Of a stretch of DNA of 47,119 nt, positions 1-47,119 are shown piece after piece; the first letter of the stretch is position 1, and each line of letters begins with the position of its first letter. Position numbers and translations under genes: made by a program. Location of the stretch: positions 1 to 47,119 of the forward strand of contig JBKJLC010000242.1 in NCBI GenBank assembly GCA_046597055.1, in the 5' to 3' direction. The notes under the pieces are model-generated. The model was not told the origin of the DNA and ran no database searches. It saw nothing but the letters and a program-made list of their open reading frames with translations. Source of the stretch: Kofleriaceae bacterium (GTDB lineage: Bacteria; Myxococcota_A; Polyangia; Haliangiales; Haliangiaceae).

Positions 1-43
1 GCGACGCTGGACCTTTGCGATAAACCGAGTAGATTCGCGCGCC

Positions 44-1657
<1,614 letters not shown>

Positions 1658-1771
1658 CCTCGCCCCACAGCGCGAGCCGGGCGCGCACCGCGAGGGCCTA
1701 CCCGATGGCGCCCCGACGATCCTCCCGCCGCGCGCTGTACGCGGCCGTCGGGTTCGCTCAATGTTGACGCG

Positions 1772-2107
1772 GTGACCGTGCATCCCCCGCCGCCTCCTGG
1801 TGCCGAGCAACGCGCCCACCAACGCAAGGATGTGTTCGCCCAGGTCGAGCTCCGGCTCCCGCAGGAATCGGTCATGGTGGTCGCGGTGCTCAACCTGTCG
1901 CTCGGCGGCGCGTTCTTCGAGCTCGCGGAGCCCGGGCTGGTCAAGCCGGGCGATCGGGTGACCGTCCACCTCGCCGCCGGCGAGAAGGCCGCGGTGCAGG
2001 CCGCGCGCGTGGTCCGCATCGTCGAGGGTCCGACCCGCGGGTTCGCGGTGTCCTGGCTCGGCCGCACGCCCGAGACGCTCGCGGTGCTCTCGATCCTGAT
2101 GCGGTGA
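1772..2107 (+). CDS. Stand-alone PilZ-domain protein (c-di-GMP receptor-like)
   Basis: EQRAHQR (RxxxR) and NLSLGG (D/NxSxxG) PilZ motifs in a 111-aa ORF. Confidence 0.8.
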   Translation: MTVHPPPPPGAEQRAHQRKDVFAQVELRLPQESVMVVAVLNLSLGGAFFELAEPGLVKPGDRVTVHLAAGEKAAVQAARVVRIVEGPTRGFAVSWLGRTPETLAVLSILMR

Positions 2108-2114
2108 GCGCGCG

Positions 2115-2675
2115 ATGTCGACGCCGGTGTGGGTGTTCGGCTACGGCTCGCTGGTGTGGCGTCCCCGCTTCGGGTACGTCGATCGGCGCGCGGCGCGGGT
2201 GGTCGGCTGGCGGCGGCGGTTCTGGCAGGCGTCGACCGATCACCGCGGCACCCCGGGCGCGCCCGGGCGGGTGCTGACGGTCGTACCCGAGCCCGACGCC
2301 GCGCTGTGGGGCATGGCCTACCAGATCGCCGCCGACGTCTGGCCCGCGGTCGAGGCCGCGCTCGAGGTCCGCGAGCAGCAGGGCTACCAGCGGGTCGATC
2401 TCACCGTCGAGCTCGCCGACGGCGAGCGGGTCGCGGCGATCACCGGCGCCGCCCGGGCCCGGATGTACCTGGCGAGCCCGGACAACCCGCACTTCATCGG
2501 TCCCGAGCCGCTGGCCGCGACCGCCGCGATCGTCCGCCGCTCGCACGGACCGAGCGGCGACAACCCCAGCTACGTGCGCGAGCTGCAGCGGGCGCTGGCC
2601 GCGATGGAGATCACGGACGACGAGGTCGACGCGCTGGTCGCGCTGCTCGAGCCGTCTGCCAGTTCTCCTGGCTGA
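2115..2675 (+). CDS. chaC: ChaC-family gamma-glutamylcyclotransferase
   Basis: WVFGYGSLVW, RRFWQASTDHRGTPGAPGRVLT and GPSGDN motifs. Confidence 0.9.
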   Translation: MSTPVWVFGYGSLVWRPRFGYVDRRAARVVGWRRRFWQASTDHRGTPGAPGRVLTVVPEPDAALWGMAYQIAADVWPAVEAALEVREQQGYQRVDLTVELADGERVAAITGAARARMYLASPDNPHFIGPEPLAATAAIVRRSHGPSGDNPSYVRELQRALAAMEITDDEVDALVALLEPSASSPG

Positions 2676-2826
2676 CCGGGGTTCGTCGAGCTGACGCCCA
2701 CTTCCGCGCGGGTGACTTCGGTTCCGGGCGCCGCGGCGTGCTGCGATGACGGTGGGCGAACCGCGTGAAAACGGAGGCGGATCCACGACCGGGGCCATCC
2801 GTTGGGACGGACAGACATCCTTCATG

Positions 2827-2857
2827 TTGACACCCCCCGCATCCGTCGTGCTAGACA
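2827..2857 (+). promoter_or_regulatory. Putative sigma70 promoter of the cys operon
   Basis: TTGACA at 2827-2832 and TGn-TAGACA at 2849-2857. The 19-nt spacer is longer than consensus. Confidence 0.45.
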
Positions 2858-2879
2858 GATATCCAGGATGACGGATATC
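2858..2879. promoter_or_regulatory. Palindromic operator GATATCC-N8-GGATATC upstream of the cys operon
   Basis: Perfect 7-bp inverted repeat (2858-2864 / 2873-2879) directly downstream of the putative -10. Confidence 0.6.
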
Positions 2880-2926
2880 CTCCGGTACCTCTCGTCGAGC
2901 CTGACGGCCGGATTCCCGGTGTCGCG

Positions 2927-3688
2927 ATGACGGCCGCCGCGACCACGGTGGCGATCAGCGACGCCGAGCTGGCCGAGGCTGCGGTCGGCCTGGAGGCCGG
3001 CGACGCCGCCGCGACCCTGGCGTGGGCGGCGACGCGGTTCGCGCCGCGCATCGCGCTGGCGTCGAGCTTCGGTCCCGAGGATTGCGTGCTGATCGACCTG
3101 ATCGGGCGCCACCACCTGCCGATCGAGGTCTTCACGCTCGATACCGGCCTGTTCTTCGACGAGACCTACGCGCTGTGGCGCCGGCTCGAGGCGCGCTACG
3201 GGCTGATCGTGCGCTCGGTGCCGCCGCTGCAGACCGTCGACGAGCAGGCGGCCAGCCATGGCGCCGCGCTGTGGGAGCGCGCGCCCGACGGCTGCTGCAA
3301 GCTGCGCAAGGTCGAGCCGCTCGCGCGCGCGCTGGGCACGCTCGACGCCTGGGTCACCGGCATCCGCCGCGATCAGACCCCGGACCGCGCCGACGCCAAG
3401 CTGGTCGAGCGCGACCGCCGCCCCGGCCTCATCAAGCTCAACCCGCTCGCGGCCTGGACCAGCGACGACGTGTGGGCCCACCTGCGCGCCCACGACGTGC
3501 CGACCAACCCGCTGCACGACCAGGGTTATCCATCGATCGGCTGCACCCCGTGCACGTCGCCGGTCGCCGCCGGTGAAGATCCGCGCGGCGGTCGCTGGCG
3601 CGGCAGCGCGAAGACCGAGTGCGGCCTGCACGCCCTGCCCGACGGCCGGCTGGTGCCGGCCCGCCTGGTGCGCGAGGTCGGGAGCTGA
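2927..3688 (+). CDS. cysH: Adenylyl-sulfate (APS)/PAPS reductase, [4Fe-4S] APS-reductase type
   Basis: SSFGPED, LDTG, CCKLRKVEPL, YPSIGCTPCT and KTECGLH. The CC...CxxC ligand pattern indicates an APS reductase. Confidence 0.93.
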   Translation: MTAAATTVAISDAELAEAAVGLEAGDAAATLAWAATRFAPRIALASSFGPEDCVLIDLIGRHHLPIEVFTLDTGLFFDETYALWRRLEARYGLIVRSVPPLQTVDEQAASHGAALWERAPDGCCKLRKVEPLARALGTLDAWVTGIRRDQTPDRADAKLVERDRRPGLIKLNPLAAWTSDDVWAHLRAHDVPTNPLHDQGYPSIGCTPCTSPVAAGEDPRGGRWRGSAKTECGLHALPDGRLVPARLVREVGS

Positions 3689-3725
3689 TGATGCGCGCGG
3701 ACCCCGCCGTCGCCGCGAGGCACGC

Positions 3726-4298
3726 GTGAAGGTCTATCCGGTGTTCCTCCGGCTCGAGGGCGAGCCGGTGGTCGTGGTCGGCGCGGGTCCGGTCGCGGCC
3801 AGCAAGCTCGGCGGCCTGCTCGCGGCCGGCGCGGTGGTGACCGTGGTGGCGCCCGAGATCAGCGCCGGCTGCCGGCTGCCCGGGGTCATCCTGGTCGAGC
3901 GCGGCTTCGTCGCCAGCGATCTCGACCGCGCGCGGTTCGTGATCGCCGCCGCGCCGCCCGAGGTCAACCGCACGGTCGCGGTCGCGGCCGAGGCGCGCAA
4001 CCTGTTCGTCAACGCGGCCGACGACCTCGGCGCGGCCTCGGCGTTCCTCGGCGGCGTGGTCCGGCGTGGCGAGGTCACCGTCGCGATCTCGACCGGCGGC
4101 GCGGCCCCCGCGATCGCCGGGCTCTTGCGCGAGGCGCTCGACGCGGTGCTGCCCGCCGACCTCGATGCCTGGCTGGTCACCGCCCGCGCCCACCGCGATC
4201 GGTGGCGCCGCGACGGCACGCCGATGGCGCTGCGCCGTGACGACCTGCTCGACGCGCTGCTCGCCGCGCGCGCCGCCGCCCCGGGAGGATCTTCATGA
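3726..4298 (+). CDS. Precorrin-2 dehydrogenase / sirohydrochlorin ferrochelatase (CysG N-terminal half, Met8/SirC-like)
   Basis: YPVFLRLEG, VVVVGAGPVA (Rossmann fold), VNAADD and VAISTGGAAPA. GTG start at 3726 follows GAGG. Confidence 0.85.
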   Translation: MKVYPVFLRLEGEPVVVVGAGPVAASKLGGLLAAGAVVTVVAPEISAGCRLPGVILVERGFVASDLDRARFVIAAAPPEVNRTVAVAAEARNLFVNAADDLGAASAFLGGVVRRGEVTVAISTGGAAPAIAGLLREALDAVLPADLDAWLVTARAHRDRWRRDGTPMALRRDDLLDALLAARAAAPGGSS

Positions 4299-5107
4299 CG
4301 ATCACGTCGTCCAGCGCGTCCGGCCCGGCCGGCTTCGTCTCCCTGGTCGGGGCCGGCCCCGGCGATCCCGATCTGCTCACCCGGCGCGCGCTCGATCGCC
4401 TGACCCGCGCCGACCTGGTGCTCAACGACGCCCTGGTCCCGGCCGATCTGCTCGAGCTGGCGCCGCGCGCGCGCCGGTTCTTCGTCGGCAAGCGCGCCGG
4501 CCGTCACTCGATCGATCAGGACGGCATCCACGCCCTGATGATCCGCGCCGCCCGCCGTGGCCAGCGGGTCGTGCGCCTCAAGTGCGGCGATCCGTTCGTG
4601 CTCGGCCGCGGTGGCGAGGAGGCGCTCGCGCTGACCAGCGCCGGGATCGCGTTCGAGGTCGTGCCCGGGCTCAGCTCGGCGATCGCCGGGCCCGCGCTCG
4701 CCGGCATCCCGGTCACTCACCGCGGCATGGCCGCCGGGTTCGTCGTGGTCAGCGGCCACGCCGCCAGCGCGTACCGGCCGATCCTCGACGGCCTCACGCC
4801 CACCGCCGCGACGCTGGTCGTGCTGATGGGCGTGCGTGGTCGCAGCGAGCTGGCCAGCTATCTGATCGGTCGCGGCTGGTCGGCGGCGACGCCGGCCGCG
4901 CTGGTGCTGTCGGCATCGCACCAGTCGCAGGCGGCGTGGACCGGCACCCTCGCCGAGCTCGGCGCCGCGCCGATCGCCGACCCCGATGCCCCCGGTGTGC
5001 TCGTCATCGGCGAGGTGGTGTCGCTCGCCGCGACCCTCGCGCCTGCTCTCGTCGCCGCCCCCGCGGATGCCGCAACTCCCAGAGGTCACCATGTCCGCCA
5101 TGCCTGA
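4295..5107 (+). CDS. cobA: Uroporphyrinogen-III C-methyltransferase (SUMT)
   Basis: VSLVGAGPGDPDLLT, VVRLKCGDPFVLGRGGEE, VVPGLSS and GIPVTHRG. ATGA overlap with the upstream gene. Confidence 0.93.
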   Translation: MTITSSSASGPAGFVSLVGAGPGDPDLLTRRALDRLTRADLVLNDALVPADLLELAPRARRFFVGKRAGRHSIDQDGIHALMIRAARRGQRVVRLKCGDPFVLGRGGEEALALTSAGIAFEVVPGLSSAIAGPALAGIPVTHRGMAAGFVVVSGHAASAYRPILDGLTPTAATLVVLMGVRGRSELASYLIGRGWSAATPAALVLSASHQSQAAWTGTLAELGAAPIADPDAPGVLVIGEVVSLAATLAPALVAAPADAATPRGHHVRHA

Positions 5108-6845
5108 GGATCCGGTCGCGCTCCACCCCGATCGCCTCGACTTCGCCGACGAGCGCGACATCGACACCTTCGTCACCGCGCTCGAGCAGTTCGAGCAGGG
5201 CACGCTGACCGCCGACCAGTGGAAGAAGTTCCGCCGCCTGCGTGGCGTGTACGAGCAGCGCCAGGGCGGCCGCGCGATGATCCGCGCCAAGGTCCCCGGC
5301 GGCCAGCTCGGCGCGCGCCAGCTGCGCGCGGTCGCCGCCGCCGCCGAGCAGCACTCGGGCGGCATCGCCCACGTCACCACCCGCCAGTGCTTCCAGCTCC
5401 ACTTCGTCCCGCTTGGCGAGGTCGAGACCGCGCTGCGCACGCTCGCCGACGGTGGGCTCACCACCCGCGAGGCGTGCGGCGACTCGGTGCGCAACTTCAC
5501 GTGCTGCCCGCTGGCCGGCATCGCCGCCGACGAGCCGTTCGACGTGGCGCCTTACCTGTACGCGCTCACCCGCTTCTTCCTGCGCGGGCCGTGGTCGTCG
5601 AAGCTGCCGCGCAAGTTCAAGCCGTCGATCGGTGGCTGCTGCGGCACCGATTGCTCGCAGGCGTTCATCAACGACCTCGGGTTCCTGGCTCGCACCCAGG
5701 ACGGGCAGCCCGGCTTCAAGCTGCTCGCCGGCGGCGGGCTCAGCACGCTGCGCCGGTCTGCGATCACGGTCGAGGAGTTCATCCCGGCCGCCGAGATCCT
5801 CGAGGCCGCCGAGGCGCTGGTCCGCGTGTTCCATCACCACGGCAACCGCGACAACCGGGCCAAGGCCCGGCTCAAGTACGTCATCGATCGGGTCGGGCAC
5901 GAGGCGTTCCTCGCGCTCTACCAGGAGCAGCGCGCGCTGATCCGCGCCGAGGGCGGTCGGCCCTACACGCTCGAGCCGGTCGCGCCGCCCCGGCTGCCGA
6001 GCCGGCTGCCGCTGGCCGGCGATCCGGCGCCCGGCTTCGCCGCGTGGGCGGCGAGCACCGTGCGCCCGCAGAAGCAGGCCGGGTTCTCGACCGTGCGCGT
6101 CCGGGTGCCGCTGGGCGACCTCACCTCCGATCAGCTGCGCGCGCTCGCGACGCTGTGCGAGGCCCACGGCGACGGCGAGATCCGCACGACCAACGATCAG
6201 GACGTGTTGCTGCGCTGGATCACCGAGGACCGCCTGCCCCACGTGCACCGGGCCCTGCTGTCGGCCGGCCTCGGCGGCACCGGCGCCGGCACCATCGTCG
6301 ACGTCACCTCGTGCCCGGGCGGGACCAGCTGCCAGCTCGCGGTCACCCAGTCGCGGGGCGCGGCCCGGCTGCTCGGCGACTTCCTGCTCAGCCGTGCCGA
6401 CCTGGTCGCGCGGGCGCCCGACCTCTCGATCAAGATCTCGGGCTGCCCCAACTCGTGCGGCCAGCACCACATCGCCGGCATCGGCCTGCAGGGTGGCGTC
6501 CGCAAGGTCGGCGGCAAGGCGGTGCCGCAGTACCTGCTGCACGTCGGCGGCACCATCGACGGCACCGGCGCCCGCTTCGGGCGGCTGGTCGGCAAGATCC
6601 CGGCGCGTCGCCTGCCGATCGCGCTCGAGCGCCTGGTCGAGCTGGTCGCCCGCGAGCGCGGCGCCGACGAGCCCGCCAACGACGTGCTGGCCCGGATGAC
6701 GACCGAGACGATCGCGGCCACCCTGGCCGGGCTGACCGAGCTCACCGCTGCCGATGTCACCGCGGACGACTTCGTCGACCTCGACGATGGCGAGACCCGT
6801 CGGGTCGGCGAGCAGCTGCTCGACCTGAGCACGGTCGCCGCCTGA
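5091..6845 (+). CDS. Siroheme-[4Fe-4S] sulfite reductase (ferredoxin-type nitrite/sulfite reductase)
   Basis: TTRQCFQLH, CGDSVRN, LPRKFK, CPGGTSC and ISGCPNSCGQHH. Located in the cys/siroheme operon. Confidence 0.9.
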   Translation: MSAMPEDPVALHPDRLDFADERDIDTFVTALEQFEQGTLTADQWKKFRRLRGVYEQRQGGRAMIRAKVPGGQLGARQLRAVAAAAEQHSGGIAHVTTRQCFQLHFVPLGEVETALRTLADGGLTTREACGDSVRNFTCCPLAGIAADEPFDVAPYLYALTRFFLRGPWSSKLPRKFKPSIGGCCGTDCSQAFINDLGFLARTQDGQPGFKLLAGGGLSTLRRSAITVEEFIPAAEILEAAEALVRVFHHHGNRDNRAKARLKYVIDRVGHEAFLALYQEQRALIRAEGGRPYTLEPVAPPRLPSRLPLAGDPAPGFAAWAASTVRPQKQAGFSTVRVRVPLGDLTSDQLRALATLCEAHGDGEIRTTNDQDVLLRWITEDRLPHVHRALLSAGLGGTGAGTIVDVTSCPGGTSCQLAVTQSRGAARLLGDFLLSRADLVARAPDLSIKISGCPNSCGQHHIAGIGLQGGVRKVGGKAVPQYLLHVGGTIDGTGARFGRLVGKIPARRLPIALERLVELVARERGADEPANDVLARMTTETIAATLAGLTELTAADVTADDFVDLDDGETRRVGEQLLDLSTVAA

Positions 6846-6860
6846 CAAAGCCGCCGCGCG

Positions 6861-7655
6861 TCACAGCGACGCGGCGAGCCACAGCGCGGCGTGGCGAACG
6901 TTGCCGGTGTTGACCGGCCCGGCCAGCTTGGGCCAGCCGACCTCGACGCCGGCCCGCAGCCGCGACACCTGCACCGCAGCCCCGAGCACGAGCGGGATCT
7001 CGAGCTTCTCACCGAACCCGACCAGCTGGCCGCGTAGGCCGGTCTGCAGCCACGCCGCCGCCCGGCGCTGGCCGACGCCCAGCCACACCGGCGCGATCAA
7101 CGTGTCGCGGCTGCCGAGCTCGCGATGCCCGAGCGAGACCTGGACCTCGGGCTCGACCACCGCCCACCACCGGCCGCGGCCGGCGCGCGCCGACAGCCCG
7201 AGCCTCACCACCGGGCGCATCGGCCCGAGCCCGATCGCGCCGAGTCGCCCGAGCGCCGCGACCGCGAGCCCCTCGGTGTCGCGCAGGCGCCAGCGTGCAT
7301 CGAGCAGGCCGCCGGCGTAGGCTCGGCTGCACCGGTGGGAGCGATCGTCGTGACACCAGCCGCCGCCGCGATCGACGGTGCCCTGCGCGCGGGCGCTGTG
7401 CGACAGACCCAGGGTCAGCCCGGGCCGGGCGGCGATCGCCAGGTCGACGCCGGTCGCCCACGGGTCGCCGAGCTCGTCGGGGTTGATCCGGTAGGTCGTG
7501 AGCAGCAGCTCGTGGACCACCGCGACCTCGACCTGCCCGGTCGGCAGGACTCGCGCCCCGACCCAGCCGCCCGGCGCGCCCGCGGGCGCCCCGGCCCGCG
7601 CGAGGGTCGCGCTGGCGACCAGGACCGCCAGCGACAGCAGGGACCGCGCACGCAC
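6861..7655 (-). CDS. Secreted hypothetical protein, probable beta-barrel
   Basis: Signal peptide (VRARSLLSLAVLVASATLARA) followed by amphipathic beta-strands. GTG start chosen from the upstream TATGGT-N6. Confidence 0.6.
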   Translation of the reverse strand: MRARSLLSLAVLVASATLARAGAPAGAPGGWVGARVLPTGQVEVAVVHELLLTTYRINPDELGDPWATGVDLAIAARPGLTLGLSHSARAQGTVDRGGGWCHDDRSHRCSRAYAGGLLDARWRLRDTEGLAVAALGRLGAIGLGPMRPVVRLGLSARAGRGRWWAVVEPEVQVSLGHRELGSRDTLIAPVWLGVGQRRAAAWLQTGLRGQLVGFGEKLEIPLVLGAAVQVSRLRAGVEVGWPKLAGPVNTGNVRHAALWLAASL

Positions 7656-7706
7656 GCCGCGACCATACCTCTCCGCCGAGGCTGCGCGGGCCCCGGCGCG
7701 GCGGTC

Positions 7707-8435
7707 GTGCTGGCCGGGCTGCTGACCGGTTGCGCCGACCCGGTCTCGCAGCTGTCCGAGGTCTACTACCGCGGCCCCGGCGAGCGCGTGCTGTGCGCGG
7801 TCAGCATCGATCGCAAGAGCACCGATCTCGCCAGCATCGCCACCGGGCTCGACCGCGCGCGCGACGATGGCCTGGTGGTCCAGCTCTACGGCCACATCCC
7901 GGACGTCACCGTGCCGGTCGCCACCCTCGAGGCGATCCTGGCCGGCGCGCGCGAGCGCGGCCTCGACTCGTTCACCTACGACGACTTCGCGGCCGGGGTG
8001 CCCGCGGCGCCCGGCCTGGCGCTGTCGTTCGACGACGCCGCGATCGAGGCGTGGGCGTCGATCGCCGACCTGCTCGACCGCTACCAGACCCGCGTGACCT
8101 TCTTCGTGACTCGCTATCACCTGTTCAGTGACGCCCAGCGCGGGCTGCTACGCGACCTCGCCGATCGCGGCCACGCGATCGCCGGCCACTCGGTGAATCA
8201 CCTGCGCGCGCCCGATTACGCCGAGTACCACGGCCTCGCCGGCTACCTGGTTGACGAGGTCCGTCCCGGCATCGACGCGCTGCGCGCCGACGGCCACGCG
8301 CCGGTCGCGTTCGCGTATCCCTATGGCGCGCGTACCCGCGAGCTCGACCGCACGCTGCTCGAAGAGGTCGCGATCGTGCGCGCGGTCAGCTTCAGCCGCG
8401 ATGGCCTGCTGGTCAGCGATCCGTGTCCCGACTGA
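7707..8435 (+). CDS. Polysaccharide deacetylase (CE4/NodB) lipoprotein; start uncertain
   Basis: LSFDD, TFFV, GHSVNH and FAYPYG motifs; LTGC lipobox. No nearby ATG. Confidence 0.8.
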   Translation: MLAGLLTGCADPVSQLSEVYYRGPGERVLCAVSIDRKSTDLASIATGLDRARDDGLVVQLYGHIPDVTVPVATLEAILAGARERGLDSFTYDDFAAGVPAAPGLALSFDDAAIEAWASIADLLDRYQTRVTFFVTRYHLFSDAQRGLLRDLADRGHAIAGHSVNHLRAPDYAEYHGLAGYLVDEVRPGIDALRADGHAPVAFAYPYGARTRELDRTLLEEVAIVRAVSFSRDGLLVSDPCPD

Positions 8436-8441
8436 TCGCGA

Positions 8442-9029
8442 TCACTCGAACGCGGTGAAGTCGAGCGTCACCTGCAGGTCGGCGTCGGCGCCCTTGCTCT
8501 GGAAGCTGGTGGCGGCCGCGCCGCGGATCGCGACCTTGAAGCTGCCCGCGACCAGGTGATCGTAGTCGGCGGCGGACAGGGCGTCGCTGTCGAAGTCGAC
8601 GCCGAAGGCCAAGGGGCCGGCGCCGGCCTGGCTGCCGACCGTCAAGCTGGCGACCGGCACCGAGTTACCGGTGTCGCCCATGACGAAGAGGACGTCGACC
8701 GGTCCCGCGAAGATCTCCTCGAGCGTGGTCACCCCGGTCGAGCCCGCGCCCAGCAGCAACTCGACGCGATCGACCTCGATGTGGCCGGGCTCGGCGCCGT
8801 CGAGGCGCGCCCGCGCGTTGTTGACGAAGGCGCCGTAGGGGTTGCCCGACTCGGTCGTGATGTTCTTGTCATCGGTCACCGCGGCGTTCACCACGTCCGC
8901 CGACTTCGCCTTGAGGCTGATGCCCACCGGCTCCGAGTACGAGACCGGATCGTCGCCACAAGCGGACAGGGGCGCGAGCGCCGCAAGCGCCGCGAGCGCC
9001 CATGAGCGTGAGTTCTTCGATAGGGTCAT
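8442..9029 (-). CDS. Hypothetical lipoprotein
   Basis: Lipobox LSAC after a hydrophobic leader; beta-rich body; typical codon bias. Confidence 0.8.
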   Translation of the reverse strand: MTLSKNSRSWALAALAALAPLSACGDDPVSYSEPVGISLKAKSADVVNAAVTDDKNITTESGNPYGAFVNNARARLDGAEPGHIEVDRVELLLGAGSTGVTTLEEIFAGPVDVLFVMGDTGNSVPVASLTVGSQAGAGPLAFGVDFDSDALSAADYDHLVAGSFKVAIRGAAATSFQSKGADADLQVTLDFTAFE

Positions 9030-9035
9030 GAAGAA

Positions 9036-9067
9036 GTTAGTGTAACCGGGGCTGCCCGAAGTCGCAG
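9036..9067 (-). promoter_or_regulatory. Putative ECF-sigma promoter copy 1 (CTGCGAC-N18-CACTAAC)
   Basis: Lies 6 nt upstream of ATG 9029. The same motif precedes the ECF sigma gene. Confidence 0.6.
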
Positions 9068-9173
9068 CCTGTGGCCACGATCACGAGCATCTGCACGTCA
9101 GTGCGCGCCCTACCCGGGACGCTACCGGGCGGCGATCACTGTCCTCTCGCCGAGAGTCCGGTAGGCTTGTCGC

Positions 9174-10160
9174 GTGCTCGCGCGTGTCGTCACTCCCGCG
9201 CTGATGGTCGGGTTGTGCGCGATGGGCGCGCGCGCGGCCAGCGCCGAAACGATCGTGCTGATCGCGCCGCCGCCGGCGCTCACGACCGCGGTGCGCACCT
9301 CGCTCGCGCCGTGGCGGATCGACGTGGTCGTGGTTGCCAGGACTGCCGGCGCGCCCGAGGCGCTGGCCGCGGCCCAGCAAGCCGGCTTCGTCGCGTGGCG
9401 CGAGGGCGACGACCTGGTCTTCTGGGACACCGCGCGCTCGCAGTACGAGCGCCGGCCGATGGCGACCGAGCTCGACGAGGCCAGCGCGGCCGCGCTCGCG
9501 CTGTCGATCAAGACGTGGATGCGGCTGGGCCCCCCGCCGACCGCACCCAACGCGGCCGCGACGTCGCCGACCGCGGCGCTCGCGGTGGTGGCCACGCCGA
9601 CCGCACCGTCCGACCCGGGCGGCCGCGCGACCCCCGACCCGATCGCGACGGCGCGCCCGCGCTGGCGAGTCGAGATCGCCGGGGGCGCCCGCGCCAACAT
9701 CGGCGACCAGGGTGGCGCCGCGCTCCGGCTCGGCGTCACCGGCCTGGTGCGGGCCGGGCCCTTCGACGTCGGCCTCGCGCTCGAGCTGGGCCCGGGCCAG
9801 ACCGTCGCCATGGACGCCGCGAGCGGCAGCTGGACGGCAACCACGATCGCGGCGCAGGGCCGCTGGCCGCTGGCGATCACGCCTGCGATCACGGTGGCAC
9901 CCGCGGCCGGCCTCGCGCTCGTCCAGGTGAAGTACCAGGGGATCTTCGGACAGCAGCAGGCCTTCGCGGCCAGCGCGACGACGCTCGGGCTCGACGGCAG
10001 CCTCCACGCCGAGTGGCGGCGGTCGGGCTTCGTCGCCGGCGTCGAGCTCGGGTTGTCGGTGCTCCCGTTCGATCAGCGCCTGCGCGATCGCGCGGTCTCG
10101 GTGGAGGTGTCCACCCACATCGAACCCCGTGCGATGCTGCGCGCGGGGCTGACGCTGTGA
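9174..10160 (+). CDS. Exported hypothetical protein with Pro/Thr linker and C-terminal beta-barrel-like domain
   Basis: Signal peptide, PT-rich linker and alternating hydrophobic strands. Directly upstream of the ECF sigma. Confidence 0.65.
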   Translation: MLARVVTPALMVGLCAMGARAASAETIVLIAPPPALTTAVRTSLAPWRIDVVVVARTAGAPEALAAAQQAGFVAWREGDDLVFWDTARSQYERRPMATELDEASAAALALSIKTWMRLGPPPTAPNAAATSPTAALAVVATPTAPSDPGGRATPDPIATARPRWRVEIAGGARANIGDQGGAALRLGVTGLVRAGPFDVGLALELGPGQTVAMDAASGSWTATTIAAQGRWPLAITPAITVAPAAGLALVQVKYQGIFGQQQAFAASATTLGLDGSLHAEWRRSGFVAGVELGLSVLPFDQRLRDRAVSVEVSTHIEPRAMLRAGLTL

Positions 10161-10185
10161 CGGGTTTCCGCCACTTGCGACTCTT

Positions 10186-10216
10186 CTGCGACGTTCTCGA
10201 CCCGGTCGCCACTAAC
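10186..10216 (+). promoter_or_regulatory. Putative ECF-sigma autoregulatory promoter copy 2 (CTGCGAC-N17-CACTAAC)
   Basis: Lies 5-8 nt upstream of GTG/ATG 10222/10225 and matches the motif at 9036-9067. Confidence 0.6.
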
Positions 10217-10221
10217 GAACC

Positions 10222-10827
10222 GTGATGTCCGCCATCGCCGAGCCCGTGAGCCGTGACGCCGCGCTGGCCTCGCGCTGCGTCGCCGGCGACCGACCGGCGC
10301 AGCGCGAGGTCTTCCAGCTCACCCGCGCGGCGGTCCACCACACGCTGTTCCGGATCCTCGGCTCCAACCAGGACATGGAGGATCTGCTCCAGGAGAGCTT
10401 CCTCGAGATCTTCCGCTCGATGGGTCGCTATGGCGCCCGCTCGAGCCTGGTGACCTGGTGCTGCGCGATCGCGACGCACGTGGCCTTCGGTCACCTGCGC
10501 GGGCGCAAGCGCCCGACCACCGAGCTGGCGACCGACCTGGTCGCCGGTGGGCCCGACGCCGAGCAGGTGACGCTGTCGCGCGAGGCCGCTCGCCGCCTGT
10601 ACGTCGCCCTCGATCGCATCGATCCGGTCCAGCGGGTCGCGTTCGCGCTGGCCGTGATCGACGGCCGGCCGCTCGCGGAGGTCGCCGTGCTGACCGATGC
10701 GTCCCTGTCCGCCGTGAAGACCCAGGTGTGGCGCGCTCGCAAGGAGCTCGACCGCCTGGCCCGCCGTGATCCCGTGCTTTCCGGATATGTCGCCGAGCTC
10801 GCCGCCGGCCAGGAGGAGTTGCCATGA
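10222..10827 (+). CDS. ECF-family RNA polymerase sigma factor
   Basis: Region 2 (EDLLQESFLEIFRS...SSLVTW) and region 4 (LAEVAVLT...AVKTQVWRARKEL). Confidence 0.9.
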   Translation: MMSAIAEPVSRDAALASRCVAGDRPAQREVFQLTRAAVHHTLFRILGSNQDMEDLLQESFLEIFRSMGRYGARSSLVTWCCAIATHVAFGHLRGRKRPTTELATDLVAGGPDAEQVTLSREAARRLYVALDRIDPVQRVAFALAVIDGRPLAEVAVLTDASLSAVKTQVWRARKELDRLARRDPVLSGYVAELAAGQEELP

Positions 10828-11798
10828 CCGCGCTCGGACCCCCGCCGGTCGAAGCGATGACTGACATCGCGTGGGCGCGCGTCGAGCGCGACCTGATGGC
10901 CGCGCTCGATCGCGAGCCGGTCGCCGTGGCCGCCCCGCCGCAGCGCACGCGCTGGTCGCGCGGCGTGATCGTCGCCGGCCTGGCGCTGTCGGTCGCCGCG
11001 GCGATCGCGCTGCTGTGGCCGCGCGCGCTGGCGACCCGACACGACCTGCCGTCGCGGGTGGTGACCGCGAACGCGCCGACCGCGGTCAGCTTCGGCGACG
11101 CCGAGATCACGATCGCGCCGGCGTCGGCGCTGGTCCTGGGCGGCTCGCAGGCCCAGGGCGTCGAGCTCGTGCTCGAGCGAGGCAGCGCGCGGTTCGCGGT
11201 CGCGCCGCGGCGGGGCCGCCCGCCCTTCGTCATCCACGTCGGCGCGGTCGACGTCCGCGTCATCGGCACCGAGCTCACCATCACTCGCACCGGCGACGCC
11301 GCCCGGGTCGAGGTGGTCCACGGCGTGGTCGAGGTCGTCGCGCACGGCCGGCGCGAGCTGCTGCACGCCGGTGCCTCGTGGAGCTCGGACCGGCTGCCGA
11401 CCGTGCCACCGTCGGCGCCCACCATTGCACCGACGCTGCCGGCCGTGGTGCCACCGGCCGCAGTGACGCCCCCGCCACCGGCCGCGACGATCGCCCCGAG
11501 GCAGACGCCATCGGCGCCGCCGGCGATCTCGGTCGATCCGCGCGCGGCCTTCGAGGCCGCGACCGCGCTCGAGTCGCGCGATCCGCACGCCGCGCTGCGC
11601 GCCTACCGCGCCCTGGCCCGCGGCGCCGGGCCGTGGTCGGCCAACGCTCTCTATGCCGCCGCCCGGCTCGCCTTCGATCGCGGCGACACCGCGCTCGCGG
11701 CCCGACTCGCCCGCTCGTACGTCACGCGTTTCCCCCATGGCGCCAACGCGACCGACGCCGATGCCCTGGTTCAGCGCACCCAAGGAGCCCCTCGATGA
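10824..11798 (+). CDS. FecR-domain anti-sigma factor with C-terminal TPR-like domain
   Basis: Single TM segment, LERGSARFAV...VRVIGT...VVHGVVEV FecR motifs, Pro-rich linker and YVTRFPHG TPR end. ATGA overlap with the sigma gene. Confidence 0.85.
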   Translation: MTALGPPPVEAMTDIAWARVERDLMAALDREPVAVAAPPQRTRWSRGVIVAGLALSVAAAIALLWPRALATRHDLPSRVVTANAPTAVSFGDAEITIAPASALVLGGSQAQGVELVLERGSARFAVAPRRGRPPFVIHVGAVDVRVIGTELTITRTGDAARVEVVHGVVEVVAHGRRELLHAGASWSSDRLPTVPPSAPTIAPTLPAVVPPAAVTPPPPAATIAPRQTPSAPPAISVDPRAAFEAATALESRDPHAALRAYRALARGAGPWSANALYAAARLAFDRGDTALAARLARSYVTRFPHGANATDADALVQRTQGAPR

Positions 11799-12664
11799 CC
11801 CGTTCTCGCCTGCCCCATGGCCTCGTCCTCGTTCTCGTGCTCGTGAGCACCTCGCTGATCGGCTGCGGCGGCAACGGCGCCGGCAACGGTGATGACGTCG
11901 CCGATGACGGCGACGGCGGCAGCGACGGCAACGACGGCGACGGGAGCGTCAACGACGGTGACGGCGGCATCGTGTTCGACGGCGGCATGGGCACCTGCAT
12001 GCCTGGCGTGCCCGAGTGCGCCGACGGCTGCGACAACGATGGCGACGGCTACCGCGACGGTGCCGATGTGGAGTGCACCGGCGCGCTCGACAACGACGAG
12101 TCGAGCTTCTCGACCGGCATCCCCGGCGACAACCGCGACTCGGTCAAGCAAGACTGTTTCTTCGACGGCAACAGCGGCTCCGGCGCCAACGAGGACTGCG
12201 ATGTCCACGTGTGCTGTCTGCTCGGCGCGGCCACCGTGGAGGCCTGCCCGATCGGCGCCAACCAGTACGTGCCGGCCGAGTGCGCGCAGCCCCAGTCGAC
12301 GACCTGCCAGAACTACTGCGAGGCGCTCACCCCGCCCGGCTGCGACTGCTTCGGCTGCTGCACGATCTGTGACCCGGCCACCGACGACTGCTTCGACATC
12401 ATCACCAACCCGCTGACCGCGCCGCTGTGCGACGCCTCGACCATCGGGGATCCGACCAAGTGCCCGGCCTGCGTCAAGCAGGAGAGCTGCAACAACCCGT
12501 GCGGCGGCTGCGTCCTGTGCCCGGGCCAGACCGTCGACGACCTGCCGACGACGTGCATGGGCGACGCGGTGTGCCCGGCCGGCTACCCCGAGTGCGGCGC
12601 CGGCGGCACCTGCGCCGAGGGCCGGTTCTGCATCAACAACTGCTGCGTCGACGCCATCCCCTGA
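11795..12664 (+). CDS. Cysteine-rich acidic lipoprotein
   Basis: LIGC lipobox, D/G-rich linker, [16 protein letters not shown]a-binding-like motif, 33 Cys in 289 aa. Confidence 0.85.
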
Positions 12665-14036
12665 ACCGGGCCGGCACCCCGCCGAGCGCGACCAGCACCA
12701 GCAGCGCGCCGCCGATCGGGCCGCGCGGGTCGCCACCGGCGGAGCAGCAGCCGCCGTCCTCGTCGTCGACGGCGAAGCAGGCAAAGCCCTCGTCACTGCC
12801 GGCGACGCAGCTGAGCCCGCCGGGGCACGCGGTCCCGATGGGCCAGCACGGCTGGGTGCACACCTGCTGCTCGGCCTGGGCCCCACACTGGCCGGAGGCG
12901 CACTCGTCATCGGCGCCGCAGGCGTCGGCGAGCGCGCCGGTGCCGGCCGGCGCCAGGCACCGGCCGGCATCGCAGGTGGAGCCGTCGGGGCACGCGCTGT
13001 CGCCCATGCACGCGGCCCCCTTCTGGACCGTGAGCGTCGACGTCGCGCGCTGGCCGAGGTCGTCGTAGACGCGGATCTCGAGGTCGAGCACGCCGTCGGG
13101 CAGCGACGCCGGCGTGCGCAGCTCGTAGGGCGCCGCCGACTGCTTGCCGGGCACCTCGACGGCCTTGGCGCCGTTGACCCACAGCTCGACCACCGCCGCC
13201 GGGCGGCCGGCGACCCCCACGAACACCGAGAACGTCCGCGGCACGCTGGTGGCCGGTGCTGGTGCCAGCACGGTGAGCACCGCGGGCGCGGGCGCCGCGC
13301 CGGGTCCGATCACGTCGTTCAGGTGCTGGTGCGAGCTCTGCCGGACCGAGCACCGGCAGGGCCGGGGCCCGGTGAACTCGCCGCACTCGACGGTCCGATT
13401 GAGGAAGATCTTGGGCCCGCAGCCGCCGAGATAGGTCATCGGGTCGCGGCAGTCGAACTCGTGATCGAGCCCAAACGTGTGGCCGGCCTCGTGGGCCGTG
13501 GTCGCGCACAGCTCGGCGATCAGGTTGTCGCCCATCACGTGCGTGTTCGCGAACGCGAACGCGATCGCGCTCGGGATCCGCGAGCAGTCGTTGGCCAGCG
13601 GCGCGATCCCGAGCGTGTTGCCGGCCAGCCCGAACGCGTCGGCGGTCCCGGCGACCATCACCTCGATGTGGGCGCCGACTGGCGGGTCAGTGACGACCTC
13701 GACGTCGTAGAGCGCGTAGGTCGCGCGCACGCACCCGACCACCGCGTCCCAGGTCGCCTGGTCGTGCCCGAACGGCTCGAGGGTCACCGAGGCGGGCAGC
13801 CGGTCGCGGCCCAGGATCGACGAGGTGTCGGCGAACGCATCATCGCGCCCCGCCGCCACCGTGCATCGACCGGCGCAGCGGTTGAGATAGATCACGTTGG
13901 GGCCGGCGTGCCACAGCCCGGCCGTCGACGGCTCGACCACCACGTAGTCGACGTCGCGCGGTTCCGCCGGCGGCGCCGCCCCGGCGACCGCAGGCACCAG
14001 CGCGACCGCCATCACGAGACTCCATGCGACGCGCAT
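12633..14036 (-). CDS. Zinc metalloprotease (metzincin) with Ig-like domain, Cys-rich repeats and MYXO-CTERM-like anchor
   Basis: HEAGHTFGLDH zinc motif and DPM Met-turn; C-terminal GGCC...hydrophobic...RRR tail. Confidence 0.85.
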   Translation of the reverse strand: MRVAWSLVMAVALVPAVAGAAPPAEPRDVDYVVVEPSTAGLWHAGPNVIYLNRCAGRCTVAAGRDDAFADTSSILGRDRLPASVTLEPFGHDQATWDAVVGCVRATYALYDVEVVTDPPVGAHIEVMVAGTADAFGLAGNTLGIAPLANDCSRIPSAIAFAFANTHVMGDNLIAELCATTAHEAGHTFGLDHEFDCRDPMTYLGGCGPKIFLNRTVECGEFTGPRPCRCSVRQSSHQHLNDVIGPGAAPAPAVLTVLAPAPATSVPRTFSVFVGVAGRPAAVVELWVNGAKAVEVPGKQSAAPYELRTPASLPDGVLDLEIRVYDDLGQRATSTLTVQKGAACMGDSACPDGSTCDAGRCLAPAGTGALADACGADDECASGQCGAQAEQQVCTQPCWPIGTACPGGLSCVAGSDEGFACFAVDDEDGGCCSAGGDPRGPIGGALLVLVALGGVPARFRGWRRRSSC

Positions 14037-14128
14037 CCGCCGAAGGTAGCACCCTCCATCGGCGGCTGGCCCGCAACCCTGGATGCCCGCCGGCTGACCC
14101 GCCGCAGGGATCCAGCTACCGTGCCCCG

Positions 14129-15085
14129 GTGCTGACCGCCGAGCTCGATCCACGCCTGTCCGCGCGCGTGGTCCGCCGCGTCGCGCTGCACTACCAGGGC
14201 GGCGCCGACCCGGCGCTCGACCGACCCGCGCACGTGCGCGCCGCCAGCGGCCTGACCTGGTGGCGCGGCCGGCTGGCGGTGGTGTCCGACGACGCCAGCT
14301 TCCTCGGGCTGGTCGATCCGGTGACCGGGTTGACCGAGCCGTACCCGCTGCCGCCCGGGCCCGGCGGCCTCCGCCAGTTCGATAGCGGACGCGGCAACAA
14401 GGCGCACAAGCTGGATCTCGAGTCGGTGTGTGTGTTCGAGGACGCGCTGTGGGCGTTTGGCTCCGACAGCGGGCTGGCCGCGCGCCGACGCGCCGCGGTG
14501 CTCGACCGCGGCCAGGCCCGCGTCGTCGACCTGCCCCGGCTCTACGCCGCCTTGCGTCATCCGGCGCTCGGCGCCGGCGAGCTCAACCTCGAGGCCAGCG
14601 CGGTGCTCGACGACCAGCTGGTGCTCGGCAACCGCGGCGGCGACGTCGGCCCCGACGGTCGCCCGACCCACGACGGCCTGGCCCGGTTGCCGCTGGCCGC
14701 GCTGGCCGCGCTGCTCGCCGCGCCCGAGCTCGCATCCGCGCCCGCCGTGCACTGGCAGCTGCTCGCGCTCGGCGCGCTGGACGGGGCCGCGCTGCGCCTG
14801 ACCGAGCTCGAGCCCTGGGGCCGCGTCCTGCTCTACGCGGCCACCGCCGAGGCCACCACCAGCGCGTACGACGATGGGGCGGTCACCGGCTCGGCGCTCG
14901 GCGTGATCGCCGGCACCCGGGCGCGCTGGACCGCGGTCGTCGACGAGCACGGCGCGCGGCTGCCGGCCAAGATCGAAGGCCTCGCGGTCCACGGCGATCG
15001 CGTGCTCGCCACCGTGGACGCCGACGACCCCGACCGTCCATCCACGCTGCTCGAGCTGGTGCTCGATGGCCCCTGGGCGTCCTGA
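14129..15085 (+). CDS. Conserved hypothetical protein, probable beta-propeller (DUF6910/DUF6929-like)
   Basis: HVRAASGL, KLDLES, LNLEA and KIEGL repeats typical of propeller blades. Confidence 0.65.
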   Translation: MLTAELDPRLSARVVRRVALHYQGGADPALDRPAHVRAASGLTWWRGRLAVVSDDASFLGLVDPVTGLTEPYPLPPGPGGLRQFDSGRGNKAHKLDLESVCVFEDALWAFGSDSGLAARRRAAVLDRGQARVVDLPRLYAALRHPALGAGELNLEASAVLDDQLVLGNRGGDVGPDGRPTHDGLARLPLAALAALLAAPELASAPAVHWQLLALGALDGAALRLTELEPWGRVLLYAATAEATTSAYDDGAVTGSALGVIAGTRARWTAVVDEHGARLPAKIEGLAVHGDRVLATVDADDPDRPSTLLELVLDGPWAS

Positions 15086-15118
15086 TCGATCCTCACCCGA
15101 CGGAGCGCACGTGGGCGG

Positions 15119-16201
15119 TCAGGCCTTCTTGCGGCCGAACATGCCGTCGAGCTTGTGGCGCAGGCCGCGCAGGCGCTCGCCGATCGCGGTCGGCTCTTCG
15201 AGCGGGAACTCGGCGATCGGCGTGATCGTCGACGGGTCGCCGGTGCGAAAGCCAAGGCCCATCGAGGCGCGGGCGTCGTTCACGGTCTTGGCCAGGGCAG
15301 CGTGGAGATCCTTGCGAAGCTGGACCTTCTTGAGCGCAGTCCCGATCTGGCGGGCGAACTCGCGCGCCGACGGGAACCGCTGCTCGGGGCGCGGCGACAG
15401 CGCCCGGTGGATCAGGCCGGCGAAGTCGGCCGGCACGTCGGGGCGGAGCGGCCGCAGCGGCTGCACCTGGCACTCGCGCAGCCGCACGTAGGTCTCGTAG
15501 TCGTTCTGGCCATCGAACAGCTTGCGACCGACCAGCGCCTCCCACATCACCGAGCCGACCGCGAACTGATCCGACGCCGGGATGGGCCGGCCGCCGCTGA
15601 CGATCTCGGGCGAGAGATACGACATCTTGCCCTTCACCACGCCGGAGTCGGTGGTCTCGGCCCCGCGGTCGGGCGCGAGCGCCAGGCCGAAGTCGATCAG
15701 CTTGACCAGGCCGCGGGTGGTCAGGAGGATGTTGTGGGGGCTGACGTCGCGGTGGACGACCGGCCGCACCTCGCCGTCCTCGATCCGCTCGTGGGCGGCG
15801 GCCAGCCCGCGCAGGATGCCGATGCCGATCGCCGCGACCAGCTCCCAGCGCGGCCCCTCGCCGCGCGAGTAGTGCCACTTGGTCCAGCTGCCGAGGTCGA
15901 CGCCCTCGATCCACTCGAGGACCATGTAGAAGTTGCCGTCCTCCGCGATGAAGTCGCGGACCTCGGCGAGGTTGGGCGAGTCGAGCCGCGAGCCGAGCCG
16001 CGACTCCTCGACGAACATCTCGACGTAGTTGGGCTGATCGGCCAGCGCGGGGTGCATCTGCTTGACCGCGACCACGCGGCGGAAGCCCATGTCGCCCTCG
16101 AGCTCGGCCCGCCAGACGTCGGCCATCCCGCCACGACCGGCGACTTCGATCAGTCGGTACCGCCCGCCGATCAGGTCACCCGGCTGGGGCGGCTCCGCCA
16201 T
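15119..16201 (-). CDS. Cytoplasmic Hanks-type Ser/Thr protein kinase
   Basis: GRGGMADV, VAVK, HRDVSPHNIL, DFG and GKMSYLSPE. No TM segment. Confidence 0.93.
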   Translation of the reverse strand: MAEPPQPGDLIGGRYRLIEVAGRGGMADVWRAELEGDMGFRRVVAVKQMHPALADQPNYVEMFVEESRLGSRLDSPNLAEVRDFIAEDGNFYMVLEWIEGVDLGSWTKWHYSRGEGPRWELVAAIGIGILRGLAAAHERIEDGEVRPVVHRDVSPHNILLTTRGLVKLIDFGLALAPDRGAETTDSGVVKGKMSYLSPEIVSGGRPIPASDQFAVGSVMWEALVGRKLFDGQNDYETYVRLRECQVQPLRPLRPDVPADFAGLIHRALSPRPEQRFPSAREFARQIGTALKKVQLRKDLHAALAKTVNDARASMGLGFRTGDPSTITPIAEFPLEEPTAIGERLRGLRHKLDGMFGRKKA

Positions 16202-16315
16202 CCCGGGACTATCGCACGACGAGCGTGGTCGGGGCCAACGCGGGGCTGACCCAGCGCACGCCCGGTCGCCCGGGCTCAGGATCGCGCGCGGTGCGGCGCC
16301 TTCGCACCGCTGCCC

Positions 16316-17197
16316 TCACGAGGTCAGGTCCTTGCGGGCAAACACGACCAGGCCGGCGAGGAAGAACCCGGCGGTGAGCCCGCCGCACCAGGCGACGTCG
16401 GTCCACAGCCGGTCGTGATCGACCGTGCTCCCGAGCGGGTGGTACCAGCGATACACCTCGTGCCAGAAGCTCATGTGGGTGGTCGGCAGGAGCTGCTTGA
16501 ACCCGTCGCCCATCAGCTGCTCGGGCAGGCGCTGGAGCACCGACGACATGAAGAACGCGCCCAGCGCGCCGACGTGGGCGACCACCGGGTTGTCGGTCAG
16601 CGCCGACAGGAACATCGCGAAGCTGGCGATCAGCGCCAGCGAGGCGCCAGTGCCGAGGCTGGCCAGCAGCAGCAACGACGGCCAGTCGCCGGGCTCGATC
16701 ATCCAGTAGCCCTGCGTCTTGTACTCCCACAGGTAGATGAGCATCCCGCCACCGCCGTACGCGACATGGCCGACCAGCAGCGCCAGCGCGACCAGGAAGA
16801 AGATGACCAGCTGCATCCACACCAGGGTCGCGGTGGTCTTGGCCAGGTAGACCGCGATCCGCGACGGCGGACGCACCAGCAGCGCGCGCAGCGTGCCATC
16901 GCGCGCCTCGCCTGCGAGCTGGCCACCGGCGAGCGTCGCGGCCAGCAGCGGCAGCACCGCGAAGAAGCCGATGTTGAGGACGAAGTTCGCGTAGAACGGG
17001 CCGTTCATGTAGAGGCTGCGCTCGAGCTTCAGCCCCATCACGCCCCGGCCCTTGACCTCGGCCCAGCCGAACCCGAACAGCACGACGATGCAGAAGATCA
17101 GGCACAGCACGAAGCCGATGTACGACGACGGCCGCCGGTAGAGCTTGAACAGCTCCCAGCGCAGCAGCCGGAAGAAGCCGCGCAAGATGACGCTCAC
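16316..17197 (-). CDS. ABC-2-type exporter permease
   Basis: LLRWELFKL, AGEARDGTLRALL and FARKDLTS; multiple TM segments. GTGA overlap with the ATPase. Confidence 0.88.
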   Translation of the reverse strand: MSVILRGFFRLLRWELFKLYRRPSSYIGFVLCLIFCIVVLFGFGWAEVKGRGVMGLKLERSLYMNGPFYANFVLNIGFFAVLPLLAATLAGGQLAGEARDGTLRALLVRPPSRIAVYLAKTTATLVWMQLVIFFLVALALLVGHVAYGGGGMLIYLWEYKTQGYWMIEPGDWPSLLLLASLGTGASLALIASFAMFLSALTDNPVVAHVGALGAFFMSSVLQRLPEQLMGDGFKQLLPTTHMSFWHEVYRWYHPLGSTVDHDRLWTDVAWCGGLTAGFFLAGLVVFARKDLTS

Positions 17198-18129
17198 CCC
17201 GCCTCCGCGGCAGCCTGGCCACCGACCAGCGACACGAAGACCTCCTCGAGCGTGGGCGCCTCCGCGACGATCTCGTCGACCTTGACGCCGGCGGTGACCA
17301 GGCGCTCGACCAGCTCGGCCGGCGCCAGGGTGGCCGCGGCGAGGTGGAACCGACCCGGCTCGATCTCGACGACGGCGCCGTGCTCGGCGAGCACGCGGGC
17401 GGCGATCTCGGCGGGCCGGGCGTGGATCCGGATCCGGCGCCGCTCGGCGAGTAGCGCCTTGACGTGGCCCTCCCAGCAGGTGCGGCCCCGCGCGATGATG
17501 GTCGCGCGGTTGCACACCTGCTCGACCTCGGCGAGCAGGTGGCTCGACAGCACCACGGTGATGCCGTCGTCGTCGGCCAGGCTGCGGATCAGCGTGCGCA
17601 TGTCGCGGATGCCCATCGGGTCGAGGCCATTGGTTGGTTCGTCGAGGATGATCAGCTCCGGACGCGGCAGGAGCGCGACCGCGATGGCCAGACGTTGCTT
17701 CATGCCGTGCGAGTAGATCCGCACCGGGTCGTCCGCGCGATCGCGCAGCCCGACCCGCTCGAGCACCTCCTCGCGCCGGCGGGCCGGGGCCCCACCGGCG
17801 AGCGCGGCCAGCATGCGCAGGTTGTCGGCGCCGGTGAGATAGCCGTACACCGACGGCGACTCGACGATCGCGCCGACCCGGCCCAGCACCGCGCGATCGC
17901 GCAGCGAATGCCCGAACAGCTCGACCCGGCCGCCGGTGGGCCGGACCAGCCCGAGCAGCATGCGCAGCGTGGTGCTCTTGCCGGCGCCGTTGGGACCGAG
18001 GAAGCCATACACGTCGCCGCGCTCGACCGCGATCGACAGCCGGTCGACCACCGTGCGTTGGCGGTAGCGCTTCGACAGCTCGTGGGTGGCGAGGACAACC
18101 GGGCCGGGCAACGCCTCCGTGTAGCGCAC
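17194..18129 (-). CDS. ABC exporter ATP-binding subunit
   Basis: GPNGAGKST, YSHGMKQRL, ILDEPTNGLDP and SSH motifs. Exact start uncertain. Confidence 0.93.
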   Translation of the reverse strand: MRYTEALPGPVVLATHELSKRYRQRTVVDRLSIAVERGDVYGFLGPNGAGKSTTLRMLLGLVRPTGGRVELFGHSLRDRAVLGRVGAIVESPSVYGYLTGADNLRMLAALAGGAPARRREEVLERVGLRDRADDPVRIYSHGMKQRLAIAVALLPRPELIILDEPTNGLDPMGIRDMRTLIRSLADDDGITVVLSSHLLAEVEQVCNRATIIARGRTCWEGHVKALLAERRRIRIHARPAEIAARVLAEHGAVVEIEPGRFHLAAATLAPAELVERLVTAGVKVDEIVAEAPTLEEVFVSLVGGQAAAEAG

Positions 18130-18171
18130 GGCGGCGCCGCGTGCACGTCGGTTCCGATACCATCCGCGCCG

Positions 18172-19260
18172 ATGTCACGCCGTCCCGTCCTCGCCGCGCT
18201 CGCCCTGCTCGCCGCCTGCGGGGCCGACGCCCCCGCCCCTGACCTGTCGTTCGAGTCGGCCGGACCGCACCCGGTCGGCGTGGTCGCCCGCGAGGCCGCG
18301 ATCGGCCGGTCGCTGCGCTACCTGGTCTGGTTCCCGACCGAAGCCGCCCGCGCCGCCGAGGCCGCGGCCGGCGTCCCCATCGAAGCGCTCGCGCCCGCCG
18401 TCGAACGGGCCGGCTACGCCGCGCTCCTGGCCACCGCCAGCGCCGACTGTCCGACTCGCACCGCGCACGCCGCGCTGGACGCTCCGGTCGCCGCTGGCAC
18501 CTGGCCCCTGGTCGTCGTCTCGCACTGCCACGAGTGCACCGCGTTCTCGTCCGCGACCATCGCCGAACGGCTGGCCAGCCACGGCTTCGTGGTCGCCGCG
18601 GTCGAGCACGACGGCAACACGCTGTGGGATCAGCAGGACGGCACCGGCGCCCCGCTCGACACCGCGACGCTGGCGCTGCGGGTCGGCGACGTCCGGGTCG
18701 TGCTCGACGAGCTGCTCGCGGGAGCCCTGCCCGGCGGCACCCTCGATCCGGCCCGGGTCGGCGTGTTCGGTCACAGCTTCGGGGCGGTCACCGCCGGCAT
18801 GGTCGCGATGGACGACGTCCGGGTCCGGGCCGCGTTCGCGCTGGCGGCGCCGATGGAGAACCCGCTGCTCCCCGGGGTGAGGATCGCGTCGCTCGCCAAG
18901 CCGCTCGGCTTCCTGCTCGCCGGCGAGGACAACTCGATCGGCGAGCTCGGCAACCTGCTGCTTCGCAAGAACTTCGACGAAGCGCCGGGGCCAGCCTGGA
19001 AGCTCGAGATCGCCGACGCCGGTCACTGGTCGGTGTCCGATCTGGTCGGCGTGATCCCCGGCTTCGCGCCCGGCTGCGGCCCCGGCACGCGCCAGACCGA
19101 CGGCCAGCCGTTCCGCTACCTCGGCGCCGCCGCCGGGCGCGCGATCGCCGCCGCCCACGTGACCGCGTTCTTCGCCGCCACGCTCGACGACGACACCGGC
19201 GCCCGCGCCTACCTCGAGGCCGGCCGCCCGAGCGGCACGGTCACCGCCGCCGCGCGCTGA
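18172..19260 (+). CDS. Alpha/beta-hydrolase lipoprotein (PAF-acetylhydrolase/dienelactone hydrolase-like)
   Basis: LAAC lipobox, [20 protein letters not shown] nucleophile elbow and AGH. Confidence 0.85.
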
Positions 19261-19348
19261 GCCGCAGCAGGTTTCCCCGCCGGTCCTCGTGCCGCGCGCC
19301 GCACCACCGCTCCACCGGCACCCGAGGGCCGACTGCTACGATGCGCGT

Positions 19349-19663
19349 GTGCCGAACAGCCATCTCGTGGTCCACGTGCATTGCCAGGTCCGCCCCGAGC
19401 ACGTCGATGCCTTCGTCATTGCGACCCTGGCCAACGCCCGCGCCAGCGTGCTCGAGCCGGGCATCGCGCGGTTCGACGTGATCCAGGATCGCGAGGATCC
19501 GACGCACTTCGTCCTGCTCGAGGTCTACCGGACCCCGGACGCGCCGGCTGCGCACAAGGAGACCGGCCACTACCAGCGGTGGCGCGACGCCGTGGCGCCG
19601 ATGATGGCCACGCCGCGCACCGCCCGCCGCTACGTCATGCTCCACCCTGCCGACGAGACCTGA
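19349..19663 (+). CDS. ABM-family (antibiotic biosynthesis monooxygenase / LsrG-like) protein
   Basis: [18 protein letters not shown] and [11 protein letters not shown]. Confidence 0.85.
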
Positions 19664-19710
19664 TCTGATCTGACCCGCCGGTGCCAAGCGGGGAGAGCTG
19701 CCGGTCGCGC

Positions 19711-20322
19711 TCAGCGCGGCTGCCGAGCGAAGAACGTGAGCGTCGGACCGCCCGCGGGCAGCGTCGTCGCGTCCGCGACCTCGAAGCCACAGCGGCGATA
19801 GAACGTGTGGTTCTTCGCATGGGTCGACTCGAGCCAGGCGAGCGTGCGGGTCGCGTCGCACCGGTCGAGCACCGGCGCGATCACCCGCGGGCCGAGGCCT
19901 CGGCCCTGGTGGGCGGGATCGACGCCGAGCATCGAGAGATACCAGTGCGGCTCGGTCGGCGTGCCGCGGGTCATCGCCCGGAACAGCCGGAGACCCGCGG
20001 GGACGCGGCGACCGATCAGCCAGGCGAGCTGCGGGACGGCGCCCAGCAGCGTGCGCGTCGGCAGCTCGTGCTGACCGGGCGGCGACCAGATCGCCGCGGC
20101 CGCGCCGGAGATCATCCACGAGCTGTCCTGCCCGAGGTACGCGCGCGCCAGCATGATCTCGATCAGCCGGGTCATGCGCGCGATCCGCGGCCTCGCGTCC
20201 GGAAACACGTGGATCCAGCCCGGGTCGTCCGCGAGGGCGCGGGCCAGCACACCGGCGGCGCCGCCCACGCCGGCCCGGTCGAGCTTTGCAGGCGGCGAGC
20301 GATCCTCGGACGGCGTGGTCAC
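19711..20322 (-). CDS. GNAT-family N-acetyltransferase
   Basis: HWYLSMLGVDPAHQGRGLG, WLES and NHTFYRRCGF. Confidence 0.88.
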   Translation of the reverse strand: MTTPSEDRSPPAKLDRAGVGGAAGVLARALADDPGWIHVFPDARPRIARMTRLIEIMLARAYLGQDSSWMISGAAAAIWSPPGQHELPTRTLLGAVPQLAWLIGRRVPAGLRLFRAMTRGTPTEPHWYLSMLGVDPAHQGRGLGPRVIAPVLDRCDATRTLAWLESTHAKNHTFYRRCGFEVADATTLPAGGPTLTFFARQPR

Positions 20323-20416
20323 GGTGGTGAGGTACCGCGGGCCCGGCGACCCGGGCAGCCGCACGGGCCGGAAATCCGCGCCCGCCGCGATCGCGGCCGC
20401 GGCGGCCGCACTCCGA

Positions 20417-21160
20417 TCACGGCAGCAGCGGCTGGCGAAAATCCATCCACCCGGGCGCCTCGGGCGTGCCGGGGAAGACCCCGTTCCGCTCGGGCCACAG
20501 CACCTGCCACAGCGGGAACGGCGCGCGGTGGTACGCGATCGCCCAGCCCACGTGCTCGGCGTAGCTGGCCGGTGCGATCACCTCGCGGACCCGGAGCGGG
20601 ACACCCTTGAGGATGTCGTCGAGGTCGAGGCCAGGCTCGCACGCCACGCCCGCCTTGATGCGCCGGCCCAGCTCGTTCAGCACCGCGTGCGCGGTCTCGG
20701 GCTCCATGCCGACCACGATCAGCTCGGGATGCCGGTAGCTCGACCACAGGCCGATCGTGTACGCGAAGCCGGGCTCGACCTCCGAGCCGCCCGGGATCTG
20801 GATCACCCACCAGCCGTGCTCGGCGACCCCGGCGCGGACCCGGTCCATCGCCTCGTCGCGGCGGAGCCACGGCGCGCCAGCGCCCACCCGGGTCGCGGTC
20901 TCGCCGCAGTCCAGATCGGCCAGGGCGTCGAGCGATGGGTCGTCGGCGACCACGCACTCCAGGCACGCCACCACCGGGCCATCGGGCTCGCCGACGTCGA
21001 CCGCGCCGTGTTCCCCGCCGCACAGGAACTGCCAGTCGTCGTCCACCTCGTGCGCGACGTCGAGCACCGGCGCGCCCGCGGCGACCCGCGCGCAGACGTA
21101 CACCGCGGTCTCCCGCGGCAGGTCGAAGCTGAACTGCTCGGCGCGCCGATGCTCGGTCAT
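20417..21160 (-). CDS. DUF4262-like domain protein with an additional N-terminal domain
   Basis: C-terminal FAYTIGLW...HPELIVVG...QVLWP; N-terminal HEVDDDWQFLCG...DPSL module. Confidence 0.75.
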   Translation of the reverse strand: MTEHRRAEQFSFDLPRETAVYVCARVAAGAPVLDVAHEVDDDWQFLCGGEHGAVDVGEPDGPVVACLECVVADDPSLDALADLDCGETATRVGAGAPWLRRDEAMDRVRAGVAEHGWWVIQIPGGSEVEPGFAYTIGLWSSYRHPELIVVGMEPETAHAVLNELGRRIKAGVACEPGLDLDDILKGVPLRVREVIAPASYAEHVGWAIAYHRAPFPLWQVLWPERNGVFPGTPEAPGWMDFRQPLLP

Positions 21161-21272
21161 CGCGATCTCCCATTGGCCGGGACCGCACGACAGCCCCGAA
21201 GATGGCCTGCGGGCGTCCCGGCTCCCTCCGCTCCGCGACGGAGGGCCAGCGGTGGCGCCGGCCTGAACCGAG

Positions 21273-23498
21273 CTAGAACTTGTAGGTCGTGCCGGCCCGA
21301 CCGTAGGTGATGTAGTCGCTCTTGAACATCGGCTGGGAGAAGGGGTCGGTGAACAGCGCGCGCTCGCTCTGGAACGGCGCGCCCTCGAACAGGAACCACA
21401 GGTTCCAGCGCTGCCGGATCGCGATCTCGGTGATCACGCTGACGTTGAGGCGGGCGCCGCTCTCGCGGGAGAAGAAGTCCACGCCCGACTGCTCGGTGAG
21501 CGCCTCGAGCCGCTTGATCTCCGGCGTCGCGTTGGTGCCGGTGGTGCCAGCGTCGAGCGCGGCCTTGTACTGCGTGCAGGTCTCGATCGGCGTGCCCTCG
21601 AACGTGTCGTTGACGAGCTCGGGGCAGTGCCGGTCGCTCCACAGGTTCAGGTAGAGGCGAGCGCTGACGGTCACGCGGGTGAACGCGGTCAGCGACGCGA
21701 CCGCGCCGGCGTTGAAGGTGGCGCCGTTGCGCTTGGAGTCGTCGAGGAGCTTCGAGCCCCACCACAGATCACCGAAGACACCGAACGAGAACGGGTCGCG
21801 CTCCGCCAGCATCAGGCGCGCGCCGAAGCCGATCTCCGACCGCGAGGCCATCGTGCGGATGCCGACGCCGGCGTCGAAGCCGAAGTTCGCCATGCGACCG
21901 GCGCCGACGTTGACCCGCGCTTCGAGGAAGTAGGGGTAGCCGGCGCCGAAGTCGATCGTCGAGCGGCCGCGCGGCAGCGTGCGCGCGCCGAACGAAGCCA
22001 GGCCGCGCTGCTCCTGCACCAGGTCGTCATCGGACGGGCCCTCGATCTTGAGGTTGGCCGACAGCACCTCGGTGCTGCCGCCCTCGAGGTTGAGCGTCTG
22101 CTCCCAGGTCTGGTAGCCGGGCTTGACCACGCGGATGATGGTGGTGCCGACCTCGACCTCGTTGAGGTCGAGCGGCGTCACGCCCTGCGACAGGCCGTTG
22201 ACCACCACGTCAGCCCCGGCCGGATCGCTGATCACGCGGACCCGACCGACCGCCTTGAGGTCGGCCGAAACCGTGAGGGTCTGGCCCGGCTCGATCCGCA
22301 CCTTCTGCTCGGAGGTCTTGTAGCCGATCAGCTTGACCACCACGAAGTGCTCGCCGCGCGCGACCTGCTTCTCCTGCGGCACCTTGCCGATGTTGGCGCC
22401 GTCGATGAACACGTCGGCGTCGGGCACCGCCGACACCACCTTCAGCACGCCGACGTCGCTCTTGCCGGCCTCGGCGTTGAGGTCGAGCTTGAGCACGAAC
22501 GACTGCCCGGCGTTGACGGTGACCCGCTCCTCGCGGACCTGGTAGCCCTGCGCCTTGACCTCGAGCACGTGCTCGCCGGCCTTCACGTCCTTGATGTCGA
22601 GCGGAACCTTGCCCATCGGCGTGCCGTCGAGGAAGACCTCGGCGCCGGCGATGTTGGACAGCACGCGGATGGCGCCGCCCTGGCCACCGATGGTCGACTT
22701 GAGCTCGGCGCGCACCTTGGCCTGCTGGCCGGCGAACACCTGGACCGTCTGCTTCCACGGCACCGCCGGCTCCTTGCGCACCTCGATCACGTGCAGGCCC
22801 TCGACGACGTCGGTGATGAACACCGGCGTCGAGCCGGTGACCTTGTTGCCGTCGAGAAACACCTCGGCTTCCGGCACGTCGGCGTCGACCACCACGGTGC
22901 CGAGCTTGGGCTTGGCGATCTCCTTGAGGACCGGGGTCAGCGTGACCTTCTCGTTGTCCTTGGAGTCGACCCACGTGGAGAACGGCTCGAAGCCCTCCTT
23001 CTTGATCTCGATCAGGTGGCGGCCCGGGATCGTCGCCAGCAGGACCGGGGCCGCGCCCTGGGCCTGACCGTCGAGGAAGATCTGGGCTCCACCCAGGTTC
23101 TTGTCGGCGTCGGCCCGGATGTCGATGCGCGGCGGGTCGACCTTCTTCGCCAGCGGGATGAAGACCTCCTGCAGCCTGCGCGACTTGACGATCTTGATGC
23201 TGCGCTGGACCGGCTGGTAGCCCTCGAGCTCGATGATGAGCAGGTAGGTGCCGTCGACCACCTTGAGGTTGGTCCACGGCGTGACGCCGACCGGCGGCAG
23301 CTCCTTGCTGTCGAGGTAGACCGTCGCGCCCTGGGGCGCCGAGTCGACCTTGACCTTGTACTTGCCCTTCTTGACCAGCCGCGGGTGGGTCTGGGCGTCC
23401 GCCGGGTCGACGCCGAGGCCGACACCGACGAGCAAAAAGGCGATGGCGATGGCGGCGCAGCGCCGCAGCAAGTAGGCGCACTTGTTACGATAAGTCAT
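21273..23498 (-). CDS. PEGA-repeat protein (six PEGA domains) with C-terminal outer-membrane barrel-like domain
   Basis: Six S/D-x-P-x-G/E-A-x-V-x-x-D/N-G-type repeats, a signal peptide and C-terminal YKF. SD GGAGG upstream. Confidence 0.88.
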   Translation of the reverse strand: MTYRNKCAYLLRRCAAIAIAFLLVGVGLGVDPADAQTHPRLVKKGKYKVKVDSAPQGATVYLDSKELPPVGVTPWTNLKVVDGTYLLIIELEGYQPVQRSIKIVKSRRLQEVFIPLAKKVDPPRIDIRADADKNLGGAQIFLDGQAQGAAPVLLATIPGRHLIEIKKEGFEPFSTWVDSKDNEKVTLTPVLKEIAKPKLGTVVVDADVPEAEVFLDGNKVTGSTPVFITDVVEGLHVIEVRKEPAVPWKQTVQVFAGQQAKVRAELKSTIGGQGGAIRVLSNIAGAEVFLDGTPMGKVPLDIKDVKAGEHVLEVKAQGYQVREERVTVNAGQSFVLKLDLNAEAGKSDVGVLKVVSAVPDADVFIDGANIGKVPQEKQVARGEHFVVVKLIGYKTSEQKVRIEPGQTLTVSADLKAVGRVRVISDPAGADVVVNGLSQGVTPLDLNEVEVGTTIIRVVKPGYQTWEQTLNLEGGSTEVLSANLKIEGPSDDDLVQEQRGLASFGARTLPRGRSTIDFGAGYPYFLEARVNVGAGRMANFGFDAGVGIRTMASRSEIGFGARLMLAERDPFSFGVFGDLWWGSKLLDDSKRNGATFNAGAVASLTAFTRVTVSARLYLNLWSDRHCPELVNDTFEGTPIETCTQYKAALDAGTTGTNATPEIKRLEALTEQSGVDFFSRESGARLNVSVITEIAIRQRWNLWFLFEGAPFQSERALFTDPFSQPMFKSDYITYGRAGTTYKF

Positions 23499-23618
23499 TG
23501 GATCGGATCCTCCCGAAGCACGGCCACCGTACCAGAATCGAAGGCTTGCGCCGGCGCGGAGGCCTGGTTTTCGCTTCCACGAGACGTCCGACCCGACCGC
23601 GTCTTCACATCGTGCGGT

Positions 23619-24440
23619 TCAGGTCACACCGGCGAACGGTGCCAGCAGCTGCGACACGAGCAGCGCGAACAGGATCACGCCGAGCACGACCCGGTAGACC
23701 GCGAACCCGGCCAGGCTCCGGGTCGCAAGGAACCGGAGCAGCCAGGCGATCGAGACGTAGCCGGTGACCCCGGCGACGATGGTCCCGACCACCAGCGGGA
23801 CCACCGCGTCGGGGCCGAGCTCACGCAGCGCGTCCTTCATCTCGAACAGGCCGGCGCCGGCGATCGCTGGGATGCCGAGCAAGAACGAGAACCGCGCCGC
23901 CTGATCGCGCCGCATGCCGATCACGAGCGCGCAGCAGATCGTCGCGCCCGAGCGCGACACGCCGGGCACCAGCGCGAGCGCCTGGGCGACCCCGATCAGG
24001 ACCACATCCGCGAGCCGGAGGTCGTCGATCACGCGACCGCCACGGGCGCGCTTGTCGATCACCGCCATCGCGATGCCGACCCCGACCAGCGTGCTCGCGA
24101 CCACCCACAGCGAGCGGAAATCGCCGACGATGTAGTCCTTGAGGCCGAGGCCGGCGACCACGATCGGGATCGTGCCGGCCGCGAGGTACAGCGGCAGCCG
24201 CGCCTTGACGCCGCGCGGATCGCTCAGGATCGCGCGCGGCAGATCGACGAACAGATCGCGCGCGAAGTAGACCAGCACCGCCGCCAGCGTGCCGAGCTGC
24301 AGGACCGCGGTGAACGGCGCGCCGGGGTCGGCCTGGCCGAGCAGCGCGGGCGCGATGCGGAGGTGCGCGGTCGAGGAGATCGGCAGGAACTCCGACAGTC
24401 CCTGGATGACTCCGAGCAGGATCGCGAACCAGAGCGCCAC
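23619..24440 (-). CDS. uppP: Undecaprenyl-diphosphate phosphatase
   Basis: QGLSEFLPISSTAHL, PGVSRSGATI and AARFSFLL. Confidence 0.95.
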   Translation of the reverse strand: MALWFAILLGVIQGLSEFLPISSTAHLRIAPALLGQADPGAPFTAVLQLGTLAAVLVYFARDLFVDLPRAILSDPRGVKARLPLYLAAGTIPIVVAGLGLKDYIVGDFRSLWVVASTLVGVGIAMAVIDKRARGGRVIDDLRLADVVLIGVAQALALVPGVSRSGATICCALVIGMRRDQAARFSFLLGIPAIAGAGLFEMKDALRELGPDAVVPLVVGTIVAGVTGYVSIAWLLRFLATRSLAGFAVYRVVLGVILFALLVSQLLAPFAGVT

Positions 24441-24497
24441 GCCGCGCCTGTGTATCACGGCCGTGGCGCGGGCTGCCGGGCCGGGTTACCAAGGGGC

Positions 24498-24896
24498 ATG
24501 CGCCCGACCGACTCGCTCGCTGCCCTCGCGATCGCGGCCGCGATCGCGTGCGGGCCCCGTCAGGTCGCCCCGCCGCCGGCCGCGGGCCCCGACGCCGGCG
24601 CACCGGGTCGCACCGACGACGACGAGATCACCGGCGAGTCCGCGCTGACCCCCGACGACTGCGTCCGCATGATCGATCACGTGCTCGCGATCGGCATGGC
24701 CGATCAGCGGGCGCGCAAGGCACCCGAGCTGGTGCCGACCGCCGAGCAGGTCGCGACCATCCGCGCCGACATGCTCGAGGAGCAGCTGGCGCCATGCCTC
24801 GCGATGCCGCGGCCGCAGTGGGCCTGCGCGCTGGCGGCGCGGACGATGCCGGCGCTCTACTCGTGCGGCGGCGGGTCCGCCCCGGCCACGCCCTGA
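24498..24896 (+). CDS. Small hypothetical lipoprotein with Cys-containing helical domain
   Basis: AIAC lipobox plus four further Cys. Confidence 0.65.
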   Translation: MRPTDSLAALAIAAAIACGPRQVAPPPAAGPDAGAPGRTDDDEITGESALTPDDCVRMIDHVLAIGMADQRARKAPELVPTAEQVATIRADMLEEQLAPCLAMPRPQWACALAARTMPALYSCGGGSAPATP

Positions 24897-24909
24897 CCGC
24901 GCGGCGTGA

Positions 24910-25812
24910 TCAGCGGCGGGCCGCGGCGCGCGCGAGCGACAGCGGACAGGTCGAGCCCTGCGACGCCGCCCGGCGCTCGGAAGGGACGATCTGGGCCGGC
25001 GGCAGCGGCAGCGGTCGCCGCTCGTAACCCGCGGTCGCCGTCGGGGACGGAACCTCGCCGGGTCCCGTGCCACGGGCGGCGCGGCCCGACATGGCCGTGA
25101 GTGACGGGAGTGGGGCGGCCGCGGCGAGCGCCGGCTCGCGCAGGGTCGGCGTGATCGGCCCCAGCCCGATCGGCGGCACGAACATCGGCCGAGCCGCAGC
25201 CGGCGCAGCCACCGGTGGGATCGTGACCGACGCCCGCGGCGCTGGCCGCGGGGCGACCGGCTGCGTCGCCGCGACCGGACGCGTCGTCGCGGTCACGCGG
25301 GTGGTCCGCGGCGGGACCGGAGGCCGAGTGGGACGCGCGGGTGCGCGCGGCGCATCCGCGCGACGAGCGTCGACGCGCGCGGGCGGCGCCGCATCGACCC
25401 GCGCCACCGTGGGCGGCGGCCCCTGCAGCACGGCGGCCTCGGCCTCCGCGGCCGCCACCTTGGCCCGCGCCAGCGCGAGCTGCCACTCCCACTCCTCTTC
25501 GTCCTCGTCCTCATCGCTCTCATCAGTTGGCGCCGGGGCGGCTGGTGCGGCGTCAACGCGCGGTGACACTGGTGCGTGAACCGCCGGCGCCATGGCGACT
25601 GCGGCCGCCACCACGGGCATCGGTGCCAGCCGGGGCGCCGGCGCGAACGGCGTCGCGTTCTCGGCGTTCCAGTCGAGCAGTCGATCGCCGGATCCACCTT
25701 CGCTCTCGGCCGCTTGCACCGGGAGGACCCGGCCGTCGGGCGCCAGCACGAGGCCGTGACGTGACAGCTTCACGTAGCCCGCGCGCGCCAGCAGCTGCTC
25801 GAAGAACGCCAT
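24910..25812 (-). CDS. Pro/Ala-rich low-complexity hypothetical protein
   Basis: Plausible N-terminus (MAFFEQLLARAGYVKL) and an acidic DEDEDEEEWEW motif. The rest is probably disordered. Confidence 0.55.
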   Translation of the reverse strand: MAFFEQLLARAGYVKLSRHGLVLAPDGRVLPVQAAESEGGSGDRLLDWNAENATPFAPAPRLAPMPVVAAAVAMAPAVHAPVSPRVDAAPAAPAPTDESDEDEDEEEWEWQLALARAKVAAAEAEAAVLQGPPPTVARVDAAPPARVDARRADAPRAPARPTRPPVPPRTTRVTATTRPVAATQPVAPRPAPRASVTIPPVAAPAAARPMFVPPIGLGPITPTLREPALAAAAPLPSLTAMSGRAARGTGPGEVPSPTATAGYERRPLPLPPAQIVPSERRAASQGSTCPLSLARAAARR

Positions 25813-25980
25813 GCGCGCATAACGAAGCATCAGTCAGGCCAACCCGCGTCGAGCGCTCGACGAGCCGACGCCGTCCGATCCGGCCACATGGCATCGCCAG
25901 TCCGAGGCGGTGAGGTCAACCGACCCTGGCAGCCTGAGGCCTCGAACCCCGGTGTTCCAGGGTGGGATGTCGGCGTACTG

Positions 25981-26760
25981 CTAACGACCGGTGAAGCGAG
26001 GTGGGCGCTTCTCGGCAAACGCGCGCAGCCCCTCGTCGCGGTCGTCGCTGACGAGGGTGACGTCGTAGCACTCCCGCTCGAGCCGCAAGGCGGCGTCGAG
26101 GTCGAGGTCGGCGCCGCGATCGATCGCCTTCTTCGCCATCGCGACCGACATCGGCGCACACCCGGCGAGGTCGGCGAGGTAGCCGTCGACGGTCGCGCGC
26201 AGCTCGGCGCGCGCCACCGCGGCGTTGACCAGCCCGAGGTCGCGGGCCCGGTTCGCGCCGATCCGCCGGCCGAGCAAGATGAGCTCCTTGGCCGCGGCCG
26301 GGCCGATCAGGCGCGGCAGTCGCTGGGTCCCGCCGGCCCCCGGCATGATCCCGAGCCGCACCTCGGTCAGCCCGAGCTCGGCGGTGTCGACGCACACGCG
26401 CAGGTCGCACGCGAGCGCGAGCTCCAGGCCGCCACCGTAGGCCGAGCCGTTGAGCGCGCAGATCGTCGGCCGCGAGATCCGCGACCACGCGTCGATCGCG
26501 CCCGAGATCGCGTCGATGAACCGCCCCGCCTCGCTGGCGGGCACGCCCTTGCGCTCCTTGAGATCGGCGCCGGCGCAGAACGCCTGGTCGCCGGCGCCGG
26601 TGAGCACGATCGCGCGCACCGCGGGATCGTCGTCGAGCACCAGGGCCAGGCGGGACAGCTCGCGGTTCACCGCGAGCGACAGCGCGTTGCGCGCGTCGGG
26701 GCGCGACAGCGTCACCCACGCGACCGCGCCTTCGCGGACGAGGACTGGCAGCTCGGACAT
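25981..26760 (-). CDS. Enoyl-CoA hydratase/isomerase (methylglutaconyl-CoA hydratase-like)
   Basis: AFCAGADLKER, GGGLELALACD and GIMPGAGGTQRLPRLIG. Confidence 0.92.
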   Translation of the reverse strand: MSELPVLVREGAVAWVTLSRPDARNALSLAVNRELSRLALVLDDDPAVRAIVLTGAGDQAFCAGADLKERKGVPASEAGRFIDAISGAIDAWSRISRPTICALNGSAYGGGLELALACDLRVCVDTAELGLTEVRLGIMPGAGGTQRLPRLIGPAAAKELILLGRRIGANRARDLGLVNAAVARAELRATVDGYLADLAGCAPMSVAMAKKAIDRGADLDLDAALRLERECYDVTLVSDDRDEGLRAFAEKRPPRFTGR

Positions 26761-26824
26761 GCCCGTCGATAACACGGCGCGCGCGCCGGGCCCGATCCGC
26801 GCGCCGCCAACCAGACCGCCCCCG

Positions 26825-28780
26825 CTACGCTCGGCTCGAGCGCGCCGGTGCCGGCTTGCGCCGCCGCAGCACCAGCGCGATCACGATGAGCCCGCCGCTG
26901 ACCGGCGCGATCGGCCCGCCCCCGGCGCCGCAGCTGCAGCCGTAGATCCCGGCCAGCCCGCCGCAGTGAGGCGGCTCGGGGACGCGCTGCTGGGCCGCGG
27001 TCGGCCGGGCGTTGCCGCAGTCGGTCCCCGGGCGCGCCGCGCCGACCTCGACCAGCCAGCCGCCCGCGCCACAGCTCGGCGGCTCGGGCGCGCACACCGC
27101 GAGCCCGCTCAGCCCGTCGCTCCAGTCCTGCGCGCCAGGACCACCCGAGCCGCGCACCACCGGCTCGCAGCGCGGGGCGACCCCGGCGCCGGCGACCGCG
27201 GCCGCGCCCGGGCTGCAGATGCAGTGCGGCACGCCGTTGCGATCGACGCACGCGCCCTGCCCGCAGCTGATGCCGGCGCAGGTGTTGGGCAGGTAGATGC
27301 CGCCGGCGCCGAGGTCGACCGGCGCGATCGCCGGCACGCACGTCACCGACGGTGCACCGTCGAGGTCGATGAAACGGCGCGCGACGTACTCGGGATCGCA
27401 CGCACAGGCGCCGCCGCTGCCGGTCGCCACACACTGGCCGCGACCGCAGTAGGTCGTCGCGCACGCCTGCAGGGTCTCGAGCTCGCTGAACCGCGCGTCG
27501 TCGATCACGGCGGCCTCGCAACCGGCGAGGCTGGCCTGGCTGACGTCGATCCGCAGCCGGCCGGCCGGCGGCCCGGCCGCGGGCTCGAACTGCGGGTCGA
27601 ACGTCATCTCCTCGGGCGACAGCCGGGTGGTGATGCGCGTCATCAGGGGATGGCGCGCCGCCAGCCCATCGAGCAGCGCGACCCCAGCCGCCAGGTCGTT
27701 CTCGGCTTCGCAGTCGGTGGCGTCGAACGGGTCGCGTGGGCACTCGCATTGCCCGTTGCCGCCCAGCCCGCACTGATCGAACCCGGTGCCGCAGCAGGAC
27801 GTGCCCTGTCCGAACTCCGGACGAGGGCTGACGCCTTGGTACTCGGTCACGAACCCGTCGCCGCCCGCGTCGTCGACCGCGCGCGCCAGCACCATCGGGT
27901 AGTTGGTCCGGCCGGCGGCATCGCGCGCGATCCGGGTCGGGTCGATCGTCGCCACCGGATGGCCCTGCGCCTGGAAGAGCGTGTCGCCGAAGATGAACGC
28001 GTTCACCGTGAGGTGCGGCTCGGCCGCGACCGCGGTGAGCACCAGCGGGATCATCGGCCACGGGCCCCGGAAGCGCATGCGCAGCGGGCGGATCGCGGTG
28101 GCGGTGCTGGCGCCGGGCACCAGCTTGGCGGCGACGAACACCATGCCGTCGTCGACGTACGGCTGCATGTACGGCGCCATCGTCGAGTTGACGATGAAGC
28201 CGTTGTCGTTCAGCCACGCGAGCGCGGCGGTCGCCTCGGCGGCCGTGAACGTCACGGTCTGGTAGTCGCCGACCGTCTGGGTGTCGAGCACGGTCACCGG
28301 GGGCAGGCCGCCGCCGGCGTCGTTCGCGCCCGACACGCCGGCGTCGGAGAACGCGCTCGGGCTGTCGTCGGAGCCGCCGTTGAAGCCTCCGCAGTCGGCG
28401 GGTGGGTGGTAACGGCACTGCCATGCCGAGGTCGGACACCGGTTGGCGAGGCTCACCTGGACCTCGGGCGCGGTGAGGCGATCGAGCAGCCCGAACGCCG
28501 AGGTCGGCGACAGGCCGAGCTCCGGAACCTCCGGCACCGGGACGATCCAGGCGAACTGCTCGGGGGCGCCCGAGTACTTGATGAGGACGTGGGCGGTGAC
28601 CCAGCCCTTGTCGACCTCGAAGATGATCTGCTCGGCCTGCTGGTTGACCGCGTACTGCTCGTCCCCGATCGGCGACGGGACTGGCGGCGACACGCACCCG
28701 CACGCGTCGGCGACCCGGACACCCGCGACGGTGACGACGAATGCGGCGGCAGCCGCGACGACCGCGTGGAAGACCCTCAT
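26825..28780 (-). CDS. DUF2330-like protein with EGF-like Cys-rich region and MYXO-CTERM-like anchor
   Basis: FAWIVPVP, WLNDNG, FVAAKL and PMIPLVLT motifs; GCSC...hydrophobic...RRRK C-terminus. Confidence 0.82.
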   Translation of the reverse strand: MRVFHAVVAAAAAFVVTVAGVRVADACGCVSPPVPSPIGDEQYAVNQQAEQIIFEVDKGWVTAHVLIKYSGAPEQFAWIVPVPEVPELGLSPTSAFGLLDRLTAPEVQVSLANRCPTSAWQCRYHPPADCGGFNGGSDDSPSAFSDAGVSGANDAGGGLPPVTVLDTQTVGDYQTVTFTAAEATAALAWLNDNGFIVNSTMAPYMQPYVDDGMVFVAAKLVPGASTATAIRPLRMRFRGPWPMIPLVLTAVAAEPHLTVNAFIFGDTLFQAQGHPVATIDPTRIARDAAGRTNYPMVLARAVDDAGGDGFVTEYQGVSPRPEFGQGTSCCGTGFDQCGLGGNGQCECPRDPFDATDCEAENDLAAGVALLDGLAARHPLMTRITTRLSPEEMTFDPQFEPAAGPPAGRLRIDVSQASLAGCEAAVIDDARFSELETLQACATTYCGRGQCVATGSGGACACDPEYVARRFIDLDGAPSVTCVPAIAPVDLGAGGIYLPNTCAGISCGQGACVDRNGVPHCICSPGAAAVAGAGVAPRCEPVVRGSGGPGAQDWSDGLSGLAVCAPEPPSCGAGGWLVEVGAARPGTDCGNARPTAAQQRVPEPPHCGGLAGIYGCSCGAGGGPIAPVSGGLIVIALVLRRRKPAPARSSRA

Positions 28781-28912
28781 GGGCTTCCCTATTCCACGGC
28801 CCGGGCCAGGTCGGTGTCGAGCAACCTCGCCGGCTTGCGGGCCGCGGGTTGGGAAGATCCGCCGCAACCGCGACATCGCGGTCATGGCGCGGCCGGCACC
28901 GGCACGCCGCGG

Positions 28913-29860
28913 TCAGGCCTTGGACGTGTCGCCGCGCTCGGCCTGGCGCCGCGCGCGGGCCTGCTTGCCGAGGTGCGCCTTGAGGTACTTCGACGGCAGG
29001 TCGTGGCCGACGAAGGCGGCCGCGAGCCGCGACGCCTCGACCAGGCGATCGAGATCGATGCCGGTCTCGACGCCCATCGCGTGGAGCATCGCGACCAGGT
29101 CGTCAGTGGCGAGGTTGCCGGCGGCGCCGGGCGCGTACGGGCAGCCGCCCAGCCCGCCGACCGACGAGTCGATGGTGCTGATGCCGAGCTGCAGGGCGAC
29201 CACGCAGTTGGCGAGCGCGGTGCCCTGGGTGTCATGGAAGTGGCCGGCGAGCTCGGCGGCCGGCACCTCGGCCAGGACCTCCTCGAGGACCGCCTCGACC
29301 TGACGCGGGTTGGCCACGCCGATCGTGTCGCCCAGCGAGACCTGGTACACGCCCATCGCGCGCAGCTCGCGGCACAACATCACCGACGCCGCCGCCGGGA
29401 CGTCACCTTCGTAGGGGCACCCGAACACGGTCGAGACGTAGGCGCGGACCCGAACCCCGGCCGCGCGGGCCGGCGGGATCACCTGCTCGAACGCGGTCAG
29501 GGTCTCGGCGATGGTCTTGTTGATGTTCTTCTTGTTGTGGGTCTCGGACGCCGACAGGAACACCGCGATCTCGCGCATGCCGGCGGCCAGCGCCCCTTCG
29601 AGCCCGCGCCGGTTGGGCACCAGCGCCGACAGCATGACGCCGTCGCGCCGGGTGACCCCGCGCGCGACCTCGGCCGAGTCGGCCAGCTGCGGGATCCACT
29701 GCGGGCTGACGAAGCTCGTGATCTCGATGTGGCGGAGCCCGGCATCCATCAGCGCATGGATGAAGCGGATCTTGTCGGCGGTCGGGACGTTGCGCGTCTC
29801 GTTCTGCAGGCCGTCGCGCGGGCCCACCTCGTACACCGTGACGCGCTCGGGGAGCTTCAT
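28913..29860 (-). CDS. Hydroxymethylglutaryl-CoA lyase
   Basis: EVGPRDGLQNE, SLGDTIG, HFHDT and GLGGCPYAPGAAGN. Confidence 0.95.
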   Translation of the reverse strand: MKLPERVTVYEVGPRDGLQNETRNVPTADKIRFIHALMDAGLRHIEITSFVSPQWIPQLADSAEVARGVTRRDGVMLSALVPNRRGLEGALAAGMREIAVFLSASETHNKKNINKTIAETLTAFEQVIPPARAAGVRVRAYVSTVFGCPYEGDVPAAASVMLCRELRAMGVYQVSLGDTIGVANPRQVEAVLEEVLAEVPAAELAGHFHDTQGTALANCVVALQLGISTIDSSVGGLGGCPYAPGAAGNLATDDLVAMLHAMGVETGIDLDRLVEASRLAAAFVGHDLPSKYLKAHLGKQARARRQAERGDTSKA

Positions 29861-30549
29861 CGATCGCTCCGTCCACCATACCCAGCCGGCGCCGCCGCCG
29901 CCACCTGCTCGATCAGCTCGGCGGTGACCTCGTCGAGGGTCGCCACCACCCGGTCCGCCGCCGACTGGTCCTGGCCGGCGAAGTTGCCGGCGGCCACGCC
30001 GATCACCGGACAGCCGGCGGCGCGCGCGGCGGCGATCCCGGCGGTCGAGTCCTCGAGCACGATCGCGTCGGCCGGCGCGATCCCGAGCTGCGCGCACGCG
30101 GCCAGATATCCGTCGGGCGCGGGCTTGGACCGGGCGACGTCCTCGGCGCACAGGACCACCGCGAACGCGTCCTGCAGGTCGAGGCGCGCCAGCATGGCGG
30201 CGGCTTCGGCGCGCGAGCTGCCGGTGACGATCGCGCGCGCGCGGTCGGCGAACCGGGCCACCGCGGCCAGCGCGCCGGGCAGGACCCGCGCGCCCTGCTC
30301 GGCGAACACGTCGTGACTGGCGAGGGTCGAGCGCGCGATCAGCTCGTCGCGCTCCCAGGTCAGCTGCGGGTAGCGCGCGCGCAGGTGCGCGTGGATCGCG
30401 ACCCACGAGTGGCCGATCACGAAGTCGCGATCGGCCTGGGTCACGATCAGACCCAGGGCCGCCAGCGCGCGGGCCATCGCCTCGGCGTGCTGCCGCTCGC
30501 TGTCGACCAGGGTGCCGTCGAGATCGAAGAGCACGGCGCGGACGGGCAT
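29857..30549 (-). CDS. HAD-superfamily phosphatase
   Basis: FDLDGTLVDS, KPAPD and LEDS motifs. ATGA overlap with HMG-CoA lyase. Confidence 0.9.
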   Translation of the reverse strand: MPVRAVLFDLDGTLVDSERQHAEAMARALAALGLIVTQADRDFVIGHSWVAIHAHLRARYPQLTWERDELIARSTLASHDVFAEQGARVLPGALAAVARFADRARAIVTGSSRAEAAAMLARLDLQDAFAVVLCAEDVARSKPAPDGYLAACAQLGIAPADAIVLEDSTAGIAAARAAGCPVIGVAAGNFAGQDQSAADRVVATLDEVTAELIEQVAAAAPAGYGGRSDR

Positions 30550-30644
30550 CCCGGCGTGTATACCCTGCCCGACCCGGTAACCGGCGCGGCCGTGACCGCC
30601 ACGATCCCGGGGTACCGAGGCATCTTCTGACGTCTGGAGGAACC

Positions 30645-32030
30645 ATGCGGCTCGTAGCGCGGATCATCTCGCTCATCCTGTGTGCCGGTCTGATGGCGTG
30701 CGGTCCGTCCGCCGGCGCCAAGCGGGCCCAGACCTTGCTCGATCGCGGCGACTACCAGGGCGCGGCGCGGGTCGCCGACGAGGAGCTGACCCGGGCGCCG
30801 GCCGACGCCCACCTGCAGCGCATCCGCATCCGGGCCGCGCTCGGCCTCGGCGACGCGGCCGCCGCGGTCGCTCATTATCGCGCCTGGCGGCAGACCCAGG
30901 GCAGCGACGACCTGGCCGCGCTGCGCACGATGGCGCTGACCACGCTGTGGCAGGGCCTGACCTCGCCGTCGGCGCAGGTCCAGGTCCAGGCGATCCGCGC
31001 GATCGAGCGCCACGAGATCGAGGACTTCGCGCGCGACGTGGCCGAGCGCATGGGCGACGACGACGACGTGGTGGTCGCCGCGGCCGCGGTCGCGGTGCTG
31101 CGCGCGTTTCCCCAGGCGCCGGCGGTCGCGACCGAGATGCTGTCGTCGCCGGACCCGCAGGCGCGCGCGATCGCGGTCGAGGGCATCGGGCGCAAGGTCG
31201 GCAAGCGCGCGGCGGCGGAGCTGCGGGCCGCGGCGGTCGATCCCGATCCCCGGGTGCGGTCGGCCGCGGTGGCGGCCATCGGCGCGCTCGCCGACCCGGC
31301 CGACACCGGCCGGCTCACCGAGCTGGCGACCGACGCCAGCAGCGAGGTCCGCGGCGCCGCGCTCCGGGCCCTGGCCCGCGGCAAGCGCGGCGACCACGGC
31401 GCGCTGGCGACCGCCGCGCTCGCCGACGCGTCGCTCGGGGTCCGGCTGGCCGCGATCGACCTGCTGGTCGCGTCGCGCGGCAAGCCGGCCGCCGCCACCC
31501 TGCTCGGCCATGCCGACCCGATGGTCGCCGCCTACGCCGCGCGCGCGGCCGGCGATCGCGCCGCGGCCGGGCCGGTCCTCGACCGCGCGCTCGCCGATCC
31601 CGATCCGTCGGTGCGCGCCGGCGCGGTCAACCTGCTCGAGGCCGCGCTCGGCAAGGACGGCGCGCGCCCGCGGGCGACCGTCGCCGCCCGCGATCCGGAC
31701 GTGGCGGTGCGGGTCTCGGCGGCCCGGGTGCTCGCCTATCTGGGCGACCCTACCGCCGCGATCTTCATCTACGCCGCGGTGCTGGCCAGCCCCGTCGAGT
31801 CCGACCAGATCGGCGCCGCCGCCGAGCTCGCCCATCTCGGCGACGAGCGCGGCCCGATCGCGCTGGCCCGGCTGGCGGCGTCGAAGTCGCCAGCGGTGCG
31901 CCGCCAGGTGGTGACCGCGCATCTGGCCGCCCGCGTGATCACGCCCGGCCTGTGGGAGGCGCTCGCCGATGACCAGGCCGCGATCCGCATTGACGCCGCC
32001 GCCACGCTGATCGCGCTCGGCGCGCGCTGA
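30645..32030 (+). CDS. HEAT-repeat lipoprotein
   Basis: LMAC lipobox, repeated D-x-D-P-x-V-R-x-x-A helices and SD GGAGG. Confidence 0.85.
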   Translation: MRLVARIISLILCAGLMACGPSAGAKRAQTLLDRGDYQGAARVADEELTRAPADAHLQRIRIRAALGLGDAAAAVAHYRAWRQTQGSDDLAALRTMALTTLWQGLTSPSAQVQVQAIRAIERHEIEDFARDVAERMGDDDDVVVAAAAVAVLRAFPQAPAVATEMLSSPDPQARAIAVEGIGRKVGKRAAAELRAAAVDPDPRVRSAAVAAIGALADPADTGRLTELATDASSEVRGAALRALARGKRGDHGALATAALADASLGVRLAAIDLLVASRGKPAAATLLGHADPMVAAYAARAAGDRAAAGPVLDRALADPDPSVRAGAVNLLEAALGKDGARPRATVAARDPDVAVRVSAARVLAYLGDPTAAIFIYAAVLASPVESDQIGAAAELAHLGDERGPIALARLAASKSPAVRRQVVTAHLAARVITPGLWEALADDQAAIRIDAAATLIALGAR

Positions 32031-32080
32031 CCGGCGCCGGCGCGTGACCCGGCTTGACGGCGCGGCCGGCACGGCGCGAA

Positions 32081-32425
32081 ATGGTGCCGGTGCGCAGGCT
32101 GATCGGGCCCATGCTGTTCGCGCTGACGTGCGCGTGCGTCGACGAGGTCGACCCGCGCCCGGCCAGCTGGTCGTACCTCCACGCCGCGATCATCGTGCCG
32201 AGCTGCGCGACCTCGGGCTGCCACTCGGCGTTCAGCAAGACCGCCGGCATCAGCCTGCAGGACCGCGACCCGGCCCGGCTGCTGTTCGAGCAAGGCGCGA
32301 TCGACACGCCGCTGCTGCGCGGCGTGCAGGCAGGCACCCGGCGCATGCCGCCCGATCAGCCGCTGCCCGCGGCCGACATCCTGCTGGTCGAGCGCTGGAT
32401 CCTCGACGGCAAGCCGGACAACTGA
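32081..32425 (+). CDS. Small c-type cytochrome-like lipoprotein (CX4CH)
   Basis: Lipobox-like CAC, CATSGCH, RMPP (possible distal Met) and WILDG end. Confidence 0.7.
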   Translation: MVPVRRLIGPMLFALTCACVDEVDPRPASWSYLHAAIIVPSCATSGCHSAFSKTAGISLQDRDPARLLFEQGAIDTPLLRGVQAGTRRMPPDQPLPAADILLVERWILDGKPDN

Positions 32426-33549
32426 TGCGCGGTCTGCTGCTCGTGATCGCCGTGCTGGTGACCGCGCCCTCGGCGGCGCGGGCCTACCCGCAGCTCCAGT
32501 TCTCGACCGACCACGTGCGCTGCGGCGAGTGCCACTTCGCACCCGCCGGCGGTGGCCTCCTCGCCGACTACGGCCGCGAGGAGGCCGGCGACGTGATCTC
32601 GCGTGGCGGCGACGGCCGCTTCCTGCACGGTCGGTGGACCCCGCCGTCGTGGCTGGCGCTCGGCGGCGACCTGCGCCTCGCCGGGCTCGTCCACGACCAG
32701 GGCGACCGGCAGGGGATCACGACCGCGGTGTTTCCGATGCAGGCCGACGTTTACCTGCGCGCGGCGGTCGACGCGTGGTCGGCGTACGTGAACGTCGGCT
32801 ACCGCGGCGCGACCCGGCCGGTGATGCCGTCGCTCGCCTCGCGGTTCGTCTCGCGCGAGCACTATCTGATGTGGCGCGACGACGAACGTGGCTGGTATCT
32901 GCGGGCCGGTCGCTTCTTCGCGCCGTATGGCCTGCGCCTGCACGAGCACACCGCGTACGTGCGGCGCTTCCTCGGGTTCAACCTGCTCGAGGAGCCCTAC
33001 GCTCTCTCGGGCGGCTTCGCCGACGACCGCTCGGAGCTGCACGTGACCGCCTTCGCGCCCGACTTCGTGCGCGCGCCGATCGGGCCGCGCGGGGCCGGGG
33101 TCGCGGCGTTCTACGAGCGTCGGGTCGCGACCACCGCCGCGTACGGCGCGCAAGCCAAGGTCACGATCGGCGACGCCGATCGACGCGCGACCGGCGGCGC
33201 GATCGGCAAGCTCTACCTGGCACGACCGCGCGTCCAGCTGCTCGCCGAGGCCGACCTGGTCCGCCAGACCTTCGCGCAGGTCGACGCGCCGCGCTGGCAG
33301 CTGCTGGGCTACCTCGGCGCGGCCTGGTTCCCGACCCGCGGGCTGATCGCTCAGCTCACGCTGGAGCGCTGGGACCAGGACCTGGGGGTCTCCGGCCTGG
33401 CGCGCAGCGCGGCCGGGGTCCACCTGCAGTGGTTTCCCACCGCCCACGTCGAGCTGTCGCTGTGGGGGCGGGTCGCCATGGTCGGCAGCGGCGACGACGA
33501 CGGCCCGCTGGCGAAGACGCTGCTGCTGCAGCTCCACTACTATCTTTGA
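32425..33549 (+). CDS. Outer-membrane beta-barrel protein with N-terminal CxxCH heme motif
   Basis: Signal peptide, CGECH, AGRFFAPYGL, amphipathic strands and LHYYL end. TGATG coupling with the upstream gene. Confidence 0.78.
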   Translation: MRGLLLVIAVLVTAPSAARAYPQLQFSTDHVRCGECHFAPAGGGLLADYGREEAGDVISRGGDGRFLHGRWTPPSWLALGGDLRLAGLVHDQGDRQGITTAVFPMQADVYLRAAVDAWSAYVNVGYRGATRPVMPSLASRFVSREHYLMWRDDERGWYLRAGRFFAPYGLRLHEHTAYVRRFLGFNLLEEPYALSGGFADDRSELHVTAFAPDFVRAPIGPRGAGVAAFYERRVATTAAYGAQAKVTIGDADRRATGGAIGKLYLARPRVQLLAEADLVRQTFAQVDAPRWQLLGYLGAAWFPTRGLIAQLTLERWDQDLGVSGLARSAAGVHLQWFPTAHVELSLWGRVAMVGSGDDDGPLAKTLLLQLHYYL

Positions 33550-33554
33550 TCGCG

Positions 33555-34058
33555 TTACTGGATCTGGCCGCGGAGCTCGCCACCCATGCACGCGGCGGTG
33601 TGCAGGTTGATGTACGCGCCACCGGCCTTCAGCGCGGTCACGAACGCCGCGAAGTCCGCGGGCGCGCCGGTGGCCGGCGTGTAGTTGGCCGCGACGAACG
33701 TCTGCGTGATCGGCGAGGCGGTGCTGGTGAAGGCGAGCACCACACCACCGTTCATGCCGGCGACGTTGGCGTGGATATGCGCCGCGGCCGCCGCGCCCGA
33801 CAGGCCGGTATAGGTGAAGTTGGAGACGACAATCTGCGTGTTGTCGGCGCTCACCGTGACCGTGGCCGAACCGGCGGCGGTAGCGCCGGCGCCCGCGCAC
33901 GCCGGGGCCTCCTGGGCCTTGGTCAGCGACACGTTGAAGGTCGTGCCGGCGGCAGCGGCGGCATCGATCGCCGGGGTCTCGCCACCGTCGTCGCCGCACG
34001 CGGCCACGCACGCCATCGCAGTCACGAAGAACATCGTTCGAGTCGAATTGATCATCAT
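33555..34058 (-). CDS. CHRD-domain lipoprotein
   Basis: VAAC lipobox, AAHIH, YINLHT and GELRGQI. Confidence 0.9.
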   Translation of the reverse strand: MMINSTRTMFFVTAMACVAACGDDGGETPAIDAAAAAGTTFNVSLTKAQEAPACAGAGATAAGSATVTVSADNTQIVVSNFTYTGLSGAAAAAHIHANVAGMNGGVVLAFTSTASPITQTFVAANYTPATGAPADFAAFVTALKAGGAYINLHTAACMGGELRGQIQ

Positions 34059-34408
34059 GGGGATGAGGGTCGCACGCTGACGATCAAAGACAAGCGCGCG
34101 ACTGACCGGGAGTCGCGATGGTGTCGAGGTCGTCACTCGGTGCGCGGCTCATGGACCTGGGGCTCCGCTATCCACCGTGCGGTCTCGTCTCCGGAGCGCT
34201 CGGGGATCGCGGTCGGAACGTCACCGCGGGTCGCACCGGCGTGCGCGTCGGCACGTGCTCGACACCGGAGCGGCGGAGGCGCACGTGGCCACGCCCGCCC
34301 CCTCGGACACCGGCCGCAGCGCGCGGATCAGCATCGCCGGCGCCGCCGGCAAGCCGTCGCGGTCGTGGCGCCCCGCGACAGCAAGCGAGGCGGCAGGCAT
34401 GATGGGGC

Positions 34409-34951
34409 ATGCGTCAGAACGAGCGCGCGCTGCTGGCACTGACCCTGGTCGTCGCGAGCGCGTGCCGCGAGCGCGCACCGCCCCGCGCGCGCCCGCCCGA
34501 GGCCAGCGCGGCGAGCCGCACGGCGTCGAGCAACCCGTCTCCACCCGACGCGGCGGTAGCAGTCGCACCCGCGCCGGCTGACGATCCCATGGCCGAGAAG
34601 CTGCGGCACTGCCCGGTCACCGTCGACGGTGCCGCGGTCGAGCTCCGCGACATCGACGGCGGCATCGAGGTGATCGTCACCGCCGGCGACGCCGCCGCCA
34701 CCGCCGACATCCGGCGCCGCGCGGCCCACCTGGTCGCCTTCTCGCTCGGGCAGGCGACCGGCGGCAAGCACGGCGGCGGCGACGGTGGCGGTTTCATGCG
34801 GAACTGCCCGGTCGTCACCCGCGCCACACAGATCACGTCGACTGCCGTCCCCCGCGGCGCGAGCCTGATCGTACGACCGACCGACGGATCGCCGGTCGCC
34901 GACCTCCGCGCCGAGACCCGCCGCCGCCACGACGCCCTGATCGCCCCGTGA
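34409..34951 (+). CDS. Hypothetical lipoprotein with internal duplication
   Basis: ASAC lipobox; two CPV-initiated repeats separated by a Gly/His linker. Confidence 0.7.
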   Translation: MRQNERALLALTLVVASACRERAPPRARPPEASAASRTASSNPSPPDAAVAVAPAPADDPMAEKLRHCPVTVDGAAVELRDIDGGIEVIVTAGDAAATADIRRRAAHLVAFSLGQATGGKHGGGDGGGFMRNCPVVTRATQITSTAVPRGASLIVRPTDGSPVADLRAETRRRHDALIAP

Positions 34952-35048
34952 CGTTACAAGCGGATGACACCACCCCATGCCCGGGGCGAAGGGACCCCAT
35001 ACCCGCCCGCCATCCGGGCAATACCGCAACAGTCTCGCCAGCTCCCGA

Positions 35049-35064
35049 TGGCCCTGGAGTTGCT
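35049..35064 (+). promoter_or_regulatory. Sigma54 (-24/-12) promoter of the TonB-dependent receptor
   Basis: TGGCCC-TGGAG-TTGCT with exact GG-N10-GC spacing, 15 nt before ATG 35080. Confidence 0.7.
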
Positions 35065-35079
35065 TTGAGCTTGCGCCGT

Positions 35080-37002
35080 ATGCCCCGCCCGCTGCGCTCC
35101 CCCTGGCTCGCCGTGGTGACCGCCCTGGGCGTCACCACCGCCTCCGCCCAGCCGACCCCAGCCCCTGCCCCTGTCGCCACCCTCACGGACGCCGAGCTCA
35201 TCGAGCTCGCCACCCGCGACAGCGAGGTCATCGAGATCTGGGACGAACGGCCGGACAAGCCCTACGATCGCGACACCCAGGTCCGCCTCACCGGGGAGGA
35301 GCTCGCCCAGCGCGGCGCCACCGATCTCGCCAGCGCGCTCGCCCTCCTCCCGGACATCAGCGTCCGCGACGCTGGCCGCGGCGGCGCCAACATCGACATC
35401 CGCGGCGCACGCAAGGGCGCGGTCCGCGTCCTCGTCGACGGCGTCAGCGTCGCCGACCCGTACTACGGCACCTTCGACGTCTCGACGATCCCGGTCACCG
35501 ACATCGTCCAGATCCGCGTCTCGACCGCGCCGGCCTCCCCGATCGACGGCCCCGGCGGGCCCGGCGGCGTGATCGAGGTCCACACCCGCGACGCGATCGG
35601 GGCACGCCTGGTGGTCGCCCGCCTGACCAGCGACTCCCTCCCGACCTTCGGTGGCTCGGCCACCGGACGCACCGCCGTTGCCCGCGACCTGTCGATCCGG
35701 GTATCGGCGTCCGGACTGTGGGGCCTGCGCGAGCTCGAGCTGCCCGCGATGGCGACCCTCGGCGAGAGCCGGCGCGCGACCACCGGCGCCGCTCGCCTCG
35801 AGTATCGCAAGGGCGCTCGCCGGGTCGCGCTCGACACGTTCATCGACAACCGCCGCTACGTGCCCCCACCCAACGAGGAGTCGGCGACCGCCACCATCCT
35901 CGTGATCGATCGCGAGACGACCGGGCGCGGTCAGGTCAGCTTCGACGATCAGCTGGGCCGCGTGCAGGTCCAGGGCCGGGTCTGGACCCACGCGCTCAAG
36001 CGCGTCTCGCGCTACTTCCGCGACCCCGCGCTCGGCGACATCGCCACCGAGGAGGACCTGTTCGCGATGCGGACCGGTGGCACCGCGCTCGCCACCCGGC
36101 CGCTCGCGAAGACCTGGCGCTGGGTCGCGTCGGCGACCGTCGACCACGAACGCGCGCGGGTGGAGGCCATCACCGCCGCGACCGACATCGTGAGCCGCGG
36201 CGACGTCACCTTGCTCGAGGCCGCCGCCGGCGCGCAGTACGAGGACGGCCCGGTGCGGGTCGACGGCGCGGTCGGGGCCGCGGTCCCGCTCGGCCTGGGC
36301 GCCGATCCATGGCCCGAGGCCAAGCTGGTCGGCCGCTACCGCCCCGTGGCCGCGCTCGAGCTGGTCGCGACCGGGGCCCACAAGGGCCGCACGCCGAGCT
36401 TGCGCGAACGGTTCGACACCCAGACCGGCAACCCGGCGCTCGGCCCCGAGATCGCCAGCCACGGTGAGCTCCGCGTGATCGGGCGGCCGATCGAACCCAT
36501 CGAGCTGGAGCTCGCGCCGTACTGGCGGCGCTCCGACGGCACCGTGAAGCTGGCCCCGATGACCAACCGTCTGACCAACCTCGGCACCGTCGACGTCCGC
36601 GGGATCGACGCCAGCGCCAAGCTTCAGGTGCATCCCCGCGTGCAGCTCGGTGGCGCGTACGCGTTGACGCTCGATCGCGCGCGCAACGACGACGCCAGCG
36701 GCTGGCAGGATGACCCGCTCGACCGCCTGCCCGACCACCGCGTCGACGGCTGGGTCAAGGCCACGCCGCACCACCGGATCACCGCGATCGCGCGCGCGCG
36801 CTGGTTCGGAACCGCGATCGACCGCGACGTCGAGGTCGCCAGCTACTACCTGCTCGAGGCGTCGATGTCGGCCCAGCTCGGCGGCGACTGGCTCGGCGTG
36901 ATCCGCTGCGACGACCTGCTCGACGAGCGTCCCGAGACCCGCAACGGCTACCACCTGCCCGGCCGGGTCTTCGCCCTCATGGTGCAGGGCACGTGGCAGT
37001 GA
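35080..37002 (+). CDS. TonB-dependent receptor
   Basis: Plug domain (IDIRG, VLVDGV, GGVIEV), NPALGPE, and a barrel ending PGRVFALMVQGTWQ. Confidence 0.9.
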   Translation: MPRPLRSPWLAVVTALGVTTASAQPTPAPAPVATLTDAELIELATRDSEVIEIWDERPDKPYDRDTQVRLTGEELAQRGATDLASALALLPDISVRDAGRGGANIDIRGARKGAVRVLVDGVSVADPYYGTFDVSTIPVTDIVQIRVSTAPASPIDGPGGPGGVIEVHTRDAIGARLVVARLTSDSLPTFGGSATGRTAVARDLSIRVSASGLWGLRELELPAMATLGESRRATTGAARLEYRKGARRVALDTFIDNRRYVPPPNEESATATILVIDRETTGRGQVSFDDQLGRVQVQGRVWTHALKRVSRYFRDPALGDIATEEDLFAMRTGGTALATRPLAKTWRWVASATVDHERARVEAITAATDIVSRGDVTLLEAAAGAQYEDGPVRVDGAVGAAVPLGLGADPWPEAKLVGRYRPVAALELVATGAHKGRTPSLRERFDTQTGNPALGPEIASHGELRVIGRPIEPIELELAPYWRRSDGTVKLAPMTNRLTNLGTVDVRGIDASAKLQVHPRVQLGGAYALTLDRARNDDASGWQDDPLDRLPDHRVDGWVKATPHHRITAIARARWFGTAIDRDVEVASYYLLEASMSAQLGGDWLGVIRCDDLLDERPETRNGYHLPGRVFALMVQGTWQ

Positions 37003-37028
37003 CCCGCGCCGCACACGGCGTCAACGGG

Positions 37029-38234
37029 TCACCGCAGCCGTCGCCGCGCGACGAGGATCAGCATCCAGGTCACGCCGAGCGCACCGACCGCGGCCGGCGC
37101 CGCGAAGGCCAGCCGGCTGTGGCCGGCAGCGAGCATCAACCCGACGAAGACGCTCGAGCCGAGATCGCCCAGCGCGTTCGCGCTCGCCAGCACGCCGAGG
37201 CCCAGACTCCGGCGCTCGCGGGGGAGCAGCGAGGCGACGACCGCCTTCTCCAGCGTCTCCTCGATCGCGATGTACACACCCGACAGGGCAATCGCGACCA
37301 TCAGCCACGGCAGCGAGCCGCCGCCCAGCGCAAGCACCAGGTTGGTCACCACCCCGAGCGCGTAGCCCACGACCAGGACCCCAGGCTTCGACCAGGCGTC
37401 GCCGAGGCGTCCCGCCGGGTACGCGGCCAGCGCGCTCACCAGGTTGTGACCCGCGTAGAGCAGGATGGCGACCGACAGCAAGCCGCTCGCGCTGGTGGTC
37501 TCGCCGAGCGCCCGCGCCGCCAGCAAGATGAGGAACGTCCGGGAGAAGTCGCCGAGCCCGAACAGCAGCACGCCGCCCACGAACAGCCAGTAGTCGCGCG
37601 GCATCCCAGCCGAGCCTGCCGCTGGTGCGGACGCGGCGGCCGCCGCGGTGGGCGGCGCCGGCCCGACGCGGTCGCGGGTCAGCGCGACGATCGCGCCCAC
37701 CGCGAGCGCCGACGGCACGATGCTCCACAGGATCACCTCGCGGAAGCCGGTCCCGGCCCACACCAGCAGCGCGGCGATCAGCGGCCCCACCACCGCGCCG
37801 ACCATGTCGGCGGCCCGCTCGATCCCGTAGGCGCGGCCGAAGTGGGTCGGGCCGACCTCGTCGGCCAGCATGAAGTCGCGCAACGGCGAGCGGAACCCAC
37901 GCCCGAACCAGGCGACCGCCCGCAGCGAGGCGACCGCGGCGATGACCTGGACCACCGCGATGAGCCCGGTGCCCAGGAGGGTCAGCGCGTACCCCGCGGC
38001 GGCCCACGGTCGCTTGCGCTGGACGCGGTGGCCGACCGCACCACCGGCGAGCTTCGACAGGCTGAAGGCCAGGTCGGCCGCGCCCTCCATCATGCCCAGC
38101 GCGGCCGGCCCCATGCCGAGCGCCGCCACGTACAGCGGCAACACGGCGGTGACCATCTCGTGACCGACGTCGGAGAAGAACGTCGCCACCACGATGCCGA
38201 CGACGGTGCGGGTCACCCAGCGCCGGTCGTTCAT
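37029..38234 (-). CDS. MFS transporter
   Basis: 401 aa with about 12 hydrophobic segments; SDVGHEM, GRGFRSPLRD and GRLGDAWS. ATGA overlap with the upstream lipoprotein. Confidence 0.9.
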   Translation of the reverse strand: MNDRRWVTRTVVGIVVATFFSDVGHEMVTAVLPLYVAALGMGPAALGMMEGAADLAFSLSKLAGGAVGHRVQRKRPWAAAGYALTLLGTGLIAVVQVIAAVASLRAVAWFGRGFRSPLRDFMLADEVGPTHFGRAYGIERAADMVGAVVGPLIAALLVWAGTGFREVILWSIVPSALAVGAIVALTRDRVGPAPPTAAAAASAPAAGSAGMPRDYWLFVGGVLLFGLGDFSRTFLILLAARALGETTSASGLLSVAILLYAGHNLVSALAAYPAGRLGDAWSKPGVLVVGYALGVVTNLVLALGGGSLPWLMVAIALSGVYIAIEETLEKAVVASLLPRERRSLGLGVLASANALGDLGSSVFVGLMLAAGHSRLAFAAPAAVGALGVTWMLILVARRRLR

Positions 38235-39106
38235 TCGCCGACGACTCCGCGCAAGGTCGCGGTGGCAACCCCGCCCCGGTCGTCGTGGAGCACGGCCCAG
38301 AGCTGCACCGGGCCCGGCGTGCTCGGTGCCGTCCAGGCCACCTCGCCGGTGCCGGTCGCGTCCGCCGCGACCCCGCCGGCGGTCGCGAACCAGCTGACAC
38401 GCAGGACCTCGACGCGATCGACCAGCACGGCGTCGGCGCGATCGTAGCGAACGTACGGTTCGGCCGCGCCGTCCGGCCAGGCCGCGACCAGGGTCACCGT
38501 CTCGCCGGCGACGATCGTGGCCGGGTCCGCCGCGCGCCCGTCGCGCACGACCGCGAGCGAGCTGAGCGTCGGGTGCTGGTTGCGCCGGTAGCGCTCGCGG
38601 TACTCGCGCACGATCGCCGGCGGCGCGTCGCCCAGGTTGCACGCGATGCGATGCAGCCCGAACGTGATCGGTGCCCCGTCGAGGCCGACCCGCACCGGCT
38701 GGTAGTAGCCGCCGGTGGGATCGGGATCGCGCGGGCGGAAGCCGCCGAGCGGGGTGTCGGGTCCGTAGGTCGCGCACGCAGCGGCCGGCATCGTGGCGGT
38801 GACGGTCGGCCCGTCGCCAAGCGGCGCGAGCGCGGCCGGGTCGTCGACGCACGGCGGCGGCACCACGTTGTCCTCGGTCGGTGGCTTGGGGGCCGTGCAG
38901 TGGGCCCAGGCCAGGGCCGGTGCGGTCACGGGCCCGTCGGGGCTGGCGACCACGGCGGCGTAGCTCACCACGTCCCGCGGCGCGGCCTCGGCGGGCTCGG
39001 CGACCACCGCGAGCACGCGCGGCCCGTCGATCCGCGACACCTGCTGATCGAGTGGATCGACGCACGCCGACCAGGCCGCCAGCGCCAGGAGCACCGGGGC
39101 CCTCAC
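38231..39106 (-). CDS. Lipoprotein partner of the TonB-dependent receptor
   Basis: WSAC lipobox; PRVLAVVAEP, WFATAG, WTAP and LHDDRGG. GTGA overlap with the receptor. Confidence 0.78.
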   Translation of the reverse strand: MRAPVLLALAAWSACVDPLDQQVSRIDGPRVLAVVAEPAEAAPRDVVSYAAVVASPDGPVTAPALAWAHCTAPKPPTEDNVVPPPCVDDPAALAPLGDGPTVTATMPAAACATYGPDTPLGGFRPRDPDPTGGYYQPVRVGLDGAPITFGLHRIACNLGDAPPAIVREYRERYRRNQHPTLSSLAVVRDGRAADPATIVAGETVTLVAAWPDGAAEPYVRYDRADAVLVDRVEVLRVSWFATAGGVAADATGTGEVAWTAPSTPGPVQLWAVLHDDRGGVATATLRGVVGE

Positions 39107-41370
39107 AGCCGCCACCGCACCCCGGCCAGCACCAGGAACGGCAGCCCGGTCAGGTAGCCGCGGGTGGCGTAGTCGCCACTCCACACCAGCTCCTCGGCGT
39201 TGGCGCGACCGCTGACATTCTCGAGCTCGATGAAGGCGGCGATCTCGGTCGCACCGACGCGGACCCGGCGCTCGCCACGCAGGTCGATCTGCGCGAAGTC
39301 GGGCAGCCGGATGCCGTAGAGCGCGCCCGTGACCGGCTGATAGCGGCTGGCGCGCGCGTCCCAGAAGGCGGCGATCACGTCGGTCCGCGGCGCGCCGGTC
39401 GCGAACCGGATGCGCGTGCTCGCCAGCCACCGGCCGTGCTCGACGGTCGCCGCCAGCGTGAGCTGGTGGGTCTGGTCGTGCTCGAACCGCCGCCACGCCG
39501 CCGCATCGGCGTCACGACGCTCGCTGCGGCCCAGCCCGTACGCGATCCAGCCCGACAGGCCGCGCCAGCCGCGCAGACGCGCGACCAGCTCGGCGCCCAT
39601 CGCGCGACCGCGGCCGGCCTGGGTGAGCGTCGCCGCGAGCGGCGGCGTCGCCGACGGGTCGCGCGCGACCAGCTCGCCCAGGCGTCGGCCCCAGCCGGTG
39701 AGCTCGAGATCGGCGACGGCGACCCGCACGGTCGTGGTCACCGTCGCGTGCCAGGCGTGCTCGAGGGCCAGGGTCGGCGAGCCGAACACCGCGCTGGTGT
39801 CGTCGGGACGGCGGGTCTGGTGGTAGCGACCGACCGCGCCGGCGATCGCGACCCGACCGCGCCGCGCCGCCACCGCCAGCCGCGGGTCGGCGGTGACGAG
39901 GACCCGCTGGAACCCGATCCCGGGGGTCGAGCCGACCCGCGGCGTGCGCCGACTCGCGCCGAGGATCCAGGCGTCGGCGCGCAGCCCCGGGCTGACCGTG
40001 AACCAGTCGGTCACCCAGTCACTCTGGACGTACGCGCCGACGTCGCCGGTCAGCGCGGTCCAGCGGTCGGACGCCACGTCGTCGCCCGGCGGCTGCCCGA
40101 ACACCGAGAGGTCGCCTTCGCGGGTCGGGATCGACAGCGAGCCGTCGCGCCGGAGCACGGCGCGCGACCCGGTGGCGTCGATCCCGAGTAGCAGGACCAC
40201 CGGTCCCGCGGTGGTGCGACGTTCGGCGCGGACGCCGCCCGACCCCACCCGCTGGTGCAGCCCGGCGGGCACCGCCCCGAACCGCTGGTCGCGATCGTCG
40301 AGGTCGAGGCCAACCCACGCGCGCAGCCGGGCCTCGCCGTCGGCGAGCGTGCCGCGCCACGCCACCGACGCCCGCGCGAAGTCCTGACGCCGGTCGTCCG
40401 ACTTGGTCGCCGCCGGATCCATCGACGGCAGCGTCCGCTCCAGGCGATCGCCGCCCGCGAGGACGAGGACGTCGAGCCGATCGGCGCCGATCGGCACCTG
40501 CGCCACCAGCTGGGCATCGGCCCAGCGCGGGATCGGGATGCGCTCGGCGACCGCGGGATCGATCGCCTCGCCGACCACGCGGTCGAGGTAGCTCGCGCGC
40601 ACGCCGGCGGCGACCCGGGCCCGACCCACCCGCCCGGTGGCGACCACGCCGGTGTCGATGAAGTCGCTGGCGACCGTGACCGAGCGCGTCCCCGGCAGCT
40701 CGGCGGTCGTCACCCGGACCAGGCCGCCAGTGGCGCCGCTCCAGGGCGTCGCGAAGCCGGCGCGGTCGATCGCCAGCGTCGCGACCAGCTCGGTCGGGAT
40801 GATCGAGCGCCAGCCGCCGAGGTGGTACAGCGCGGGCACCGGCACGTCGTCGATGAGGATCGCGGTGTCCAGCGGGGCCGAGCCCCACACGACGATCTCG
40901 CGGGTCCCGGCCGCGGCCCGCGCAACCCCGGGCGTGCTCTGCACCGCCTTGAGCGCGTCGCCGCCGCTGCCGGCCTGCTGCGCCGCCCGGCGGGCATCGA
41001 TCGTCGTCTGCCCGGGTACCAGCGGCGCGGTGTCCTCGACCTCGACCGTCTCGCCGCCGTCGAGGTCGACCTCGACCGTGACGTCGAGCGTGCGGCGCTC
41101 GCCCGGCGCGAGCACCAGCTCGACCCGGGTGACCCGCACGTAGTCGGCCTCGACCACCACCGCGGTCGCACCGGGCGCGAGCTCGAGCGTGTAGCGCCCG
41201 GTCTCGTCGGTGAACGTGACGGTCGTCCCGGCGGTCACCTGCACGCCCGGCAACGGCTCGCCGCTGGCCGCATCGAGCACGCGGCCGGTCACGGTGGCCG
41301 GTGCCGGCTGCGCCTGCGCGCTTGCCGACGCGGTCGCGACCCCAGCGAGCGCGAGCCAGGCCCGGGTCAT
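39103..41370 (-). CDS. TonB-dependent receptor with N-terminal carboxypeptidase-regulatory-like domain
   Basis: VTGRVLDAASGEPLPGV, plug (ILIDDVPVPALYH), FEHDQTH and DLRGER. Confidence 0.9.
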   Translation of the reverse strand: MTRAWLALAGVATASASAQAQPAPATVTGRVLDAASGEPLPGVQVTAGTTVTFTDETGRYTLELAPGATAVVVEADYVRVTRVELVLAPGERRTLDVTVEVDLDGGETVEVEDTAPLVPGQTTIDARRAAQQAGSGGDALKAVQSTPGVARAAAGTREIVVWGSAPLDTAILIDDVPVPALYHLGGWRSIIPTELVATLAIDRAGFATPWSGATGGLVRVTTAELPGTRSVTVASDFIDTGVVATGRVGRARVAAGVRASYLDRVVGEAIDPAVAERIPIPRWADAQLVAQVPIGADRLDVLVLAGGDRLERTLPSMDPAATKSDDRRQDFARASVAWRGTLADGEARLRAWVGLDLDDRDQRFGAVPAGLHQRVGSGGVRAERRTTAGPVVLLLGIDATGSRAVLRRDGSLSIPTREGDLSVFGQPPGDDVASDRWTALTGDVGAYVQSDWVTDWFTVSPGLRADAWILGASRRTPRVGSTPGIGFQRVLVTADPRLAVAARRGRVAIAGAVGRYHQTRRPDDTSAVFGSPTLALEHAWHATVTTTVRVAVADLELTGWGRRLGELVARDPSATPPLAATLTQAGRGRAMGAELVARLRGWRGLSGWIAYGLGRSERRDADAAAWRRFEHDQTHQLTLAATVEHGRWLASTRIRFATGAPRTDVIAAFWDARASRYQPVTGALYGIRLPDFAQIDLRGERRVRVGATEIAAFIELENVSGRANAEELVWSGDYATRGYLTGLPFLVLAGVRWRL

Positions 41371-42260
41371 GGCGGGAGATCGAGCTCGATCGCCGTGATG
41401 CCGGCGCCGGTCCCGTGCGGCAACCGGGTGTGATCGACCGTCGCGATCCCGGCCGCGGTCGCGAGCGGCTCGAGCCCGCCGTCGCGATAGACGGCCGCAT
41501 ACCAGTACCCGACGGCGTCCCCGCACAGCGAGCGCGCGTCGACCCGCACCAGGTACCGACCGGCCGGTGGCGGTACCGACCAGATCACGTGCTCGCGCGG
41601 GCGCGGATCGCGCCGGCACGCGCGGTTCCCGTCGTGGTCGAGGCGCCCGCCGGACCGCCACGCGATCGGATCGGACGGGGTGCCCGGCGGCGGTGGCTCC
41701 CATGTGTTGGGGTCGCCCGCCCACGCCTCGCCGCCGTCGGGCGCGACCACGTGCAGATCCAGATCGGCGGCGCCGCTCCAGCCGAGCGCGATCACCAGCT
41801 CACCGGCCGGTGGCGGAAGGTCGTCGGCGACCAGCGCGAGCGCGCGCGGCGCCCCGGGCCGACCGGCGGCGTCGACCGCGAGCAGGCGCAGCGTGATCGG
41901 CCCGAGCGGCACCGACGCCGCCAGCGCCAGCTCGAGAGCAAAGCTCGGCTGATCGGGCGCGTCGACGCTGGGCGGTCCCGCGGGGACGATCCAGCCGCCG
42001 TCGTCACCGTCGAGGCCGACCCACAGCGCGGTCGCGCCGGCACCGAGCGCGCCGGCCACGCGCTGGCCGCTGGCGTCGCGCAGCAGGGTCGCCCGCTGCG
42101 ACAGCACGCTCTCGACCGCGGGCCCATTGGCGGCAGCCGGGGCCGGGCCCGGCCGCCACTGCGCGCCCTCGACCTGCAGCAGCGCGTCGTAGCCGGGATC
42201 GGGCGACGCGCTCGTGCAGGCGACCAGCGCGAGCGTGACCGTGGCCCCGAGGCGACGCAT
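41367..42260 (-). CDS. Lipoprotein with YfaP/DUF2135-like C-terminal domain
   Basis: LVAC lipobox; LGWSGAADLDLHVVAPDG, LDHDGN, EHVIW and GRYLVRV. Confidence 0.75.
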   Translation of the reverse strand: MRRLGATVTLALVACTSASPDPGYDALLQVEGAQWRPGPAPAAANGPAVESVLSQRATLLRDASGQRVAGALGAGATALWVGLDGDDGGWIVPAGPPSVDAPDQPSFALELALAASVPLGPITLRLLAVDAAGRPGAPRALALVADDLPPPAGELVIALGWSGAADLDLHVVAPDGGEAWAGDPNTWEPPPPGTPSDPIAWRSGGRLDHDGNRACRRDPRPREHVIWSVPPPAGRYLVRVDARSLCGDAVGYWYAAVYRDGGLEPLATAAGIATVDHTRLPHGTGAGITAIELDLPP

Positions 42261-43540
42261 CAGAAGCTCACCTGAGCCCGCACCGTGACCCGATCGGCGG
42301 CGACCGTGGTCGGCGCGCCGTCGAGCCCGCGGCCGCGCGGGTTGTCCTCGTGGGCGTACTGCAGGATCAGGCGCGCGTGAGCGGTGTGCGCCTCCGCGGC
42401 CACCGCCAGGGTGCGATAGCGCGGATCGGTCGGGACGATCATCGCGCCCTGTGCCTCGCTGGCATCGCGGTCCGGCCGGTACTCGTCGTAGCGCACGGCG
42501 ATCTGACCGTGCGGGGTGATCGCCTGCACCACCATCACCTGCCAGCCGAGCTCGCGCAGATCGCGATCGGCCGCGATCGGGTCGGCGTACTCCCGCCCGC
42601 GATCGAGGTTGGTCGCGAGCGAGACCTCGACCGACAGCTCGCCGCGACCCAGCGCGCACAGGCACCAGCCGATCGCCAGATCGGCCCCCACCGCCGCGTG
42701 ATCGAAGCGCTCCGACGGCGTGGCCGGCGCGCCGCTGGTGGGGACCAGCTCGGTGATCTGGACGATGCCGTCCTCGTTGCCGTCGACCCACTCGACGTCG
42801 TCCTTGATCGCCGGCGTACCGGGATGAAGGCCGCGCCCGGTGAGCGCCGACACCCCGCCGGCGACGATCACCAGCTCGCCGAGCTGACCGCGGGCGCCGG
42901 CTCGACCGACCAGGTCCCAGCTCGACGACGGGTCCCGACCCTTGAACTGGGCATCGCCCGACGGCGCACTGTTGGTGAGCGCGACGGCCAGCTCCACGCC
43001 GCGCCACGCCGCGGTCGCCAATACGCCCCCGTCGTAGCTGCCCGGGAACAGCGCGCGTCCGGCCGCCCCGGCCTCGAGCATCACCCGGTCCTGGTCCGAC
43101 TGGGGCACGTCTCGGCCGAAGGGCACCTTGAAGACCCCGAGCGCGAGGGAGGCGTCGACCCCGTGCTGCTGCCAGCGCGCGCCGGCCCGCGCCGAGATGA
43201 TGCGCGCGGTGGGGCCGTCGATCGTGTTGCCATCGAGCTCGAGTCGCCCGAACAGCTCGTCACGGGTGACCTCGGCCTTGAGGCGCGCCCGCCGCACGAG
43301 GACCCGCTCCTGGTTGAGCGGGTCGCCGTCCACACCCAACTCGTCGACCGAGCCCTGGTCCCACGGGATCAGATCGGTCTGCAGGTAGCCCGAGATCGGC
43401 GACGGCGTCGGCGCCGGCTCGGGCTCGGCAGACGCTGGGCCCGCCGACGCGGTCAGGACTACGGCAGCGCCGGCAACCCACCATCGGGCAGCAGCAGCGG
43501 CAGGGTCGGCGTCTTGTAGATCTTCTCGGCCGTGGTGCAC
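42260..43540 (-). CDS. OprO/OprP-like outer-membrane porin; start uncertain
   Basis: GYLQ, VRRARL, GVFKVPFG and LE...RALFPG motifs; C-terminal Phe. The nearest in-frame GTG is at 43540, inside the upstream gene. Confidence 0.78.
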   Translation of the reverse strand: MHHGREDLQDADPAAAAARWWVAGAAVVLTASAGPASAEPEPAPTPSPISGYLQTDLIPWDQGSVDELGVDGDPLNQERVLVRRARLKAEVTRDELFGRLELDGNTIDGPTARIISARAGARWQQHGVDASLALGVFKVPFGRDVPQSDQDRVMLEAGAAGRALFPGSYDGGVLATAAWRGVELAVALTNSAPSGDAQFKGRDPSSSWDLVGRAGARGQLGELVIVAGGVSALTGRGLHPGTPAIKDDVEWVDGNEDGIVQITELVPTSGAPATPSERFDHAAVGADLAIGWCLCALGRGELSVEVSLATNLDRGREYADPIAADRDLRELGWQVMVVQAITPHGQIAVRYDEYRPDRDASEAQGAMIVPTDPRYRTLAVAAEAHTAHARLILQYAHEDNPRGRGLDGAPTTVAADRVTVRAQVSF

Positions 43541-43710
43541 GCGTTGATGATCTCCTGGTGCGTCTGCGGATTGGTGATGCACGCCGCGTCGGACTCACCG
43601 GCGCCAGCGTCGGTGGCGGCGTCTCCACCCCGAGCGTCGGGGCTGTCGGCACCATCGTCACCGCAGCCCACCGCCAGCACAACCATCACGGACAGGAACA
43701 GCGCGCGCAT
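43459..43710 (-). CDS. Small lipoprotein (83 aa)
   Basis: AVGC lipobox, CITNP...IINAC and LPLLLPDGGLPALP tail. SD GAGG upstream. Confidence 0.78.
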   Translation of the reverse strand: MRALFLSVMVVLAVGCGDDGADSPDARGGDAATDAGAGESDAACITNPQTHQEIINACTTAEKIYKTPTLPLLLPDGGLPALP

Positions 43711-43712
43711 GG

Positions 43713-44954
43713 TCACCTCGCCTCGCAGAAGCCGTTGCGGCAGACGCCGGTCGCGCACGCGGTGGTTGGACTGCACGTCGCGCAGGACGTCGTCGCGGTC
43801 TGGCTCTCGAAGTAGCAGGTGCAGTCCTCGGCCGGCGTGTAGGACGACAGATTGCCGCCCTCCGAAGCGCGCTGGACCTTCATGGCGCAGTCCGGGACGA
43901 GCCCGTTGTGCATCACGACGTTGGTCGCGTTGAAGTTCGGCGTCGGGGTGACGGTGCGGCCGAGGATCAGATCGATGACGTACTTCGCGCGCACATTGTC
44001 GATCACGGCGCCGGTCTGCCGGGTCAGGTAGACAGTCGGCGACCACACCGTGTAGTGGCCATCCCGCACGTTCTGCTTGTCGAGCGAGCTGGCCGACGAG
44101 TCGGGAAAGTAGGCCGCCCACTGCCCGAAGCCCCGGAACGCGAGCACGTCGAGCTCGTTGCGGAACTGGTCGTAGACCTCCGCGCCGAGGATGCCAATCG
44201 CCTTCTCGGGGGTCGTCGAACCGCGCAGCGCGTTGACCACCATCGTCGAGCTGTCGTGGCGGATGCCCTTCCACTTCGTCACCGGGACCACGCCGAGGTT
44301 GTACGCCCACGACAGCAGCGTGCTCTTGCTGTTGGTGCGGCCCTGCATCTGCGATTCGTCGTCCCACGGCGTGATCATGCCGGCCTGGCCGAAGCCGAAG
44401 ACGAAGTACGCCTCCTCGGCGGTGATCGCGCTCTGCGTGCTCGCCTCAGGCACCGCCATGACGTAGGCCTGCACCGGCCCGTTGAAGACCGCGATGTCGG
44501 CGGGCACCGGATTGGTGTCACAGGCGCTGATGAAGACGTTGGAGTTCGCGATGTCCGCGATCGCCCCCCCGGTCGGTGGCGTGCACGGCAGGGCCGCCAT
44601 CGCGGGCGTCCACCCGGCGTTCTCCGCGGTCGACGGGACGTAGAGCAGGTTGGTCGTGATCGGCGTATCGGCGTAGATCGCCTGGATGTTCACGCATGAG
44701 CCGGACGTGACGTAGACGAGGGTGGTCGGGTTGGCGGTGTTGTCCCGCAGCGCCCGAGCCAGCTCCTTGATCAGCGGCTGCTGGGTGTCGCCGATCTGGA
44801 GGTAGACGACGTTGCCGAGATCCTGGCACCGCGGCACCGGCTGGGCCTCGGCGTGGCCGCCCGGCAGCGCCGCGCCGCCGACCGCCACCAACCCGGCGGC
44901 AAGCCCCGCGGTCGCCAGCGTACGTCTCACCTTCGAAGCCACGCGCGCGCCCAT
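43713..44954 (-). CDS. Secreted PstS-like (type II periplasmic binding fold) protein with Cys-rich C-terminus
   Basis: GSC, DIANSNV, ITAEEAYFVFG, RTNSKST and AIGIL parallel the conserved PstS blocks. SD AGGAGG upstream. Confidence 0.7.
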   Translation of the reverse strand: MGARVASKVRRTLATAGLAAGLVAVGGAALPGGHAEAQPVPRCQDLGNVVYLQIGDTQQPLIKELARALRDNTANPTTLVYVTSGSCVNIQAIYADTPITTNLLYVPSTAENAGWTPAMAALPCTPPTGGAIADIANSNVFISACDTNPVPADIAVFNGPVQAYVMAVPEASTQSAITAEEAYFVFGFGQAGMITPWDDESQMQGRTNSKSTLLSWAYNLGVVPVTKWKGIRHDSSTMVVNALRGSTTPEKAIGILGAEVYDQFRNELDVLAFRGFGQWAAYFPDSSASSLDKQNVRDGHYTVWSPTVYLTRQTGAVIDNVRAKYVIDLILGRTVTPTPNFNATNVVMHNGLVPDCAMKVQRASEGGNLSSYTPAEDCTCYFESQTATTSCATCSPTTACATGVCRNGFCEAR

Positions 44955-45005
44955 GAATCCTCCTGGGGCGCAGCCTTCGCAAGCTGCGTGCCGCGCCCCG
45001 ACTCG

Positions 45006-45073
45006 AGGATAGAGGCGACCGAACGCCCGACCCATTACACCCGCCCTACAGCCTGGTTACACCCCGATTACAT
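45006..45073 (-). promoter_or_regulatory. Four Pho-box-like direct repeats at 11-bp periodicity plus -10 TATCCT
   Basis: Minus-strand ATGTAAT, GTGTAAC, CTGTAGG and GTGTAAT begin at 45073, 45062, 45051 and 45040. TATCCT is at 45011-45006. Confidence 0.75.
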
Positions 45074-45121
45074 CGACGGATGGCGTGGGGTGGTGGGTCG
45101 CCATCCGCACCCCCACCGGCG

Positions 45122-46993
45122 CTACAGGCCGCGCAGCATGACGTCGGCGAGCGCCTTGCTGAACCGGTCGGGATCCGGGACCTGGCCGGAGTCGGCCAGG
45201 TAGGCCTGGCCCAGCAAGAGCTGCGCATACACGGCCAGTCGCGGATCCGCGGCGTCCTCGGTCGCGATCGCCTGCAGCTTCGGCAACAGCGGATGGCCGG
45301 GGTTGAGCTCGAGGATCGGCAGCGCGTTGGGCGCCGGCTGACCGAGTTGCTCCAGCATCTTCTGCATGCGCGGGCTGAGGTCGTGCTCGTCAGCCACCAG
45401 ACACGCGGGCGACGAGGTCAGGCGCCCCGACAGCCGCACCTCCTTGACGTGGGCCTGCAACGCCGCCTTGAAGCTGGTGAGCAGCTCGCCGAGCTCGCGC
45501 TGTTTCTCGTCGATCGCGGCCGCCGACTGCTTGCGCTCCTCCTCGGAGCCGAGCTTCACGTCGCCGCGGCCGATCGACTGCATGGGCTTGTCCTTGAACC
45601 GGGGCGCCCGCTCCAGCCAGATCTCGTCGACCGGGTCGGAGAACAGCAGGACCTCGTAGCCCTTGGCCGCGAAGGCCTCGAGCAGCGGCGAGCGCGCCGC
45701 CGCCTCCTTGGTCGGCCCGGTCAGGAAGTAGATCGCCTCCTGGCCCTCCTTCATGCGCCCGACGTAGTCGTCGAGCGAGGTCAGCGCGGTCGCGTCATGG
45801 GTCGACGACGTGATGACCAGGTCGAGCAGCTTGTCCTTGTCCTGGGTGTCGTAGTTGGCGAGCCCCTCCTTGATCACCGGGCCGAACGCGGCCCAGCAGG
45901 TGAGGTACTCGCTCGCGCTATCACGCTTCATCTCGTCGAGCGTCGACAGCACCCGGCGCACCAGCTGCTTGCGGATCACCGGAATCTGCCGGTCCTTCTG
46001 CAGGATCTCGCGCGACACGTTGAGCGACAGATCGTGGGCATCGACCACGCCCTTGATGAAGCGCAGGTGCGACGGCATCAGCTCCTTGCACTCGTCCATC
46101 ACGAACACGCGCTTCACGTAGAGCTGGAGGCCGCGCTTCATCTCCGGGCTGTACAGATCGAACGGCGGGCTGGCCGGGATGTACAGCAGCGCGTAGGCCT
46201 CGAGCGTGCCCTCCATCTTCACCGGGATGGTCCGCAGCGGCGGGGTCCAGTCGTGCGAGATGTGGCGATAGAACTCGTGGTACTCGGTCTCCGCCACCTC
46301 GCTCTTGGGGCGAAACCAGATCGCCTTCATCGAGTTGAGCGTCGCCTCGCCGTGCCGGATCGGATACGCGACGAAGTCCGAGTAGCGCTTGACGATCTCC
46401 TTCAGGATCGACTCGCTGGTGTAGTCCTTCAGGCCGTGCTCGACGTCCTCGGCCTTGAGGTGGAGCGTCACGGTGGTGCCGGCGTGCTCGCGCTCGGCGT
46501 CGGCGACCGTGTAGCTGCCGTCGCCGGTCGACTCCCACCGGGTGGCCTGGTCGGCGCCGGCGCGCCGGGTCACCAGCGTGATCCGGTCGGCGACCATGAA
46601 CGCCGCGTAGAAGCCGACCCCGAACTGGCCGATCAGCTCGGGCGGGACCTCCTTGCGCTGCGCGTCCTTGACCGTGGCCAGGAACTCGCGCGTGCCTGAC
46701 TTGGCGATGGTGCCGATGCTGCGGATCACCTCGTCGCGGGTCATCCCGATCCCGTTGTCGCTGACCGACAGGGTGCGGGCCGCCTTGTCGACCTCGAGCC
46801 GGACCTGGGCCTCGTCGGGGGCGGCCAGGTCGGCGTTGGTCAGCTGCTCGAAGCGCCGCTTGTCGAGCGCGTCCGACGCGTTCGAGATCAGCTCGCGCAG
46901 GAAGACGTCCTTGTCGGAGTACAGCGAGTGGACCATGAGGTCGAGGAGCTGCTTCACCTCGGCCTGGAATTCGTGACGTTCGGGTTGGCTCAT
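45122..46993 (-). CDS. htpG: Molecular chaperone HtpG (Hsp90)
   Basis: FQAEVKQLL, FLRELISNASDA, DNGIGM, IGQFGVGFY and LNVSREILQ. Confidence 0.97.
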   Translation of the reverse strand: MSQPERHEFQAEVKQLLDLMVHSLYSDKDVFLRELISNASDALDKRRFEQLTNADLAAPDEAQVRLEVDKAARTLSVSDNGIGMTRDEVIRSIGTIAKSGTREFLATVKDAQRKEVPPELIGQFGVGFYAAFMVADRITLVTRRAGADQATRWESTGDGSYTVADAEREHAGTTVTLHLKAEDVEHGLKDYTSESILKEIVKRYSDFVAYPIRHGEATLNSMKAIWFRPKSEVAETEYHEFYRHISHDWTPPLRTIPVKMEGTLEAYALLYIPASPPFDLYSPEMKRGLQLYVKRVFVMDECKELMPSHLRFIKGVVDAHDLSLNVSREILQKDRQIPVIRKQLVRRVLSTLDEMKRDSASEYLTCWAAFGPVIKEGLANYDTQDKDKLLDLVITSSTHDATALTSLDDYVGRMKEGQEAIYFLTGPTKEAAARSPLLEAFAAKGYEVLLFSDPVDEIWLERAPRFKDKPMQSIGRGDVKLGSEEERKQSAAAIDEKQRELGELLTSFKAALQAHVKEVRLSGRLTSSPACLVADEHDLSPRMQKMLEQLGQPAPNALPILELNPGHPLLPKLQAIATEDAADPRLAVYAQLLLGQAYLADSGQVPDPDRFSKALADVMLRGL

Positions 46994-47009
46994 GACGTGG
47001 TGACGAACC

Positions 47010-47037
47010 GATAAGCCCGGGCGCCTTCGCACGCAAG
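47010..47037 (-). promoter_or_regulatory. Possible heat-shock (RpoH-like) promoter for htpG
   Basis: CTTG-N18-CTTATC on the minus strand, 16 nt before the htpG ATG. Confidence 0.3.
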
Positions 47038-47088
47038 TCGCGGTGCCCGCCCCGGGCCAACTTCTGTCATGGCGGAGACACGTCCGCC

Positions 47089-47118
47089 TTGACAGACAAT
47101 CCGTTATAACGGATGGTC
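47089..47118 (+). promoter_or_regulatory. TTGACA -35 box followed by a palindromic operator, for a gene beyond the window
   Basis: TTGACA at 47089-47094; perfect 16-bp palindrome ATCCGTTATAACGGAT at 47099-47114, extendable to GAC...GTC at 47095-47118. Confidence 0.7.
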
Positions 47119-47119
47119 A

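Follow-up and report, generated by a model that had tools for sequence, protein, structure and literature searches.

Which nutrient does a bacterium take up with a PstS-like binding protein, a porin and a TonB receptor that are encoded together, with no ABC permease beside them? The question is raised by the window analysed here, a stretch of 47,119 nucleotides from a Kofleriaceae bacterium of the Myxococcota (contig JBKJLC010000242.1). An earlier note on this DNA had read the locus as a Pho-box-controlled, "Sus/PUL-like" machine that captures a phosphorus source at the cell surface and uses an MFS permease rather than an ABC importer at the inner membrane.

Operon structure and conservation of the cassette

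GC3 frame analysis and start-codon mapping resolved seven consecutive genes, G1 to G7, on the minus strand of positions 37029-44954 (Table 1), confirming the seven-gene operon claimed previously. Five of the six junctions are as the earlier note had given them: a 2-nt gap between G1 and G2, TGATG at G3/G4, ATGA at G4/G5, GTGA at G5/G6 and ATGA at G6/G7. The sixth is different, since the start of G3 overlaps G2 by 82 nt; GTG 43540 was taken as this start because it is the sole in-frame start ahead of the G3 signal peptide, and an AGGAG sits 10 nt 5' of it. G1-G7 are a real, translationally coupled operon. No sigma-70-like promoter was found inside 36800-45300, and the one terminator-like site in this interval is at chance level.

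Table 1. Genes of the operon and upstream elements, in window coordinates
Feature	Positions	Strand	Description
G1	43713-44954	-	413 aa, Sec signal peptide, AGGAGG ribosome-binding site; secreted, not a lipoprotein
G2	43459-43710	-	83 aa, lipoprotein, lipobox LAVGC
G3	42260-43540	-	426 aa, secreted outer-membrane protein
G4	41367-42260	-	297 aa, lipobox, lipoprotein
G5	39103-41370	-	755 aa, TonB-dependent receptor, N-terminal CarboxypepD_reg domain
G6	38231-39106	-	291 aa, lipobox, lipoprotein
G7	37029-38234	-	401 aa, MFS_1 permease
Direct repeats	45029..45072	-	TGTAATCGGGG, TGTAACCAGGC, TGTAGGGCGGG, TGTAATGGGTC; exact 11-bp spacing; units start at 45072 (TGTAA), 45061 (TGTAA), 45050 (TGTAG) and 45039 (TGTAA)
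TATCCT	45006..45011	-	-10-like TAnnnT hexamer, putative promoter element; starts 28 nt past the start of the last repeat
CGGCACGCAGCTTGCG	44978..44993	-	sigma-54 -24/-12-like element, 2 mismatches; 39 nt upstream of the G1 ATG

Of 201 Myxococcota genomes sampled, 22 encode a member of the G1 family. A synteny check across the phylum found the co-occurrence of G1-G6 on which the earlier proposal depended: the six genes occur in order at loci L012, L014, L016 and L018 and at 12 of 14 further loci, and among the 20 other genomes with G1, G3 lies no more than 2 kb from G1 in 14 and G6 lies 3-6.5 kb past G3 in 15. G1-G6 are a cassette conserved across Myxococcota, and G1, G3 and G6 have at least 932, 229 and 626 homologues, respectively. 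G1-G2-G3 also occur without G4-G6, in L013 and L062. Genes for exbB-exbD-tonB lie between G4 and G5, directly upstream of G5, in L014 and L018, and their embedding in the cassette supports a functional link of G5 to ExbB-ExbD-TonB; 11 of 15 clusters have a TonB_C gene in the interval from G3 to G6, and in most lineages G4-G6 thus come with exbB-exbD-tonB genes of their own. The permease gene G7, on the other hand, was found at none of the 8 and none of the 14 other cassette loci and is particular to the window's locus. In four lineages, moreover, the cassette is fused to ABC importers, and the idea of a system built on MFS rather than ABC does not hold.

Predicted folds and families of the encoded proteins

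The AF2 model of G1 (pLDDT 89.4, pTM 0.85) was compared with known structures by Foldseek and VIA, and every top match in both is an oxyanion-binding protein. The top Foldseek matches are PstS (E = 1e-11; TM by target 0.78-0.80 to 4exl), and VIA returns 13 PstS-type rows with Z from 24.0 to 16.6, the best being 4ecf (Z 24.0, rmsd 2.7 over 253 residues). Beyond PstS come ModA (Z 15.1), SubI (14.9), Sbp (1sbp, 14.7) and TupA (13.5), the similarity to 1sbp sitting within the generic tail. The predicted model thus confirms a PstS-type class II periplasmic binding-protein fold, on which the earlier proposal had also turned, and the label "PstS-like" is upheld by predicted fold only. G1 has no Pfam or NCBIfam match even at E <= 10. 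A profile of the family (21 members) run against PDB sequences recovered no PstS, only chance-level matches, as did single-sequence searches of G1 and G3 against PDB chains. Nor does G1 belong to the Sbp/CysP family (TIGR00971), which has zero matches genome-wide at E <= 0.001. In a profile-profile alignment by hhalign, G1 and the PstS of its own lineage are collinear along 247 columns (E = 0.018, probability 2.6%); the alignment is too weak for its columns to be trusted, and sets G1 GDTQ opposite PstS GSST and G1 R206-T-N-S-K-S-T212 opposite PstS G-A-G-V-D-S-G-T. G1 also carries a conserved Cys-rich C-terminal tail.

G2 consists of an acidic/Gly-rich linker and a conserved C-terminal peptide, C-x-T-N-P-Q-T-H-x-E-I-I-N-A-C-T...L-P-L-L-L-P-D-G-G-L-P-x-L-P. 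A small lipoprotein lies between G1 and G3 in all 8 relatives' loci in which the gap was read (7 by lipobox scan and L016 by eye, six of them aligned with G2). A three-chain complex prediction with G1 (36-413), G3 (39-426) and G2 (40-83) as partner gave no answer: the score of G2 stayed high when an unrelated protein replaced G3, so the prediction is uninformative on binding either way.

The porin call for G3 stands, while its resemblance to OprO/P is weak: against Porin_O_P (PF07396) G3 scores 11.3 bits (E = 0.2; cutoff 20.9). When eight database homologues were rescanned, four failed and four passed (23.5-30.6 bits), the latter being those picked for a precomputed PF07396 hit; among six locus orthologues, two give sub-threshold matches. 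All PF07396 matches in the family span only the first ~140 of 370 model positions, and one homologue is named 'phosphate-selective porin' by NCBI. These matches hint weakly that G3 may be a distant Porin_O_P relative.

G2, G4 and G6 belong to no Pfam family. G4 was labelled a YfaP-like lipoprotein. The lipoprotein part is sound; YfaP is only an Atlas lead (to DUF2135/YfaP, 0.85 and 0.84), and neither G4 nor its 5 orthologues have any Pfam match at E <= 10, PF09906 included. G5 itself scores 18.1 bits for Plug, under the 23.9 cutoff, and three of its four orthologues exceed the Pfam cutoffs for both Plug and TonB_dep_Rec_b-barrel, confirming the TonB receptor. The SusC model TIGR04056 touches only residues 26-72 of G5, in the N-terminal domain (25.3 bits against a cutoff of 368), and SusD models match neither G4 nor G6; "Sus/PUL-like" therefore survives only as an analogy. 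G6 is predicted to consist of beta-sandwich domains of Ig/PKD-like type in tandem and to lack an enzymatic fold; neither Foldseek (generic Ig-like matches, TM about 0.2) nor VIA (Z <= 9.7, C-terminal domain only) found a specific relative. G7 is confirmed as an MFS permease by PF07690 (MFS_1; 99.9 bits, cutoff 33.4), and its NCBIfam matches are all far under their cutoffs.

The upstream repeat array and the case for phosphate

TGTAA alone has 512 occurrences in the 8.38-Mb genome, both strands counted, but TGTAA-N6-TGTAA occurs once, upstream of G1, against ~0.016 expected. The array is kept in two orthologous promoters, as TGTAAT/GGTAAC/GGTAAC/TGTAAT in L017 and TGTAAC/CGTAAC/CGTAAC in L012, each adjoining a divergently transcribed gene for a PhoB-like regulator. 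It has the architecture of a Pho box, with at least two 11-bp direct repeats standing where a -35 element would be, and the +28 spacing from repeat to hexamer recurs in L017 with TAGCGT. The 11-bp repeats reported earlier are thus genuine and of OmpR/PhoB type, and the array is predicted from its sequence to bind a response regulator of that family. A genome search for further arrays added one two-unit site, C137:1200, which is too few to define a regulon. The sigma-54-like element CGGCACGCAGCTTGCG may be a chance match, the background of matches with up to 2 mismatches being 0.57 per kb.

Does this array make the operon part of the phosphate response? The lineage's own pstS Pho box reads TGTCGCA-N4-CGTGACC-N4-TGTCACA followed by CCTAGGGT in ~11 of the 16 pstS promoters listed from the window's genome and its relatives. 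The core of the array, TGTAAY, agrees with TGTCAY at 5 of 6 positions; the exception is an A instead of C at position 4, and this same C-to-A change is present in all three orthologous promoters (window, L017 and L012). The array is not a TGTCAC-type box, and "Pho-box-controlled" cannot be retained.

If the locus served to scavenge phosphate, the ligand of G1 would be phosphate or a phosphorylated compound, and G3 would act as a porin of OprO/P type for phosphate or polyphosphate. A larger source of phosphorus would enter through the TonB receptor, and a PhoB-type regulator would induce the genes under phosphate starvation. The likeness to PstSCAB with OprO/OprP extends over the predicted fold of G1, where the 13 best VIA rows and the best Foldseek matches are PstS proteins and the profile alignment to PstS is collinear, over the G3 family with its four PF07396-positive members and its 'phosphate-selective porin', and over the architecture of the repeats. 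PhoB-like regulators adjoin the cassette in L012, L017, L014 and L049; PhoB is the best NCBIfam model for 3 of 3 cassette-side regulators scanned, against 0 of 6 control regulators, and in the window's genome their best match is the PhoB encoded beside PhoR-pstSCAB (47% identity), no dedicated orthologue having been found in this 94% complete assembly. Low-phosphate-induced TonB transporters with downstream lipoproteins are, moreover, known in Flavobacterium (PMC8115612).

We nevertheless consider this reading unlikely, though still a serious rival. The PhoB-model scores, 180-264 bits (264 for the regulator of genome G202), are all under the curated cutoff of 296, and of 20 further genomes only 1 has a PhoB-like regulator next to the cassette. 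G1 matches none of the PstS sequence models (PF12849, TIGR02136, TIGR00975) and differs from PstS in its Cys-rich tail, and the cassette comprises a TonB receptor and three lipoproteins and has no PstCAB adjacent to it, the genome encoding a separate canonical PstS-PstCAB, with its TGTCAC-type Pho box, on contig C145. The flanks of 19 clusters, assessed through the 39 of 171 ORFs that pass the GC3 filter and with L053, L055 and L056 barely covered, yielded no gene of the pst, pho, phosphatase, nuclease or phytase kinds. This bears out the absence of a PstCAB permease that the earlier note had pointed to; the phosphate context is not supported. Sulfate-type ABC importers flank four clusters and sulfur enzymes flank three more.

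Sulfur genes beside the cassette and the nature of the cargo

In four lineages, represented by genomes G196, G135, G106 and G009, the cassette adjoins the genes of a sulfate-type ABC importer (sbp-cysT-cysW-cysA); as the genomes are related, the four lineages (families f25, f39, f44 and f1) overstate the independence of this evidence. In G196, sbp (447 bits), cysT (344; cutoff 246), cysW (338; cutoff 329), cysA (363; cutoff 343) and a sigma-54 activator gene precede G1...G6, all co-directional. In G135, G6 is followed co-directionally by an unknown gene, an Sbp-family gene (203; cutoff 155), cysA (370; cutoff 343) and a sigma-54 activator gene. An Sbp-family gene (224), two sulfate-type permease genes, a cysA-like gene and a sigma-54 activator gene lie ~4 kb past G6 in G106, and in a paralogous cluster of G009, sbp (468), cysT, cysW (402) and cysA (390) converge on G6. 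Cystathionine gamma-synthase adjoins G1 in L051 (535 against a cutoff of 513), as do PLP enzymes of CuyA/D-cysteine-desulfhydrase type, below cutoff, in L058 and L060, the latter neighbourhood also holding MetK; cysteine-dioxygenase-like fusions lie near the cassette in L057 and L061.

Control points the same way in some lineages. Exact sigma-54 elements number only 15 in 1.02 Mb, and four of them lie within 250 nt upstream of G1 (L050, L051, L053 and L057); in G106 such elements also precede the Sbp-family operon and the CDO-like gene. The cassette thus sometimes shares sigma-54 promoters and an activator with a sulfate-type importer.

The window itself also contains sulfur-assimilation genes (cysH, a siroheme-type methylase, sulfite reductase and ChaC, at 2100-6842), which favours the sulfur link, but they lie ~30 kb away and no cys transporter gene adjoins the operon. 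Neither Sbp nor CysW was found in G015, the 99% complete genome with the closest full orthologue; the cassette can therefore do without CysTWA. Among genomes with G1, 8 of 22 have Sbp, against 19 of 179 of those lacking G1; this enrichment speaks for the sulfur link and rules out the idea that G1 replaces Sbp.

Our preferred reading, which we advance tentatively and as somewhat short of probable, is that the G1-G6 cassette scavenges a sulfate-class oxyanion at the outer membrane, with sulfate or thiosulfate the most likely cargo, ahead of phosphate. Passage across the outer membrane would be by a selective porin, G3, and/or the TonB-energised receptor G5, and G1, possibly tethered by G2, would act as a high-affinity binding sink. 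From there the cargo would pass to an inner-membrane importer, Sbp-CysTWA where this is fused to the cassette and, in the window, the co-translated permease G7. Transcription in the window would depend on an OmpR/PhoB-family response regulator acting on the four 11-bp GTAAY repeats, and in other lineages on a sigma-54 activator common to the cassette and the cys-type ABC operon. With Sbp/CysP-CysTWA such a system would share the handling of a tetrahedral oxyanion by a class II binding protein, adjacency or fusion in four lineages and, in G106, a sigma-54 regulon; unlike it, G1 is not of the Sbp family and resembles Sbp only generically in fold, the known system has no dedicated outer-membrane components, and the window's locus has an MFS permease instead.

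Several observations run against sulfate: the fold of G1 is closest to phosphate binders, the sole family signal of G3 is Porin_O_P, and the neighbouring regulators are PhoB-like. Sulfate is also rarely scarce enough to need TonB-energised uptake, which counts against this reading.

Alternatively, the cargo could be an oxyanion present in traces, of group VI or related to it (molybdate, tungstate, selenate, vanadate or arsenate), and carried secondarily by the sulfate-type ABC importers; TonB-energised, binding-protein-assisted capture would then make physiological sense. G1-G2-G3 of L013 lie directly downstream of an HTH_3 plus PBP_like (PF12727) regulator that matches best, among NCBIfam models, the binding domain of a 'molybdopterin biosynthesis protein'; PF12727 is a type of domain present in tungstate- and molybdate-sensing regulators. 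L057 has an FdhF/YdeP molybdoenzyme gene upstream of G1, the CysT/CysW-like permeases of G106 score only slightly higher with sulfate models than with molybdate ones, the ABC operon of G106 has arsenic-resistance genes (ACR3, ArsH) beyond it, and ModA is the next fold class after PstS for G1. Molybdenum-related neighbours, however, occur in only 2 of 19 clusters, the neighbouring enzymes are those of sulfur metabolism rather than molybdenum-cofactor genes, the ABC genes of G196 and G009 are equivalog-level sulfate transporters, and G1 is far nearer PstS (Z 24) than ModA or TupA, which together make a trace oxyanion improbable.

Just as improbable is a division of labour in which the TonB receptor, G4 and G6 take up organic sulfur or phosphorus (for instance as a sulfonate, sulfate ester or cysteate-like molecule) and G1-G2-G3 handle the inorganic anion released from it. 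In its favour, L013 and L062 have G1-G3 on their own, four clusters are flanked by genes resembling CuyA-type sulfo-lyase/desulfhydrase or cysteine dioxygenase, and G6, and probably G4 as well, is a beta-sandwich lipoprotein without enzymatic character, like the surface partners of TonB transporters, but no sulfatase, sulfonatase or monooxygenase gene lies inside the clusters, the PLP-enzyme matches are far under their cutoffs (150 bits against 450), and at least 12 of 14 loci keep both modules side by side.

A sulfate-class cargo would set the cassette apart from the systems described so far. Full-text literature searches found no paper describing this gene set, and the available portion of PMC12581299 does not report a sulfur-starvation-induced TonB receptor. 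The PusCD and orphan TonB transporters of Flavobacterium (PMC8115612) likewise combine a TonB transporter with accessory lipoproteins for a macronutrient other than iron or glycans, and have a receptor with an N-terminal carboxypeptidase-regulatory-like domain; the cassette differs in phylum, in having no SusD-like partner, in its binding-protein-fold component and anion porin, and in a context that points to sulfur. It is possible, though rather doubtful, that this is the first dedicated outer-membrane machine for sulfur oxyanions, in which a PstS-fold protein was re-tooled for sulfate or thiosulfate, works with an anion-selective porin, a TonB-energised receptor and two accessory lipoproteins, and feeds Sbp-CysTWA or, here, an MFS permease; the cassette would be widespread among Myxococcota of soils, with control rewired between lineages to a PhoB-like regulator or a sigma-54 activator.

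Even if the cargo were phosphate, a PstS-like protein with a porin and a TonB receptor and with an ABC or MFS partner at the inner membrane is undescribed in the literature searched. If the sulfate-class reading is true, functions could be given to five protein families now all annotated 'hypothetical', and the PstS fold in a non-phosphate context would be a caution against annotating by fold alone. Sulfate and other small oxyanions are assumed to pass the outer membrane passively; some soil predators would then spend energy on capturing a small oxyanion at the cell surface, an undescribed route of sulfur uptake.

Gene order and conservation of the operon

The window is one entire contig of an 8.38-Mb assembly (73% GC), and its proteins have named homologues in Kofleriaceae and Myxococcales metagenome bins. 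Gene models were built by third-position GC (GC3) frame analysis combined with start-codon mapping, which resolved the seven consecutive minus-strand genes of an earlier note, here termed G1 to G7 in order of transcription. The coupled junctions described in that note were recovered as a 2-nt gap followed by TGATG, ATGA, GTGA and ATGA, except that G3 overlaps G2 by 82 nt, because the GTG at 43540, with AGGAG ahead of it, is the sole start codon preceding the G3 signal peptide. Several homologues cover 100% of the resulting 426-aa model; the public call for this gene (P0121, 345 aa) starts well within the protein and misses the signal peptide. No sigma-70-like promoter was found inside the operon, and the one terminator-like match corresponds to the chance level. 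The htpG gene lies upstream on the same strand.

Features of the window
Feature	Position	Strand	Remarks
Array upstream of G1 (unit starts)	45072, 45061, 45050, 45039		TGTAA, TGTAA, TGTAG, TGTAA
G1	43713-44954	-	413 aa; Sec signal peptide; AGGAGG ribosome-binding site
G2	43459-43710	-	83 aa; lipoprotein
G3	42260-43540	-	426 aa; secreted
G4	41367-42260	-	297 aa; lipoprotein
G5	39103-41370	-	755 aa; receptor
G6	38231-39106	-	291 aa; lipoprotein
G7	37029-38234	-	401 aa; MFS
Second TonB-dependent receptor	34948-37002	+	unrelated; Plug 66.9 bits
ECF sigma factor, then FecR-type anti-sigma protein	10216-11795	+	Sigma70_r2/r4_2
NIR_SIR sulfite reductase	4866-6842		
Tetrapyrrole (siroheme-type) methylase	4241-5104		
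PAPS reductase CysH	2855-3685		
ChaC-like	2100-2672		

The second receptor gene converges on G7, with 26 nt from stop to stop, and its matches to B12/siderophore-type receptors are weak. An ECF sigma factor with a FecR-type anti-sigma protein, as encoded elsewhere in the window, is the customary signalling pair of a TonB transducer.

Homologues of G1 were found in 9 of 41 relatives and, in a sample of 201 genomes from across the phylum, in 22; the window's genome is included in both counts. Among the first eight loci from related genomes, L012, L014, L016 and L018 carry G1-G6 in order, the clusters of L019 and L017 are truncated by the locus ends, L013 has G1-G2-G3 only and L015 G1 only. Of the 20 further G1 genomes, 14 have G3 no more than 2 kb away from G1, 3 have it at a non-adjacent position and in 3 the two are parted exactly at contig ends; G6 follows 3-6.5 kb past G3 in 15. 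The order G1-G3-G4-G5-G6 was observed in 12 of 14 further clusters, establishing for G1-G6 the synteny across Myxococcota for which a search had been proposed.

In L014 and L018, genes for ExbB, ExbD and TonB separate G4 from G5, and 11 of 15 clusters, exactly those with a gap of ~5.5 kb, carry a TonB_C gene in the G3-G6 interval; the cluster in the window is of the short form, among those without the embedded gene. In the 11 tonB-bearing clusters the long receptor ORF opens with a second TonB_C-like match (G178:C3:2136565-2136789 and G202:C1:2122518-2122745, in two sampled genomes, and nine more clusters), so the N-terminal domain of the G5 orthologues there appears to be TonB_C-like, in place of the CarboxypepD_reg of the window's G5. 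G7 is a local addition: its homologues are absent from all 8 + 14 other loci, and it is assigned to this operon because of its ATGA overlap with G6.

Predicted identities of the encoded proteins

The binding protein (class II), anion porin, TonB receptor and MFS permease of the operon are all parts of known kinds. Pfam and NCBIfam searches extended to E <= 10 left G1 without a match. Its family counts at least 932 proteins, all named members of which, among the matches listed, are 'hypothetical'. The AlphaFold2 model of G1, built on a 21-sequence alignment, is confident (pLDDT 89.4, pTM 0.85). Foldseek placed PstS best (4exl: E = 1e-11, TM by target 0.78-0.80, 14% identity) and ModA next; an independent structure search, VIA, returned 13 phosphate-binding proteins on top (Z 24.0-16.6), followed by a flat generic tail of ModA (15.1), SubI (14.9) and Sbp (14.7). 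The predicted fold is clearly PstS-type, in agreement with the earlier assignment. Cysteines are conserved in the family, and the C-terminal tail is Cys-rich.

A small lipoprotein occupies the G2 position in 8 of the 8 relatives' loci where the G1-G3 gap was read, and its C-terminal peptide is strongly conserved. The description of G3 as an OprO/P-like porin is weakly supported: some homologues carry PF07396, with matches spanning the first third of the model only, and G3 itself reaches E = 0.2. G4 is a lipoprotein as described; its likeness to YfaP comes down to an Atlas lead to DUF2135 (0.84-0.85), and neither G4 nor five orthologues matched a Pfam family. G5 combines a CarboxypepD_reg domain with a Plug match below threshold, and three of four orthologues passed for both Plug and TonB_dep_Rec_b-barrel, confirming a TonB receptor. 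G6 represents a family of at least 626 members without a Pfam domain; its confident model (pLDDT 87.5) consists of tandem Ig/PKD-like beta-sandwiches, for which structure searches found no specific relative. G7 matches MFS_1, as expected of an MFS permease, with no subfamily assignable from Pfam/NCBIfam matches.

The upstream array and its candidate regulators

The 11-bp-spaced TGTAA-type repeats noticed upstream of G1 were mapped as four units. TGTAA is present in just 512 copies on both strands of the whole genome, and TGTAA-N6-TGTAA occurs a single time, in this array. The array is kept in the two closest orthologous promoters, as TGTAAT/GGTAAC/GGTAAC/TGTAAT with 11-bp spacing in L017 and as TGTAAC/CGTAAC/CGTAAC in L012, and a -10-like TAnnnT lies at +28 in the window and L017 alike. 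In L017 and L012 it adjoins a divergently transcribed OmpR-family response regulator gene. The best NCBIfam model for the regulators at L017, L012 and L014 was PhoB (TIGR02154; 201, 188 and 180 bits, cutoff 296), a model that ranked first for 0 of 6 other OmpR-family regulators encoded in the window's genome. Of the 20 further genomes, G202 alone showed such a PhoB-like regulator in divergent orientation (264 bits). No dedicated orthologue was found in the window's genome, where the nearest match (47% identity) lies on contig C145, adjoining a PhoR-like kinase and pstSCAB.

Canonical pstS promoters in the window's genome and most of 15 relatives contain TGTCGCA-N4-CGTGACC-N4-TGTCACA, then CCTAGGGT; the box is clearest in L035, L039, L042-L045 and L047, with L046 being the genome's own C145, and was seen in about 10 of the 15 relatives' loci. 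CCTAGGGT is a -10-like element only ~10-15 nt from the pstS start codon, which suggests very short leaders. The G1 array has the same architecture as the pstS box, but core position 4 is A rather than C in all three orthologous promoters. Because of this substitution, the array reads as the predicted site of a PhoB-like paralogue outside the canonical Pho regulon, and the Pho-box control proposed earlier was not upheld. Elsewhere in the genome the pair GTAAC-N6-GTAAC recurs just once (0.21 expected by chance), outside the window at C137:1189-1215, ~120 nt upstream of the gene for a 392-aa secreted beta-barrel-like protein, with a sigma-54 activator gene just upstream of the pair.

Genomic neighbours and the proposed cargo

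We tentatively favor an anion of the sulfate/thiosulfate class as the cargo of the cassette, at somewhat short of even odds. Sulfate-type ABC importers are contiguous with it in four lineages of four different families. In G196, sbp, cysT, cysW, cysA, a sigma-54 activator and G1 to G6 are co-directional and tightly packed; in G135, G6 is followed co-directionally by one unknown gene, an Sbp-family gene, cysA and a sigma-54 activator; in G106, an Sbp-family gene, two sulfate-type permeases, a cysA-like gene and a sigma-54 activator lie ~4 kb past G6; and in a paralogous cluster of G009, sbp, cysT, cysW and cysA converge on G6. With G7 in 0 of the 8 + 14 other loci, these importers do not bear out the earlier proposal that the system uses an MFS permease rather than an ABC importer. 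Sbp was detected in only 27 of 201 sampled genomes, in 8 of 22 with G1 versus 19 of 179 without it; in three of the eight, it is no more than 5 kb away from the cluster.

Exact matches to the sigma-54 -24/-12 element are infrequent (15 across 1.02 Mb of loci, 38 in the whole genome), and L050, L051, L053 and L057 each have one a short way upstream of G1. In G106, further exact elements precede the Sbp-family operon and a CDO-like gene, linking cassette and importer to a single activator there. Genes for ACR3 arsenite efflux and ArsH (L066:778-3063, G106:C75) lie directly past the sigma-54 activator of this Sbp-family operon. Other flanks encode a cystathionine gamma-synthase (L051, above cutoff), CuyA/D-cysteine-desulfhydrase-type PLP enzymes (L058 and L060, below cutoff), MetK (also L060) and cysteine-dioxygenase-like flavoprotein fusions (L057, L061). 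The ~30-kb distance to the operon makes the sulfur genes of the window itself (2100-6842) weak support for the sulfur reading.

Several observations count against sulfur. Phosphate, though an unlikely cargo, would fit the clearly PstS-type fold of G1, Porin_O_P as the sole family signal of G3 and the PhoB-like character of the cassette-adjacent regulators; no pst, pho, phosphatase, nuclease or phytase genes were found in the scanned flanks of 19 clusters, a scan that within one batch took in 39 of 171 listed ORFs (immediate flanks passing the GC3 filter) and scarcely covered L053, L055 and L056. Neither Sbp nor CysW was found in G015, a 99% complete genome carrying the closest complete orthologue, and Sbp is unmatched in the window's genome, where cysW-cysA sits at a contig end and the adjacent break could hide one. 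A trace oxyanion such as molybdate is improbable: molybdenum-related neighbours, also counted against sulfur, accompany 2 of 19 clusters, L013 with an HTH+PBP_like regulator and L057 with an FdhF/YdeP gene. Just as improbable is an organic sulfur or phosphorus compound entering through the receptor.

We propose a model in which the cassette would raise the outer-membrane flux of a scarce tetrahedral oxyanion through two modules, the first comprising the G1 binding protein, the G2 small lipoprotein and the G3 anion porin, and the second the G4 lipoprotein, the G5 TonB receptor and the G6 lipoprotein, with a private ExbBD-TonB as an option. G1, possibly tethered by G2, would serve as a high-affinity sink, either periplasmic or surface-located, and the cargo would then be passed to Sbp-CysTWA or, in this genome, to G7. 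Among systems described so far, PstS/OprP, Sbp-CysTWA and the PusCD/TonB clusters of Flavobacterium come nearest, the last of which one study describes as induced by low phosphate, with lipoproteins downstream (PMC8115612). The listings and abstracts from a full-text literature search showed no paper on this gene set or on a TonB-linked sulfate system. The cassette is widespread, conserved and made of uncharacterised families, and its most likely cargo runs counter to what the fold alone would suggest.
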